The notes beneath the pieces were generated by a model. That model saw only the letters and a list, made by a program, of their open reading frames with translations. It ran no database searches and was not told where the DNA came from. 64,000 nucleotides of DNA from Anaeramoeba ignava BMAN. Its lineage: Eukaryota > Protista > Anaeramoebae. Every line of letters begins with the position of its first letter. Position 1 is the first letter of the stretch. Shown here one piece after another: positions 1-64,000 of this stretch. Where the stretch lies: assembly GCA_028826165.1 (NCBI GenBank), contig JAPDFW010000079.1, positions 310,001 to 374,000 of the forward strand, read 5' to 3'. The translations under genes and the position numbers were made by a program.

Positions 1-24
1 ATTTCAATTTTTGTTTTTTTGTAA

Positions 25-302
25 ATGAAAAAAGACGAAGAGGAAACTTCAACAAGCGTTTCAAAATTAACTTCACTTTTCGAAAAGAAAACAGCACCTA
101 CAAGTCCTAAATTTGTACCTTCTTATTTAAGGAAAAAAACCAATAAACCAATAATAAAAGGAAATGAACCAAAAAAAGAAATGAAAGAAATTCCAATTCA
201 AACAAAAGAAATGAAAGAAATAAAAGAAATAAAAGAAAATCCAATTCAAATAAAAGAAAATCCAATTCAAATAAAAGAAATAAAAGAAATTCCAATTCAA
301 AC

Positions 303-337
<35 letters not shown>

Positions 338-1839
338 ATCCAATTCAAATAAAAGAAATTCAACAACAAAAACAACCACAAAGAAACATAGACAAAACAA
401 AAAGACGATCCTTACAAATCCCAAATATCGTTAATGATTTTAAAAAAGAAAGAAATGATTTGTCAAAAAAATTGGAATTTTTTAGAGAAAAAAACAAAAC
501 ATATAAAAAGCAAAATGAGGAATTAAAAGAAAAACTTAAACAGAAAGAATTGCAAATCCAGGAATTCAAAGTTTCTTATGAAGACCAAATCAAAGACCAA
601 ATGGAATCAAGCGCAATTTTGATACAAAAAATGGATCGCAAAAAAAAAAAATTTGAACAGCAACAAAATAAATATGATTTGGAAGTGGAAAATTATTCAA
701 AAAAGCAAATGGAAATGGAAAAGGAAATTGAGAAATTAAAGTCTCAATTAAGCGAGCAAATCCAAAAAACAAATCAAGAGTCTGAAAGAAATCAGAACTT
801 GGAAAATTCAATTAGAATATACAAAGAAAAATATCAAAAATCAAAACAAAAACTACAAAATGAGCAATTAAATCAACAGAAAATTTCACAGCAAAATAAT
901 TCCTTATCAAAACAAATTGAGGACGAAAAAAAAGCAAAAAAAAGTTTTGCTGATTCAAATTTTACTCAAAAATTGGGTTTTTTTGTGAAAGATTTAAAAC
1001 AAGAAATTGATGAACTAAAGAAATTCACACTCGACCATTTCCAACAATATTCTGAAACAATTATACAAATTATTCACGTGATCAATTATTCTCAAGACGA
1101 GAATTTGCAGTTGAAAGAAAGCTTATCCTTTTTTATTGAAAAATGGCAAAAAATGGAGAATAAATACCAGAAATTAAAAGACAAATTTGAAAAAGTAATT
1201 TCCAATGATTTTATTCAAAAATTAATACGAATAATTGATGATTCTGAGAAAAACTGTGTTTCTTTACAAAACGAAAATTTGCCACAAAAAACAATTGAAA
1301 ATCCACAAGTGAACGACAAAATCAAAACAAGATTAGTTATGCTTTATGATCACAACTTTCATCTCCAATCCAAAAATCGTTTTTTCAAGAAAATCACAGC
1401 AAATCAAAAAAGTCGACTATCTAAATATGAATCTGTTCTGAATTCAGCAAATAAATCCAATTTTTCTTCACTTTATAAAAATCATCAACAAGAATCTGAG
1501 TTGATTAACCATTTAGACATGGAACTTGAGCAAAGTCGCAATGAAAATGAACAATTTCTTGACCAAATTAATTCTCTTCAATCTTTGAGAGACCAATTAT
1601 TGTCAAGAGTTAGATCGTTGGAAATTGAAAATAAGAACTTGAAACGTCGTTCTTTGCCTTCAATTAATTTTAAGCAATCTTTATCATCAAAATCTTCCAA
1701 TGCTCAAAAACTTTATCAAGAAGATCAATGGATAAATGTTTCACAATCTGGTAAAAAAGAAAGAAGAGCAAATCAACATCAGAATGAACCAATTGAAAAA
1801 ATTGAAAAAATTGAAAAAATTGAAAAAAAAGAAAATTAA
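25..1839 (+). CDS. Intronless coiled-coil protein (604 aa) of unknown function, with N-terminal KEIKENPIQI repeats
   Basis: Long ATG-TAA ORF rich in E/K/Q/L heptads; no catalytic motif recognised. Confidence 0.8.
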
Positions 1840-2028
1840 GAAAATTTAATTTAATTTAATTTAATTCAAAAAAAAGAAAATAAATTTCCAAAAAGAAAAG
1901 AAAAGAAAAGAATTTTTATTCCGTTTTGTTTTTCTTTTTTGTTATTTAAAGAAAATTAATTGAAAAAAAAAAAAATATTTTTGTTCCACTTTTTTCTTTT
2001 TTGTTTTTATTTCAAAAGCAAAAGATAA

Positions 2029-3617
2029 TTAATTGTTGACTACATACTCAATCGAATTTGAAATCATTAATTTCCCATCACTTAAATGATTCCATTTTGA
2101 ATCTTTTAAAGACTTATTTGAAACTGGATAAAAATTGATAACAAGAACAATTCCAAAATCTCTTTGAAGTCTTTTTTCGATAATTAAAGGAGTTCCATCA
2201 GTCCAATAAGCAATCACTTTAGAATCTTGATTCAGTTTGAAATCATAATGAAAAGACCAATCACCTCCATCAAAAATTTTGATTCCTTCAACAATAGGGT
2301 GATTTTGATCAGGAATTTCACCCAAATCACAATGTTTGTTAATGATACGATTTCCTTTGATAATTGGAAGAAAATCATTCGTTACTAATTTTCCAGCTAA
2401 AACATTTTGATTTTTTGCATTGTTCAAACATGGATATGATGCAATAACAACTCCTCCTCCGTTTTCAACATATTCTGCAAGAAGATTTCCCATTTCAATT
2501 GAATTTTTGAATGAATCGTGTGAATAACAAAATATTGCATTATATTTTTTTATTTGTTCAAATGTTGGTATTTCTTCAAATGCATTGATTATATCCACTT
2601 TGTAAATTCCTGTGAATAGAATTGATTGTCTAACATCTTCTCTATCTGTTTCGTTATTATCAGCACAAAGAAGGAGAATTTCCATCTAGAATAATTTAAA
2701 TAATTTAAATATTTTTGAATATTTTTGAATATTTTTGAATATTTTTGAATATTTTTGAATATTTTTAATATTTTAAATATTTAAATATCAACCTGTCCTT
2801 TGTCAAGCCACATTTTTCGACTTTTCATTTCAACAATTTCTTGAGTATTCATTTTAATAATATTATCAATATACTGCTCATCAAACAAACCAGACTCCTT
2901 CATTTCATTGAGTTCATCAGGAGCTCTAATTTCCTCGATACGAATAAAATTAATAACTTTCTCAAGACATTGTTTCAAATATTCTGGATCAGGAACAACA
3001 TTATTTTCATCACAAACCCATTTTCCCCATTCAATAATTTGTCTGAATAATTCAATTTCAGGAACTTGCAATTTATTTAAAGATAAAAGTTCAACTAACG
3101 ATTCTTCTTTTAAACCAACAAAACATTTTCTATTAAAAATGACCTTCATAGCATTATTTTGAATAAAATCAAGAGCCTTTTGTTTTAAAAAATAATTCTC
3201 ATATCTTTGAGAAAGTTCCAAATTTTCAACACAATTTTCAATAGTTAAATTTTCCATTAAAAATTCAATTGTCAGTTGATGAAGATCAGGAATCATATAT
3301 TTTTCAGCAGCTCTGAGTAAATCAGAAGCAATATATTGAGAAGAAATTTGGACTTTTCTTGTGTAGGCAAAATTCATAATTTGCTCAAATACTTCTGGTT
3401 CAAAATCGGGAATTTTTATATAAGCTAATTCACGATTTGCCGTTTCAAGCCAAGTTGATCCATAAAACATTTTTTGCCATACTTCACTTGCTAATGCAAA
3501 AAGTAATCGATGCCCATAAAATGTTTGTTGTTTAATTGTTCCTACAAAAAATTCCGAATCTGCTATTTCTTCTTTATTGATAATCCCTTTTAGAATTTCC
3601 TCAATTGTTTTTACCAT
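2029..3617 (-). CDS. BTB/POZ-BACK protein with C-terminal class I glutamine-amidotransferase-like alpha/beta domain; two exons (3617-2793, 2685-2029)
   Basis: BTB motifs (ADSEFFVG, FYGHRLLFALASEVWQKMFYG, AAEKYMIPDL) followed by BACK-like helices. A phase-0 intron CAG|GTTGAT...TTCTAG|ATG (2792-2686) joins the two ORFs. The C-terminal domain contains MGNLLAEYVENGGGVVI. Confidence 0.85.
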
Positions 3618-3855
3618 TTAAAAAAAAAAAGAAAATGAAAAAAATGAAAAAAATGAAAAGAAAAAAAGATTTAAATTTCAAAAATAAAACACGAAATTTT
3701 TCTCACTTTAAGGAAATAAAAATAAAAATTTAATTAATTAAAAAAGGAGAAAAAAAAAATTAAAAATAAAATTTTTGAAAGAAGAAAAATTTAAATTCAT
3801 TTTTTTCTTTTTTTTTCTTTTTTTATTTTATTTCTTTTAAAAAAAAAACACAATA

Positions 3856-6015
3856 ATGAATGAATTTGATAAAAATAATTCATCAAATTTTGAAGAAAAT
3901 TCAAATCAAATTGATTATGAAATAATTGAACAAAATAAAAGTTTTTCTGAAAATCAAGAAAATGATGTTTCTGATTCTGTTTTAAGTGATACAAATTATG
4001 CTTTACCAAATACAAATCAAGAAACTGGTGAAATTTTTAAAATTGTTTTAGTTGGTAAAATTTATTTAACGCATTTTCCAGTTCATTTATAAATAAATAT
4101 ATAAATAAATTTATAAATAAATATATAAATAAATATATAAATAAATATATAAATAAATATAAAAATAAATATATAAATAAATATATAAATAAATTTATAA
4201 ATAAATACATAAATAATTATATAAATAAATACATAAATAATTATATAAATAAATATATAAATAATTATATAAATAAATATATAAATAATTATATAAATAA
4301 ATATATAAATAATATTTATAGGAAAAAGTGGAGTTGGAAAAACAAATCTTTTATCTAGATTTTGCAGGTTTTTTTTCAACTATTAAAATTTAATCCAAAA
4401 AGAAAATTTAATTTAGAAAAATTTATTTAAAAAAAATTCAGAAATGAATTTAGAGTTCAAACAAAACCAACAATTGGTGTTGAATTTTCAACAAAAGCTA
4501 TTGAAATTAAATATAAGGAAGAACAAATAATTTAAACAAATTTGGGTAGTTTATTTAAATCAATTATTATAAATATATAAATCTATTTTTAATTGGAGTT
4601 TTAATTTTTAAATTGATTTTTTAGTTTTTCAATTTAAAATTTAATCCAAAAAGAAAATTTAATTTAGAAAATTTTAATTTAAAATTTCAGAAATGAATTT
4701 AGAGTTCAAACAAAACCAACAATTTTTAATTTTAATTTTAATTTGAAATTATAATTGCACAAATTTTTAATTTAGTTTATTTTTAATTAATTATAATTTT
4801 TAATTTTAATTTAAATTATAATTTTAATTATAATTTTAATTTTAATTTTAATTTTAAATTTAATTTTAATTATTAATTATAATTTTAATTTTAATTATAA
4901 TTTTAATTTTAATTATAATTTTAATTTTAATTATAATTTTAATTTTAATTTTAATTTTAATTTTAATTTTAATTATAATTTTAATTTTAATTTTAATTTT
5001 AATTTTAATTTTAATTTTAATTTTAAATTTTAATTTTAATTTTAAATTTTAATTTTTAATTTTAATTTTAATTATTAATTATAATTTTAATTTTAATTAT
5101 AATTTTAATTATTAATTTTAATTTTAAATTTTAATTTTAATTTTAATTATTAATTTTAATTTTAAATTTTAATTTTAATTTAAACAAGGATACTGCAGGC
5201 CAAGAAAGATTTAGATCAATTACACCAATGTAAACAAAAATTAAAATTAAAAATTAAATTAAAAATTAAAAATTAAAAATCAAAAATTAAAAATAGATAT
5301 TATAGAGGAGCTCAAGCAGCAATGGTAGTTTATGATATTACAAAACTTTCCACTTTTGAAGAAGTAAAAAGATGTTTAGAAGAATTAAATAGATACGCAG
5401 GAGAAGATATTGTTATATCACTTATTGGAAATAAATGTGATTTAGAAAAATCTAGAAAAATTTCAAAAGAAAAAGTAAATTAAATTTTAAAATTAAATTG
5501 TTTAAATTGAAATTGTTTAAATTAAATTGTTTAAATTGAAATTGTTTAAATTAAATTGTTTAAATTAAATTGTTTAAATTAAATTGTTTAAATTAAATTG
5601 TTTAAATTAAATTGTTTAAATTAAATTGTTTAAATTAAATTGTTTAAATTAAATTGTTTAAATTAAATTGTTTAAATTAAATTGTTTAAATTAAATTTTA
5701 AAATTAAATTGTTTAAAATTAAATTGTTTAGGGTGAAACATTCGCAAGAAATAATAACCTTCTTTTTATGGAAACTTCTGCAAAAGAAGGAACAAATGTT
5801 GATTTAATTTTTATTGAAACACTTAAAAGTAAAATTTATTAAAATTTCCTTTTTATTAAAAAAATTAAAAAATTAAAAATTAAAAAATAATCAAAAATAA
5901 AAAATGAAAAAAATGAAGAAATTAAAGCAAAATTTGCTCCTCCTTCAATTCCTGAAAAATCAATTTCTCCTTTATCTCAAAACGATAAAAAAGAAAAGAA
6001 AAAGAAATGTTGTTG
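3856..6015 (+). CDS. Rab-family GTPase (Rab11-like); exons 3856-4054, 4322-4367, 4442-4545, 5189-5229, 5297-5474, 5732-5828, 5919-6015; one apparent +1 indel at ~4533
   Basis: Spliced translation gives KIVLVGKSGVGKTNLLSRF, TIGVEFSTK, QIW-DTAGQERFRSIT, YYRGA, IGNKCDL, FMETSAK and a terminal KKCC prenylation motif. All six introns are GT-AG. Confidence 0.93.
4085..4318. repeat. Intronic ATAAATAAATAT-type tandem repeat
   Basis: Visible 12-16 bp units filling Rab intron 1. Confidence 0.9.
4720..5182. repeat. Intronic (AATTTT)n repeat
   Basis: 6-bp unit within Rab intron 3. Confidence 0.9.
5480..5730. repeat. Intronic 14-bp repeat (AAATTAAATTGTTT)n
   Basis: Fills Rab intron 5; the last copy runs into the acceptor TGTTTAG. 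Confidence 0.9.
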
Positions 6016-6258
6016 AAATTCAATTCAAAATTCAATTCAAATCAAAATTCAAAATTCAATTTACATTCTTTTTTTCTCTTTTTTTTTTTGTGGTTTTAAA
6101 ATGATTGTTTTCGAAAAGAATTTTTCATCATTTTGGTTTATTCCAAATGAAATAAAATCAGAATTCTTTTTTGATATTTTTTCTTTTTTAAAAAAAAAAA
6201 TTCGAATTCAAATTCAAATTCAAATTCAAATAATTTCAATTTGTTTTTTTTTTTTTCA

Positions 6259-9200
6259 TCATTTTTCATCATTTTTCATTCCTTTTTTGAAATCATAATT
6301 TTTTTGATTTTTTATTTTTTTATTTTCTTTTTGAGATGTTTCCAAATATTCTTGAATATTTTGAAGGTCTTCCATTGAAAAATCTAGATAATTATCCAAG
6401 TCATTTTCATTTTCAAATTTATTTTGATTTTCATTTTGATTTTGATTTTCAATTTTATTTTCATTTTTATTTTCATTTTTATTTTGATTTTCAATTTTAT
6501 TTTGATTTTCATTTTCAATTTTATTTTCATTTTTATTTTCATTTTGATTTTCAATTTCAATTTTATTTCCATTTTTATTTTCATTTTGATTTTGATTTTC
6601 AATTTTATTTTGATTTTCATTTTGATTTTCATTTTGATTTTCATTTTGATTTTGATTTTGATTTTGATTTTGATTTTGATTTTCATTTTGATTTTCAATT
6701 TGATTTTGATTTTTATTTTGATTTTGATTTTGATTTTGATTTTTATTTTCAATTTGATTTTCATTTTCATTTTGATTTTGATTTTGAATTTCATTTTGAT
6801 TTTGATTTTTATTTTGATTTTGATTTTGATTTTTAATTTGATTTTGATTTTGATTTTTATTTTTATTTTTATTTTTATTTTCATTTTCAATTTGATTTTT
6901 AATTTGATTTTGATTTTTATTTTTATTTTCAATTTGATTTTGATTTTGATTTTGATTTTGATTTTTATTTTCTTCTATTTTTTCTTTTTCAATTTTGTTT
7001 TCATTTTTGTTTTTATTTTCAATTTCATTTTATTTTCAATTTTATTTTCATTTTTGTTTTCAATTTTGTTTTCAATTTTGTTTTCAATTTTGTTTTCAAT
7101 TTTATTTTCATTTTGTTTTCATTTTTGTTTTCAATTTTTGTTTTCATTTTGATTTTTATTTTCAATTTCATTTTTATTTTCATTTTCATTTTCATTTTTA
7201 TTTTCAATTTCTTTTTCTTCTTTTGATTGTATATTTGGTGTTGGTTTTAATTGTTTAAGATTAAGAAAACTTTGATCTTTAATTTTGTGATTATTTTCAT
7301 TTGAATTGAGATTTGGATTTGGGTTTTTTTCATGATTTTGATTTTTTAATTGTTTCTTTTTAGTTCTTTTTTTCTTTTTTCTTTTTTCATATTTTTTATC
7401 AAAATTATCAGATTTTATTTGATTTTTTTTTGAACCATTTTGGGTTCTTTTTTTTCGATTTTTATTGTTGAATTTATTTGTTAAATTTTCTCTTTTAATT
7501 TCATCTTTTTGTAAAATTGGTTTTTCATTTGGTTTTTCATTTGAATTTGAATTTGAATTTGAATTTGAATTTGAATTTGAATTTTGTTTTGAATTTTGTT
7601 TTGAATTTGTTTTTGAATTTTGTTTTGAATTTTGTTTTGAATTTGTTTTTGAATTTTGTTTTGAATTTTGTTTTGAATTTTGTTTTGAATTTTGTTTTGA
7701 ATTTGTTTTTGAATTTTGTTTTGAATTTGTTTTTGAATTTAAATTTAAATTTGAATTTTCAGTTGATTTTGCAATTTGTTGTTCAAAAAATTCTGCTTCT
7801 TTACAAAAAGTACAAACAAAATTTTTTTTTGTTGGACCTCTTTTTCCAACACCAACGCAAGTTGTATGTTGGAAATTACCACATTTGATACATTTTACAA
7901 GTCTTCTTGAATAATCGTTATTCTAAAATAAAAAAATATATATAAATATAATTAAATCGTTTTTGGAAAGTTTAAATGGTTCTCTTGTTTTTTAAAATAA
8001 AACTACCTTTCCGCAAATGCATCGAATAATTCTTGGTTCGCAGAGTTCACATTTATAGAAATCAGGGACTTGTTTTATGTTCATACAAGAAAAATGTTGC
8101 CAAACTTTGCATTGATCGCATTGAATCATATCTCCTTTACTTATATTATTTCCACAAGGGCAACGAATAACAACAGGCTCTCCATCATATTCATCATATT
8201 CGTCATCTTCTGATTTATTTTCTTTTTTCTTTTTCTTTTTTTCTTTTGAATTTTCTTGGTTTGTTTTGATTTTTTTATTTCCATTTTTCGGTTTTGGTAA
8301 CTGTTTCTTGCCTGTTTTTTCTTGATTTGCTTCAACACTCATTGGTTTATCTTGTTGTTTTTGTTCTTCTTTTAAATTTGGTTTAGAATTAGAATTGGAA
8401 CCGAGACTTTCGAATTGATTGGAATTTAAATTTTCAATTGGATTTTGATTTATATTTTCGTTTAAATTTTCAATTGAATTTTGACTTGAATTTTGAACTG
8501 AATTTTCAATTGAATTTTGAAGAGAGTTATTATTATTATTATTGTTATTATTTCGTTTTGAGTTTTGTTTTGATTTCTTTTTCTGTATGGTTTCTTTGTT
8601 TTGGAGGTTTTCATTCCCAGAATTTTGAAGTAAATTTTGGTTTTCTGTTAATGATTTTTCGAAATCAGATTCTTTTCCAAAAAGTAATTGAGATAGAGAA
8701 ATTCCATATTTTTTTTTGATTTGAAGAACAAAATCTGCAATTTCATCTCTGAGTTTGTTTTTTTTGATTTCTAGATCTTTTTCTCTTTTTTTTAAATCTG
8801 AATTCCATTTTTCAATCTTAATTCGTTTTTTTTCTTGATCATCTTGAATTTTTTGAGTTTTGATTTGGTATTCATGTTGCATATTTTTCAGTGATTTTTC
8901 TAAAACTCTAATTTTGAATTTGTCGGTTGATTTTTCACTTGTTTTTTGTTTTGTATTTTTTTTGTTGTTTCCTTTTTTTGTGAGTGTTGTTTGTTGTTTT
9001 GTTTTTGGAATTGTTGATATTTGCTTTTCTAAATAAGATAATTTAATTTATTTATAAATTTATTTAGAAATTTATTTAGAAATTTATTTAGAAATTTATT
9101 TAGAAATTTATTTAGAAATTTATTTAGAAATTTATTTAGAAATTTATTTAGAAATTTATAATTTTATTTATAATTTTATTTATAATTTTATTTATAATTT

Positions 9201-11118
9201 AATTTATAATTTAATTTATTTAGAAATTTATAATTTAATTTATTTAGAAATTTATAATTTTATTTATAATTTAATTTATAATTTTATTTATATTTTATTT
9301 ATAATTTTATTTATAATTTAATTTATAATTTTATTTATAATTTTATTTATAATTTTATTTATAATTTTATTTATAATTTAATTTATAATTTAATTTATAA
9401 TTTAATTTATAATTTAATTTATAATTTAATTTATAATTTAATTTATTATTTATTTATTTAGAAATTTATAATTTTATTTATAATTTAATTTATAATTTAA
9501 TTTATAATTTAATTTATATTTTTATTTATAATTTTATTTATAGTTTTAATTTATAATTTAATTTATAATTTATAATTTTATTTATAATTTTATTTATAAT
9601 TTAATTTATAATTTAATTTATAATTTAATTTATAATTTAATTTATAATTTAATTTATAATTTAATTTATAATTTATTTAGAAATTTATTTATAATTTTAT
9701 TTATAATTTAATTTATAATTTTATTTATAATTTTATTTATTATTTTATTTATAATTTAATTTATAATTTTATTTATAATTTAATTTATAATTTTATTTAT
9801 ATTTTAATTTATAATTTTATTTATAATTTAAATTTTTATTTTATAATTTAATTTATAATTTTATTTATAATTTTATTTATGAATTTTATTTATAATTTAA
9901 TTTATAATTTTATTTTTATAATTTATTTAATTTTTTATATTTTATTTATAATTTTAATTTAATTTATAATTTTAATTTATTTATAATTTAATTTATAATT
10001 TTTATTTATATTTTTTAGTATAATTTTATTTATAATTTAATTTATAATTTTATTTATAATTTAATTTTATTTTTTGAAATTTTATTTTAATTTTATTTAA
10101 TTTATAATTTTTATTTATAATTTAATTTATAATTTTATTTATAATTTTATTTTTAAATTTTTTTATTTTTTTTGAATTTGATTTTAATTTTATTTTTAAT
10201 TTATAATTTTATTTATAATTTTATTTTATAATTTAATTTATAAAAATTTAATTTTATTTATAATTTTATTTATAATTTTAATTTTATAATTTAATTTTTT
10301 ATTTTTTTATTTTTTTAATTTTAATTTAATTTATAATTTAATTTATTTTATTATTTCATTTATTTTTTTTTTATTTTAATTTTATTTATAATTTTTATTT
10401 TTATTTTTATTTTTTTTTAATTTTAATTTAATTTATTTTTTAATTTAATTTTTTAATTTTTAATTTATAATTTAATTTATAATTTTAATTTATAATTTTA
10501 ATTTATAATTTTAATTTATAATTTTATTTATATTTAATTTATAATTTAATTTATAATTTATTTATAATTTAATTTATAATTTAATTTATAATTTTATTTA
10601 TAATTTAATTTATAATTTAATTTATAATTTTATTTAGAAATTTAAATTATAATTTAATCTATAATTTTATTTATAATTTAATTTATAATTTTATTTATAA
10701 TTTTATTTATAATTTTATTTATAATTTTATTTATAATTTTATTTATAATTTAATTTATAATTTTATTTATAATGGAAATTTTTGCTTTTTTAATGGAAGA
10801 AAAAGATCAAATTGTAATTTAATTTATAATTTAATTTTTTATAATTTTTTTATTTTTTTATTTTATTTTGTTACTTTCAATTCGGAAATTCTTTTTTTCT
10901 AGATTGAATTTATTGAAATCTTTTTTTGTTTCAGTTTCAGTTTCAATTTGCATTTTTTTTTCATTTTGTTTTTTTGATTGAAGTTGATTTATTTGTTTAG
11001 AATTATTTTTATGTTTTTTATTTTTATTTTTATTTTTATTTTTATTTTTTTCTTTTTCTTTTTCTTGATTTTGATTAATTTCTTCAATAATTTTATTATC
11101 AATATTAATAAAACTCAT
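6259..11118 (-). CDS. Tandem PHD-finger protein with long N/Q/E low-complexity tail; multi-exon, 5' and 3' ends uncertain
   Basis: PHD1 is IRCPCGNNISKGDMIQCDQCKVWQHFSCMNIKQVPDFYKCELCEP. PHD2 spans an intron (~8006-7923): IRCICGK|NNDYSRRLVKCIKCGNFQHTTCVG...FVCTFC. There is an acceptor at 9030-9029 and a probable first exon at ~11118-10875. The tail has homopolymer frameshifts near 7130. Confidence 0.75.
9045..10830. repeat. 12-bp tandem array (TTTATAATTTTA / TTTATAATTTAA), intronic in the PHD gene
   Basis: Directly visible; the middle part is degenerate. Confidence 0.9.
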
Positions 11119-11389
11119 TGAAAAAAAAAATTTAATAAAAAAAAAATGAAAAAAAAATTTTTTTGTTTTTTTATTTTTCATTTTTTTTTCTACTTTCATT
11201 TACTTTTTTTTAATTTTTCTCTTTTCATTCTTTCTTTTTTTTTTCTTTTATTTTTTATTTTCTTATTGTTTATTTGTGTGTTTTTCTTTTTTTAATTAAT
11301 TTTTCTTATTTGGATCTACTTTAATTAAACAAAAGTAAACAAAATGAAAATAATTACAAAAAAAATAATTAATTATTGATAGTTCCAAT

Positions 11390-13352
11390 TTATATTTTAT
11401 TTTATAATTTTATTTATAATTTAATTTATAATTTTATTTATAATTTTATTTATAATTTAATTTATAATTTAATTTATAATTTTATTTATAATTTTATTTA
11501 TAATTTTATTTATAATTTAATTTATAATTTTATTTATAATTTTATTTATAATTTTATTTATAATTTAATTTATAATTTAATTTATAATTTTATTTATAAT
11601 TTTATTTTTAAATTTTATTTATAATTTTATTTATAATTTTATTTATAATTTAATTTATAATTTAATTTATAATTTTATTTATAATTTAATTTATAATTTT
11701 AATTTATAATTTAATTTATAATTTATTTATATTTTTATTTATAATTTTATTTATAATTTAATTTATAATTTATTTATATTTTTATTTTATTTTAATTTTT
11801 ATTTTTATAATTTAATTTATAATTTTTATTTATAATTTTATTTATAATTTTATTTATAATTTTATTTATATTTATAATTTTATTTATAATTTAATTTATA
11901 ATTTTATTTATAATTTTATTTATAATTTTATTTTATAATTTTATTTATAATTTTATTTATTATTTAATTTATAATTTTTATTTATTATTTAATTTATAAT
12001 TTTATTTATAATTTTATTTATAATTTTATTTTATTTATATTTTTTATTTATAATTTAATTTATAATTTTAATTTATAATTTAATTTATAATTTTATTTAT
12101 AATTTTATTTATAATTTTATTTTATAATTTTAATTTATAATTTTAATTTATAATTTTATTTATAATTTTAATTTATAATTTAATTTATAATTTAATTTAT
12201 AATTTTATTTATAATTTTATTTATAATTTTATTTATAATTTTATTTATTATTTTATTTATAATTTTATTTATAATTTTATTTATAATTTTATTTATAATT
12301 TTTATTTATAATTTTAATTTATAATTTAATTTATAATTTTAATTTATAATTTTAATTTATAATTTTATTTATAATTTTATTTATAATTTGTTATAATTTT
12401 ATTTATAATTTTATTTATAATTTAATTTATATTTTTAATTTATAATTTAATTTATAATTTTTATTTATAATTTTATTTATAATTTAATTTATAATTTTTA
12501 TTTATAATTTAATTTATAATTTTTATTTATAATTTAATTTATAATTTAATTTATAATTTAATTTATATTTTTTTATTTTATTTTTATTTTTATTTAATTT
12601 ATTTTTTTATTTTTTTAATTTAATTTTATTTATAATTTTATTTTAATTTTAATTTATAATTTAATTTATAATTTTATTTATAATTTAATTTATAATTTTA
12701 ATTTATTATTTTTATTTATAATTTAATTTTATAATTTAATTTATAATTTAATTTATAATTTTATTTATAATTTTATTTATTATTTAATTTATTATTTTAT
12801 TTATTATTTTTATTTATAATTTTATTTATAATTTAATTTATAATTTTATTTATAATTTTATTTATAATTTTATTTATATTTTTATTTATAATTTTATTTA
12901 TATTTTTTATTTATAATTTTATTTATAATTTTAATTTTATAATTTTATTTATAATTTTATTTATATTTTATTTATAATTTTATTTATAATTTTATTTATA
13001 ATTTTATTTATTATTTAATTTATAATTTTATTTATAATTTAATTTATAATTTTATTTATATTTTAATTTATAATTTAATTTATAATTTAATTTATAATTT
13101 AATTTATAATTTAATTTATAATTTAATTTATAATTTTATTTATAATTTTATTTATAATTTTATTTATAATTTTATTTATAATTTTATTTATAATTTAATT
13201 TATAATTTTATTAATAATTTTATTTAATTTATAATTTTATTTATAATTTAATTTATAATTTAATTTATAATTTTATTTATAATTTAATTTATAATTTTAT
13301 TTATAATTTTATTTATAATTTTATTTATAATTTTATTTATAATTTTATTTAT
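11390..13352. repeat. 12-bp tandem array of the same family as 9045-10830
   Basis: Directly visible; ends at ATTAG a few bases before ATG 13362. Confidence 0.9.
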
Positions 13353-13361
13353 TAGTTAAAA

Positions 13362-16234
13362 ATGGTAGATAATGATTTTCATTCTCCTTTTTTATCGGAA
13401 AACAAAAACAGATTTCAAACTCCAAAACCTTCAAAAATTCAAAACATGTTCTATTTTCCAAAAAAAAATCCGCATTTCACTGATCCAATACCGATAAATA
13501 AATTTCCAAGGGATTTATCTAAAATTCTTTCTAGATCTCCTCGTGATTTAATTCAAAAAAGAAATTCCAAATTTACTTTTAGTAATTTGTTTAATATGAA
13601 TTCAAAAAACAAATCACAAAATGATTCAAATTATGAAGATGATTTAAATTATGAAGATGATTTAAATTACGAAAATGATCCCAATTATGAAAATGATTCA
13701 AATTATGAAAAATATTCAATTTATGAAGATGATTCAGATTTTGAAAAAGATTCTCTTTATCAAGATGATTCAGATTATCAAACATATTCAAATTTTGAAA
13801 AAGATTTAATTTATAAAGATGATTCAAATTTTGAAAAAGATTCAAATGTTAAAGATGATTCAAATTTCGAAAAAGATTCAAATTATCAAAATGATAAAGA
13901 TTATCAAAATGATAAAGATTATCAAATTGATAAAAATTATCAAATTGATAAAGATTATCAAATTGATAAAAATTATCAAATTGATAAAGATTATAAAATT
14001 GATGAAGATTATCAAAATGATAAAGATTATCAAAATGATAAAGATTATAAAAGTGATCCAGATTATCAAAATGCTCCAAATTATCAAAATGATCCAGATT
14101 TTCAAAATGATTCAAATTTTGAAAATGATCCAAATTTTCAAAAAGATTTGAATTATCGAAATGATCCAAATTTTCACAAAGATTTGAATTTTGAAAATGA
14201 TCCAAATTTTCAAAAAGATTTGAATTTTGAAAATGATCCAAATTTTCAAAAAGATTTGAATTTTGAAAATGACTCAGAATTTCAAAACTATAGAGAATTT
14301 CAAGAAGATTTAGATTTAGATTTAGATTTGGATTTGGATTTAGATTTGGATTTGGATTATAATAAGGATTTAAACTTTGAAAAAGAATCAATCAGAAACG
14401 ATCAGACAGGTAATTTATTTTCTGAATCAACATTACAACTTTTTAATTTGTTATTTATTTATCATTTAATTTTCGAAATTTAGTTCCGAATCCTTCTCAA
14501 AATAAATCATTTCAATCCAAAAAATCATTAGAAAAATTGAATTTTTTGGATTCCAAATTGGAAAGTAGATCAATCGATAATTTATTTCCATTTTCAAAAA
14601 TACCAGAACTTCCATCCAAAACAAAAACAAAAACAAGAAGAAGACATAATTCAGTGAAGCAAAAATCAACCCATTCTCCATTTTTATTCTCAAAACAAAG
14701 TCATTTTCGATCGGATTATCCAAATTTATATGAGCATATGAATAAAAAATCTCCAAAAAACTTAAAATTAAAAGAAAATGAAAAATCAAAATTAAATCAG
14801 AAACAAAACCAAGAATTATCTGAAGAAAATTTCAATCAAATTGATTTTTCAAAAACATCAAATTTATTGAATAAATCAAAAACTGAAGAATTGATCAATA
14901 AATATATTAATGGAAATGGAAATGGAATTGATTTTAATGAAGATATTGGGAATCAAATTGAACATTCTGGAAATGAAAATGAATATAATGAAAATGAATA
15001 TAATGAAAATTATAATTTGGAAAATCACAATTCAATAAATAATAAAATTGAAAATCAACATCAACACCTTATAAAAAATATAAATACAGGAAATGGAAAA
15101 AATCCTTCTTTCTCAAATTACCAAAATCCAAATCAATACCAAAATTTATTGTCTCAAGAAAATGAACAAATTTATGAAGATAAAAAAGATGATATTTTGA
15201 AAATATTATCTCAATTAATTCAAAAAAAAGAAGAAGAAACACAACAAAAAAACGTTCAAGAAAACCAAATCGAAATTGAAATTCAACATCAAATTGAGCA
15301 TTTTAATTTAAACGAATCTAATCAAATATTCCAAAAAAAAGTAAATGAGTGGAAAAATGATTTTTGGAACAAAATTACAAAATTTATGGATCAAATGACT
15401 ACACCATTTGGCACACAATTTTACCCGCTTTCAATTCTGAAAAACCAAATTTCTTCAATTACAACTCAACAAACTTCTGAATCAGCAAAAATGGTTGAAA
15501 ATATTTTTGAAAACTCATTCAAATCACATTTCCCAAACATTTTGGATAAATTAATCAATAATAACCAAAAAATTGTTGAGCAGAATTTATTGCTACTTCT
15601 CAAACAATCTAATAATCAAAAAATTCAAGTTAAAAATGTGGATCAAACAAAAAATCTATTCCAGGATTTTTCTCAAAATTTAAACAATAAATTCACTTTC
15701 ATAAAAACAGAAGAATTAGAAAAAGAAATTAACGAAAAAAAAGAAGATTCATTGCAATCAATATTAAATTCATTATCGAAAAAGCTTGAGGAATTCAAGT
15801 CTTCTTTTTCTCAGTTAAAATTCAATATCGAATCAAATTATCCAAATCAAACTCAAGAAACAAATGAAAATTTCTCCCAAAATTTCAATTTGTTGAGTTT
15901 TCTTTCTTCAAATTCAAAAAATTTCATTCAACAATTAAGTCAAATTGATCCTCATCAATTTTTTCAAACAAGAAATTTTGATCCTCAAACAATTAATGTT
16001 TTATCAATAAATCTTTGTGGTATTCTTGAAGGAAACCCAGAGATTGCTTTAAAATGGATTTATTTAATGCTCTTTTATAACAAAGATTTTTTTCATCAAA
16101 ATTCAACAACTTTATCTCAAATTAATTTTTCTTTATATCAATTTATTCAGAAAACTCATTTCCAATCAAAAAATCAAATTCTCATTTCACAAAAAGCACT
16201 TGAATTAATTGAATCAATTTTTATGGAAATTTAA
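13362..16234 (+). CDS. N/D-rich repeat protein with C-terminal helical region resembling the EDC4/Ge-1/VARICOSE C-terminal domain; exons 13362-14409, 14484-16234
   Basis: Intron G|GTAATT...TTTAG|TT joins the two ORFs in frame. Hexapeptide repeats (YQNDKD, ENDPNFQKDLNF) are present. The C-terminus LSQIDPHQFF...LSINLCGILEGNPEIALKWI resembles my recollection of the EDC4 CTD. The gene is solid; the product call is tentative. Confidence 0.6.
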
Positions 16235-16402
16235 ACAAACTAATTGAATGTTTGTTATGTTATTTTGTTTCTTTGTTTGATTTTTAAATTTTTTGATTTT
16301 TTGATTTTTTGAATTGATTCCATTATTTAGTAATTAGTTTGAAAAAGCAAAAGAAATTGAAAAGAAATTTTTAAAATTAAATTGAAAATTTTTTATATTT
16401 TT

Positions 16403-19400
16403 TTATTTAATTGAAATTGATTGTGAAATTGAAGAGAAAAATTCTTGTCCTTTTTTTGATTCTTTGACTCCCCAAAGTTTAATAGAAGAATCATCAGAAC
16501 TTGTTGCAAGAATAGGTTCATAAGGATGAAATGTAGCTGAATAAACAATACTATTATGTCCTTCAATAACTTGATAAATTGAATTTTGAGAATTTTCAAT
16601 AATTTCAAAAATATAAATTTTGTGATCAGAACTTCCAGTAGCAACAAGTGTTTTTTCATTTATTTTCGAATCAGAATCACTTGAAATTGTTCTAAAAAAA
16701 AAAAATTTGTCAAAAGAAAAAGAAAATTAAAAAAAGCAAAAATTTTTTTCGTTTTTTTTTTTTTTTTTTACGAAGTTTTTGAATTTGAATGAAAATAAGA
16801 ATCTTTTCCAACAAATATTGAATTTTTAATTGGCCAATTTTTATTTGTATGACCAATAAAACTTGTTATTAATTTCATTTTTGGTTGTTGATAAATACGA
16901 AGAACTAAAGAAAGAAAACAAATTTTTTTAGTTTTAATTTAATTTTAATTTTAATTTTAATTTTAATTTTAATTTTAATTTTAATTTTAATTTTAATTTT
17001 AATTTTAATTTTAATTTTAATTTTAATTTTAATTTTAATTTTAATTTTAATTTTAATTTTAATTTTAATTTTAATTTTAATTTTAATTTTAATTTTAGTT
17101 TTAATTTAATTTTTAATTTTAATTTACTATTATCGAAAGAATTAACTGCAATTAATGTTCTATCAAATCTTTCTTTTTTTTCATGACGTGAACGTCTTAA
17201 ATCAAAATAATCATTACTTGATCCAATATAAGAAATTGGGCGATCTGAGGATTGAATTGAATTCAAAGGTTCATTCATTTTTCTCAAATCAAAAAATTTT
17301 AAAATTCCTTTTCCAATTTTAAATTTAAAATTTAATTTTTTATCCGATTTTAATTTTTTATCCGATTTTAATTTTAATTTTAATTTTAATTTTAATTTTA
17401 ATTTTAATTTTAATTTTTTATCCGATTTTGATTTTAATTTTGATTTTTGATTTTAATTTTAATTTTAATTTTAATTTTAATTTTAATTTTAATTTTAATT
17501 TTAATTTTTATCCAAATTTAATTTTAAATTTACCCTTTGAATCACCAATAACTAAAGATGAATAATTTTTAAAAGCTTTCATTGTATTGACTACACTATC
17601 ATTTTTAATTATAGAAACAATAGAACCACGATTTTTATCATGTTTACGTTTATCTAAAACATAAACCATTTTATTTGAACATCCAGAAAAAAAAATATTT
17701 TGTTGTTCTGGATGAAATTCAATTGATTGAATCAATGCATTTTCAGGAAGTAAATATGTTTCATATTCTTCAGGTTCTGTTAAATTAAATAATGTAAGTT
17801 GTCTATCATATCCTCCTGAAAGTATATAATTTGAATCTCTTGTCCATTGAATATCTAATATCATTTGTTTATGATCTCCTTTCAAAATAATTGGCTAATT
17901 TTTATTTTAATTTTAATTTTGATTATGATTTTGATTTTGATTTTGATTTTAATTTTGATTTTGATTTTGATTTTAATTTTAATTTTAATTTTAATTTTGA
18001 TTTTAATTTTAATTTTAATTTTAATTTTGATTTTGATTTTGATTTTGATTTTGATTTTAATTTTAATTTTAATTTTTATTTTGGATTTAATTTTAATTTT
18101 AATTTTGATTTTAATTTTGATTTTAATTTTAATTTTGATTTTAATTTTGATTTTAATTTTAATTTTAATTTTGATTTTAATTTTGATTTTAATTTTGATT
18201 TTAATTTTGATTTTTATTCTAATTTTGATTTTAATTTTGATTTTAATTTTGATTTTTATTCTTATTTTGATTTTGATTTTAATTTTAATTTTGATTTTAA
18301 TTTTGATTTTGATTTTTATTTTAATTTTAATTTTGATTTTAATTTTAATTTTGATTTTAATTTTGATTTTTATTTTGATTTTGATTTTAATTTTAATTTT
18401 AATTTTGATTTTGATTTTGATTTTGATTTTGATTTTGATTTTGATTTTGATTTGAATTTTGATTTTAATTTTGATTTTAAATGTTTATTTGAGATAATCT
18501 CATAAAAAATAACAAAAATACTTCGTTATTTGAATCTCTCCAGATTCTAACTGTTTGATCATAAGAACAAGAAGCAAGAAATTTCCCACAATAAGAAAAT
18601 TTAGTTGTATAAACAGCACCTGTATGACCCTATCAATAATAAATTTGTTAAAAAAGTTTTTATCAAAATTTTTTGAAAATAAATTGATTTTATTTTGTTG
18701 ATTCAAATAAAAATACTCTAAGTTCATCAAGAAAAGTAAAATGTCCTTTATCTTTTGATTGATCTTCATTTTCTATTAAGCAATTTTATTTGAAAATAAA
18801 TTTAAATTAAATTTAAAATAAACTTGGAAATAAATTTGGAAATAAATTTGGAAATAAATTTGGAAATAAATTTGGAAATAAATTTGAAAATAAATTTGAA
18901 AATAAACTTGATGTTAATTTTGATAAAAATTTGGAAATAAATTTGAAAATAAATTTGGAAATAAACTTTAAAATAAACTTTAAAATAAATTTGGAAATAA
19001 ATTTGAAAATAAATTTGAAAATAAATTTGAAAATAAATTTGAAAATAAATTTGAAAATAAATTTGGAAATAAATTTGGAAATAAATTTGGAAATAAATTT
19101 GGAAATAAATTTGGAAATAAATTTGAAAATAAATTTGAAAATAAATTTGGAAATAAATTTGAAAATAAATTTGGAAATAAATTTGGAAATAAATTTGGAA
19201 ATAAATTTGGAAATAAATTTGGAAATAAATTTGAAAATAAATTTGAAAATAAATTTGGAAATAAATTTGGAAATAAATTTGAAAATAAATTTGGAAATAA
19301 ATTTGGAAATAAATTTGGAAATAAATTTGGAAATAAATTTGGAAATAAATTTGGAAATAAATTTGAAAATAAATTTGAAAATAAATTTGGAAATAAATTT

Positions 19401-20236
19401 GGAAATAAATTTGAAAATAAATTTGAAAATAAATTTGGAAATAAATTTGGAAATAAATTTGGAAATAAATTTGGAAATAAATTTGAAAATAAATTTGAAA
19501 ATAAATTTGGAAATAAATTTGGAAATAAACTTTAAAATAAATTTGAAAATAAATTTGAAAATAAATTTGAAAATAAATTTGGAAATAAATTTGAAAATAA
19601 ATTTGGAAATAAATTTGGAAATAAATTTGAAAATAAATTTGGAAATAAATTTGGAAATAAATTTGGAAATAAATTTGAAAATAAATTTGGAAATAAATTT
19701 GAAAATAAATTTGAAAATAAATTTGGAAATAAATTTGAAAATAAACTTGGAAATAAATTTGGAAATTAATTTGGAAATTAGTTTGAAAATAAATTTGGAA
19801 ATAAACTTAAACTTGATGTTAATTTTGATAAAAATTTTATTCAAACAAATCTAGATTTAAATAAAAAATAATTTCAAATTAACCTTGATTATTTAATTGA
19901 GATGAAAAATTAAACGAATGATCTGAATGTTCTTTAATAAAAAACTTATCAATTTCTCCCTAAAAATAAAATTTGAAAAAAAATTGCTTTTGTTTTTAAA
20001 GAAAAATTCATCATAAATTTGAATTCAAAAAATACTTGATGAATTGGTTGATATTTTTTTCCTGAACTTTCAAATTGAAAAAGAAGATTATTATAATGAT
20101 AACTTAATTCAAAAATTGATCTTTTTAAATCAATATTTTCTTTTTCAAATTGATCGAATTTTTTTTTTAAAATTTTATTTTCTTTTGAAATTGTTTTGAG
20201 ATGATTTTTATAATAATTTTCGGAATTTGAATCCAT
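16403..20236 (-). CDS. WD40-repeat protein with N-terminal coiled coil; eight exons, all introns GT-AG
   Basis: Spliced product includes GHTGAVYTTKFSYCGKFLASCSYDQTVRIW, YILSGGYDRQL, GHTNKNWPIK, ATGSSDHKIYIF and GHNSIVYSATFHPYEPILATSSDDSSIKLWG. The frame is consistent across all junctions. Confidence 0.9.
16930..17525. repeat. Two intronic (AATTTT)n tracts (16930-17125 and 17320-17525) flanking a WD40 exon
   Basis: Directly visible. Confidence 0.85.
17900..18480. repeat. Intronic (GATTTT/AATTTT)n repeat
   Basis: 6-bp unit; produces spurious ILIL/FDFN ORFs. Confidence 0.9.
18815..19815. repeat. Intronic 12-bp array (ATAAATTTGGAA / ATAAATTTGAAA)
   Basis: About 1 kb of two alternating variants in WD40 intron 2. 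Confidence 0.92.
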
Positions 20237-20289
20237 TTAAAACTTTTCTAAAAATGAAAAATGAAAAATGAAAAATGAAAAATGAAAAT

Positions 20290-22535
20290 TTGATATAAAA
20301 TTGATATAAAATTGATATAAAATTGATTTAAAATTGATTTAAAATTAATATAAAATTAATATAAAATTGATTTAAAATTGATATAAAATTAATTTAAAAT
20401 TGATTTAAAATTGATTTAAAACTTTTCTAAAAATGAAAAATGAAAAATGAAAATTTGATTTAAAATTAATTTAAAATTGATATAAAATTGATTTAAAATT
20501 GATTTAAAATTGATTTAAAATTGATATAAAATTAATATAAAATTGATATAAAATTGATATAAAATTGATTTAAAATTAATATAAAATTGATTTAAAATTG
20601 ATTTAAAATTAATATAAAATTAATATAAAATTGATATAAAATTGATATAAAATTAATATAAAATTAATTTAAAATTGATATAAAATTGATATAAAATTGA
20701 TATAAAATTGATATAAAATTGATATAAAATTGATTTAAAATTGATATAAAATTGATATAAAATTGATATAAAATTGATATAAAATTAATATAAAATTGAT
20801 ATAAAATTAATATAAAATTGATATATAAAATTGATATAAAATTAATATAAAATTAATTTTAAAATTGATTTAAAATTAATTTAAAATTGATATAAAATTG
20901 ATATAAAATTGATATAAAATTAATATAAAATTGATATAAAATTGATTTAAAATTGATTTAAAATTGATTTAAAATTGATTTAAAATTGATTTAAAATTGA
21001 TTTAAAATTGATTTAAAATTGATTTAAAATTGATTTAAAATTGATATAAAATTAATATAAAATTGATATAAAATTGATTTAAAATTGATATAAAATTAAT
21101 ATAAAATTGATTTAAAATTGATTTAAAATTAATATAAAATTGATATAAATTGATATAAAATTGATATAAAATTATCATAAAATTGATATAAAATTGATTT
21201 AAAATTGATATAAAATTAATTAAAATTGATATAAAATTGATTTAAAATTAATATAAAATTGATATAAAATTGATTTAAAATTGATATAAAATTGATTTAA
21301 AATTGATATAAAATTAATATAAAATTAATTTAAAATTGATATAAAATTGATATAAAATTAATTTAAAATTGATTTAAAATTGATTTAAAATTGATTTAAA
21401 AATTGATATAAAATTGATATAAAATTGATATAAAATTGATATAAAATTGATATAAAATTGATTTAAAATTAATTTAAAATTGATATAAAATTGATATAAA
21501 ATTGATATAAAATTGATATAAAATTGATATAAAATTAATATAAAATTGATATAAAATTAATATAAAATTGATATAAAATTGATTTAAAATTGATTTAAAA
21601 TTAATATAAAATTGATATAAAATTGATAAAATTGATTTAAAATTAATTTAAAATTGATATAAAATTAATATAAAATTGATATAAAATTGATATAAAATTA
21701 ATTTAAAATTAATATAAAATTGATATAAAATTGATTTAAAATTAATATAAAATTGATATATAAAATTGATTTAAAATTAATTTAAAATTGATATAAAATT
21801 GATTTTAAAATTAATATAAAATTGATTTAAAATTGATTTAAAATTGATATAAAATTGATATAAAATTGATATAAAATTGATATAAAATTAATATAAAATT
21901 GATTTAAAATTGATTTAAAATTGATATAAAATTGATATAAAATTAATATAAAATTGATTTAAAATTGATTTAAAATTGATATAAAATTGATTTAGAATTG
22001 ATATAAAATTGATATAAAATTGATTTTAAAATTAATTTAAAATTGATATAAAATTGATATAAAATTGATTTAAAATTGATATAAAATTAATATAAAATTG
22101 ATATAAAATTGATTTAAAATTGATTTAAAATTAATATAAAATTGATATAAAATTGATATAAAATTAATTTAAAATTAATATAAAATTAATATAAAATTAA
22201 TTTAAAATTGATTTAAAATTGATATAAAATTGATATAAAATTGATATAAAATTGATATAAAATTAATATAAAATTGATTTAAAATTAATTTAAAATTGAT
22301 ATAAAATTAATATAAAATTGATATAAAATTGATTTAAAATTGATATAAAATTGATTTAAAATTAATTTAAAATTGATATAAAATTGATATAAAATTGATA
22401 TAAAATTGATATAAAATTGATATAAAATTGATTTAAAATTGATTTAAAATTAATATAAAATTGATTTAAAATTGATTTAAAATTAATATAAAATTAATTT
22501 AAAATTGATTTAAAATTAATTTAAAATTGATTTTA
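20290..22535. repeat. Intergenic 11-bp array AAAATT(G/A)AT(A/T)T
   Basis: About 200 units visible between the GMF 3' end and the WD40 start. Confidence 0.93.
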
Positions 22536-22674
22536 AAAAGAAATGAATTTATTTGTTTTGTGTTGTTTTGTTAAAAAAAAAGTATCAAGAAGAAGAAAAA
22601 GAAAAAGAAGAATTTTTCTTTTTGTTTTTTAAAAGGAAGAAAAAAGAGAAATTTTTTTGGAAAGGAAGAAAAAA

Positions 22675-23302
22675 TTATCTGTAACCTTTCAATTTCTCTT
22701 TTAACCAATCAGAAGTAAGAACTGAAGTTTCCTGGACATCATAAACATGGACAGATTTGATTTCATCCATGATAGTAATTTTAGTACTTGTGTAAATCAT
22801 GTTTGTATAAGTATTTAAACCAGGAGGACAATAAAAGATAAAAATAATTGGAATAGAAAATCTTGAATAAGCATCGGAAACATCATGAACGTGCTTATAA
22901 CTATACACTATATATCTTGGTGCTGCTGATGGTAATTCTTCAGCAATCTCCTCAATTGTCGTTTCAGATAATTTCTTATCAACTATAACTTCTTTAGTTT
23001 TCATATCAATTTTTACTTTATTTTTTTTTAATTAATTAATATTATTTTTTATTATTTTTTATTTTTATTTTTACAAATTAATGCTGTGTTAATTTCCTGT
23101 TTTCCAAATGAAAGTGTTTTGTATTGATCTCTAAAATCTTCACTTAATTCACAAATTCCAAAACTCTAATTTTATAATTTTAATTTTAATTTTAATTTTT
23201 AATTTTAATTTTAATTTTAATTTTAATTTTTAATTTTTAATTTTAATTTTAATTTTAATATTAATTTTAATTTTAATTTTAATTTTTAATTTTAAATACC
23301 AT
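22675..23302 (-). CDS. GMF: Glia maturation factor (ADF-H family, Arp2/3 debranching factor); exons 23302-23300 (ATG only), 23165-23075, 23015-22675
   Basis: Spliced product MSFGICELSEDFRDQYKTLSFGK..NTALILKIDMKTKEVIVD...IAEELPSAAPRYIVYSYKHVHD...RFSIPIIFIFYCPPG...MIYTSTK...LTSDWLKEKL matches GMF signatures. Confidence 0.9.
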
Positions 23303-23669
23303 TTTCTGTTATTTTTTTTTTTAAAAAGAAAAAGAAAAAAATGAAAAAAAATCAAAATGAAAAAAAATTTAATTTTTTTAATTTTTAAATTCCACTTTTT
23401 TGATTTAATTAGAAAATTTTTTAAAATTAAAATTAAAATTAAAATTAAAAGGAAAAGAGTTTTTTTTTGATTATTTTTTATTCTTTTTGTTTTTTTGTTT
23501 TTTCCCATTAAAAAAAAGTAAAAAAAAAATAAACGGAATTGAAAAAAAAAAGAAAAATTGAATTGAATTGAAAAAAAAGTAAAAAAAAAAAGAAAAAAAA
23601 GAAGAATTGAAATGGGAAAAGAAAATTCCGTTCATTTTGAAATTGAAATTGAATTTGAAAATTCATAAT

Positions 23670-24062
23670 GATTTTGATTTTGATTTTGATTTTGATTTTG
23701 ATTTTGATTTTGATTTTGATTTTAATTTTGATTTTAATTTTGATTTTGATTTTGATTTTGATTTTAATTTTAATTTTGATTTTGATTTTGATTTTGATTT
23801 TGATTTTGATTTTGATTTTGATTTTGATTTTGATTTGATTTTTAATTTTGATTTTGATTTTAATTTTGATTTGGATTTTGATTTTGATTTTGATTTTGAT
23901 TTTGATTTAGATTTTGATTTTAATTTTGATTTTAATTTTAAATTTGATTTTGATTTTGATTTTGATTTTGATTTTAATTTTGATTTGGATTTTGATTTTG
24001 ATTTTGATTTTGATTTTGATTTTGAAATTGATTTTAATTTTAATTTTGAATTTTAATTTTAA
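23670..24062. repeat. (GATTTT)n repeat immediately 3' of the RNF213-like stop
   Basis: Directly visible. Confidence 0.9.
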
Positions 24063-24064
24063 TT

Positions 24065-27000
24065 TTAAAGTTGTTTCCTTTTATTGAAAATATATCGATA
24101 TGCTTCTCCTGTATATTTACTAGTTATTTCTTGCGGAAAATGATCTTTAATAATTCCACTTTCTCCTTCATATTGAAGTAATATTGAAATATTATGAAGA
24201 TATTCTTTTATTTTTTGATCTGTTTGAATTGTCCGAGTTTTTTCAATAAAAAGATTCTCAAATAAAAACTTCTCAAAAATAATAATCAATTTATCCAAAT
24301 CAATTTTCTGACAAAATAAATCTAAACTCTTTTCATATTCGGGTGGAATTTTTGATAAATAACTCTTATCAATTTTCTTAAGAATATTTTCCGAATACAT
24401 ATCAATATTATTCTTAATAAATCTTAAATGTTTGAGTTTTAATGAATGAATTAATGAAACATTTTCCAAACCAAGAATATCAATACCAAATTGATTTGCA
24501 AATACAAAAAGTGTTTGTTCTGGTAACAATGAATCAACTTTTTGAATGTTTGAACATAAATGGATAATATTTTCATAAAATAATTTGAAGTTTTTAATTG
24601 AGAATTTTTCAATAAGTTCATCAAGAATTTGATTCCATGTTTGCTGTGGAATATCCATTTGATTCCATCTTGAATCATTCAAAAATGAAATATCTAATAA
24701 AATCAAATCTGTAAATTGGAAATTACTCACAATAATTGAAATGTTATCTTTCTTGAAAAATGTAACCAATTTTTGTTTCAAAATCATTTCAAATTTCTCA
24801 AAATCGTTTTCTGGATAATAGAATTGCATGTATTCATTAATTTCCTTGAAATCAAAATTAAATGTTTCATCAATAGTTCTGTTATTAATATCAGATTTAT
24901 GGATTTTTATTGGAAATTTAATCATTTTCTCTTTTGGCTTTTTAATACCTTTTTGATTCAAAAATGTTTCATTGAAAATTTCTTTTAATTTCCGATATTC
25001 GTTGCAAATATAATTAACTAAATTATCAATATTTGGAGAATTATTAGGATATGAAAGAACTTTGATAATTGGTGAATCTTCTGAAATTAATTGGATTTTT
25101 TGTGATACTCTTTCTTCAATCTGATTTAATTGTGAGTCTTGTTTTATTTCAATAAAGTTTTTATTCAGCTGAGTAATTTCATCATTATTCATTTCACACA
25201 AACAAAGTTTCCAACATTCTTTAAATTCTTTTATCCAATTATCAATGTTTTCTTTCATTTCTTGTTTTTCTTCATTAATAATTTTAATGAAATCAGTAAT
25301 TTTGATTTGATTTGATTCTTGGAAACTGATTTTACTATTGTATTGGGAATTTATCAAACTAATAAATTTGAGAAAGGATGGTAATAAATCAATCATTTTG
25401 AATTTAATGAAATTATCCAAAAAGAATTGAGTAATTGGATATTTTTGGATGTTTTTAATGTTTGAAGGTTTCAAAAATTGAGATAATAATAAATTAGATG
25501 ATGGAGATATAAATAATAAATCTTTGAATTTAAATGATTCTCCAATTTTTTCAATATTAATTTGTTTAAGAATTTCTTCATGAGAATTAATATAAATATT
25601 TTGTAATAAATCTTCCCATTTCTGGAATTTATTCATTATAGTTCCATTATCAAGTTCATTTGTGTTTAAAGTGGAAATTTTTGATAAGAAAAGAATGTAA
25701 TAGAGTTTCGTATTTGATAATGTTAAATTAAGAAGGTTTGATAAATGTTTCATTTCATTATAAATTAAAATGGAAATATCTTCAATAATGTCTTTGCTTG
25801 AATCGTGATTTTTTTCAATAATATCCAATGTTTTCAATGAAAAATGAATAATTCTTGCAATTTTTGTTGGTATAATAAATTTAGTATCTCTTAAACTGAA
25901 CATTTGATTTGGTTCTTCATAATCAGAAATTCCAAAAATATTCTCATATAATTTTTCATTAGTTAAAAATCCAACATTTATTTCATTGAAAAGTGGAGAA
26001 GCAACATGTTTTGTTTTCAAATATTTTTCTCCTGTTTCAACAACTACAACAAATATTTTTTGGAAATTTTCTTTTATTATATCAACTTTGCTAAGAATAT
26101 AGTTAATAGTTTCTTTTATTTGATTTTGTTTCTCATTAAGATTTTGATTTTCGGTAAATGAGGAAGTTATTCTTGTAAGAACGAGATGCTTTTGGTCTTC
26201 TTTGATTTTTCCTTTCAAATATTCCAAACAAAATCCATAAAAAAATCCTTTTTTATCAAGAATTTCATTTTGTCTAAAAACTTGTAAAAATTTCTCTTCA
26301 AATTCTTTTTTAGATGAAGAAATTCTTTTTGATGCAAAAATATCATATTCTTGGAAAAATTGTTCAAGAACAATTTCTGAAACACCTTTAACTTTGTTCT
26401 TTTTGATGATCTTCTGGATTTTGAATAATATGATGAATATATTGAATTGAATTGCTATATTCTTGGAAAATATCATTTGTTTGATCAATTTCAGGATATA
26501 ATTTTGATTGTAAAAATAAGGAATGTGAATAAAAATCATTTTTTGTGTATTGGAAAAGAGCTTGTAAAAATGTAAAAGTTATCCATTCAATATTTTCTGA
26601 TGAAAATTTTAAATATTGTTTCAAATTATTGAAAATTGTTTTTCTAAAATCTAAATTGGATTTTGTAAATATCAATAAGTAATTAAAGAAAATTGTAAAT
26701 AAATTTTGGAATTTAAATGAATCATTCCCTTTTCCAAAAAAATTAAGTAATCTTTGATTTGGTTTGTTAGAATTTAAATTTTCGTTGATCTTATTGAAAA
26801 AATTAATAATTTGTTTGTCACTTTTTTGGAAAATTGAAATTTTAATCAAAATTTGGAAATAAATTTCAAAAAAATTAATTAATTCTTGATCAGAAATATC
26901 TTTTGTTTTGTTTTCATCCAAAAAGAAACTTAAGAACTCTTTTTTTGAAATTTCATTTTGAATACTTTTGAATTCTTGAGTTTGGGATATTTTTGATAAA

Positions 27001-30000
27001 TTTTTGGTTTTAGTTTGAAATAAAAAGTAAATATTAGACCATTTCTTAAATAATTCTGAAATAAAACGTTCGAATTTTGTGTAATTTGTTAATTGATTCA
27101 AAAAATCATAAATTTTATCAATACAAGTTCCAATAGGTATTAATTCATTTGGAGAATTATTCTTATTAAGTGAATTTTTAATAATTTCAAGTTGAGAATC
27201 AAAAAATCTATTCAATGAAAATTCTCCAAATTGATTTTTGTTTTGGTTTTGATTTTGATTAAATTCATTAACTAATTTGTAAATTGAAGAAATTTGTTGA
27301 AATATTTCCCAATTAATTTTTTGATAAATTTCTCTTAATGAAAACTTGGTTAATGAATTGATTTGTGATTCTTCAAAATGTAAAATGAATTTTTGGAAAT
27401 CTTGAATATAATCTTTGAAAAATTCTTTTTCAGATTCATTAAATGAAATTCCAATCAAATCATTCAAGAAATTTTTCAGATATTTTTCAGAAATATCTTT
27501 GCGTTTAGAAAAATTTTCTAGCCAATTTTCAATTGGTTCATCAACAATATCTTTCAAAATATCTTTGTTTTCTTGATGATAATCTTCTGTTATAACTTCA
27601 TAAAAATAATGGAAAAATGGGAATTCGGACTTATCAAATTGATCTTTCTGAATTTTATGATAAGGTTGAATTTCGATTAATTCAAAAATTTGTTTCCAAA
27701 AATTTTCCTTTTCTTTGCTTGTTGTTAAAATTAACTTGAAATTATCATTAACCATAATATAACTCAATAAAATTGCAAAAATTGTTTCCAACTTCTTAAT
27801 TAATTGAGAATAAAGATAAGAATTAAAAGATTCATAACTTTGTTGCATTCTTAATTTTTGTGTTATTAATTCTTGAATATCCCATTGATAAAAACTTATA
27901 TTTTCTTTTTTTCCTTTTTCAAACATAAATTTAAGTTTTGGGAAAATTAAATCTTTCAAAGTTTTCATTTTTTCTAAGAATGGTTTTGTGCTTTGGATTT
28001 TTTCAGGATTGATAAATTGAAGAATAGAAGAATTAAAAATTGGTTCAAATAATTTTTCCCATTCTTGATCCAAAATATTTTCAAGAAAATTTAAATCTGA
28101 ATCTTTTGATTCTGAAATGATTGGAAATTTGATTTCAGATGGTAAAATATCATCAATATAAAAATATTCCCAATTTTTTTCAAATGCAAAATGGAATTGA
28201 GTTTTGGATTGTTGAGTTGATGGAAGATGAACAATGAAAATTATCTTGCACTTAATTTCTTCTTTTTTAATTAAATTTTCAATCATATATTTCGATTGAT
28301 GGAATATTGTTTCAGGAGAAATTGATGTTGGAGTGAAACGAATTATCAAAGCAAAATTTTCATCTTTATAAGGATTCGTCTTCTTTATTGGTTCTAATCC
28401 AAGATTTTTTCTAACTTCTTTTTCAAATTGTGTATCATTTTCAATTTTAGAAAGTTCAATTTCTTTAAATTTAAAATTTTGAATTTGTTCAGATTTGATT
28501 GTTTGAGAAATTGATGAAGAAGTAAGAACAACTGAACATTGAATTTGTTTTGGAATTAATGTTGTTTGGATTAAATCATTCAAACTATCGTGATATAAAC
28601 TTAAATATCTTTGCCAAATATATCTTAAATATGAAATTTCTTTGATATTTTCGGTTGTATATTTTTTGATTGTTTTTAAATAAATTGAAAGCATTGATTC
28701 GTAATTGCAAATTCTCATCCACATATTTACTCCTTCAACTCTTAAATAATCTTCTTTTTCTTGTTTTTCTTTTTCAGAAAGTATTTGTTGGAGTTTTGTT
28801 ACTAAAGAAGGTAATAAATCAGTATGATATGAAACTAATAATTTCTCTTCTGTAATATCTGCAAATTTGCAAATGTTTTGGATAATTTCTTTTTGTTTCT
28901 GATAAAATCGAATAAATTCATTTTTGGTTATAAATTCTTCTGATATAAGTAAATATTTTTCAAATCTATTCAAAATTGCTGGTGATTCAACATTATAAGC
29001 TCTTGATTTATCAGAAATTACTATTAATCTAAATTTAGGATCAATTTTGATTTTGGAAACAATATTTCCAAATGAAATTTTGGCAAAAATTTCATTTTCT
29101 TTTTTTGAATAATTTTGATTTAATAAATCATATAAAGGTTCATATAATTGTTCATTCTTAAATAAGATTACTATTTCTCCATTACGAATTGAATCTTCAA
29201 TTGATTGTAAATTACGAATAATTCGAGTTTGCTTTTTGTTTTCAGCAAAATCTGATCCAAAAAATAATTTGTAATCTGTTTTAGTACTTAATTGTTCAAT
29301 TTCTTTTAGAATAAATGATAAATTGCATATTTTATCAGTCAAAATCATCATATGCCGAGAATAATTTGGAGTATCATTTGTATCTTCAAAACCAAATTCT
29401 TGAAAAATTCTTCTGTTTATATTTTGGTAAATTAGTTCTCGTGTTGTAATTTTTTTATCGCTAATCAAAGGAACATTCTTTGGAAATTTGGGGAATAACT
29501 CTTCAATAAAATCAGGTTTTGAACTGAAATTTCTTAATAAAGCATTTAAAATTAATCCAGGATTATTGTATGAAATTCCATGTTTAATATTGCAATATCC
29601 AATCATTTTTAAGAAATAATAAAAATCTCTCAATCCAAAATAAGGTCTTGATTTACTTTTTGGATCTTTTCCTTGTTCTTTCACAATTTTCTTGTAAATT
29701 TTAGTAAGATAATTTGCAAATATTTCAGGAATCGTTGAATTCATTCCAACTGATTTTTGTGCATAAAATTTGTTGAGATGTTGCGCCTAATTGTGTTATA
29801 GATTCTCTTCTAAGAAGAATTCCTCGGTTTGTATTACTTGGATCTAAAACCCAATTAGAAATTGCAACAACTGAAACTCCTCCATTTTCTTTAATTATAT
29901 CTTGAATTTTTTTGTTATCTTGATTAATTCTTGAAATTTCTTTTTCTGATTCTTCAAGTTGAGAATGAAGTGCTTTTAATGGCAAATCTGGACTTAATTC

Positions 30001-33000
30001 TGCAAGTGCAACTTCATCAAGAATAACAACTCCTAAATCATTTTTCTTTGTTTTTGATTTTGCAATTTTAAAAACATCTTCAATTCCTTGAGTTGTTGTT
30101 ATTGGTGAACATTGAAGGAAAGATTCTCTAAGTGTTCTAAGTTCAAGTTTTTTTGCAAAGTTATTTATTTCATGAGGAGGTTTCAAAGATTCCATTATAA
30201 CTTCAACAGAAATTGATTTTGATGTTCCTTTTTTTGATTATAATAATAAAAATTGAATAAAAATTAAATTAATATATTTATAAAAAAGAAAGAAAAAGAT
30301 GTTATTTTACCTGGTTTTCCAATAATAAATAATGGAATTTGTGCATAAACACAAACAAAAATCAATAAACAATTCTCCTTCAAAGGTATGTTTTTTGCAA
30401 TCATTTTTTTTGAAAAATCATAATCTTCTAATGATTCAATTAATTTTTCTTGTGAATTTTCAATTACGTTTTTGCAGTTTCCTAATAAATTATTATTTCT
30501 TTCAAAAATTGCTTCAAAATATTGATCTTTGCTTGTTGTTTGTCGACTTGCATAACAAATGAATAAAGATAAGTAAATTGCTTTCTGAAAAAGATCTTCT
30601 TCTTCTTCTTGTTCATTTTCTTTTTCTGATAATAAAAATATACCAGCTTTAGATTCAACAAGCCATTGAAATACTCGAAGAATTCTTGAAACATCTCGAA
30701 GTGAAATTAAAGCTGCTAAATTCCTTTTGAAATCATCATTTGTTTGATTTGAATCTCCATCTTGACGAATATAACTATGAGATTTGGAAATATATTCTTT
30801 GAATGATGATATAATTGTTTGATATTCTCTGAATTTTTCATCGTTGTTGTTTAAAATTGAGTAAAAAGTATTATCAACCATTTTAGAAATGTATACTTGT
30901 TCTTGTGCTGAGTTTAATGATTCAAAACTAAGAACACTATTTTCTAATGAATTTGGAATTTTATGAACTCGATAAACAGCATTTCTAATTTCTTCTTGTT
31001 CTTTATTCTTTTTATCTCCATAATCAAAAAGTAATCCACAAACCTTTTCTTCTTTATTTTGATTTTCATTATTTTGATTTTCATTATTTTGATTTTCATT
31101 ATTTTGATTTTCAGAAATTGCTTTGGATTTTCTTTCTCTATATGGATTAATTGCTGCAATAAATTTAATGTTTGATGGTATTTTTTTGCCTTCAAATAAT
31201 CGATCAATAAACAAATATTTGAAAATAGGAATACAATATTTGGGTGCAGTATTCAATTCATCAAAAAATAAAACAACTTGATTTTGTTTTCCAATTTTTA
31301 GATTTTTCAAGTAATTTCTTAATTTTTTCTTTTGTTGTTCCTCCATTTACATTAAATGTAATGAAATGATTTGTTTCTTTTTCTTTTTCTTTTTCATTTA
31401 ATTCTTCTTCTGAGTTGAATTTACTAAATTGATAATTTAAAATATCTCGAAATAAATATTCAATTAATGCAGTTTTTCCACATCCAGTTTCTCCACTTAT
31501 AATTAATGAAAATCCAGTAAACATTCTAAATTGAATGAACATCATTTTGGAAAGATTATCAAATGTAAGAACATATTTTCCTTTTCTTGTATCAATTCCA
31601 TTCGAAAAAATTTCTTCAGACTTATTTGGATTCAGAAAGTTAAAAAATTCTGAAATTTGTTTATATTCTCTTTCAGAATTACTTAAGTTATTTGAAATTG
31701 GATCTCCAAATCTCCCCTGAGAAATTGAATATAAATTTCCTTCAAAATCAAGGAAGTTATCTGGAAAATTTGTGTTCATAAATAATCCAACTTCTTTCGT
31801 TGAACCAGAAATATTTGGATTATGAATTGAAACTGGATTCCCATTTTCAAATTCTAAATTAAGAATGAACGAATAAAAATTATCAAAAGTTTTCCCTTGT
31901 TTTGAAAAAAAGGAAATTAGATTTAATCTAGCAACAGAAAATATCCAACATCTAATAATTTCTTGTCTTCTTAAAAATGGGTTTTGATTAAGATTTTGAT
32001 TTTTATTTTGATTAGAATTTTGATTTTGATCAGAAATTTCCCAATCAAGAATTGGATTGATAAATTTTTTTAATGAATTCCAAAATTGATAAAATAATCT
32101 AAAAGATTTATGGAAATTGTGATCAGGATTTAATTGTTCTGAAATGATTTGTATGATGTGTTGAGATTTATTGAAAAATGAGTTTGTATCAGGATTTTGT
32201 GATGATAATTCTTGTTTCCAATTATCAAAATCTTTGAAATTATTGAATAAAGTGTTATTTTGAGTTTCAATTAGAAGATTTGCAACTTTTTTCAAATCAT
32301 TATCATCAATTTCTTGAATTTTTTTTTGATCTTCATCAACTTCATACATTTTGAATTTAATTTCATTTACAGAACATGAACATTCTTGTGGTTGAAATTT
32401 TTGAAGTGGATAAAAATATTTCCAAATATTATTTTGACTTGGAATTTCAAAAAAAAGTTTTGCATTTGGAGGTAAAGTCCAACAAATATTATAAGGATCT
32501 TTTGCTTGTCTATCTTCAATAGAACCCCACATTGATAATTGCCAAAGAGAATCTGTCATTTGTAATGAACATTCAGTTGGAAATTCAATATGAATAAATA
32601 ATTCTTCATTTTCGTTTTTCTTTTCTATTGGGATTTTATTCAATTCAACAATCAATTCTTGTATTTCTCCTGTTGTAAGTTGAATAAGATAATATTTGTA
32701 ATCAATTTTATCATTTTGAGAATTACAAAATTTTCTAATTTGATAACTTTTTCCATCTCCTTCATTTTGTGAATAAAAAACCTTGAAATGATGGAAAAAT
32801 GTTGATTTTTGAATAATTTTATTGAGAATTTTATCATTTTCTAAGTTAATAATCAATTTTCCTTCTTGTAATTGACTCATTAAAAATGCATTTTGTTCTC
32901 CTTCCAAAACAAAAATAGTTAATGGGAAATGTGTTGTGAAATTAATTGATCTTATTTGAGAAATAACTTCATTTTGGCATGTTTGGGATAATAATGTTGC

Positions 33001-36000
33001 ATTTATAATAGAAAAAATAACCTTTTCTTCTTCTTTTTGTTTTTGTTTTTTAAAATTAGAATATTCTTCGTTATAATACTTATAAATTGAGAAAAAATTC
33101 TTCACATCTCCCACATTTGTATTTGAATCACAAAAAAGAACTTGTTCTCTTTGTGGCAAATAATTTGAATATAAATAATAAATCATGGTAACTTCATTGT
33201 GAATAAATGAATCTGTTTCACTTCTTTAATAAATATTTTTGGATTTGATATGTTTCCATCCCTTTTGTTAATTTGTTTGATAAGTTCATTGCTCAAGTTT
33301 GTTCTAGATTTTATTTTGATTTTTTTTAAAGAATTTTTAATTTTTGACCAAGTAAAATTATTTTTGATTAAATTGAAAAATCCTGTAGAAGAATTTTTCC
33401 AATTATCACTTTGTTGGCTAATAATACTGTTTAAAATTTCTTGTGGATCAGATCTTCCTTTTCCAAAAATTAATTTTAAGATTGGATAAATCACTTTGTT
33501 TTTTTCTTGAATATTTAATAAAGGAGTTGAAACTAAAAGTAATTGATTTGTTGATAAAATTCCTGATAATTTCTCTTTTGAAATATTTTTACTATCTTCT
33601 TCCCAATTTTTTAAAGCTTGGTTGATATTTTGTTTCAATTCTTCCATTTTTTCTGAATAAGTATTATCATCTTCTTTGATTTCAATTTCTTTGTTAATTC
33701 CTGGAATTTGTTTATAATACTTTATTGGAATAAACTTTTCTAAATATGTATTAATTGATTGAATTGTTTCAAAAAGAATTTCAAATTGTCTAAAGAAGAA
33801 TGAATATTCTTTATCTTCAGTTGGATTCTCATTAATTGCTCGATTTTGACTTTTATTCTTTTTGTTTAAAGCAACTCTCCACATACTTATGAAATCTTCA
33901 AAATTAAGTATTTCTTTTTCTTGTTTAATTTGGCATTGAAAAATTGGTTCTTCAAGTCTAAAAATAATTTTGGATCCGTTTTTGAAAATTTTTTCAATTT
34001 TATCACTTAAAGTATCTGATAATTCTTTAATATTTTGTTCTTTGAATAAAGGGAAGTTTTTGACTAATAATTTGAGATTAATTTTTTTTATATTTTCCTC
34101 CATTTCTTTTTGAATTTTTGAGATTTTTTCTGTTACTGAATCAAAATTTTGAAATGTTTTTGTAAAGAAAGGATTGAAAATATCAATAAAATTAATTAGA
34201 TATTTCTTTGTTTGATTTAAATCATCATCATTAGTTATATCTTGATTTTGGATGTTTGTTTTTAAATTATCAATAGTTTTTTCTTTTAATTCTTCTTTTA
34301 TCCATTCAATTATTGTTTGATCTTTTTCATCTTGATTAGGAAATAAATCATTTATCAAATCAAGTATTTGAATATTAACTTTCAAAGTTTTTTCAATACT
34401 TTGTTTTAAATTTGTAATTTCAGAAAGTTTATTTTGTTGCCAATTTTGTTCCAAATTTTTAATATTTGATAATTCTTTATCATCTTTGTTTTGAATAAAA
34501 ATTTCACAAAATTTAATAAAAGGATTAATTCTATTGATTATTTTCCTAAATTCAAAAAATTCTTGAATTCTGTTTTTTTGTATTTCTTTGGTTATGAATT
34601 GCTTTTTTTCAGATTTATTTTGTTCGTTATATGTTTGAAATTCTGTATAATCTTTATCAAGATATTCTTCTTTTGCTATTGGAAATTCAGTGTTTATATA
34701 TTCTAAATTTGGATCTTTGTTTAAATTTTCTATCCATTTTTCCCATTCAATTTTTACGTCACTTAAAATTTTACCAATACTTAAATCTTTATTTTCTTGA
34801 GATTCAATATTTTTTGTTAATTTTTCTTTATATAAAAAACTTATAGAATATAAAATAATGCTAAACCAAAGTATCTTCTTCTTTCTTTAATGTTTCAATG
34901 AATTGTTTGAATTGATCGATTGTAATTTCCATTGTGTTGATTTTTTCCCAATTTGGAAATTTTTCTTTAATCTTCTTTTCATCAAATTTGAGAAATAAAT
35001 CTTTTATTGGAGAAAATTCTTTCAATAAGTTTTGAGTAAATTTTTTTGTTTTTTTGGATTGTTGTTCTAGAAATTTTTTTTCCAGAATTCTCTTTTCCAG
35101 AATTCTTTTTTCCAGAATTCTCTTTTCCAGTATAATTTTTGAACAAAGGAAATAATACTTTCAAATTCTTTTCATTGTCTTGAAAGTTCTTCAAATTATT
35201 TATTGTAGCTTGTTTTGGATTTTGTAATTTGATAAAATAATTGTAGATTTCTTCTTGATATTTTTCCAATTTTTCTTTAAGATCATGAGCCAAATTAATT
35301 TCATTTGAATTTGGGTTTTTTGGATATAATAAATTGTTTTTAGGATTTGAATTATTGAATTGCAAAAATATGATAATTATATTCATCCATCTTTTTGGTA
35401 AACCTTCTTTATTTTTGATAATTTCATTAAAAGGACTGTCTTCTAATTTTTTTCTTTCATTCAGCAAATGTTCGCTCCAACTTTCTAATTGAATTTTTAT
35501 TGGAAGAAATCTTAAAAATTGCTTTTTTGAAACATTTTGGAAATCATATGTTAAATCCAACAAATAGAATTCTTTTGCTTTTTCATCTAATTTATCAAAA
35601 AATTCTAATCTTTCATCGTTGTTTTTGATTTGTTTATTGCTGTATTCATGATAACTTTTATCTTCGAAAATTGTAATTAAATCAGATAATTTTTCAATAT
35701 AAGTTCTTTTTTCATTTTTCAAACAGGGTTGATTAAAAAGGGAATGACCAGCAATATCAGGCAATATACTTGCTATTTGCATAATAGCACTTCTTAGATT
35801 TCTGATTTTCCTCATTTCTGCACTGTTAGCGAAATTGTACAAATTCACCCAAAATTGAAAGCATTCCAATAAATTAGGGAAAATTGTATTTTTCAAGTTA
35901 TCCTGGAAATTTGGAATTAAAAAGAGATTTATCATCAATTCTTTTTTTTGAATTGTGTTAATAAAATTGAACCAAATTGTGTTTTGAAAATTTAATGATT

Positions 36001-36805
36001 TGCCAAAAATATCGATTAAAACTGGTTTTGAAAGTTCAGAAAGTTTGAAGTGATACTTTGCATAAAAAGAAAAGAGAATTCCAAGATCTTTTTGTTGAAT
36101 ACTATTTGGATTTGTGAATTCCTTTTTGAAAGTAATGAAAAGAGGAAGAAAAATGATTTTTTTTGATTCTTTGTAATTTTGATTTAATTCAGAAAGAAAA
36201 TTAGTGAGAATATTAAAAGCATCAGGATCTTCTTTTGTTTGATAAAATTGGATGATTTGCTTATTGCATTTAATTAAATCATCTTTTTTGCTTTCTTTGA
36301 AAATTTTCTTCAGAGTTGATTTACTGTATCTTAATCCAAGAACAAAAAGAATTTTGGCAATATTTTCTGGTTTTGATTTGAAAGTAACTTTTGAACTTTG
36401 TTTTGTTTCGAATCTTTTTTTTGAGAAGGCATTCAAAAAATCTGTGAAAATAATTAGTTGGTCTTTTTTCAATATTTTTTTTTCACTTGGAGATGAATAA
36501 TCAATAACTGCATCAATAACTCTTGTTCCATATTTTTTTGAATCTTTTTCATCGAAATCAAAAATAATCTTTGATTCTTTAATGTCAATTTGTGTGAATT
36601 CTTTTTTTTTTTCTTTTTTATTTTCGAGATACAATCTGTAACTTGGTTTTTCTTGTTCTAAAATTGGGAATTGAAAAATGTAAACATGATTTGATTCAAA
36701 ATCTTGTCCAATTTCTTTTGTTTCTTGATTTGAATCTTGGTATTGAAGTTTTGGTTTTCCTTTTTTAATTGTAATTAATGTAACTGGTATTTGGTTTTGT
36801 GTCAT
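24065..36805 (-). CDS. RNF213-like: RNF213/mysterin-like giant multi-AAA+ ATPase (~4,200 codons); one intron (30310-30228) and six reading-frame shifts
   Basis: Collinear RNF213-type motifs: SQNEGDGKS, ISGETGCGKT, VVLFFDELNT, IAAINPYR, VYRVHKIP, ISLRDVSR, LKENCLLIFVC..IPLFIIGKPG|TSKS, QCSP, VVILDEVALAELSPDLPLKALH, ISNWVLDP..NRG, YFGLRDFY, LYDLLNQNY, LNRFEK. The 34981-34455 gap in the ORF track is also coding in shifted frames. Confidence 0.9.
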
Positions 36806-37109
36806 TTTTTTTTATTTTAAATTTAAAAAAAAATAAAAAAATGAAAAGAAGAATTAAAAAAAAAATTTTTATTAAAAAAAGTGGAATTTGCTTTTTGTTT
36901 TTAAATTTAATTTGGAAATTATTTTTATTATTAAGTCTTATTAAATTTATTTTTATTTTTTTTATTTTGAAGTTGATCGAAAAAAGGAAAAAATGACTTA
37001 AATTTTTTTAAAAATTACTCAAAAATACCATTAATTATGAATTCGGAAAAACAAAAAGAAAAAATAAAAATAAAAATAAAAATAAAAAAGGAATTTTGAA
37101 TTAATTTTT

Positions 37110-38835
37110 ATTTAAAATTGATATAAAATTAGTTTAAAATTGATTTAAAATTGATATAAAATTGATATAAAATTGATATAAAATTGATATAAAATTGATA
37201 TAAAATTGATATAAAATTGATATAAAATTGATATAAAATTGATTTAAAATTGATTTAAAATTGATATAAGATTGATTTATAATTGATATAAAATTGATTT
37301 AAAATTGATATATAATTGATTTAAAATTGATTTAAAATTGATATAAAATTGATTTAAAATTGATATAAAATTGATATAAAATTGATTTAAAATTAATTTA
37401 AAATTGATATAAAATTCATTTAAAATTGATATAAAATTAATTTAAAATTAATATAGAATTGATATAAAATTGATATAAAATTGATATAAAATTCATTTAA
37501 AATTGATATAAAATTAATTTAAAATTAATATAGAATTGATATAAAATTAATTTAAAATTAATATAAAATTGATTTAAAATTGATTTAAAATTAATATAAA
37601 ATTGATTTAAAATTGATTTAAAATTGATTTAAAATTGATATAAAATTGATTTAAAATTGATTTAAAATTGATTTAAAATTGATATAAAATTGATATAAAA
37701 TTGATATAAAATTGATTTAAAATTGATTTAAAATTAATATAAAATTGATATAAAATTGATTTAAAATTGATTTAAAATTGATTTAAAATTAATATAAAAT
37801 TGATATAAAATTGATATAAAATTGATATAAAATTGATTTAAAATTGATATAAAATTGATTTAAAATTGATTTAAAATTGATATAAAATTGATATAAAATT
37901 GATATAAAATTGATATAAAATTGATATAAAATTGATTTAAAATTGATATAAAATTGATATAAAATTGATATAAAATTGATTTAAAATTGATATAAAATTG
38001 ATATAAAATTGATATAAAATTGATTTAAAATTGATTTAAAATTGATATAAAATTGATTTAAAATTGATATAAAATTGATATAAAATTGATATAAAATTGA
38101 TATTTGGGGAAATTGATATAAAATTGATTTAAAATTGATATAAAATTGATTTAAAATTGATATAAAATTGATTTAAAATTGATATAAAATTGATTTAAAA
38201 TTAATATAAAATTGATATAAAATTGATATAAAATTAATATAAAATTGATATAAAATTGATTTAAAATTGATATAAAATTGATTTAAAATTGATATAAAAT
38301 TAATTTAAAATTGATATAAAATTGATATAAAATTGATATAAAATTGATATAAAATTGATTTAAAATTGATATATAAAATTGATATAAAATTGATATAAAA
38401 TTGATTTAAAATTGATTTAAAATTGATATAAAATTAATATAAAATTAATATAAAATTGATATAAAATTGATTTAAAATTGATATAAAATTAATTTAAAAT
38501 TAATATAGAATTGATTTAAAATTAATTTAAAATTAATATAAAATTGATATAAAATTGATATAAAATTGATATAAAATTAATATAAAATTGATATAAAATT
38601 GATATAAAATTGATATAAAATTGATTTAAAATTGATTTAAAATTGATATAAAATTGATATAAAATTGATATAAAATTGATATAAAATTGATTTAAAATTG
38701 ATATAAAATTGATATAAAATTGATATAAAATTAATATAAGATTGATTTATAATTGATATAAAATTAATATAAAATTGATTTGAAATTGATTTAAAATTGA
38801 TTTAAAATTGATTTAAAATTGATTTGAAATTGATT
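37110..38835. repeat. Intergenic 11-bp array, same family and orientation as 20290-22535
   Basis: About 155 units; one interruption (TTTGGGGA) at ~38103. Confidence 0.93.
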
Positions 38836-38837
38836 AA

Positions 38838-39554
38838 TTAATTAAGGAATAATGTTTTTTTGGTTTTTGTTTCTTTTAAAATGTTTTGTAAAGGTTTCAT
38901 AACAAAAGAAACTCCTCCTTCAAGAAATTCAAATGGATATTTCTCTTTATACTTATAACTTGAATATTTGATATAATCTTTTTCTTCAAATCCTAATTTT
39001 CGAAATGCAGCTTGTGAACCTGGTGCAGTTGCTTCAGAAATTCCATATTTAAATTTATTTTGAGCTCCTAAAATTAAATTAGCATAACTTATTGAATTTG
39101 CAAATTTCTTTCCTTTAAATTCTTCATTCACAGAAATTGTCCATAAATGTAAATATTCTCCTTTTTTAATGTTTTCTTTATGTTTATTAAATTCATCAAG
39201 TATTGCCCAAAGAGGTTCCCATTTTGAACATAATTTGGAAAATTCAATTTTTGAATCATCAAAAACATCTTGACTCAAAAAACATCCAACAAATTTATTT
39301 GTTTGTTTTTCTCTTGCAACAACTGATAATCCACATTTTACTCCTAATTCAACAATTTGGATTGTTAATGGATCCCATTCTTTTTTACTTATTCCAAGTA
39401 CTATCGACATTAGTTCTCTTTCTGCAAATGATGTCGAAACACATTCAACTGCTTCTTCAATATCTTCTTCTTTTAATGTATCAATCAATAAATTTTTAGT
39501 TTCTAAAATAATTTGATTTTCTCTGTTTTCTTGTAATTTTTTAATTTCTTCCAT
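38838..39554 (-). CDS. Intronless GNAT-fold N-acyltransferase (AANAT-like subgroup)
   Basis: Motifs DIEEAVECVSTSFAERELM, GLSVVARE..FVGC, YLHLWTISVNEEFKGKKFA (motif A) and EATAPGSQAAFRKLGF (motif B). Confidence 0.85.
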   Translation of the reverse strand: MEEIKKLQENRENQIILETKNLLIDTLKEEDIEEAVECVSTSFAERELMSIVLGISKKEWDPLTIQIVELGVKCGLSVVAREKQTNKFVGCFLSQDVFDDSKIEFSKLCSKWEPLWAILDEFNKHKENIKKGEYLHLWTISVNEEFKGKKFANSISYANLILGAQNKFKYGISEATAPGSQAAFRKLGFEEKDYIKYSSYKYKEKYPFEFLEGGVSFVMKPLQNILKETKTKKTLFLN

Positions 39555-40134
39555 TTTGTAATTTTCTGTTTTTTTTATTTTTAATTTTTTTTTGAATAAG
39601 TGAATAATTAAATTAAATAAAGTAAAAAGTGGAATTTATATTTAAAATTGAAAAAAAAATTTTTCTTTTTTGATCTCCTTTTTTATTATTTTTTTTTTTC
39701 TAAATTTTTTTTTTATAAATCAAAACAAATTTGAAAAAGAAAGAAAAATTAAAATTTTTCAAACATTTTCCATAAATTTCTACTCTTTTTTTTATATTTA
39801 TATAAAAATATAAAAATAGATAATTGTGGAAATCCAAATTGTTTTATAAATAAAAAAAAATTTTTTTGATTTAAAAAATAAATAAAAAGAAAAGAGAGAG
39901 AAAGAAAGAGAATCAATTCATTTTTAAAAGCTAATAATTTAAATCAAATCAAATCAAATCAAATTAAATTAACTTTATGTTTATGTTTGTTTTATGTTTT
40001 TTTTTTGAGCTGTTTAAAGTTATTTTAAAAAATAAAATTACGTTTTAAGTTTAAAAAGTTTCAAATAAAAATAAAAGAATAAGAGATCAAAAAAGAATAA
40101 AAAGAAAAAAAATGATTTAAGAAAAAAATTTTTT

Positions 40135-41260
40135 TCTTAATTAATTTTAAATAATAAATAATCAAATAATTAAATTTATTTTATATATTTTATAATTATT
40201 TATTAATTCAAAATTAAAATTTAAATTAAAATAAATTATTAAAATATTAATTAAAATATTAATAAATAAAATATAAATTTTCTTAATTAATTTTAAATAA
40301 TAAATAATCAAATAATTAAATTTATTTTATATATTTAATAATTAATTATTAATTCAAAATTAAAATTTAAATTTAAATTAATTATTAAAAATTAATTAAA
40401 ATATTAATAAATAAAATATAAATTTTTAATTAGTTTTAAATAATAAATAATTAATGAATTAAATTTATTTTATATATTTTATAATTAATTATTAATTCAA
40501 AATTAAAATTTAAATTTAAAATAAATTATTAAAAATTAATTAAAATATTAATAAATAAAATATAAATTTTCTTAATTAGTTTTAAATAATAAATAATCAA
40601 TTAATTAAATTTATTTTATATATTTAATAATTAATTATTAATTCAAAATTAAAATTTAAATTAAAATAAATTATTAAAAATTAATTAAAATATTAATTAA
40701 ATAAAATATAAATTTTTAATTAGTTTTTAAATAATAAATAATCAATTAATTAAATTTATTTTATATATTTTATAATTAATTATTAATTCAAAATTAAAAT
40801 TTAAATTTAAATAAATTATTAAAAATTAATTAAAATATTAATAAATAAAATATAAATTTTTAATTAATTTTAAATAATAAATAATCAAATAATTAAATTT
40901 ATTTTATATATTTTATAATTATTTATTAATTCAAAATTAAAATTTAAATTTAAATAAATTATTAAAAATTAATTAAAATATTAATAAATAAAATATAAAT
41001 TTTTAATTAATTTTAAATAATAAATAATCAAATAATTAAATTTATTTTATATATTTTATAATTAATTATTAATTCAAAATTTAAAATTTAAATTAAAATA
41101 AATTATTAAAAAATTAATTAAAATATTAATAAATAAAATATAAATTTTTAATTAGTTTTTAAATAATAAATAATCAAATAAGTTAAAGATATTTTATTTT
41201 TCGGAAATAATTTTTATTTTATTTTTGCAAATTTAATTTAAATTAAAATAAATTATTAAA
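40135..41260. repeat. ~143-146 bp AT-rich satellite A, left arm (~8 units)
   Basis: The marker AATTCAAAATT has its C at 40209, 40355, 40498, 40644, 40789, 40932 and 41075. Confidence 0.9.
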
Positions 41261-41499
41261 AAGTCGCAGACGAGTGGATAATTGATTAAATTAAATAAAA
41301 AAAAAAAAATTTTTTTAAAAAACAAAATAAAATATCTCAAATAATAAAAATAAATTTTTTTCAAATCCATTTTAAGATTATTTTTGAGGAAAAATGAGAA
41401 TTCTTTGAAATTTGATATTTTAAAAATTATTAAAAATTGAGGGAAAAATTAAGGAATAAATAAAATATAAATTTTTAATTAATTTTAAATAATAAATAA

Positions 41500-41698
41500 T
41501 TATTATTAATTATTATTTTATTATTATTATTATTATTATTTATTAAATTATTATTTAAATTTAATTTTATTAATTATTATTATTAAATTATTATTAAAAT
41601 TATTATTAAATAAAATATAATTTTTATTATTATTATTATTTATTATTATTATAATTAAATAATTAAATTATTATTATTATTATTATTATTTTATTATA

Positions 41699-41733
<35 letters not shown>

Positions 41734-41824
41734 ATTAAATTATAAATTATTATTAAAATTATTAAATTATTATTAAATTAAAATTATTATTTTTATAATT
41801 TATTTTTAAATTATTAAATAATTA

Positions 41825-41914
<90 letters not shown>

Positions 41915-41945
41915 AATATTAATTAAAATATTATTATTATTAAAA
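41500..41945. repeat. Imperfect (TTA)n microsatellite
   Basis: Directly visible. Confidence 0.85.
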
Positions 41946-43409
41946 TATAAATTTTTATTAATTTTAAAATAATAAATAATCAATGAATTAAATTTATTTT
42001 ATTTCAAAATTAAAAGATCATTGTTTTGAAAAACAAAATATAAAAAAATTTAAAAAAAATTAAAATTTTAATTAATGTCAAAAATAAAAAAATAGAAAAA
42101 CGAAGAATTTTAAAAAAAAAATAAACCAGAAAACAATTAAATTTAAAGAAGAGAACCATCAGAAAAAATTAATTCTTGATAATTGAAACTATAAAAAGAA
42201 AATATTCAGGAAAAAGTTTTAAAACCTATTCCTCAAATCTAATGAATTTATTTTATATTTTCAGATATCTCCAAAATTGAAGTTAATTCACAAAATTGAA
42301 AATGATACTGGAAGATCCTTCAAAAATATGGAATCAACAATTCCTTTAAATAGAAAACAAAAAAATTTTCAATAAGTTGTCAATTGATATTCCTAAACAT
42401 TTTACCGTTTTGGTTTTATTCTCTCTTGGGAAACATCTGCCTAAGGTCAGAAAATTAAAATGATTAAATTAGAACAACTCAAGTTAAAATGACAATGGGA
42501 TGAAATATATTGTTTACTCACAAGGCGAGTCAAAAACAATCACGTGATTTATGGAAACCCAAATTGGAAACCCAAAACAGCTAATTATTCCAAAATGAAG
42601 ATCCAAAAGATCTACCAATTAATACTTTTAATAATTAATCATTAATTTACAATGAAATTTCGTTTTTAGAGCAATTAAACATCGAAATTTTAAAAATGCC
42701 AATACACAAAGGAGCGATACATCCAAAAACATTGGGAGATTGTTAAAGATTTGCCAAGTTTTAGGAATTAATATAATGTAATTAAATTCTTTGCATAATT
42801 AATTATTAATTCAAAAACCAAAAGTTTCCATAAATTAAAAAAAAATTGATTAAAAATTACATGAAAATATCTCAATAAAAAAAATGATAAATTTTTAATT
42901 AGTTTTTAAACAAATACCAATTTCAAATAATGATAAATTTATTTTATATCCAATTTTATAATTTTATTAATTCAAAATTAAAATTTAATTTAAATTAATT
43001 TATTAAAAATTAAATATTTAATAAAAAAAAGATAAATTTTAATGAATCATTTGAAGGATCAAAATGAAAAAGAAACCAACAACAATGAAAATTTATTTTC
43101 GGAATATATTTTATATTTATTTCCAATTTTTCAAAATCCAAAATTTTACTTTTTCAATCATTTTTGATTTTTAAAATAAATCCATCATTAAAAACAAATT
43201 CATCAATTTTTCATTTCATTAAAAAATAAAATATAAATTTTTAATTTAAATTTTAAAAAATAAATAAAGAAAAAAGAAAAATGAATTCAAATATATTTTA
43301 AACTGGATATTTTACAAAATTAAAATAAATTTTTAAATTAAATTTTCAATTTTAATTAAAATATTTTAAGGGAAAAATTTATTTTACTTTTTAGTTTTTT
43401 TTCATTTTC

Positions 43410-44495
43410 AAATAATTAAATTTATTTTATATATTTTATAATTAATTATTAATTCAAAATTAAAATTTAAATTTAAAATAAATTATTAAAAATTAATTAA
43501 AATATTAATAAATAAAATATAAATTTTTTTAATTAATTTTTAAATAATAAATAATTAAATGAATTAAATTTATTTTTATATATTTTATAATTAATTATTA
43601 ATTCCAAAATTAAAATTTAAATTAAAATAAATTATTAAAAATTAATTAAAATATTAATAAATAAAATATAAATTTTCTTAATTAATTTTAAATAATAAAT
43701 AATCAATGAATTAAATTTATTTTATATATTTTATAATTATTTATTAATTCAAAATTTAAAATTTAAATTTAAAATAAATTATTAAAAATATTAATTAAAA
43801 TAATAATTAATAAAATATAAATTTTTAATTAGTTTTAAATAATAAATAATCAATGAATTAAATTTATTTTATATATTTTATAATTATTTATTAATTCAAA
43901 ATTAAAATTTAAATTTAAAATAAATTATTAAAAATTAATTAAAATATTAATAAATAAAATATAAATTTTTTTTAATTAGTTTTTAAATAATAAATAATTA
44001 AATAATTAAATTTATTTTATATATTTTATAATTAATTATTAATTCAAAATTAAAATTTAAATTTAAAATAAATTATTAAAATATTAATTAAAATATTAAT
44101 AAATAAAATATAAATTTTTAATTAGTTTTGAAATAATAAATAATCAAATAATTAAATTTATTTTATATATTTTATAATTAATTATTAATTCAAAATTAAA
44201 ATTTAAATTAAAATAAATTATTAAAAATTAATTAAAATATTAATAAATAAAATATAAATTTTTTTAATTAGTTTTAAATAATAAATAATCAAATGAATTA
44301 AATTTATTTTATATATTTTATAATTAATTATTAATTCAAAATTAAAATTTAAATTAAAATAAATTATTAAAAAATTAATTAAAATATTAATTAAATAAAA
44401 TATAAATTTTTTTAATTAGTTTTAAATAATAAATAATCAATTAATTAAATTTATTTTATATATTTTATAATTATTTATTAATTCAAAATTAAAAT
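43410..44495. repeat. ~146-149 bp satellite A, right arm (~7.5 units, same orientation as the left arm)
   Basis: Marker C at 43455, 43604, 43750, 43897, 44045, 44191, 44337 and 44484. Confidence 0.9.
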
Positions 44496-44500
44496 TTTTT

Positions 44501-44520
44501 TCATTTTTTTTTTTCATTTT
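44501..44520 (+). promoter_or_regulatory. Initiator-like TCATTTT elements upstream of the LRR gene (representative of a motif seen before most genes)
   Basis: TCATTTT occurs twice 35-50 bp before ATG 44550. The same motif lies upstream of the Rab, RING, TBC, BTB, WD40, RNF213-like and ANK-BTB starts. Confidence 0.5.
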
Positions 44521-44549
44521 TTTTTTCATAAAAATATAAAAATATAAAA

Positions 44550-45830
44550 ATGAATATATTAACACTTGCCAAAATATGTGAATTTGCAGGAGGATCTGAA
44601 GTTTCCGAAATCACAAATTTGAATGCTAAATCAAAAGAAATTGAAGATATAGAAGATATAAAACGTTGCCGGAAGTTGAACAAAATTGATCTAGCAAATA
44701 ATAATTTAAAATCTATAAAAAAATTAAAAGACAATATTGAGCTAAGATGGATTTCAATATCAAACAACAAAATCAAGCAAATCAAAGAAAAGGATATGAA
44801 AGATTTCGACAAACTAGTTGTTTTTAATGCAAGTGGGAATAAGCTCAAGGATTTATCGTTTCTAAAAAATAAACCTCAACTTAAAGCTTTAATTGTCAAT
44901 AACAATAAGATCAAAGAATTGGGTCCAAATATCTCAACTTTGAAATCATTAAACACCTTGATTCTTTCACACAATTTCTTGGAATCACTCAAGAATGTTA
45001 ATTCTTTGATTCAATTAACCAAACTCTCTGTTAGTCACAATAAAATTAGAGAATTTCCAAACGTCTTTTCTTTATTTTCTTTAAAAGAATTAAGATTGAA
45101 TAACAATTATATTTCAAAAATACCTTCAAATTTATCTAAAAATCAACAATTACAAATTTTGGATTTGGGAAAGAATTTTATTCAAGATTTGAAGGAATTG
45201 GAAAATTTGAAAAGTTTGAAAAATTTGAAAAATTTAAATTTAGCTGAAAATCCTGTTTGTAAATTGGAAAATTATCGAGAGAAAGTTTTGGAGTTACTTC
45301 CAGATTTATTGATTTTGGATGGGATTCGTGTTAAACCAAAGAGAGGAAAAAAGAAGGAAAGAAATAAGAGAAAATCAAAAAAAAGAAAAAATCCAAATCC
45401 AACTTCAAATTTAGATTCAAAATTAGATTCAGATTTAAATTCAAATTCAAATTCAAATTCAAATTTAGATTCAAATTCAAATTCAAATTCAAAATTAAAT
45501 TTAGATTCAAATTTAAATTTAGATTCAAAATCAAAATCAAATTCAAATTCAAATTCAGATTCAAAATTAAATTCAAATTCAAAATTAAATTCAAATTCAA
45601 ATTTAGATTCAAATTTAAATTTAGATTCAAATGATTCTGAATTTGAAAAAAATTTTTTCCAAAAAAAAAAAAAAAAAAATCTTCAACAAGAAATTCATAA
45701 TGAAAAAGATATTAAAATTGTTATAAATAAAAAACAAAAAAGAAAAAAACCAAAAAAAAAATTCAATTCAATTCATTTACAAAAAGAAAGAGAAGAAATT
45801 GGATTTGGAGAAAAATCAAAATGGAATTAA
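44550..45830 (+). CDS. SDS22-type leucine-rich repeat protein with LRRcap and K/S/N-rich tail
   Basis: Repeated LxxLxLxxNxI motifs; cap LAENPVCKLENYREKVLELLPDLLILDG; basic tail ending GFGEKSKWN. Confidence 0.9.
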   Translation: MNILTLAKICEFAGGSEVSEITNLNAKSKEIEDIEDIKRCRKLNKIDLANNNLKSIKKLKDNIELRWISISNNKIKQIKEKDMKDFDKLVVFNASGNKLKDLSFLKNKPQLKALIVNNNKIKELGPNISTLKSLNTLILSHNFLESLKNVNSLIQLTKLSVSHNKIREFPNVFSLFSLKELRLNNNYISKIPSNLSKNQQLQILDLGKNFIQDLKELENLKSLKNLKNLNLAENPVCKLENYREKVLELLPDLLILDGIRVKPKRGKKKERNKRKSKKRKNPNPTSNLDSKLDSDLNSNSNSNSNLDSNSNSNSKLNLDSNLNLDSKSKSNSNSNSDSKLNSNSKLNSNSNLDSNLNLDSNDSEFEKNFFQKKKKKNLQQEIHNEKDIKIVINKKQKRKKPKKKFNSIHLQKEREEIGFGEKSKWN

Positions 45831-46000
45831 AAAAATAAAATAAAATAAAAATTTAATTCAATTTAATTTAAATTTTAGTTTGATTTTTGATTTATTATTT
45901 TTTCTTTTTTGAATTAAAAATTTTTCAAAAGAATAAAAAAAAAAAGAAAATAAAAAAGAAAAGATTAAATTTTTTTTTTTCTGAGTGTCTTGTTTTTGAA

Positions 46001-49000
46001 TTAATTGATTTTAACATGTTTCTTTTTATTCTGCTTAATCAAAGATTGAACTTCAGGAATTTCTTTTGGATTCATCATTTTGATTAAATTCTCATAGAAA
46101 ACCAAACAAAAGTCCTTGAACAAGAAAAGACCACTCTCATTATCAGAAAAGAAGGGAAGATCTTTTCTGATTGAATTTTCAAGAGATTCGAAAATAAAAC
46201 CTATTGCTTGATGAAATTTTGGGAAAGAAATCCATTCAAAAACCGAGAAAAGAGAATCAAAAGTTCTGAAGGTATCAACAAGAGAAACGATAGAGTTTTC
46301 ATTGGTATTGCCAGCAGAATCGCGTAATTTGTCGAGTGGAAGATGAAGAAATTGGGAAAGTCTCAATTCAGTTGATTTTTGCCGAATGGCAGTTTTACTC
46401 AATTTAATCCAATCCAAAATAAGAAGTTGAGATTCAGGTTCAAGAGGAAATTTTCCAGACAGTTGGATTGATATGAGGCGGTCAAACTTTGAGAAGAGAT
46501 TAAACAGATGATGGATACCGACGTCAAAGAGTTGGAAGATAAAGGGGTTTAGTTCATATCGCCAGGGTTGGCCGTCTTGAAACTTTTCGAGATATGGTTT
46601 GAGTACAACGCTATAGAGCTCTTTGTAAAGAGAGTAAGCATCGTAAGAAATGAATGGGGTTAATCTATACTCTCCAAAGGCTTTTGGAAACGAGAGAAAA
46701 TCGTTGAATTTTATGCGTATTTTGATGTCAGGGGTCAAAATCGCAACAACAGGAAGAAAAGACAAATCAGGAGGGATTGTACTTTGGGGTGCGTGTGATT
46801 GCAAGTTGTTAGGATCCTGGTCGTTTGTATTTTCTTCTGCGCTGTTGCTATTGTTGTTGTTGTTCTCGTTGTTTTGGTCTTTATGAGGCTGCTGATTTTC
46901 GTCGTCATCAAGAGAGATTTCTTCTTGGTCGGTTTTGTGGATGGATTTTTCCCACCACCGCGCAGCAGTGCCAACATAGTGTCCGTTCTTGGCGAACATT
47001 ATTGTGTTTGTGTTTGTGTCTATGCAAGCAGATATGGTATCACCAAAGGAAAATTTTTCTGCAAAAGCAGTTTTAACACCAGCATTTTTTTTGGAGCCGT
47101 CAGAACTGTAATACCCTGTTGAGAAAAGAGTCGATCCGGGCGTTGTATTTGGGAAGTAGTATTCCTCAGGTACAAATCCTATGGCTATCTCTGGGTTGAG
47201 TTGTTCTTGCTCCCCTGTATTTGCTTGCTGTGTGGATTCGAGAAACAACTTATAATTTTCGGAACTCTTTTTGTTTTCTGACGTCAAAAGAATTTGCATT
47301 TCAACAACAAATAAGGAATGCTCAGGAGCAGGTGTTCTTGTGGTGAATGATTTCCATGAAAAAAGCTCTTGTTGAGATTGGGACTTGATCTGAGAAAAGT
47401 GGTTGTTGATCTGCATTTTCCAGTTATTGTGGAAAAAATACAGTGTGTTTTTAATTGAAAAAACCCATTGATCGCGATCGAGAATTGTGATTCTTTGGTC
47501 TCGTATATCTCGCATGTGCATAGCCATTTGGTCCTTCCACTGTGAAGAGAAGACGAGGAAGTTCTGTTTGTGGAATTTAGTGAATTGTTTGAGGCCGTCC
47601 TTATCAAGATACTGAGAAAGTTGGCTCGAAAACCAGAGAATCCATTTTGTGGCGTTGTCTTGCCAGATCGCACTTTGGCTCTTGACCCACGACTGGATTC
47701 TCTTCTCAAACTTGTCCATTTGGCTTGGGAACATCAGCGAAAGAAGTTTTTCGTACTCCTTTTGCTTTTCTTCATAATCGCGTTGTTGGACATCGAAAAA
47801 GATGAGAATATTTTCTATTTTAGGAACAAGTGATTCAAACTTATTGAATAAAAATGGTTCTTGTCCGAAATTCACTCGCACAGACGCGCCAACTGATAAT
47901 AGACCAACCACTGGATAGAAACCCTTTTTGTTCTTTACGTTAGTGAAAGCGTTGCCGAGGATTCGTCCGTTTTTTGTATAGAAAATTATGCCGTAAGTGA
48001 TGTTCCAACCACATCCAATCACATCATTTTTTCCGAATGGCTCGGAAAACATCTCACCCTCGCCTCCATCTGCCTCACAAAACTTCGATCCATCATCTCC
48101 ATGATATCCATAACTCCCGTTGAGCCATCCTGGCATCCCGATCGGCTCTTTCCCCTTCTCAGTCGGGTAAAATCCTATCGCAATTTCTCCTCGCTCTCCC
48201 CCTGATACAATTTTCGTCTCAAAATAATATACAGGAAGCGGATCTGCTACGTGCAGATTCCCTCGGAATATCACCCCTAAATCATAATCATTCACCCCTT
48301 CTCCCCGCACCATTGTGTACTGTACTTCTCTTCGATCATCGCTGATTTGATAGTGGTTTTTGTGCTTATTTTTGTGTAATTTTTCGGGTCTTGGAACTAT
48401 TATTTGTTGTGCTAATGAGAACGGAACGTTTTCTGATGTGATTTTGGGTCGTTTTGGTGGTTCTTGTAATTTTTTGTTTTTTGGAATTTTTGGTGGTTCT
48501 TCAAATGCAAATTCTGTTGGTTGAGGTTCAATTTGTTGGATCATTGGTGGTGTTTTTGGTTTCAATCTTTTTGCAATTACATGAAATTAATTTAAAAAAG
48601 AAGAAAAAAGATTAATTAAAATGAATAATTTTCAAAAACATGAAATGAATAATAATAATAAAAATAATAAAAATAAAAAAATATTTACATGATCTCATAT
48701 TCGTTTGGTTTAATTTCTGTTATTTTTAAATCTGGTGATAAATCCTTCCGATCAATTTTAATCATTTTTAATGAATTCAAATGCGGTTCTAATGCTTCAA
48801 CTCTTTTAATCAATTCATCTATTGCAAAACGATCTTGAGGATCAGAAAGTTTTAATTTATCTATTTTTGGTTCTTTTTCACTTTCACTTTCACTTTCAAT
48901 TTGAATTTCTTTTTCTTTTTCTTTATCTAAATCATTTTCATCTAAATCATCTTTTGTTTTTTCATTTTCATCTAAATCATCTTCGTCTTCAAAAATAATT

Positions 49001-52000
49001 GGCTCAAAATCTCCATCAAAATCCTTGAATGAAGTCGTTATCAAACTTTCTTGAAATTCTCTTCTCTGTTTCAATCTTTCACTCATCTGCTGTTCTTTCT
49101 GTATTTTTAGTTCATGTTCTTTTTGCTGCAAAAATTGTTTTCGTTCAATTTCTTGTGATTTCTTAATTTTTTGCTTTTGAATTTTTTCTTCCTCAAGTTT
49201 TTTCTGTTTTTCAATTAGTTTTTCCTCCTTTGTTTTCTTCTTTCCTTTCGGCTTTACTATGGGTTTAGGAGCTTGATCAGGAATTAAAGGATCATTTTCA
49301 TTAGGTTTATTTTTTGGATCAACAACTGGTTCAAATTGCTTGATTGGGCGATGAAACAATTGTTCAAATTCTTTCATTTCCTCATTTGGAATTGATTTAC
49401 GTTTCTCTGTAGAGTCTGGCGGTTTGAATTCTGGGTCTTGTTTTTCTTGTTCTATTGATGTGGAAAGTTTAGATAATTTCTCCTCTAAATCAACAATGAT
49501 TTCTTTCTGATTTTCATCCACTTTTGCAAGTTCGTTATCTTGTGTTTGATAGTAATTTTTGTAATCAAGTTGAAGATTGGCATTCTCATTGAACCATTTC
49601 TAAATTTTAAATTTTAAATTTTAAATAATATTTATTTTTTCATGTAAATGGAAATTTTTTTTTATATTTTTTTTTTAATATTTACTTCAGCATCCTTAAC
49701 AAGACTTGAATATTGTGTTGGATCTGAATATTTTCTTGAAAGATGCATAAAAAATTCATAAACTTGATAGTTCAATCCAAAAGGAGGATACAAATTATAA
49801 GGTGTTTGCTTATATTCTAATTGGAAATATCCATCAGAGTTTCTCTTTACTTTTTGTTTAGGAAATGAAATCTCAGCAACTTCTTCATAAAATGTATTTT
49901 GAAAGAAGTTTTGAATTTGTGAAATTAAGTGTCTTGATGTGTTCATTTCATAACTATTTCCTGTCACAACAAAAAACATTGAAAAATAATCATTTTCTTG
50001 AATTAAACACCACAAATGATCTATTGGAAGTCGACTAAAAAAACCAGGTGTAGTTGGTGTTACCTAAATTTATTTTGAATTTTATCAATTTGATTATTTG
50101 TTTTTTGTTTTTGTTTTTTTTTTTACTTTTTGTCTTGAAGCAACAATCTGAGTGAATTTTGGTATTAAAGGATCACTTCGAGAACCATAAGAACAAAGTG
50201 TAATTCTATCAAAAGATCTAACTACTGAGATGTACTTAATTGTATTTAAATTGATTATTTTTCCATCTTCTAATTGAACTTCAGAATAAACTCTAACTTT
50301 TTTGATTCCAAAATGAATAATTCTGACAATTAAATAAATAGTAATTAACTAAAGAAAAATCCAAATGAGTTTTTAATTTTAAATTTTAAATTTTAAATTT
50401 TAAATTTTTACAAGAATAATCGAAAAGAAAATTATGGAAATTGATTTCGCACCAGTTGCTAAATCACTAAATTTATTCATGTCAACAATAAATATTCTTA
50501 AGAGCATATATAAAATCACACAAGTTAAAGGGAAAAAAAGAATTAGATAAATTTTGGAATAAAATCCTGAAGCTAAAATATTCAGAGGTTCAGCATTGAT
50601 TCTGTTAATGATTAATTTTCCTCTAAGTTCATCCATCATGTTTGCGCCTTTAATATAAATATCTTTATCCAATAAAACCTAATCATATCGAAATGGAAAC
50701 AAAACAAATTTTTATTTTGTTATTTTATATTTTAACATGACATTTTGGATTTTTTTTTAAAATTTAAATCAAAAAAATGAAATGAAATGATTTAGAAACA
50801 TACACTTGCAAAGAAAACCAAATAAATAATCATAGCAAACAAATAACCAGCAATAGAACCAATAACAAGAGCAATATTAACCTCAAAAACATAATAAGTG
50901 GAATAAAAAATGGCGTAAAAAATAAAACCCTGAAGAATCACAATAAAAAACAAAACAATCATTCCAAGAATATTTTTCTTTTTCTTTGGAGCGTCTTGAC
51001 CAGCTTTTACAGCTTGAAAAAGTTTATCTTTATCAATTTTAATTGGGCGAGTTGGACAAAAAATAACGAAAGGACCAAAAAATAAAAAAACAACAGCAAA
51101 ACTTAAACTGTATTTTAATATTGATTCATTGAATGCGTTTGAGTCAAAGCTTTCTAATAAAGACCAGATAGCAAAACATACATACCAAGCACCAATTAGT
51201 AATACTGGTGCTATTATTAATGGATTTTGTTTGCTTTGTGAATGTAATTGGTATAAATATTTTAAGGCTGCGAATAAAACTGCAAATATTGCTACAAGCA
51301 CAGTTATAACTGTAAATTGCTTTTCGATATTAAATTTAATTTTAATTTTATAAATGAATTTTAGTTTTAATTTTAATTTCATAAATGAATTTTAATTTTA
51401 ATTTTAATTTTAATTATAATTTTGATTTTGATTTTAATTTTAATTTTATTTTTATAAATGAATTTTAATTTTAATTTTAATTTTAATTTTGATTTATAAA
51501 TGAATTTTAATTTTAATTTTAATTTTAATTTTAATTTTAATTTTTTAAATGAATTTTAATTTTCATTTTTAAATTTGAATTTTAATTTTAATTTAATTTT
51601 AATTTTAATTTTAAAGTGAATTTTAATTTTAATTTTAATTTTTAATTTTAATTTTAATTTTAATTTTTAATTTTAATTTTAATTTGAATTTTAATTTTTA
51701 ATTTTATAAATGAATTTTAATTTTAATTTTAATTTTAATTTTATAAATGAATTTTAGTTTTAATTTTAATTTTAATTTTTAATTTTAATTTTAATTTTAA
51801 TTTTAATTTTAATTTTAATTTTAATTTTAATTTTAATTTTAATTTTAATTTTAATTTTAATTTTAATTTTAATTTTAAATGAATTTTAATTTTAATTTTA
51901 ATTTTAATTTTAATTTTTAAATGAATTTTAATTTTAATTTTTGTTTAAATGAATTTTAATTTTAATTTTAATTTTAATTTTAATTTTTTAAATGAATTTT

Positions 52001-52679
52001 AATTTTAATTTTATAAAATGAATTTTAATTTTCATTTTAATTTTAAATGAATTTTAATTTTTAATTTTAATTTTAATTTTAATTTTAATTTTTAATTTTA
52101 ATTTTAATTTTTAAATGAATTTTAATTTTAAGTTTTAATTTTAAAAATTAATTTTAATTTTAATCTTCAATATTTGAAAATTTTAATTTAAAACAAATTT
52201 AAAACAAAATAAAATTTTTAGTTTTAATTTTTGTTTTTAAAAATTTTAATTTATAAAATGAAATTTAAAATTTTAATTTTAAATTTAACTTTTTAATTTT
52301 TAATTAAAAATAAAAATAGAAAAAATTTTAATTTTTATTTTTAATTTTTAATTTTGATTTTAATAAAAATTTTGTTAAATATAAATGAATTTTAATTTTC
52401 ATTTTAATAAATTGATTTTAATAAAAATATTGGTTTAAATTTTATTTTTTTAAATTTTTAAAAATTTTAATTTTAATTTTAATTTTAATTTTAATTTTAA
52501 TTTTTAATTTTAATTATAAATAAAAAATAAATTAAGAACATGAATTAAGTTTTATAAATTAAATAAAAATTAAATAAAATTCGTTAAATCTTCAATATTT
52601 GAAATATTTGTATCCTGGGGTTAAAATAAAAAAAACAAAGTAAAACAAAATAAAATTAAATTAAATTAAAAAAATTCAT
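46001..52679 (-). CDS. Multi-pass membrane / longin-like / coiled-coil / two-SPRY-domain protein; resolved exons ~51319-50804, 50678-50412, 50348-50127, 50063-49686, 49599-48689, 48566-46001; 5' end (possible ATG 52679) poorly resolved
   Basis: All five resolved junctions are GT-AG and in frame. SPRY1 has YYFETKIV, IAIGF, MPGW..SYGYHGDDG, FGKNDVIGCG, FYTKNG and YPVVGL. SPRY2 has IAIGFV, STGYYSSDG, FGDTISACID and FAKNG. The N-terminal exons carry several hydrophobic helices. Confidence 0.8.
51340..52520. repeat. (AATTTT)n array with interspersed AAATGAATTTT, probably intronic; degenerate at the right end
   Basis: Directly visible. Confidence 0.85.
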
Positions 52680-52809
52680 TTTTGTTTTTAAAAGAGAAAT
52701 AATAAAGATAAAAAGAAAAATAAAAATAAAAATTAAAAATAAAAATTGGAACTTAAATTAAAATTTTTAATTAAAAATAAAAAGGAGAAAAAGGAGAAAA
52801 ATTCTTTTA

Positions 52810-53280
52810 TTTTTAATTAATAAAAAGTGGAATAAAAATCTAAAATTAAATATAAATTAAATCTAAATTAAATATAAATAAATTATTTATAAATAAAAAG
52901 TGGAATAAAAAAATATAAATTAAATCTAAATTAAATCTAAATTAAATATAAATAAATTATTTATAAATAAAAAGTGGAATAAAAATATAAATTAAATATA
53001 AATTAAATATAAATTAAAATTATAAATTAAAAATGGAATAAAAATATAAATTAAATATAAATTAAATTAAATTTATAAATAAAAAATAAAAATGGAATAA
53101 AAATATAAATTAAAATAAATTAAATCTAAATTAAATCTAAATTAAATATAAATTATTTATAAATAAAAAGTGGAATAAAAATCTAAATTAAATCTAAATT
53201 AAATATAAATAAAAATATAATAAAAATCTAATTTAAATCCTTTCGTTTTATTAAAAAAAAATGGAATAAAAATTTAAACT
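52810..53280. repeat. Imperfect compound repeat containing AAAAGTGGAATAAAA and AAATTAAAT(A/C)T
   Basis: (G)TGGAATAAAA recurs about seven times between the ANK-BTB stop and the putative SPRY-gene start. Confidence 0.75.
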
Positions 53281-53335
53281 AAATCCTTTTGATTTATGAA
53301 AAAAAAAAAAATTGAAAATAAAATTTCATTTTCTT

Positions 53336-56218
53336 TCACTTTTTCTTTCTTTCTCGATCTCGTTTTAAATCTTCTAAAAGTAAAGGAAAAGGAGATTTCT
53401 GATTTAATTGATAATATTCATGAGCATCTTCAAACTCTTCAACAACATCCTCTGAAATATTCAAATCAATTCTATCAAAATACAAAAACTTAATAAATTC
53501 CTTAATAGATTCTTTACTTTTCCCACTGTAATCATTAACTTGATTCGAATCATCATTCACATTCAAAAACATCCCATAAAATAACTCTGAACGTGCAATT
53601 AAAACCATTTTATGAACTTTGATTTCTTCATTTTCTGCAATAATCTCGAAATCTTTTGATTCATCTTCATAAAATAACTTCTCAATATCTTTTCTTAATC
53701 CATCTGATTGGCTTTTTTGGATAAATTGTTCCTTTGTTTCCAAAACTCCAATCTCATTCAAATATCCAAAAACTACATCCAAATTGTTTTTCTTTTCATT
53801 CTCAATAATTTCCAATGTTTCCAAATATCGATCATAAGGATCGACCCAATGCTTCTTATTTTCTTCATAAAAATCTTGATAATCTTTCAATATTTGCTTT
53901 TCAAATTCAAAATCAGCAAAATAACCTGAATAAATCCATTGAAACAAAAATTTCAGATCCTTTTTCGTCTTTTTTTTGCAAAAATCAACAAATTCCTCAA
54001 TTTTGTCTTTCCCAATTCTTTTTGATAGAATTATTTTATGAACTTTAGCAATTTCTCCATCTAAAAATTCAATTCCCAAATCAGAAAACAATCCTGATTT
54101 AAACAACTTATTGTAGTCATCACTAATACTTGTATAAAATTTGAAAAAATCAATGACTCGCAATATTTGATCCAAATATGCCTTTGATCGATAATCAAAT
54201 TCAGTATTATAAACAATATAATTTTGATCAATTGGGGTTCTCATTCTTGAATTGAAAGGATCAACAAGTTCTACAAATAATAAAAATATATTTTTTTTTA
54301 ATAAAAATAACAAAAATTTGCTTTTTTTGCTTTTTTTCTGTTTCTGAACTAACCAAATTTGGGTAATAATATCTTCCAACATTCGATTGAAACCTTATGA
54401 AGTGATAATTCGTTGATTAAATAAGATTCATCTTTTTTATTATAATAATTCACATTCAATCCATTATCCAAAAATAAATCAACAATTTTTTGGAGTTCAT
54501 CCATTCCTCTTTTTTTTTGAAATCTGAACAAATAATAGAATGCAAGATCTCCTTCATTATTAATAGCATTCACATCAACTCCTTTTGAAATGGCATGTTC
54601 AATAACTTCATATGAAATGTATTCTCCCTGACAAAAAAAATGCAGAAAAGTTTCCTTATCTTCAGGGGTTTGATAATTGACATCCTTCATATGATCCAAA
54701 ACAAACTTCATCTGTTTAGCATCATAAGGTTTACGCAATACAACTAGTTCATTCAAATATTTTTCAAAACTAAAATCTTTCTTGAAATTATAAAGATACA
54801 AAAATATCTCGTAGTTTTTCTTGAAGGCAAGAACCATATCTTTATCCGTAATTTCATCACCTTCTTCAAGTATCATTTTGGTAATCTCCAAATCTTTAGT
54901 GAATGAAATTGCAACTGATATTCTTGATCTTTGTGGAAGTGTTGAATATGTGTCTTTAGTAAATGATCCTGATTGGATAAGTAATTTGATGATTTTGAAA
55001 TCAGCTTTCTTTTCAAACGCCAAAAAAAGTGGTGTTTTTTCATTTGAAGTGCATTCATTAACAGGACATCCAAGTTCAATTAATTTTTTAATGATTTCAT
55101 AATTTGCTAAAGATGAAACTGCAAAATTTAACAAAAAATTCCCATTTTTCTTTTCGGTATATTTGTCAAGCTCTTCTTTTGTAATTTTGGAAAGCATAAC
55201 TTTTAAGACTGAGTAAGGAACTTTTTTTTCAAATGCCATTTCAAGAGGTGTTTCTTGATCCTCAAATATATCAATTCCTGCTGAAATCAAAAATTCACAA
55301 ATTTCTGGTGCATTCCATCTTTTCAATAATAAAAGATGAAAACAATTCAATTTTTTTTTTGATTTACGATTAACATCTACTCCATTTCTTTGTAAAAATT
55401 GGAAAATCTCCAAAGGACTCTGATGCAATATTGCGAAATCAAATGCTGATTGATCTCGATAAATTTCTTTTGGATTTAAACCATTATCAACTAAAAGTTG
55501 AAGAGCTTTTGCATCAACTGAATTTTGAATACCAAAAAATAAAAGCGACATATTTCGAAACTTTAAATTAAAATTCAATTTAAAATTCAATTCAATTCAA
55601 TTTAAAATTAAATAAATAAATAAATACTCGTATTTTTGGATTTTCTCCATATTTCAATAATAAATCAATAATCTCATAATTTGCCTTTTTAAAAAGTGCC
55701 CAAAGAAGTGGTGTGTAATTAAATTTATCGGGATTTAAAGAAGGTTTTTTTTCCAAAATTAATTTAATGACTTCCAATGAATTAGAATTTTGACAAGCAA
55801 CATGAAGAACATTTTGTTTATCATCATTCATAAAATTAACATCTGCTCCATTTTCAATAAGTAACTTAATTATTTCAAATCCAGAATTTTTCAAACAAGC
55901 AATATGAAGTAAAGAATTGTATTCAAAAACATCAACAAATTGAATTCCTTTTAAATTTTTCAAAACAATCATATATTTTTCAACTTGATTTATATCCTTA
56001 TTTTCAATACTTTGAATTATATCTTTCACTAAAAATCCATTTTTTTTTTCTTTTTCTTTTTCTTTTTTCATTTTTTCTATTAAATTAACTACTTTTTCTG
56101 TATTTTCTGTTTTGGAAATGAATTCAATTGTTTTTTCTGGATCATTCTCATTTAAAGAAAGTGCAAATTGAACAAATTCAAAATCAAAATTTCTAAAAAT
56201 AGTTTTAGTTAATTCCAT
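53336..56218 (-). CDS. UBA-like + ankyrin repeats + two BTB domains; exons 56218-55628, 55560-54354, 54270-53336
   Basis: Ankyrin repeats (SLLHIAC..LLIENGADVN, TPLLWAL, TPLFLAF). BTB1 FSDLGI..KVHKIILSKR and BTB2 KDFEII..IKVHKMVLIARSELFYGMF..FIKFLYFD. Two GT-AG introns restore the frame. The N-terminal FDFEFVQFALSLNENDPEKTIEFI is UBA-like. Confidence 0.88.
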
Positions 56219-56320
56219 TTTATAAAATTTAATGAAAAAAATGAAAAATGAAAAATTTTCATTTTTCTACTTTCAAAAAAAAATCTAAATTGAAAAGAGA
56301 AATTTAAATTGAAAAGAGAA

Positions 56321-57029
56321 ATGGATTTAATTTTTCAAAAATTTTCTTTTCTTTTTAAAATTAAACAAGATGTTTTACAAAAATGGATTCAAATTATAAA
56401 TCAAAAATATAATGAAAAACAAAGATTTTATCATAATCAAAATCATATTGAAAATATTCTTTTAATTTTCAATTCTTTTTTATTAGAAAATGATAAATTC
56501 AATGAAAAATCAAAACAAATTATTGAATTAAGTGCAATTTTTCATGATTTGATTTATGATCCTCAATCAAAAGAAAATGAATTAAATAGTGTTAAATTAT
56601 TTAAAGAATTTTCTAAAGAAATTAATTTAGTAAAAAAAAAAATTCAATAAAAAAAAGGATAAAAAATTCAGAAAAGGATAAAAAATTTTTATTTAGGAAA
56701 ATCAAATGATTGAAAAAATTGAAAGAATTATTTTAGCAACTCAAGAAAATCATGCTATTTTTTCAACAGAAAGCGATTTAGAATTAAAGATTTTTCTTGA
56801 TTTAGATTATTCAATTTTAGGTTCAAATAAAGAAGAATATCAAGAATATAAAAATGCTATTCGTAAAGAATATTCTCATTTTAATGACAAAGAATTTAAA
56901 GAAGGAAGATTAAAATTTATTAAAAATGTTTTAAAGAATAAAATTTTTTTAACTGATTATTTTGAAGACAAATTTGAAGAAAAGGCGAAGAAGAATTTAG
57001 AAGAAGAAAAAAAAGAATTAAATTTATAA
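56321..57029 (+). CDS. HD-superfamily metal-dependent phosphohydrolase (COG4339-type); intron 56630-56696
   Basis: Motifs RFYHNQNHI, AIFHDLIYDP..ENE, IILAT, FLDLDYSILGS, AIRKEYSH and GRLKF. Phase-0 GT-AG intron. Confidence 0.88.
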
Positions 57030-60000
57030 ATAAATAATAATTTAAAATAAATTTAAAAATTAAAATAAATTAATATTAAAAATTTAAATAAATAAATATT
57101 AATTTTTAAATCTATTTTTATTTATAATTTAATTTAAAATTATTATAAAATATAATTTAAAAATAAATTTATAAATAAATAATAATTTAAAACAAATTTG
57201 GAAATTAAAATAAATTAATATTAAAAATTTAAATAAATAAATATTAATTTTTAAATCTATTTTTATTTATAATTTAATTTAAAATTATTATAAAATATAA
57301 TTTAAAAATAATTTATAAATAAATATTAAATTAAAATAAATTTAAAAATTAAAATAAATTAATATTAAAAATTTAAATAAAATAAATATTAATTTTTAAA
57401 TCTATTTTTATTTATAATTTAATTTAAAATTATTATAAAATATAATTTATAAATAATTTATAAATAAATAATAATTTAAAATAAATTTGAAAATTAAAAT
57501 AAATTAATATTAAAAATTTAAATAAATAAATATTAATTTTTAAATCTATTTTTATTTATAATTTAATTTAAAATGATTATAAAATATAATTTATAAATAA
57601 TTTATAAATAAATATTAATTTAATATAGATTTAAAAATTAAAATAAATTAATATTAAAAATTTAAATAAATAAATATTAATTTTTAAATCTATTTTTATT
57701 TATAATTTAATTTAAAATTATTATAAAATATAATTTAAAAATAATTTATAAATAAATTATAATTTAAAATAAATTTAAAAATTAAAATAAATTAATATTA
57801 AAAATTTAAATAAAATAAATATTAATTTTTAAATCTATTTTTATTTATAATTTAATTTAAAATGTTTATAAAATATAATTTATAAATAATTTATAAATAA
57901 ATTATAATTTAAAATAAATTTAAAAATTTAAAATAAATTAATATTAAAAATTTAAATAAAAATATTAATTTTTAAATCTATTTTTATTTATAATTTAATT
58001 TAAAATTATTATAAAAATATAATTTATAAATAATTTATAAATAAATATTAATTTAAAATAAATTTGAAAATTAAAATAAATTAATATTAAAAATTTAAAT
58101 AAATAAATATTAATTTTTAAATATATTTTTATTTATAATTTAATTTAAAATGATTATAAAATATAATTTATAAATAATTTATAAATAAATAATAATTTAA
58201 TATAGATTTAAAAATTAAAATAAATTAATATTAAAAATTTAAATAAATAAAATATTAATTTTTAAATCTATTTTTATTTATAATTTAATTTAAAATTATT
58301 ATAAAATATAATTTATAAATAATTTATAAATAAATTATAATTTAAAATAAATTTAAAAATTAAAATAAATTAATATTAAAAATTTAAATAAAAAAATATT
58401 AATTTTTAAATCTATTTTTATTTATAATTTAATTTGAAATGATTATAAAATATAATTTAAAAATAATTTATAAATAAATATTAATTTAAAATAAATTTAG
58501 AAATTAAAATAAATTAATATTAAAAATTTAAATAAAAAAATATTAATTTTTAAATCTATTTTTATTTATAATTTAATTTGAAATTATTATAAAATATAAT
58601 TTAAAAATAATTTATAAATAAATATTAATTTAATATAGATTTTAAAAATTAAAATAAATTAATATTAAAAATTTAAATAAATAAATATTAATTTTTATAT
58701 CTATTTTTATTTATAATTTAATTTAAAATTATTATAAAATATAATTTATAAATAATTTATAAATAAATAATAATTTAAAATAAATTTAAAAATTAAAATA
58801 AATTAATATTAAAAATTTAAATAAATAAATATTAATTTTTAAATATATTTTTATTTATAATTTAATTTGAAATGTTTATAAAATATAATTTATAAATAAT
58901 TTATAAATAAATAATAATTTAAAATAGATTTAAAAATTAAAATAAATTAATATTAAAAATTTAAATAAATAAATATTAATTTTTAAATATATTTTTATTT
59001 ATAATTTAATTTAAAATGATTATAAAATATAATTTATAAATAATTTATAAATAAATATTAATTTAAAATAAATTTGAAAATTAAAATAAATTAATATTAA
59101 AAATTTAAATAAATAAATATTAATTTTTATATCTATTTTTATTTATAATTTAATTTGAAATTATTATAAAATATAATTTATAAATAATTTATAAATAAAT
59201 AATAATTTAAAACAAATTTAAAAATTAAAATAAATTAATATTAAAAATTTAAATAAAAATATTAATTTTTAAATCTATTTTTATTTATAATTTAATTTAA
59301 AATGTTTATAAAATATAATTTATAAATAATTTATAAATAAATATTAATTTAAAATAAATTTAAAAATTAAAATAAATTAATATTAAAAATTTAAATAAAT
59401 AAATATTAATTTTTAAATCTATTTTTATTTATAATTTAATTTAAAATTATTATAAAATATAATTTAAAAATAAATTTATAAATAAATAATAATTTAAAAA
59501 CAAATTTGGAAATTAAAATAAATTAATATTGAAAATTTAAATAAATAAATATTAATTTTTAAATCTATTTTTATTTATAATTTAATTTGAAATTATTATA
59601 AAATATAATTTAAAAATAATTTATTAATAAATTATAATTTAAAATAGATTTAAAAATTAAAATAAATTAATATTAAAAATTTAAATAAAAAAATATTAAT
59701 TTTTAAATCTATTTTTATTTATAATTTAATTTGAAATGTTTATAAAATATAATTTAAAAATAATTTATAAATAAATATTAATTTAAAATAAATTTAAAAA
59801 TTAAAATAAATTAATATTGAAAATTTAAAATAAATAAATAATAATTTTTAAATCTATTTTTATTTATAATTTAATTTGAAATGATTATAAAATATAATTT
59901 ATAAATAATTTATAAATAAATATTAATTTAAAATAAATTTAAAAATTAAAATAAATTAATATTGAAAATTTAAATAAAAAAATATTAATTTTTAAATCTA

Positions 60001-60766
60001 TTTTTATTTATAATTTAATTTGAAATGATTATAAAAATATAATTTAAAAATAATTTATAAATAAATATTAATTTAAAATAAATTTAAAAATTAAAATAAA
60101 TTAATATTAAAAATTTAAATAAATAAATATTAATTTTTAAATCTATTTTTATTTATAATTTAATTTGAAATGTTTATAAAATATAATTTAAAAATAATTT
60201 ATAAATAAATATTAATTTAAAATATATTTAAAAATTAAAAATAAATTAATATTAAAAATTTAAATAAATAAATATTAATTTTTAAATCTATTTTTATTTA
60301 TAATTTAATTTGAAATGTTTATAAAATATAATTTAAAAATAATTTATAAATAAATATTAATTTAAAATAAATTTAAAAATTAAAATAAATTAATATTAAA
60401 AATTTAAATAAAAATATTAATTTTTAAATCTATTTTTATTTATAATTTAATTTGAAATGATTATAAAAATATAATTTATAAATAATTTATAAATAAATAT
60501 TAATTTAAAATAAATTTGAAAATTAAAATAAATTAATATTAAAAATTTAAATAAATAAATATTAATTTTTATATCTATTTTTATTTATAATTTAATTTGA
60601 AATTATTATAAAATATAATTTATAAATAATTTATAAATAAATAATAATTTAAAACAAATTTAAAAATTAAAATAAATTAATATTAAAAATTTAAATAAAA
60701 AAATAATTTTTAAATCTATTTTTATTTATAATTTAATTTAAAATTATTATAAAATATAATTTAAAA
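57027..60766. repeat. ~144-145 bp AT-rich satellite B (~26 units)
   Basis: The marker AAATCTATTTTT recurs at 57111, 57256, 57401, 57545, 57689, 57834, 57977 and onward. Confidence 0.93.
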
Positions 60767-60893
60767 AAGTAATTATTAAAGTAAGAACTGAAAAAGAAAA
60801 ATTTTTATTGATAAAAAAAAAAAGAAAAATCGGAAAAATAATTTTTCATTTTTTTCATTTTTTTCCTTGTTTTTTTTTATATTATTTTTATTT

Positions 60894-62056
60894 ATGGTTT
60901 GGACTTATATATTTTCAACAACAAGTAACGGAAAACAACACCAACACAAAGTGCAAATTGATGAAGGAAAAATTGAAGATAACGGAATAATGATAATGGA
61001 TTTGAAAGAGGATCCAAATTTCGATCCAAACAAAGTTAAAATTATAATTGATTCAGGAATTCTTTTAGTGAATGAAATCCCACTTTTTGACTTTAACACA
61101 GTCGAACCAACAGAAAAAGGACTGAGAAATATGACATCCCACAGGGATCTTGAACAAGAGAAAAAAGATGAAGAATTCGCACGCCAACTTCAAGAACAAG
61201 AAGAACGATCTGAACGAATCAGAGAGGGATCCAATTTTCATAATCCGAATAGTGATGAAGAAATTGCAAGAAGATTAATGCAAGAAGACCTTCAAGAGAA
61301 CGAGAATCCCATGGATATCGACTCTCACTCTCGAAACCCTCATGGATTGTTTCCTCATCGCGACCCAATTCGTCCACATTTTGATATTTTTTCGAATTCT
61401 GATTCAACAAACTTGGATCCACTTCCTCCTCCAATTAGAGAAATTTTAAGCAGGCAAAGAAATTCCTTTGGCAACTCCGGTATTTCTCTTCCTGAGTTTC
61501 TTTTCAGGCGTTTTTCTGAAAGAGAGAATGGTGATAATATGGATCCTGATGCAATGAATTACCAACAACTTCTCAATCTTGGTGAAAGAATAGGAAGAGT
61601 TGAACGTGGTTTAGATGATAATGGTATCAATCAATTACCCGTTTCAAAATTCGACAAGAATACTGCAAAAGGCGATCTTACGTATTTATTTTGAATTTTA
61701 TAATTTTATAATTTTATAATTTTTTTTGCTAGTTCAAATTGAAAAAAAAACAAGAACTTTATTTTGAATTGGCAAAAATTTTATTTTTATTTTTATTTTT
61801 ATTTTTATTTTTATTTTTATATTATATTTTTTAGTTGTTCTATTTGTAGATGCGAATATGAAGATGGAGAAGAAATTAGAAGACTTCCTTGTTTGCATTA
61901 CTTTCATAAAGAGTAAAAAATATTTTTTAATCCAAAAAAAAAAATAATAATTTAAATTTATTTTATTTATATTTTATTTAAAAAAGTTGCATTGATCAAT
62001 GGATTAAATCAAACCCAACTTGTCCAATTTGCAAAACCAAAATCAAATTTGATTAA
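60894..62056 (+). CDS. RING-H2 E3 ubiquitin ligase (RNF38/Big-Brother-like) with two MIU/UIM-like motifs; exons 60894-61681, 61835-61912, 61987-62056
   Basis: [24 protein letters not shown] followed by [42 protein letters not shown]. Ubiquitin-binding-like [12 protein letters not shown] and [12 protein letters not shown]. Confidence 0.92.
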
Positions 62057-62181
62057 TTCAATTTTTTCTTTTTTTTTTTTTTAAATTTTTTCTTTTTTCA
62101 TTTAAATAAAAAATATAATAAAAAAGAAAAAATAATTTGAAAAATTTTTTTCATTTTTTTTTCTCATTTTTTTTTCTTTAA

Positions 62182-64000
62182 ATGTCTAAACAACAAAATG
62201 AATTAAAAACAATAGAACCACCAAAAGAAAATCTTAAAAAAAAACAAAAACAAGAGAGACAAATACTCAAAAAAAAACAAAAAGCACAAAAACAACGAAA
62301 AAAACAACGACAAAAACAACAAAAACAATTACAAAAACAGAAACAAAAATCTCAAAAACAAAAAGAAAAAGAACAAAAACAATTACAAAAACAACAAAAA
62401 AAACAAAAACAACAAAAAAGTAATAATAAAAGTCAAAGTCAAAGTCAAAGTCAAAATGAAATTAAACAAACAGAACTTATTCAAAATGACAAGAATAATG
62501 ACATTGAAACAACTTTAAAAAAAAAGGAAAATAATACATTAAGTATAACAGAATCAGCAATTACTTTAACTAATACTGAATCAAAAAATGGAAATAAAGA
62601 TTTTTCATCAGAAGATAAAGAAAATTTAAATCAAAAACAAAATTTAAATGAAAAACAAAATTTAAATGAAAATGAAAAACAAAAAGAAAATTTAAATGAA
62701 AAACCAAATGAAAAACCAAATGAAAATCAAAATGAAAATGAAAAACAAAATGAAAATCAAAATGAAATTGAACTCGAAAGTGAAAATGAAAAACAAAATG
62801 AAAATTTAAATGAAAAACCAAATGAAAATCAAAATGAAAAACCAAATGAAAAACCAAATGAAAATCAAAATGAAAAACAAAATGAAAAACCAAATGAAAA
62901 TCAAAATGAAAATTTAAATGAAAATTTAAATGAAAAACCAAATGAAAATGAAAATCAAAATGAAATTGAACTCGAAAGTGAAAATGAAAAACAAAATGAA
63001 ATTGAACTCGAAAGTGAAAATGAAAATTTAAATGAAAAACCAAATGAAAAACAAAATGAAATTTTAAATGAAAAACAAAATGAAAATTTAAATGAAAAAC
63101 AAAAAGAGAATTTAAATGAAAATTTAAATGAAAAACAAAATCAAAATGAAAATCAAAATGAAATTGAACTCGAAAGTGAAAATGAAAAAGAAAAAGAAAA
63201 AGAAAAAACTTTACCAAAAAATTCGTCTCAAAATTTAACACTTCAATTTGATTACAATCGTTATGGATTTGTTATTAAGTAGAATTCAAAAAAACAAAAC
63301 AAAAAACAAAAACAAAACAAATTTAATATTTTGTTTAATTTCAATTTAAAACAAATTGTTTAGAGCAAATTCCAATCAAAAAAAAACCAAAAAGCAAATT
63401 ATAAAAGAAACAAAAACTTTAAGGAAAAGTATTGGAAAAGAATTACAAAGAGCTGATAAATGGTTAAAAATGTTTTCACAATGGGAAATTTTCAAAACAA
63501 AAAAACTAAAAATTGTAAATGAAAAAAATTTATAAATTAAAAAATGGAAAAATTTATAAATTAAAAAATAGAAAAAATTTATAAATTAAAAAATGGAAAA
63601 TATTTAATTTAAAAAATGGAAAAATTTATAAATTAAAAAATGGAAAAATTATAAATTAAAAAATGAAAAAATTTATAAATTAAAAAATGGAAAAATTATA
63701 AATTAAAAAATGAAAAAATTTATAAATTAAAAAATGGAAAAATTTATAAATTAAAAAATGGAAAAATTTATAAATTAAAAAATGGAAAAATTTATAAATT
63801 AAAAAATGGAAAAATTTATAATTTAAAAATGGAAAAATTTATAATTTAAAAAATGGAAAAATTTATAAATTAAAAAATGAAAAAATTATAAATTAAAAAA
63901 TGGAAAAATTATAAATTAAAAAATGGAAAAAATTTATAAATTAAAAAATGAAAAAATATTTAAATCATTTTATTAGCTTCAAAGAAGAGTTCGAAAAGGA
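62182..64000 (+). CDS. TBC-domain Rab GTPase-activating protein (TBC1D10-like), truncated by the window end; exons 62182-63278, 63364-63514, 63977-64000+
   Basis: After a long K/Q and N/E low-complexity N-terminus, the product reads NRYGF...ELQRADKWLKMFSQW...KI|LQRRVRKG, the typical entry to a TBC domain. Confidence 0.8.
63520..63962. repeat. Intronic ~22-bp repeat (AAAAATGGAAAAATTTATAAATT)
   Basis: Directly visible in TBC intron 2. Confidence 0.9.

What the first reader, a model, noticed from the sequence alone, without database searches (positions are those of the whole stretch)
24065..36805. RNF213/mysterin-like giant AAA+ protein in a protist, apparently lacking RING and RZ zinc fingers
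Seen: the RNF213-type AAA motif series, including Walker A GETGCGKT and GKPGTSKS and Walker B FFDE and ILDE, plus a CTD-like end (LKLKHL...HFPQEIT). No Cys/His cluster resembling a RING or RZ finger appears in the ~1,900 aa after the AAA core. Established: animal RNF213 coats intracellular bacteria and ubiquitylates LPS via its RZ finger. Inference: this may be a ligase-less or differently armed member of an ancient cell-autonomous microbe-sensing family, relevant if the host engulfs or houses bacteria.
Basis: partly seen in the sequence, partly recalled or inferred. Interest (0 to 1): 0.8.

Follow-up and report, generated by a model that had tools for sequence, protein, structure and literature searches.

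The report
RNF213-like giant without ligase zinc fingers
This 12.7-kb gene of the anaerobic amoeba Anaeramoeba ignava is a true relative of the human antibacterial giant RNF213 that keeps its ATP motor motifs but has lost the zinc finger used to attach ubiquitin. It is one young, fast-evolving copy in a large gene family, and six single-site frameshifts make it unclear whether this copy still works.

Summary
Window 36805..24065 (minus strand) encodes about 4,200 codons collinear with RNF213, from the AAA3 Walker A to the C-terminal domain. PDB hits are to RNF213 only (E 1e-14 to 1e-24). A profile of the last 779 codons matches human RNF213 from the RZ position to the C-terminus (E 2e-24).

The AAA3 and AAA4 Walker A/B motifs are intact. 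No RING or RZ finger exists in any frame. RZ-bearing paralogues in the same genome pass the same tests, so the loss is derived. It is shared by a well-supported clade.

The organism is Anaeramoeba ignava. At least 35 RNF213-like loci exist; this scan has already reported the family on other pieces of this genome.

This copy belongs to a subfamily of about 8 copies (80-95% identical). It has one GT-AG intron and six private frameshift indels but no nonsense codon (14.8 expected if neutral, P=2e-7). dN/dS is above 1 in the N-arm and E3-core/CTD and below 1 elsewhere. Contigs of an independent run lack two of the frameshifts.

It is therefore a recently functional, diversifying, ligase-finger-less RNF213 paralogue. 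Whether it is intact or freshly broken is unresolved. RING absence is normal outside some animals.

The parts
24065..36805 (-). Whole RNF213-like gene, about 4,210 codons when the eight in-frame segments are summed. It has one intron and six frameshift sites.
   Evidence: ORF and frame maps; segment lengths.
33220..36805 (-). N-terminal arm/linker region (segments e1, e1b, e2), about 700 aa shorter than in vertebrates. Codons 600-1050 (34980-33166) show dN/dS of 2.7-5.
   Evidence: No Pfam or CBM20 hit. Homology to paralogue C70 residues 296-899. Sliding dN/dS.
31471..31494 (-). AAA3 Walker A, GETGCGKT.
   Evidence: It aligns to RNF213 residues 2432-2473 of chain 9g08.
31257..31271 (-). AAA3 Walker B, LFFDE.
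   Evidence: alignment to human ILFFDEAN; coordinates.
30228..30310 (-). The only spliceosomal intron (GT..AG, 83 nt). It splits the AAA4 Walker A motif GKPG|TSKS.
   Evidence: Non-3n indels among the paralogues are tolerated here.
30013..30027 (-). AAA4 Walker B, VILDE.
   Evidence: alignment to human VVVLDEVGLAE; coordinates.
28140..29663 (-). AAA5-AAA6 and the start of the hinge.
   Evidence: E 1.9e-24; segment e6 residues 31-538 align to Alligator RNF213 residues 2993-3491.
26405..28139 (-). Hinge, E3-back and E3-shell equivalent. It is about 350 aa shorter than in vertebrates and has no RING. No sequence-level match to RNF213 was found.
25982..26122 (-). Place where the RZ finger sits in paralogues and in human RNF213. 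Here the segment (..IFVVVVETGEKYLKTKHVASPLFNE..) has no Cys or His at any ligand or nucleophile position.
   Evidence: Alignment with RZ-bearing paralogues. PF20173 absent. Profile-to-human alignment.
24068..25981 (-). E3-core after the RZ position plus the C-terminal domain, including LKLKHL and HFPQEIT.
   Evidence: Profile A1 against human RNF213 4542-5235 (of 5247), E 2e-24. The AF2 model's top 8 Foldseek hits are all RNF213.
35022..35022 (-). Frameshift 1: a +1 nt insertion private to this copy.
   Evidence: A contig of run X4 lacks the extra base. No other assembled copy is more than 95% alike over that stretch.
34870..34870 (-). Frameshift 2: a +1 nt insertion private to this copy.
   Evidence: An X4 contig with 0 mismatches lacks the extra base, while X1 and X2 contigs (depth 37.8 and 3.5) carry it. 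The next best assembled copy is 96% alike.
33218..33219 (-). Frameshift 3: a -1 nt deletion private to this copy.
   Evidence: All X1 and X2 contigs carry the extra base, but paralogue C60 is identical over that stretch, so the contigs cannot be assigned to this locus.
31298..31299 (-). Frameshift 4: a -2 nt deletion private to this copy.
   Evidence: The read evidence is ambiguous.
29758..29758 (-). Frameshift 5: a +1 nt insertion private to this copy.
26404..26404 (-). Frameshift 6: a +1 nt insertion private to this copy.
   Evidence: The site lies outside the stretch given to read laying.
23669..24066 (.). (TGATTT)x66 microsatellite directly 3' of the stop codon. It is part of the roughly 14-kb duplicated unit.
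37113..38800 (.). An 11-mer (TAAAATTGATA) x153 array 5' of the gene. It is part of the duplicated unit.

Best explanation
This is a paralogue of the RNF213/mysterin family in Anaeramoeba ignava. It keeps the dynein-like AAA ring with catalytic-type Walker A/B motifs in AAA3 and AAA4, and it keeps the RNF213-specific E3-core and C-terminal domain. It has lost the whole RZ finger, which carries the ubiquitin-transfer cysteine, and like most non-vertebrate relatives it has no RING.

The loss is derived. It is shared by a monophyletic clade made of this subfamily plus the C64b/C66 and C93a-c copies.

The copy sits in a subfamily of about 8 members produced by recent ~14-kb duplications and evolving by birth and death. 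Some members are clear pseudogenes. This copy and its twin on contig C60 have been kept open by selection while their N-arm and E3-core/CTD surfaces diversify.

Inferred mechanism (not shown): an ATP-switched scaffold that can still bind and coat a target or pair with other proteins, but cannot carry out RZ-type transthiolation itself. It would then be a non-catalytic sensor, adaptor or coat subunit, possibly working with RZ-bearing paralogues. Whether this individual copy is intact or freshly broken is open: the frameshifts may be Nanopore assembly errors, an intact allele may exist, or the breaks may be real.
For: Identity:
- RNF213 is the only significant PDB hit for four separate segments.
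- The segments are collinear with vertebrate, sponge, cnidarian and Naegleria RNF213-like proteins.
- The C-terminal profile matches human RNF213 from the RZ position to the end, E 2e-24.
- The top 8 Foldseek hits are all RNF213 (E 2e-7); the next hit has E 1.

Motifs: AAA3 and AAA4 Walker A/B are intact.

Finger loss:
- PF20173 is absent here but scores 4e-17 and 1e-12 in paralogues C70 and C46.
- The RZ segment of C70 matches the human RZ at 8e-11.
- The alignment shows no ligand residue in this clade.
- No pattern appears in any frame.
- The RZ-less clade has 100/100 support.

Selection:
- The window lineage has 45 synonymous, 177 non-synonymous and 0 nonsense changes, against 14.8 nonsense expected under neutrality, P 2e-7.
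- There are about 18 in-frame versus about 11 frameshifting indels against C60.
- dN/dS is 0.4-0.6 in some regions and above 2.7 in others.

Family: 56 matches at 35 or more loci.

Organism: NCBI proteins of Anaeramoeba ignava are 89-92% identical.

Frameshift doubt:
- X4 contigs that can only come from this locus lack two of the extra bases.
- The assembly is Nanopore R9 with only two Pilon rounds (PMC11550330).
Against: - Six frameshifts stand in the public assembly. At 34870, DNA contigs of the assembly's own sample agree with the assembly.
- Sister copies C64, C44, C143, C100 and C35 have real stop codons, so decay is common in this subfamily.
- Overall dN/dS is about 0.95, which alone would fit neutrality.
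- In the decayed copies, frameshifts outnumber stops 3-10 to 1, so 6 frameshifts with 0 stops is not impossible for a very young pseudogene.
- Transcription is not shown: no holder run is on record as RNA.
- No biochemical or localisation data exist.
- The hinge/E3-back/E3-shell part has no detectable sequence match to RNF213.
Confidence: 0.6

Rival explanations
1. The copy is a freshly dead pseudogene. All six frameshifts are real, nothing full-length is made, and the selection signals date from before inactivation.
For: - The assembly carries six private 1-2 nt indels.
- X1 and X2 DNA contigs carry the extra base at 34870.
- Sister copies carry stop codons and large deletions.
- No annotated NCBI protein of 428-1363 aa matches the last segment at 100%.
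Against: - There are no nonsense codons where 14.8 are expected.
- In-frame indels are in excess.
- dN/dS is regionally heterogeneous.
- Contigs of an independent run, attributable only to this locus, lack two of the indels.
- The Nanopore R9 assembly was lightly polished, and reads can be captured by identical paralogues, as around 33219.
Confidence: 0.38
2. It is still a ubiquitin ligase that uses another catalytic centre, for example another cysteine in the E3-core such as the CWKLCLC patch at 25222-25193, or direct E2 recruitment.
For: - The E3-core/CTD scaffold is retained.
- A Cys at position 617 of the last segment is nearly invariant in all 13 paralogues.
Against: - The conserved Cys 617 is not a Cys in human RNF213.
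- The segment where the finger would sit holds one Cys in 228 residues.
- No known E2-binding RING is present.
- No precedent was found in the papers read.
Confidence: 0.08
3. The frame changes are programmed ribosomal frameshifts. Five of the six act as +1 shifts.
Against: - Each site is a private indel absent from the in-frame paralogues.
- Each paralogue has its own different sites.
- There is no shared slippery motif.
- Other family members have uninterrupted ORFs of up to 4,182 codons.
Confidence: 0.02
4. It is a midasin- or dynein-type AAA+ protein and not an RNF213 relative.
For: There is a weak Pfam AAA_7 (dynein P-loop) hit at E 2.5e-4, below the gathering score.
Against: Every significant PDB, database and fold hit is RNF213, including the RNF213-specific E3-core and CTD.
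Confidence: 0.01

Closest known systems
Human/mouse RNF213 (mysterin); PDB 8s24, 9g08, 6tax, 7oik
   Same: - The order of AAA3, AAA4, AAA5/6, hinge, E3-core and CTD is collinear.
- The AAA3 and AAA4 Walker A/B motifs are nearly identical (GETGxGKT, FFDE, GKPGxSKS, (V/I)LDE).
- The C-terminal domain motif is shared (HFPQEI here, QFPEEI in human).
   Different: - It has no RZ finger, so neither the zinc ligands nor the nucleophile Cys (human C4516; residue numbers from my own knowledge and the alignment).
- It has no RING.
- The N-arm is about 700 aa shorter and no CBM20 was detected.
- The hinge-to-RZ stretch is about 350 aa shorter.
- It is one of dozens of paralogues rather than a single gene.
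RZ-bearing Anaeramoeba ignava paralogues (C70:179954-192499, a 4,182-codon ORF; C46 = NCBI M0811_04787, named 'RZ-type domain-containing protein' in UniProt)
   Same: - Same genome and same architecture.
- 25-47% identity from the N-arm to AAA6.
- The E3-core after the finger is conserved.
- No canonical RING was seen in C70 either.
   Different: They keep a canonical RZ finger (PF20173 at 4e-17 and 1e-12). They group with Naegleria and animals in the C-terminal tree, apart from the window's clade.
Degenerate-RZ paralogues of the same genome (C60:390-393k, C127, C63, C1, C126)
   Same: They group with the window's RZ-less clade in one 99/98-supported group of the C-terminal tree. None gives a PF20173 hit.
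   Different: They still show C-x3-H ... C-x2-C remnants of the zinc scaffold but not the central Cys. The window's clade has nothing left.
Naegleria gruberi NAEGRDRAFT_79490 and invertebrate 'RNF213-like' proteins (sponges, molluscs, echinoderms)
   Same: They are full-length relatives outside vertebrates, and most lack RING Pfam hits. Some, from Asterias and Mya, also have no precomputed PF20173 hit.
   Different: Most keep the RZ finger. None was detectable with the window's last segment alone in 1.84 billion representatives.

Membership tests
RNF213/mysterin family | Dynein-like AAA core with sequence homology to RNF213 AAA3-AAA6 | tested here: met
   PDB phmmer E 1.2e-4, 2.5e-20, 4e-14 and 1.9e-24, with RNF213 the only significant target. 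Collinear with Alligator RNF213 residues 2444-3491.
RNF213/mysterin family | Walker A and Walker B motifs in the two active units, AAA3 and AAA4 | tested here: met
   GETGCGKT and LFFDE; GKPG|TSKS and VILDE. They align to the human motifs.
RNF213/mysterin family | RNF213-specific E3-core and C-terminal domain | tested here: met
   Profile A1 against human residues 4542-5235 (of 5247), E 2e-24. The top 8 Foldseek hits are RNF213 at prob 1.00. Model pLDDT is 80-90 in the C-terminal half but below 50 around the RZ position.
RNF213/mysterin family | RZ finger (Pfam PF20173) with zinc ligands and the transthiolation Cys | tested here: not met
   No PF20173 hit at E up to 1. The positive controls, paralogues C70 and C46, hit at 4e-17 and 1e-12. 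There is no Cys or His at the aligned positions and no pattern in any frame.
RNF213/mysterin family | RING (C4HC3) inserted in E3-back | tested here: not met
   No RING Pfam hit. No window of 40 aa holds 5 or more Cys/His. No RING pattern in three frames. RING Pfam hits among relatives are largely confined to vertebrates, cnidarians and amphioxus.
RNF213/mysterin family | Hinge, E3-back and E3-shell scaffold between AAA6 and the RZ position | tested here: inconclusive
   A stretch of about 580 codons lies in the right place, but neither the window's segment nor paralogue C70 gave a sequence match. It was not folded.
RNF213/mysterin family | N-arm with a CBM20 carbohydrate-binding domain (PMC11549300) | tested here: inconclusive
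   No Pfam hit in the first 1,190 codons. The N-terminal part is about 700 aa shorter than in vertebrates. It was not folded.
RNF213/mysterin family | E3 ligase and ATPase activity | not testable with these tools
   Biochemistry is needed.
Dynein / midasin AAA+ proteins | Best sequence and fold matches to dynein heavy chain or midasin | tested here: not met
   Only a sub-threshold AAA_7 hit. A dynein chain ranks 37th in Foldseek with E 7.
Processed or decayed pseudogene | Frame-disrupting mutations that are real in the organism's DNA, with neutral evolution | tested here: inconclusive
   There are six frameshifts in the assembly. Against decay: 0 nonsense codons versus 14.8 expected and two indels absent from an independent run. 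For decay: DNA contigs support the indel at 34870.

The most novel reading that the evidence does not exclude
The RZ-less, N-arm-diversifying RNF213 paralogues act as sensor subunits. They recognise varying bacterial (prey or symbiont) or membrane surfaces. Through ATP-dependent co-assembly they recruit RZ-bearing 'executor' paralogues. This would be a sensor/helper network like that of plant NLRs, built from RNF213 giants in a protist that houses bacteria in a symbiosome.
Probability: 0.1. Interest if true: 0.85.

Novelty: new variant of a known kind. Interest (0 to 1): 0.5.

Why it matters
RNF213 is described in the literature as a vertebrate immune ligase and Moyamoya disease factor ('expressed in all vertebrates', PMC7311170). 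No paper in the searched library links it to Anaeramoeba.

Here a symbiont-hosting anaerobic protist carries dozens of RNF213-like genes. One clade of them has discarded the only known catalytic centre while keeping the ATP motor motifs. Its members stay open under selection and diversify on the N-arm, the part that is also under positive selection in primates (PMC11549300).

That points to a finger-independent job for the RNF213 scaffold. A candidate is ATP-dependent coating, which in mammals does not need the RZ finger on Toxoplasma vacuoles (PMC11549300). It also points to immune-receptor-like birth-and-death evolution of this family deep in eukaryotes.

For this single locus the value is lower. 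It is one of many copies and may be broken. At least one paralogue is already labelled 'e3 ubiquitin-protein ligase rnf213' in the public annotation.

Tried and rejected
- **Last segment alone.** The last 837 codons gave no PDB hit by single-sequence phmmer. Only the 13-paralogue profile did.
- **C70 hinge-to-RZ stretch.** Paralogue C70's hinge-to-RZ stretch (901 aa) gave no PDB hit. The RING-equivalent place therefore could not be aligned to human RNF213. RING absence rests on the lack of any Cys/His cluster.
- **Read laying.** All runs are kept as short contigs, and paralogues are locally identical.
  - Three of the five sites covered (33219, 31299, 29758) could not be assigned to this locus.
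  - No joint across the intron was seen, so splicing and transcription are not shown.
- **Word search with the last segment.** It found only two A. ignava proteins.
- **Full HMMER search of 1.84 billion representatives.** It found 8 proteins, all from A. ignava. None came from outside the species, A. flamelloides included. With such fast divergence this is weak evidence about the age of the clade.
- **Rfam on the window.** It found nothing.
- **Programmed frameshifting.** I rejected this because the sites are not conserved among paralogues.
- **Hidden finger in another frame.** I rejected this. The only Cys-rich out-of-frame string, at 26138, comes from a Val-codon run and contains stops.
- **Joined model.** Every search used single stop-free segments by reference.
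- **Not done.** I did not use the second structure job, on the hinge/E3-back part or the N-arm, because only about four diverse sequences were at hand. I also did not use complex prediction.
Full report
**What is there**

The minus strand from 36805 (ATG) to 24065 (stop) holds eight long stop-free segments in changing frames. One junction is a clean 83-nt GT..AG intron (30310-30228) that splits GKPG|TSKS.

The other six junctions are not introns. They are 1-2 nt indels at about 35022 (+1), 34870 (+1), 33219 (-1), 31299 (-2), 29758 (+1) and 26404 (+1). Summed, the segments give about 4,210 codons.

Every search used one stop-free segment by reference.

**Identity**

Four separate segments hit RNF213, and nothing else significant, among all PDB chains:

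| Part | E-value |
|---|---|
| AAA3 Walker A | 1.2e-4 |
| AAA3 to AAA4 | 2.5e-20 |
| AAA4 | 4e-14 |
| AAA5/6 to hinge | 1.9e-24 |

- GETGCGKT and LFFDE in AAA3.
- GKPGTSKS and VILDE in AAA4.

The last 837 codons gave no hit alone. A profile of this segment with 12 paralogues matched human RNF213 from the RZ position to the C-terminus (residues 4542-5235 of 5247, E 2e-24).

An AlphaFold2 model of the segment has mean pLDDT 66, rising to 80-90 in the C-terminal half. It found only RNF213 structures (top 8 hits, E 2e-7 to 4e-5; the next hit has E 1). Midasin and dynein are excluded.

**Organism**

The closest database proteins are 'hypothetical protein M0811_... [Anaeramoeba ignava]' at 89-92% identity. 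This confirms earlier notes of this scan. It also fits the 80.65% A+T reported for the BMAN genome (PMC11550330).

**The zinc fingers**

Four tests agree that this gene has no finger:
- No segment has a Cys/His cluster.
- No RZ- or RING-like pattern exists in any of the three frames of the gene strand.
- Pfam gives neither PF20173 nor any RING family at E up to 1.
- Between the start of the last segment and the conserved post-finger helix (SLRDTKFIIPTKIARIIHFSL, 25897-25835) there is a single Cys.

The same tests are positive in paralogues:
- The 4,182-codon uninterrupted ORF at C70:179954-192499 carries a textbook RZ finger.
- That finger matches the human RZ at E 8e-11 and PF20173 at 4e-17. 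Paralogue C46 scores 1e-12.
- A search with this RZ region finds 24 places in the genome, but not the window's locus or its close copies.

An alignment across the finger shows three states:
- Intact: C70 and C46.
- Zinc scaffold remnants without the central Cys: C60:390k, C127, C63 and C1.
- Nothing left: the window, C124, C64b, C66 and C93a-c.

In a maximum-likelihood tree of the C-terminal region, the 'nothing left' group is monophyletic (100/100). It groups with the degenerate group (99/98). The intact copies group with Naegleria and animals (midpoint root, long branches). The RZ absence is therefore a derived loss.

The RING is a different matter. Paralogue C70 has no canonical RING either. 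Among 515 database relatives, RING Pfam hits are largely confined to vertebrates, cnidarians and amphioxus. A missing RING is therefore the ordinary state.

**Family and subfamily**

The AAA5/6 segment finds 56 matches at 35 or more distinct loci in the 42.8-Mb genome, and this is a lower bound. Earlier follow-ups of this scan put the family at 48-75 loci.

The window's gene belongs to a young subfamily:

| Copy | Relation to the window's gene |
|---|---|
| C60:736-749k | 94% identical over 14 kb, flanking microsatellites included |
| C44 | 95%, cut by a contig end |
| C64:397-410k | 91%, C-terminal third deleted |
| C35, C143, C124, C100 | Partly decayed, with many stop codons |

Each copy has its own private frameshifts.

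**Is this copy alive?**

*Evidence that it was functional until very recently*

On the window's own lineage (polarised with C60 and C64/C44) there are 45 synonymous, 177 non-synonymous and 0 nonsense changes. With the observed mutation spectrum, 14.8 nonsense changes are expected under neutrality (P 2e-7). C60 shows 0 against 7.3 expected.

Against C60 there are about 18 in-frame indels and about 11 frameshifting ones.

dN/dS is about 0.95 overall but heterogeneous:
- 0.4-0.6 in the first 450 codons and from AAA5 to E3-back.
- 2.7-5 in codons 600-1050 of the N-arm (34980-33166).
- 2-4 in the E3-core/CTD.

A pseudogene would be uniform near 1. Other RZ-less members (C64b/C66, C93a-c) show the same pattern: ORFs of more than 1,000 codons stay open with dN/dS of 0.9-1.3.

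*Evidence on the frameshifts themselves*

- The assembly is Nanopore R9 corrected with Racon and Nanopolish, followed by two Pilon rounds (PMC11550330).
- Contigs of run X4 come from another sample and study, and its kind is not on record. They lack the extra base at 35023 and at 34868 with 2 and 0 other differences. No other assembled copy is more than 96% alike over those stretches. The contigs therefore come from this locus or from an unassembled allele.
- At 33215 all X1 and X2 contigs carry the in-frame version. C60 is identical over that stretch, so this says nothing about the window's copy.
- At 34868, X1 and X2 DNA contigs of the assembly's own sample agree with the frameshift (depth 37.8 and 3.5).
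- The decayed sister copies show 3-10 frameshifts per stop. Six frameshifts with no stop is therefore possible for a very young pseudogene.

I put about 0.6 on an intact gene or an intact allele, and about 0.4 on a freshly broken copy. Transcription is not shown: no holder run is on record as RNA, and no contig bridges the intron.

**How it probably works (inference)**

With the AAA3/AAA4 sites intact, the ATP-driven switch of the ring is probably kept. ATP binding to the AAA core activates the E3 function in mammals (PMC12075652 abstract). With no RZ Cys and no RING, the protein cannot perform the known RNF213 ubiquitin transfer.

In mammals, RNF213 coats on Toxoplasma vacuoles need the ATPase but not the RZ finger (PMC11549300). 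A finger-independent coating or scaffolding role therefore has a precedent.

Diversifying selection on the N-arm mirrors the primate pattern (PMC11549300). It suggests that this part contacts a variable ligand.

**Comparison and novelty**

By sequence and fold the gene is a member of the RNF213 family. It fails the two features that make RNF213 a ligase.

RNF213-like proteins of protists and invertebrates are already in public databases. Examples are Naegleria NAEGRDRAFT_79490 and an A. ignava fragment already named 'e3 ubiquitin-protein ligase rnf213'. I found no paper on them: six papers mention RNF213 and Dictyostelium only in passing, none holds both RNF213 and Anaeramoeba, and the Anaeramoeba genome paper never mentions ubiquitin.

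The last segment has no relative outside A. ignava detectable by phmmer in 1.84 billion representatives.

This scan has already described the family on other pieces of this genome. What this locus adds is an RZ-less clade with intact ATPase motifs, its birth-and-death dynamics, and the selection pattern.

Noticed in passing
window 44550-45830 (+), 46001-48565 (-), 53336-55590 (-): Within 20 kb of the RNF213-like gene lie three other genes. They are an LRR protein (LRR_4, 6e-19), a SPRY-domain protein in a stretch of unusually high G+C (38% against about 20%), and an ankyrin + BTB gene (Ank_2 4e-20, BTB 3e-13). These are recognition or ubiquitin-adaptor type families.
   Followed up: partly
window 23669-24066 and 37113-38800: The gene is bracketed by a (TGATTT)x66 array and an 11-mer x153 array. 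Both are included in the roughly 14-kb unit duplicated on contig C60. Such arrays might mediate the duplications.
   Followed up: partly
G000:C70:179954-192499 (L011, L014, L015): This is an uninterrupted 4,182-codon ORF, with a possible 556-codon upstream exon, encoding an RZ-bearing RNF213-like paralogue. A second Cys-rich patch (C-x18-C-x-CC-x10-H) lies about 400 aa upstream of the RZ finger and is not a canonical RING.
   Followed up: partly
G000:C64:397000-410000 (L020, L021): This subfamily copy has lost about 3.4 kb (window equivalent 27525-24077), that is the E3 module and CTD. It also carries three in-frame stops, so it is a clear pseudogene.
   Followed up: yes
window 10001-14000, 40001-42000 and 58001-60000: These are intergenic stretches with only 2-7% G+C, extreme even for this genome.
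   Followed up: no
public annotation of A. ignava (P0001, P0002, P0123-P0131): The giant RNF213-like genes are annotated as many short 'hypothetical proteins' of 96 to 1,289 aa. This suggests that frameshifts or introns fragment the gene models across the family.
   Followed up: partly
Read-laying table 3, window 32236-32784: High-depth X1 and X2 contigs carry a mix of C60-type (32272, 32388) and C64-type (32698) variants, and no contig with the window's own letters was laid there. Either the contigs collapse paralogues or the assembly differs from the short reads.
   Followed up: no
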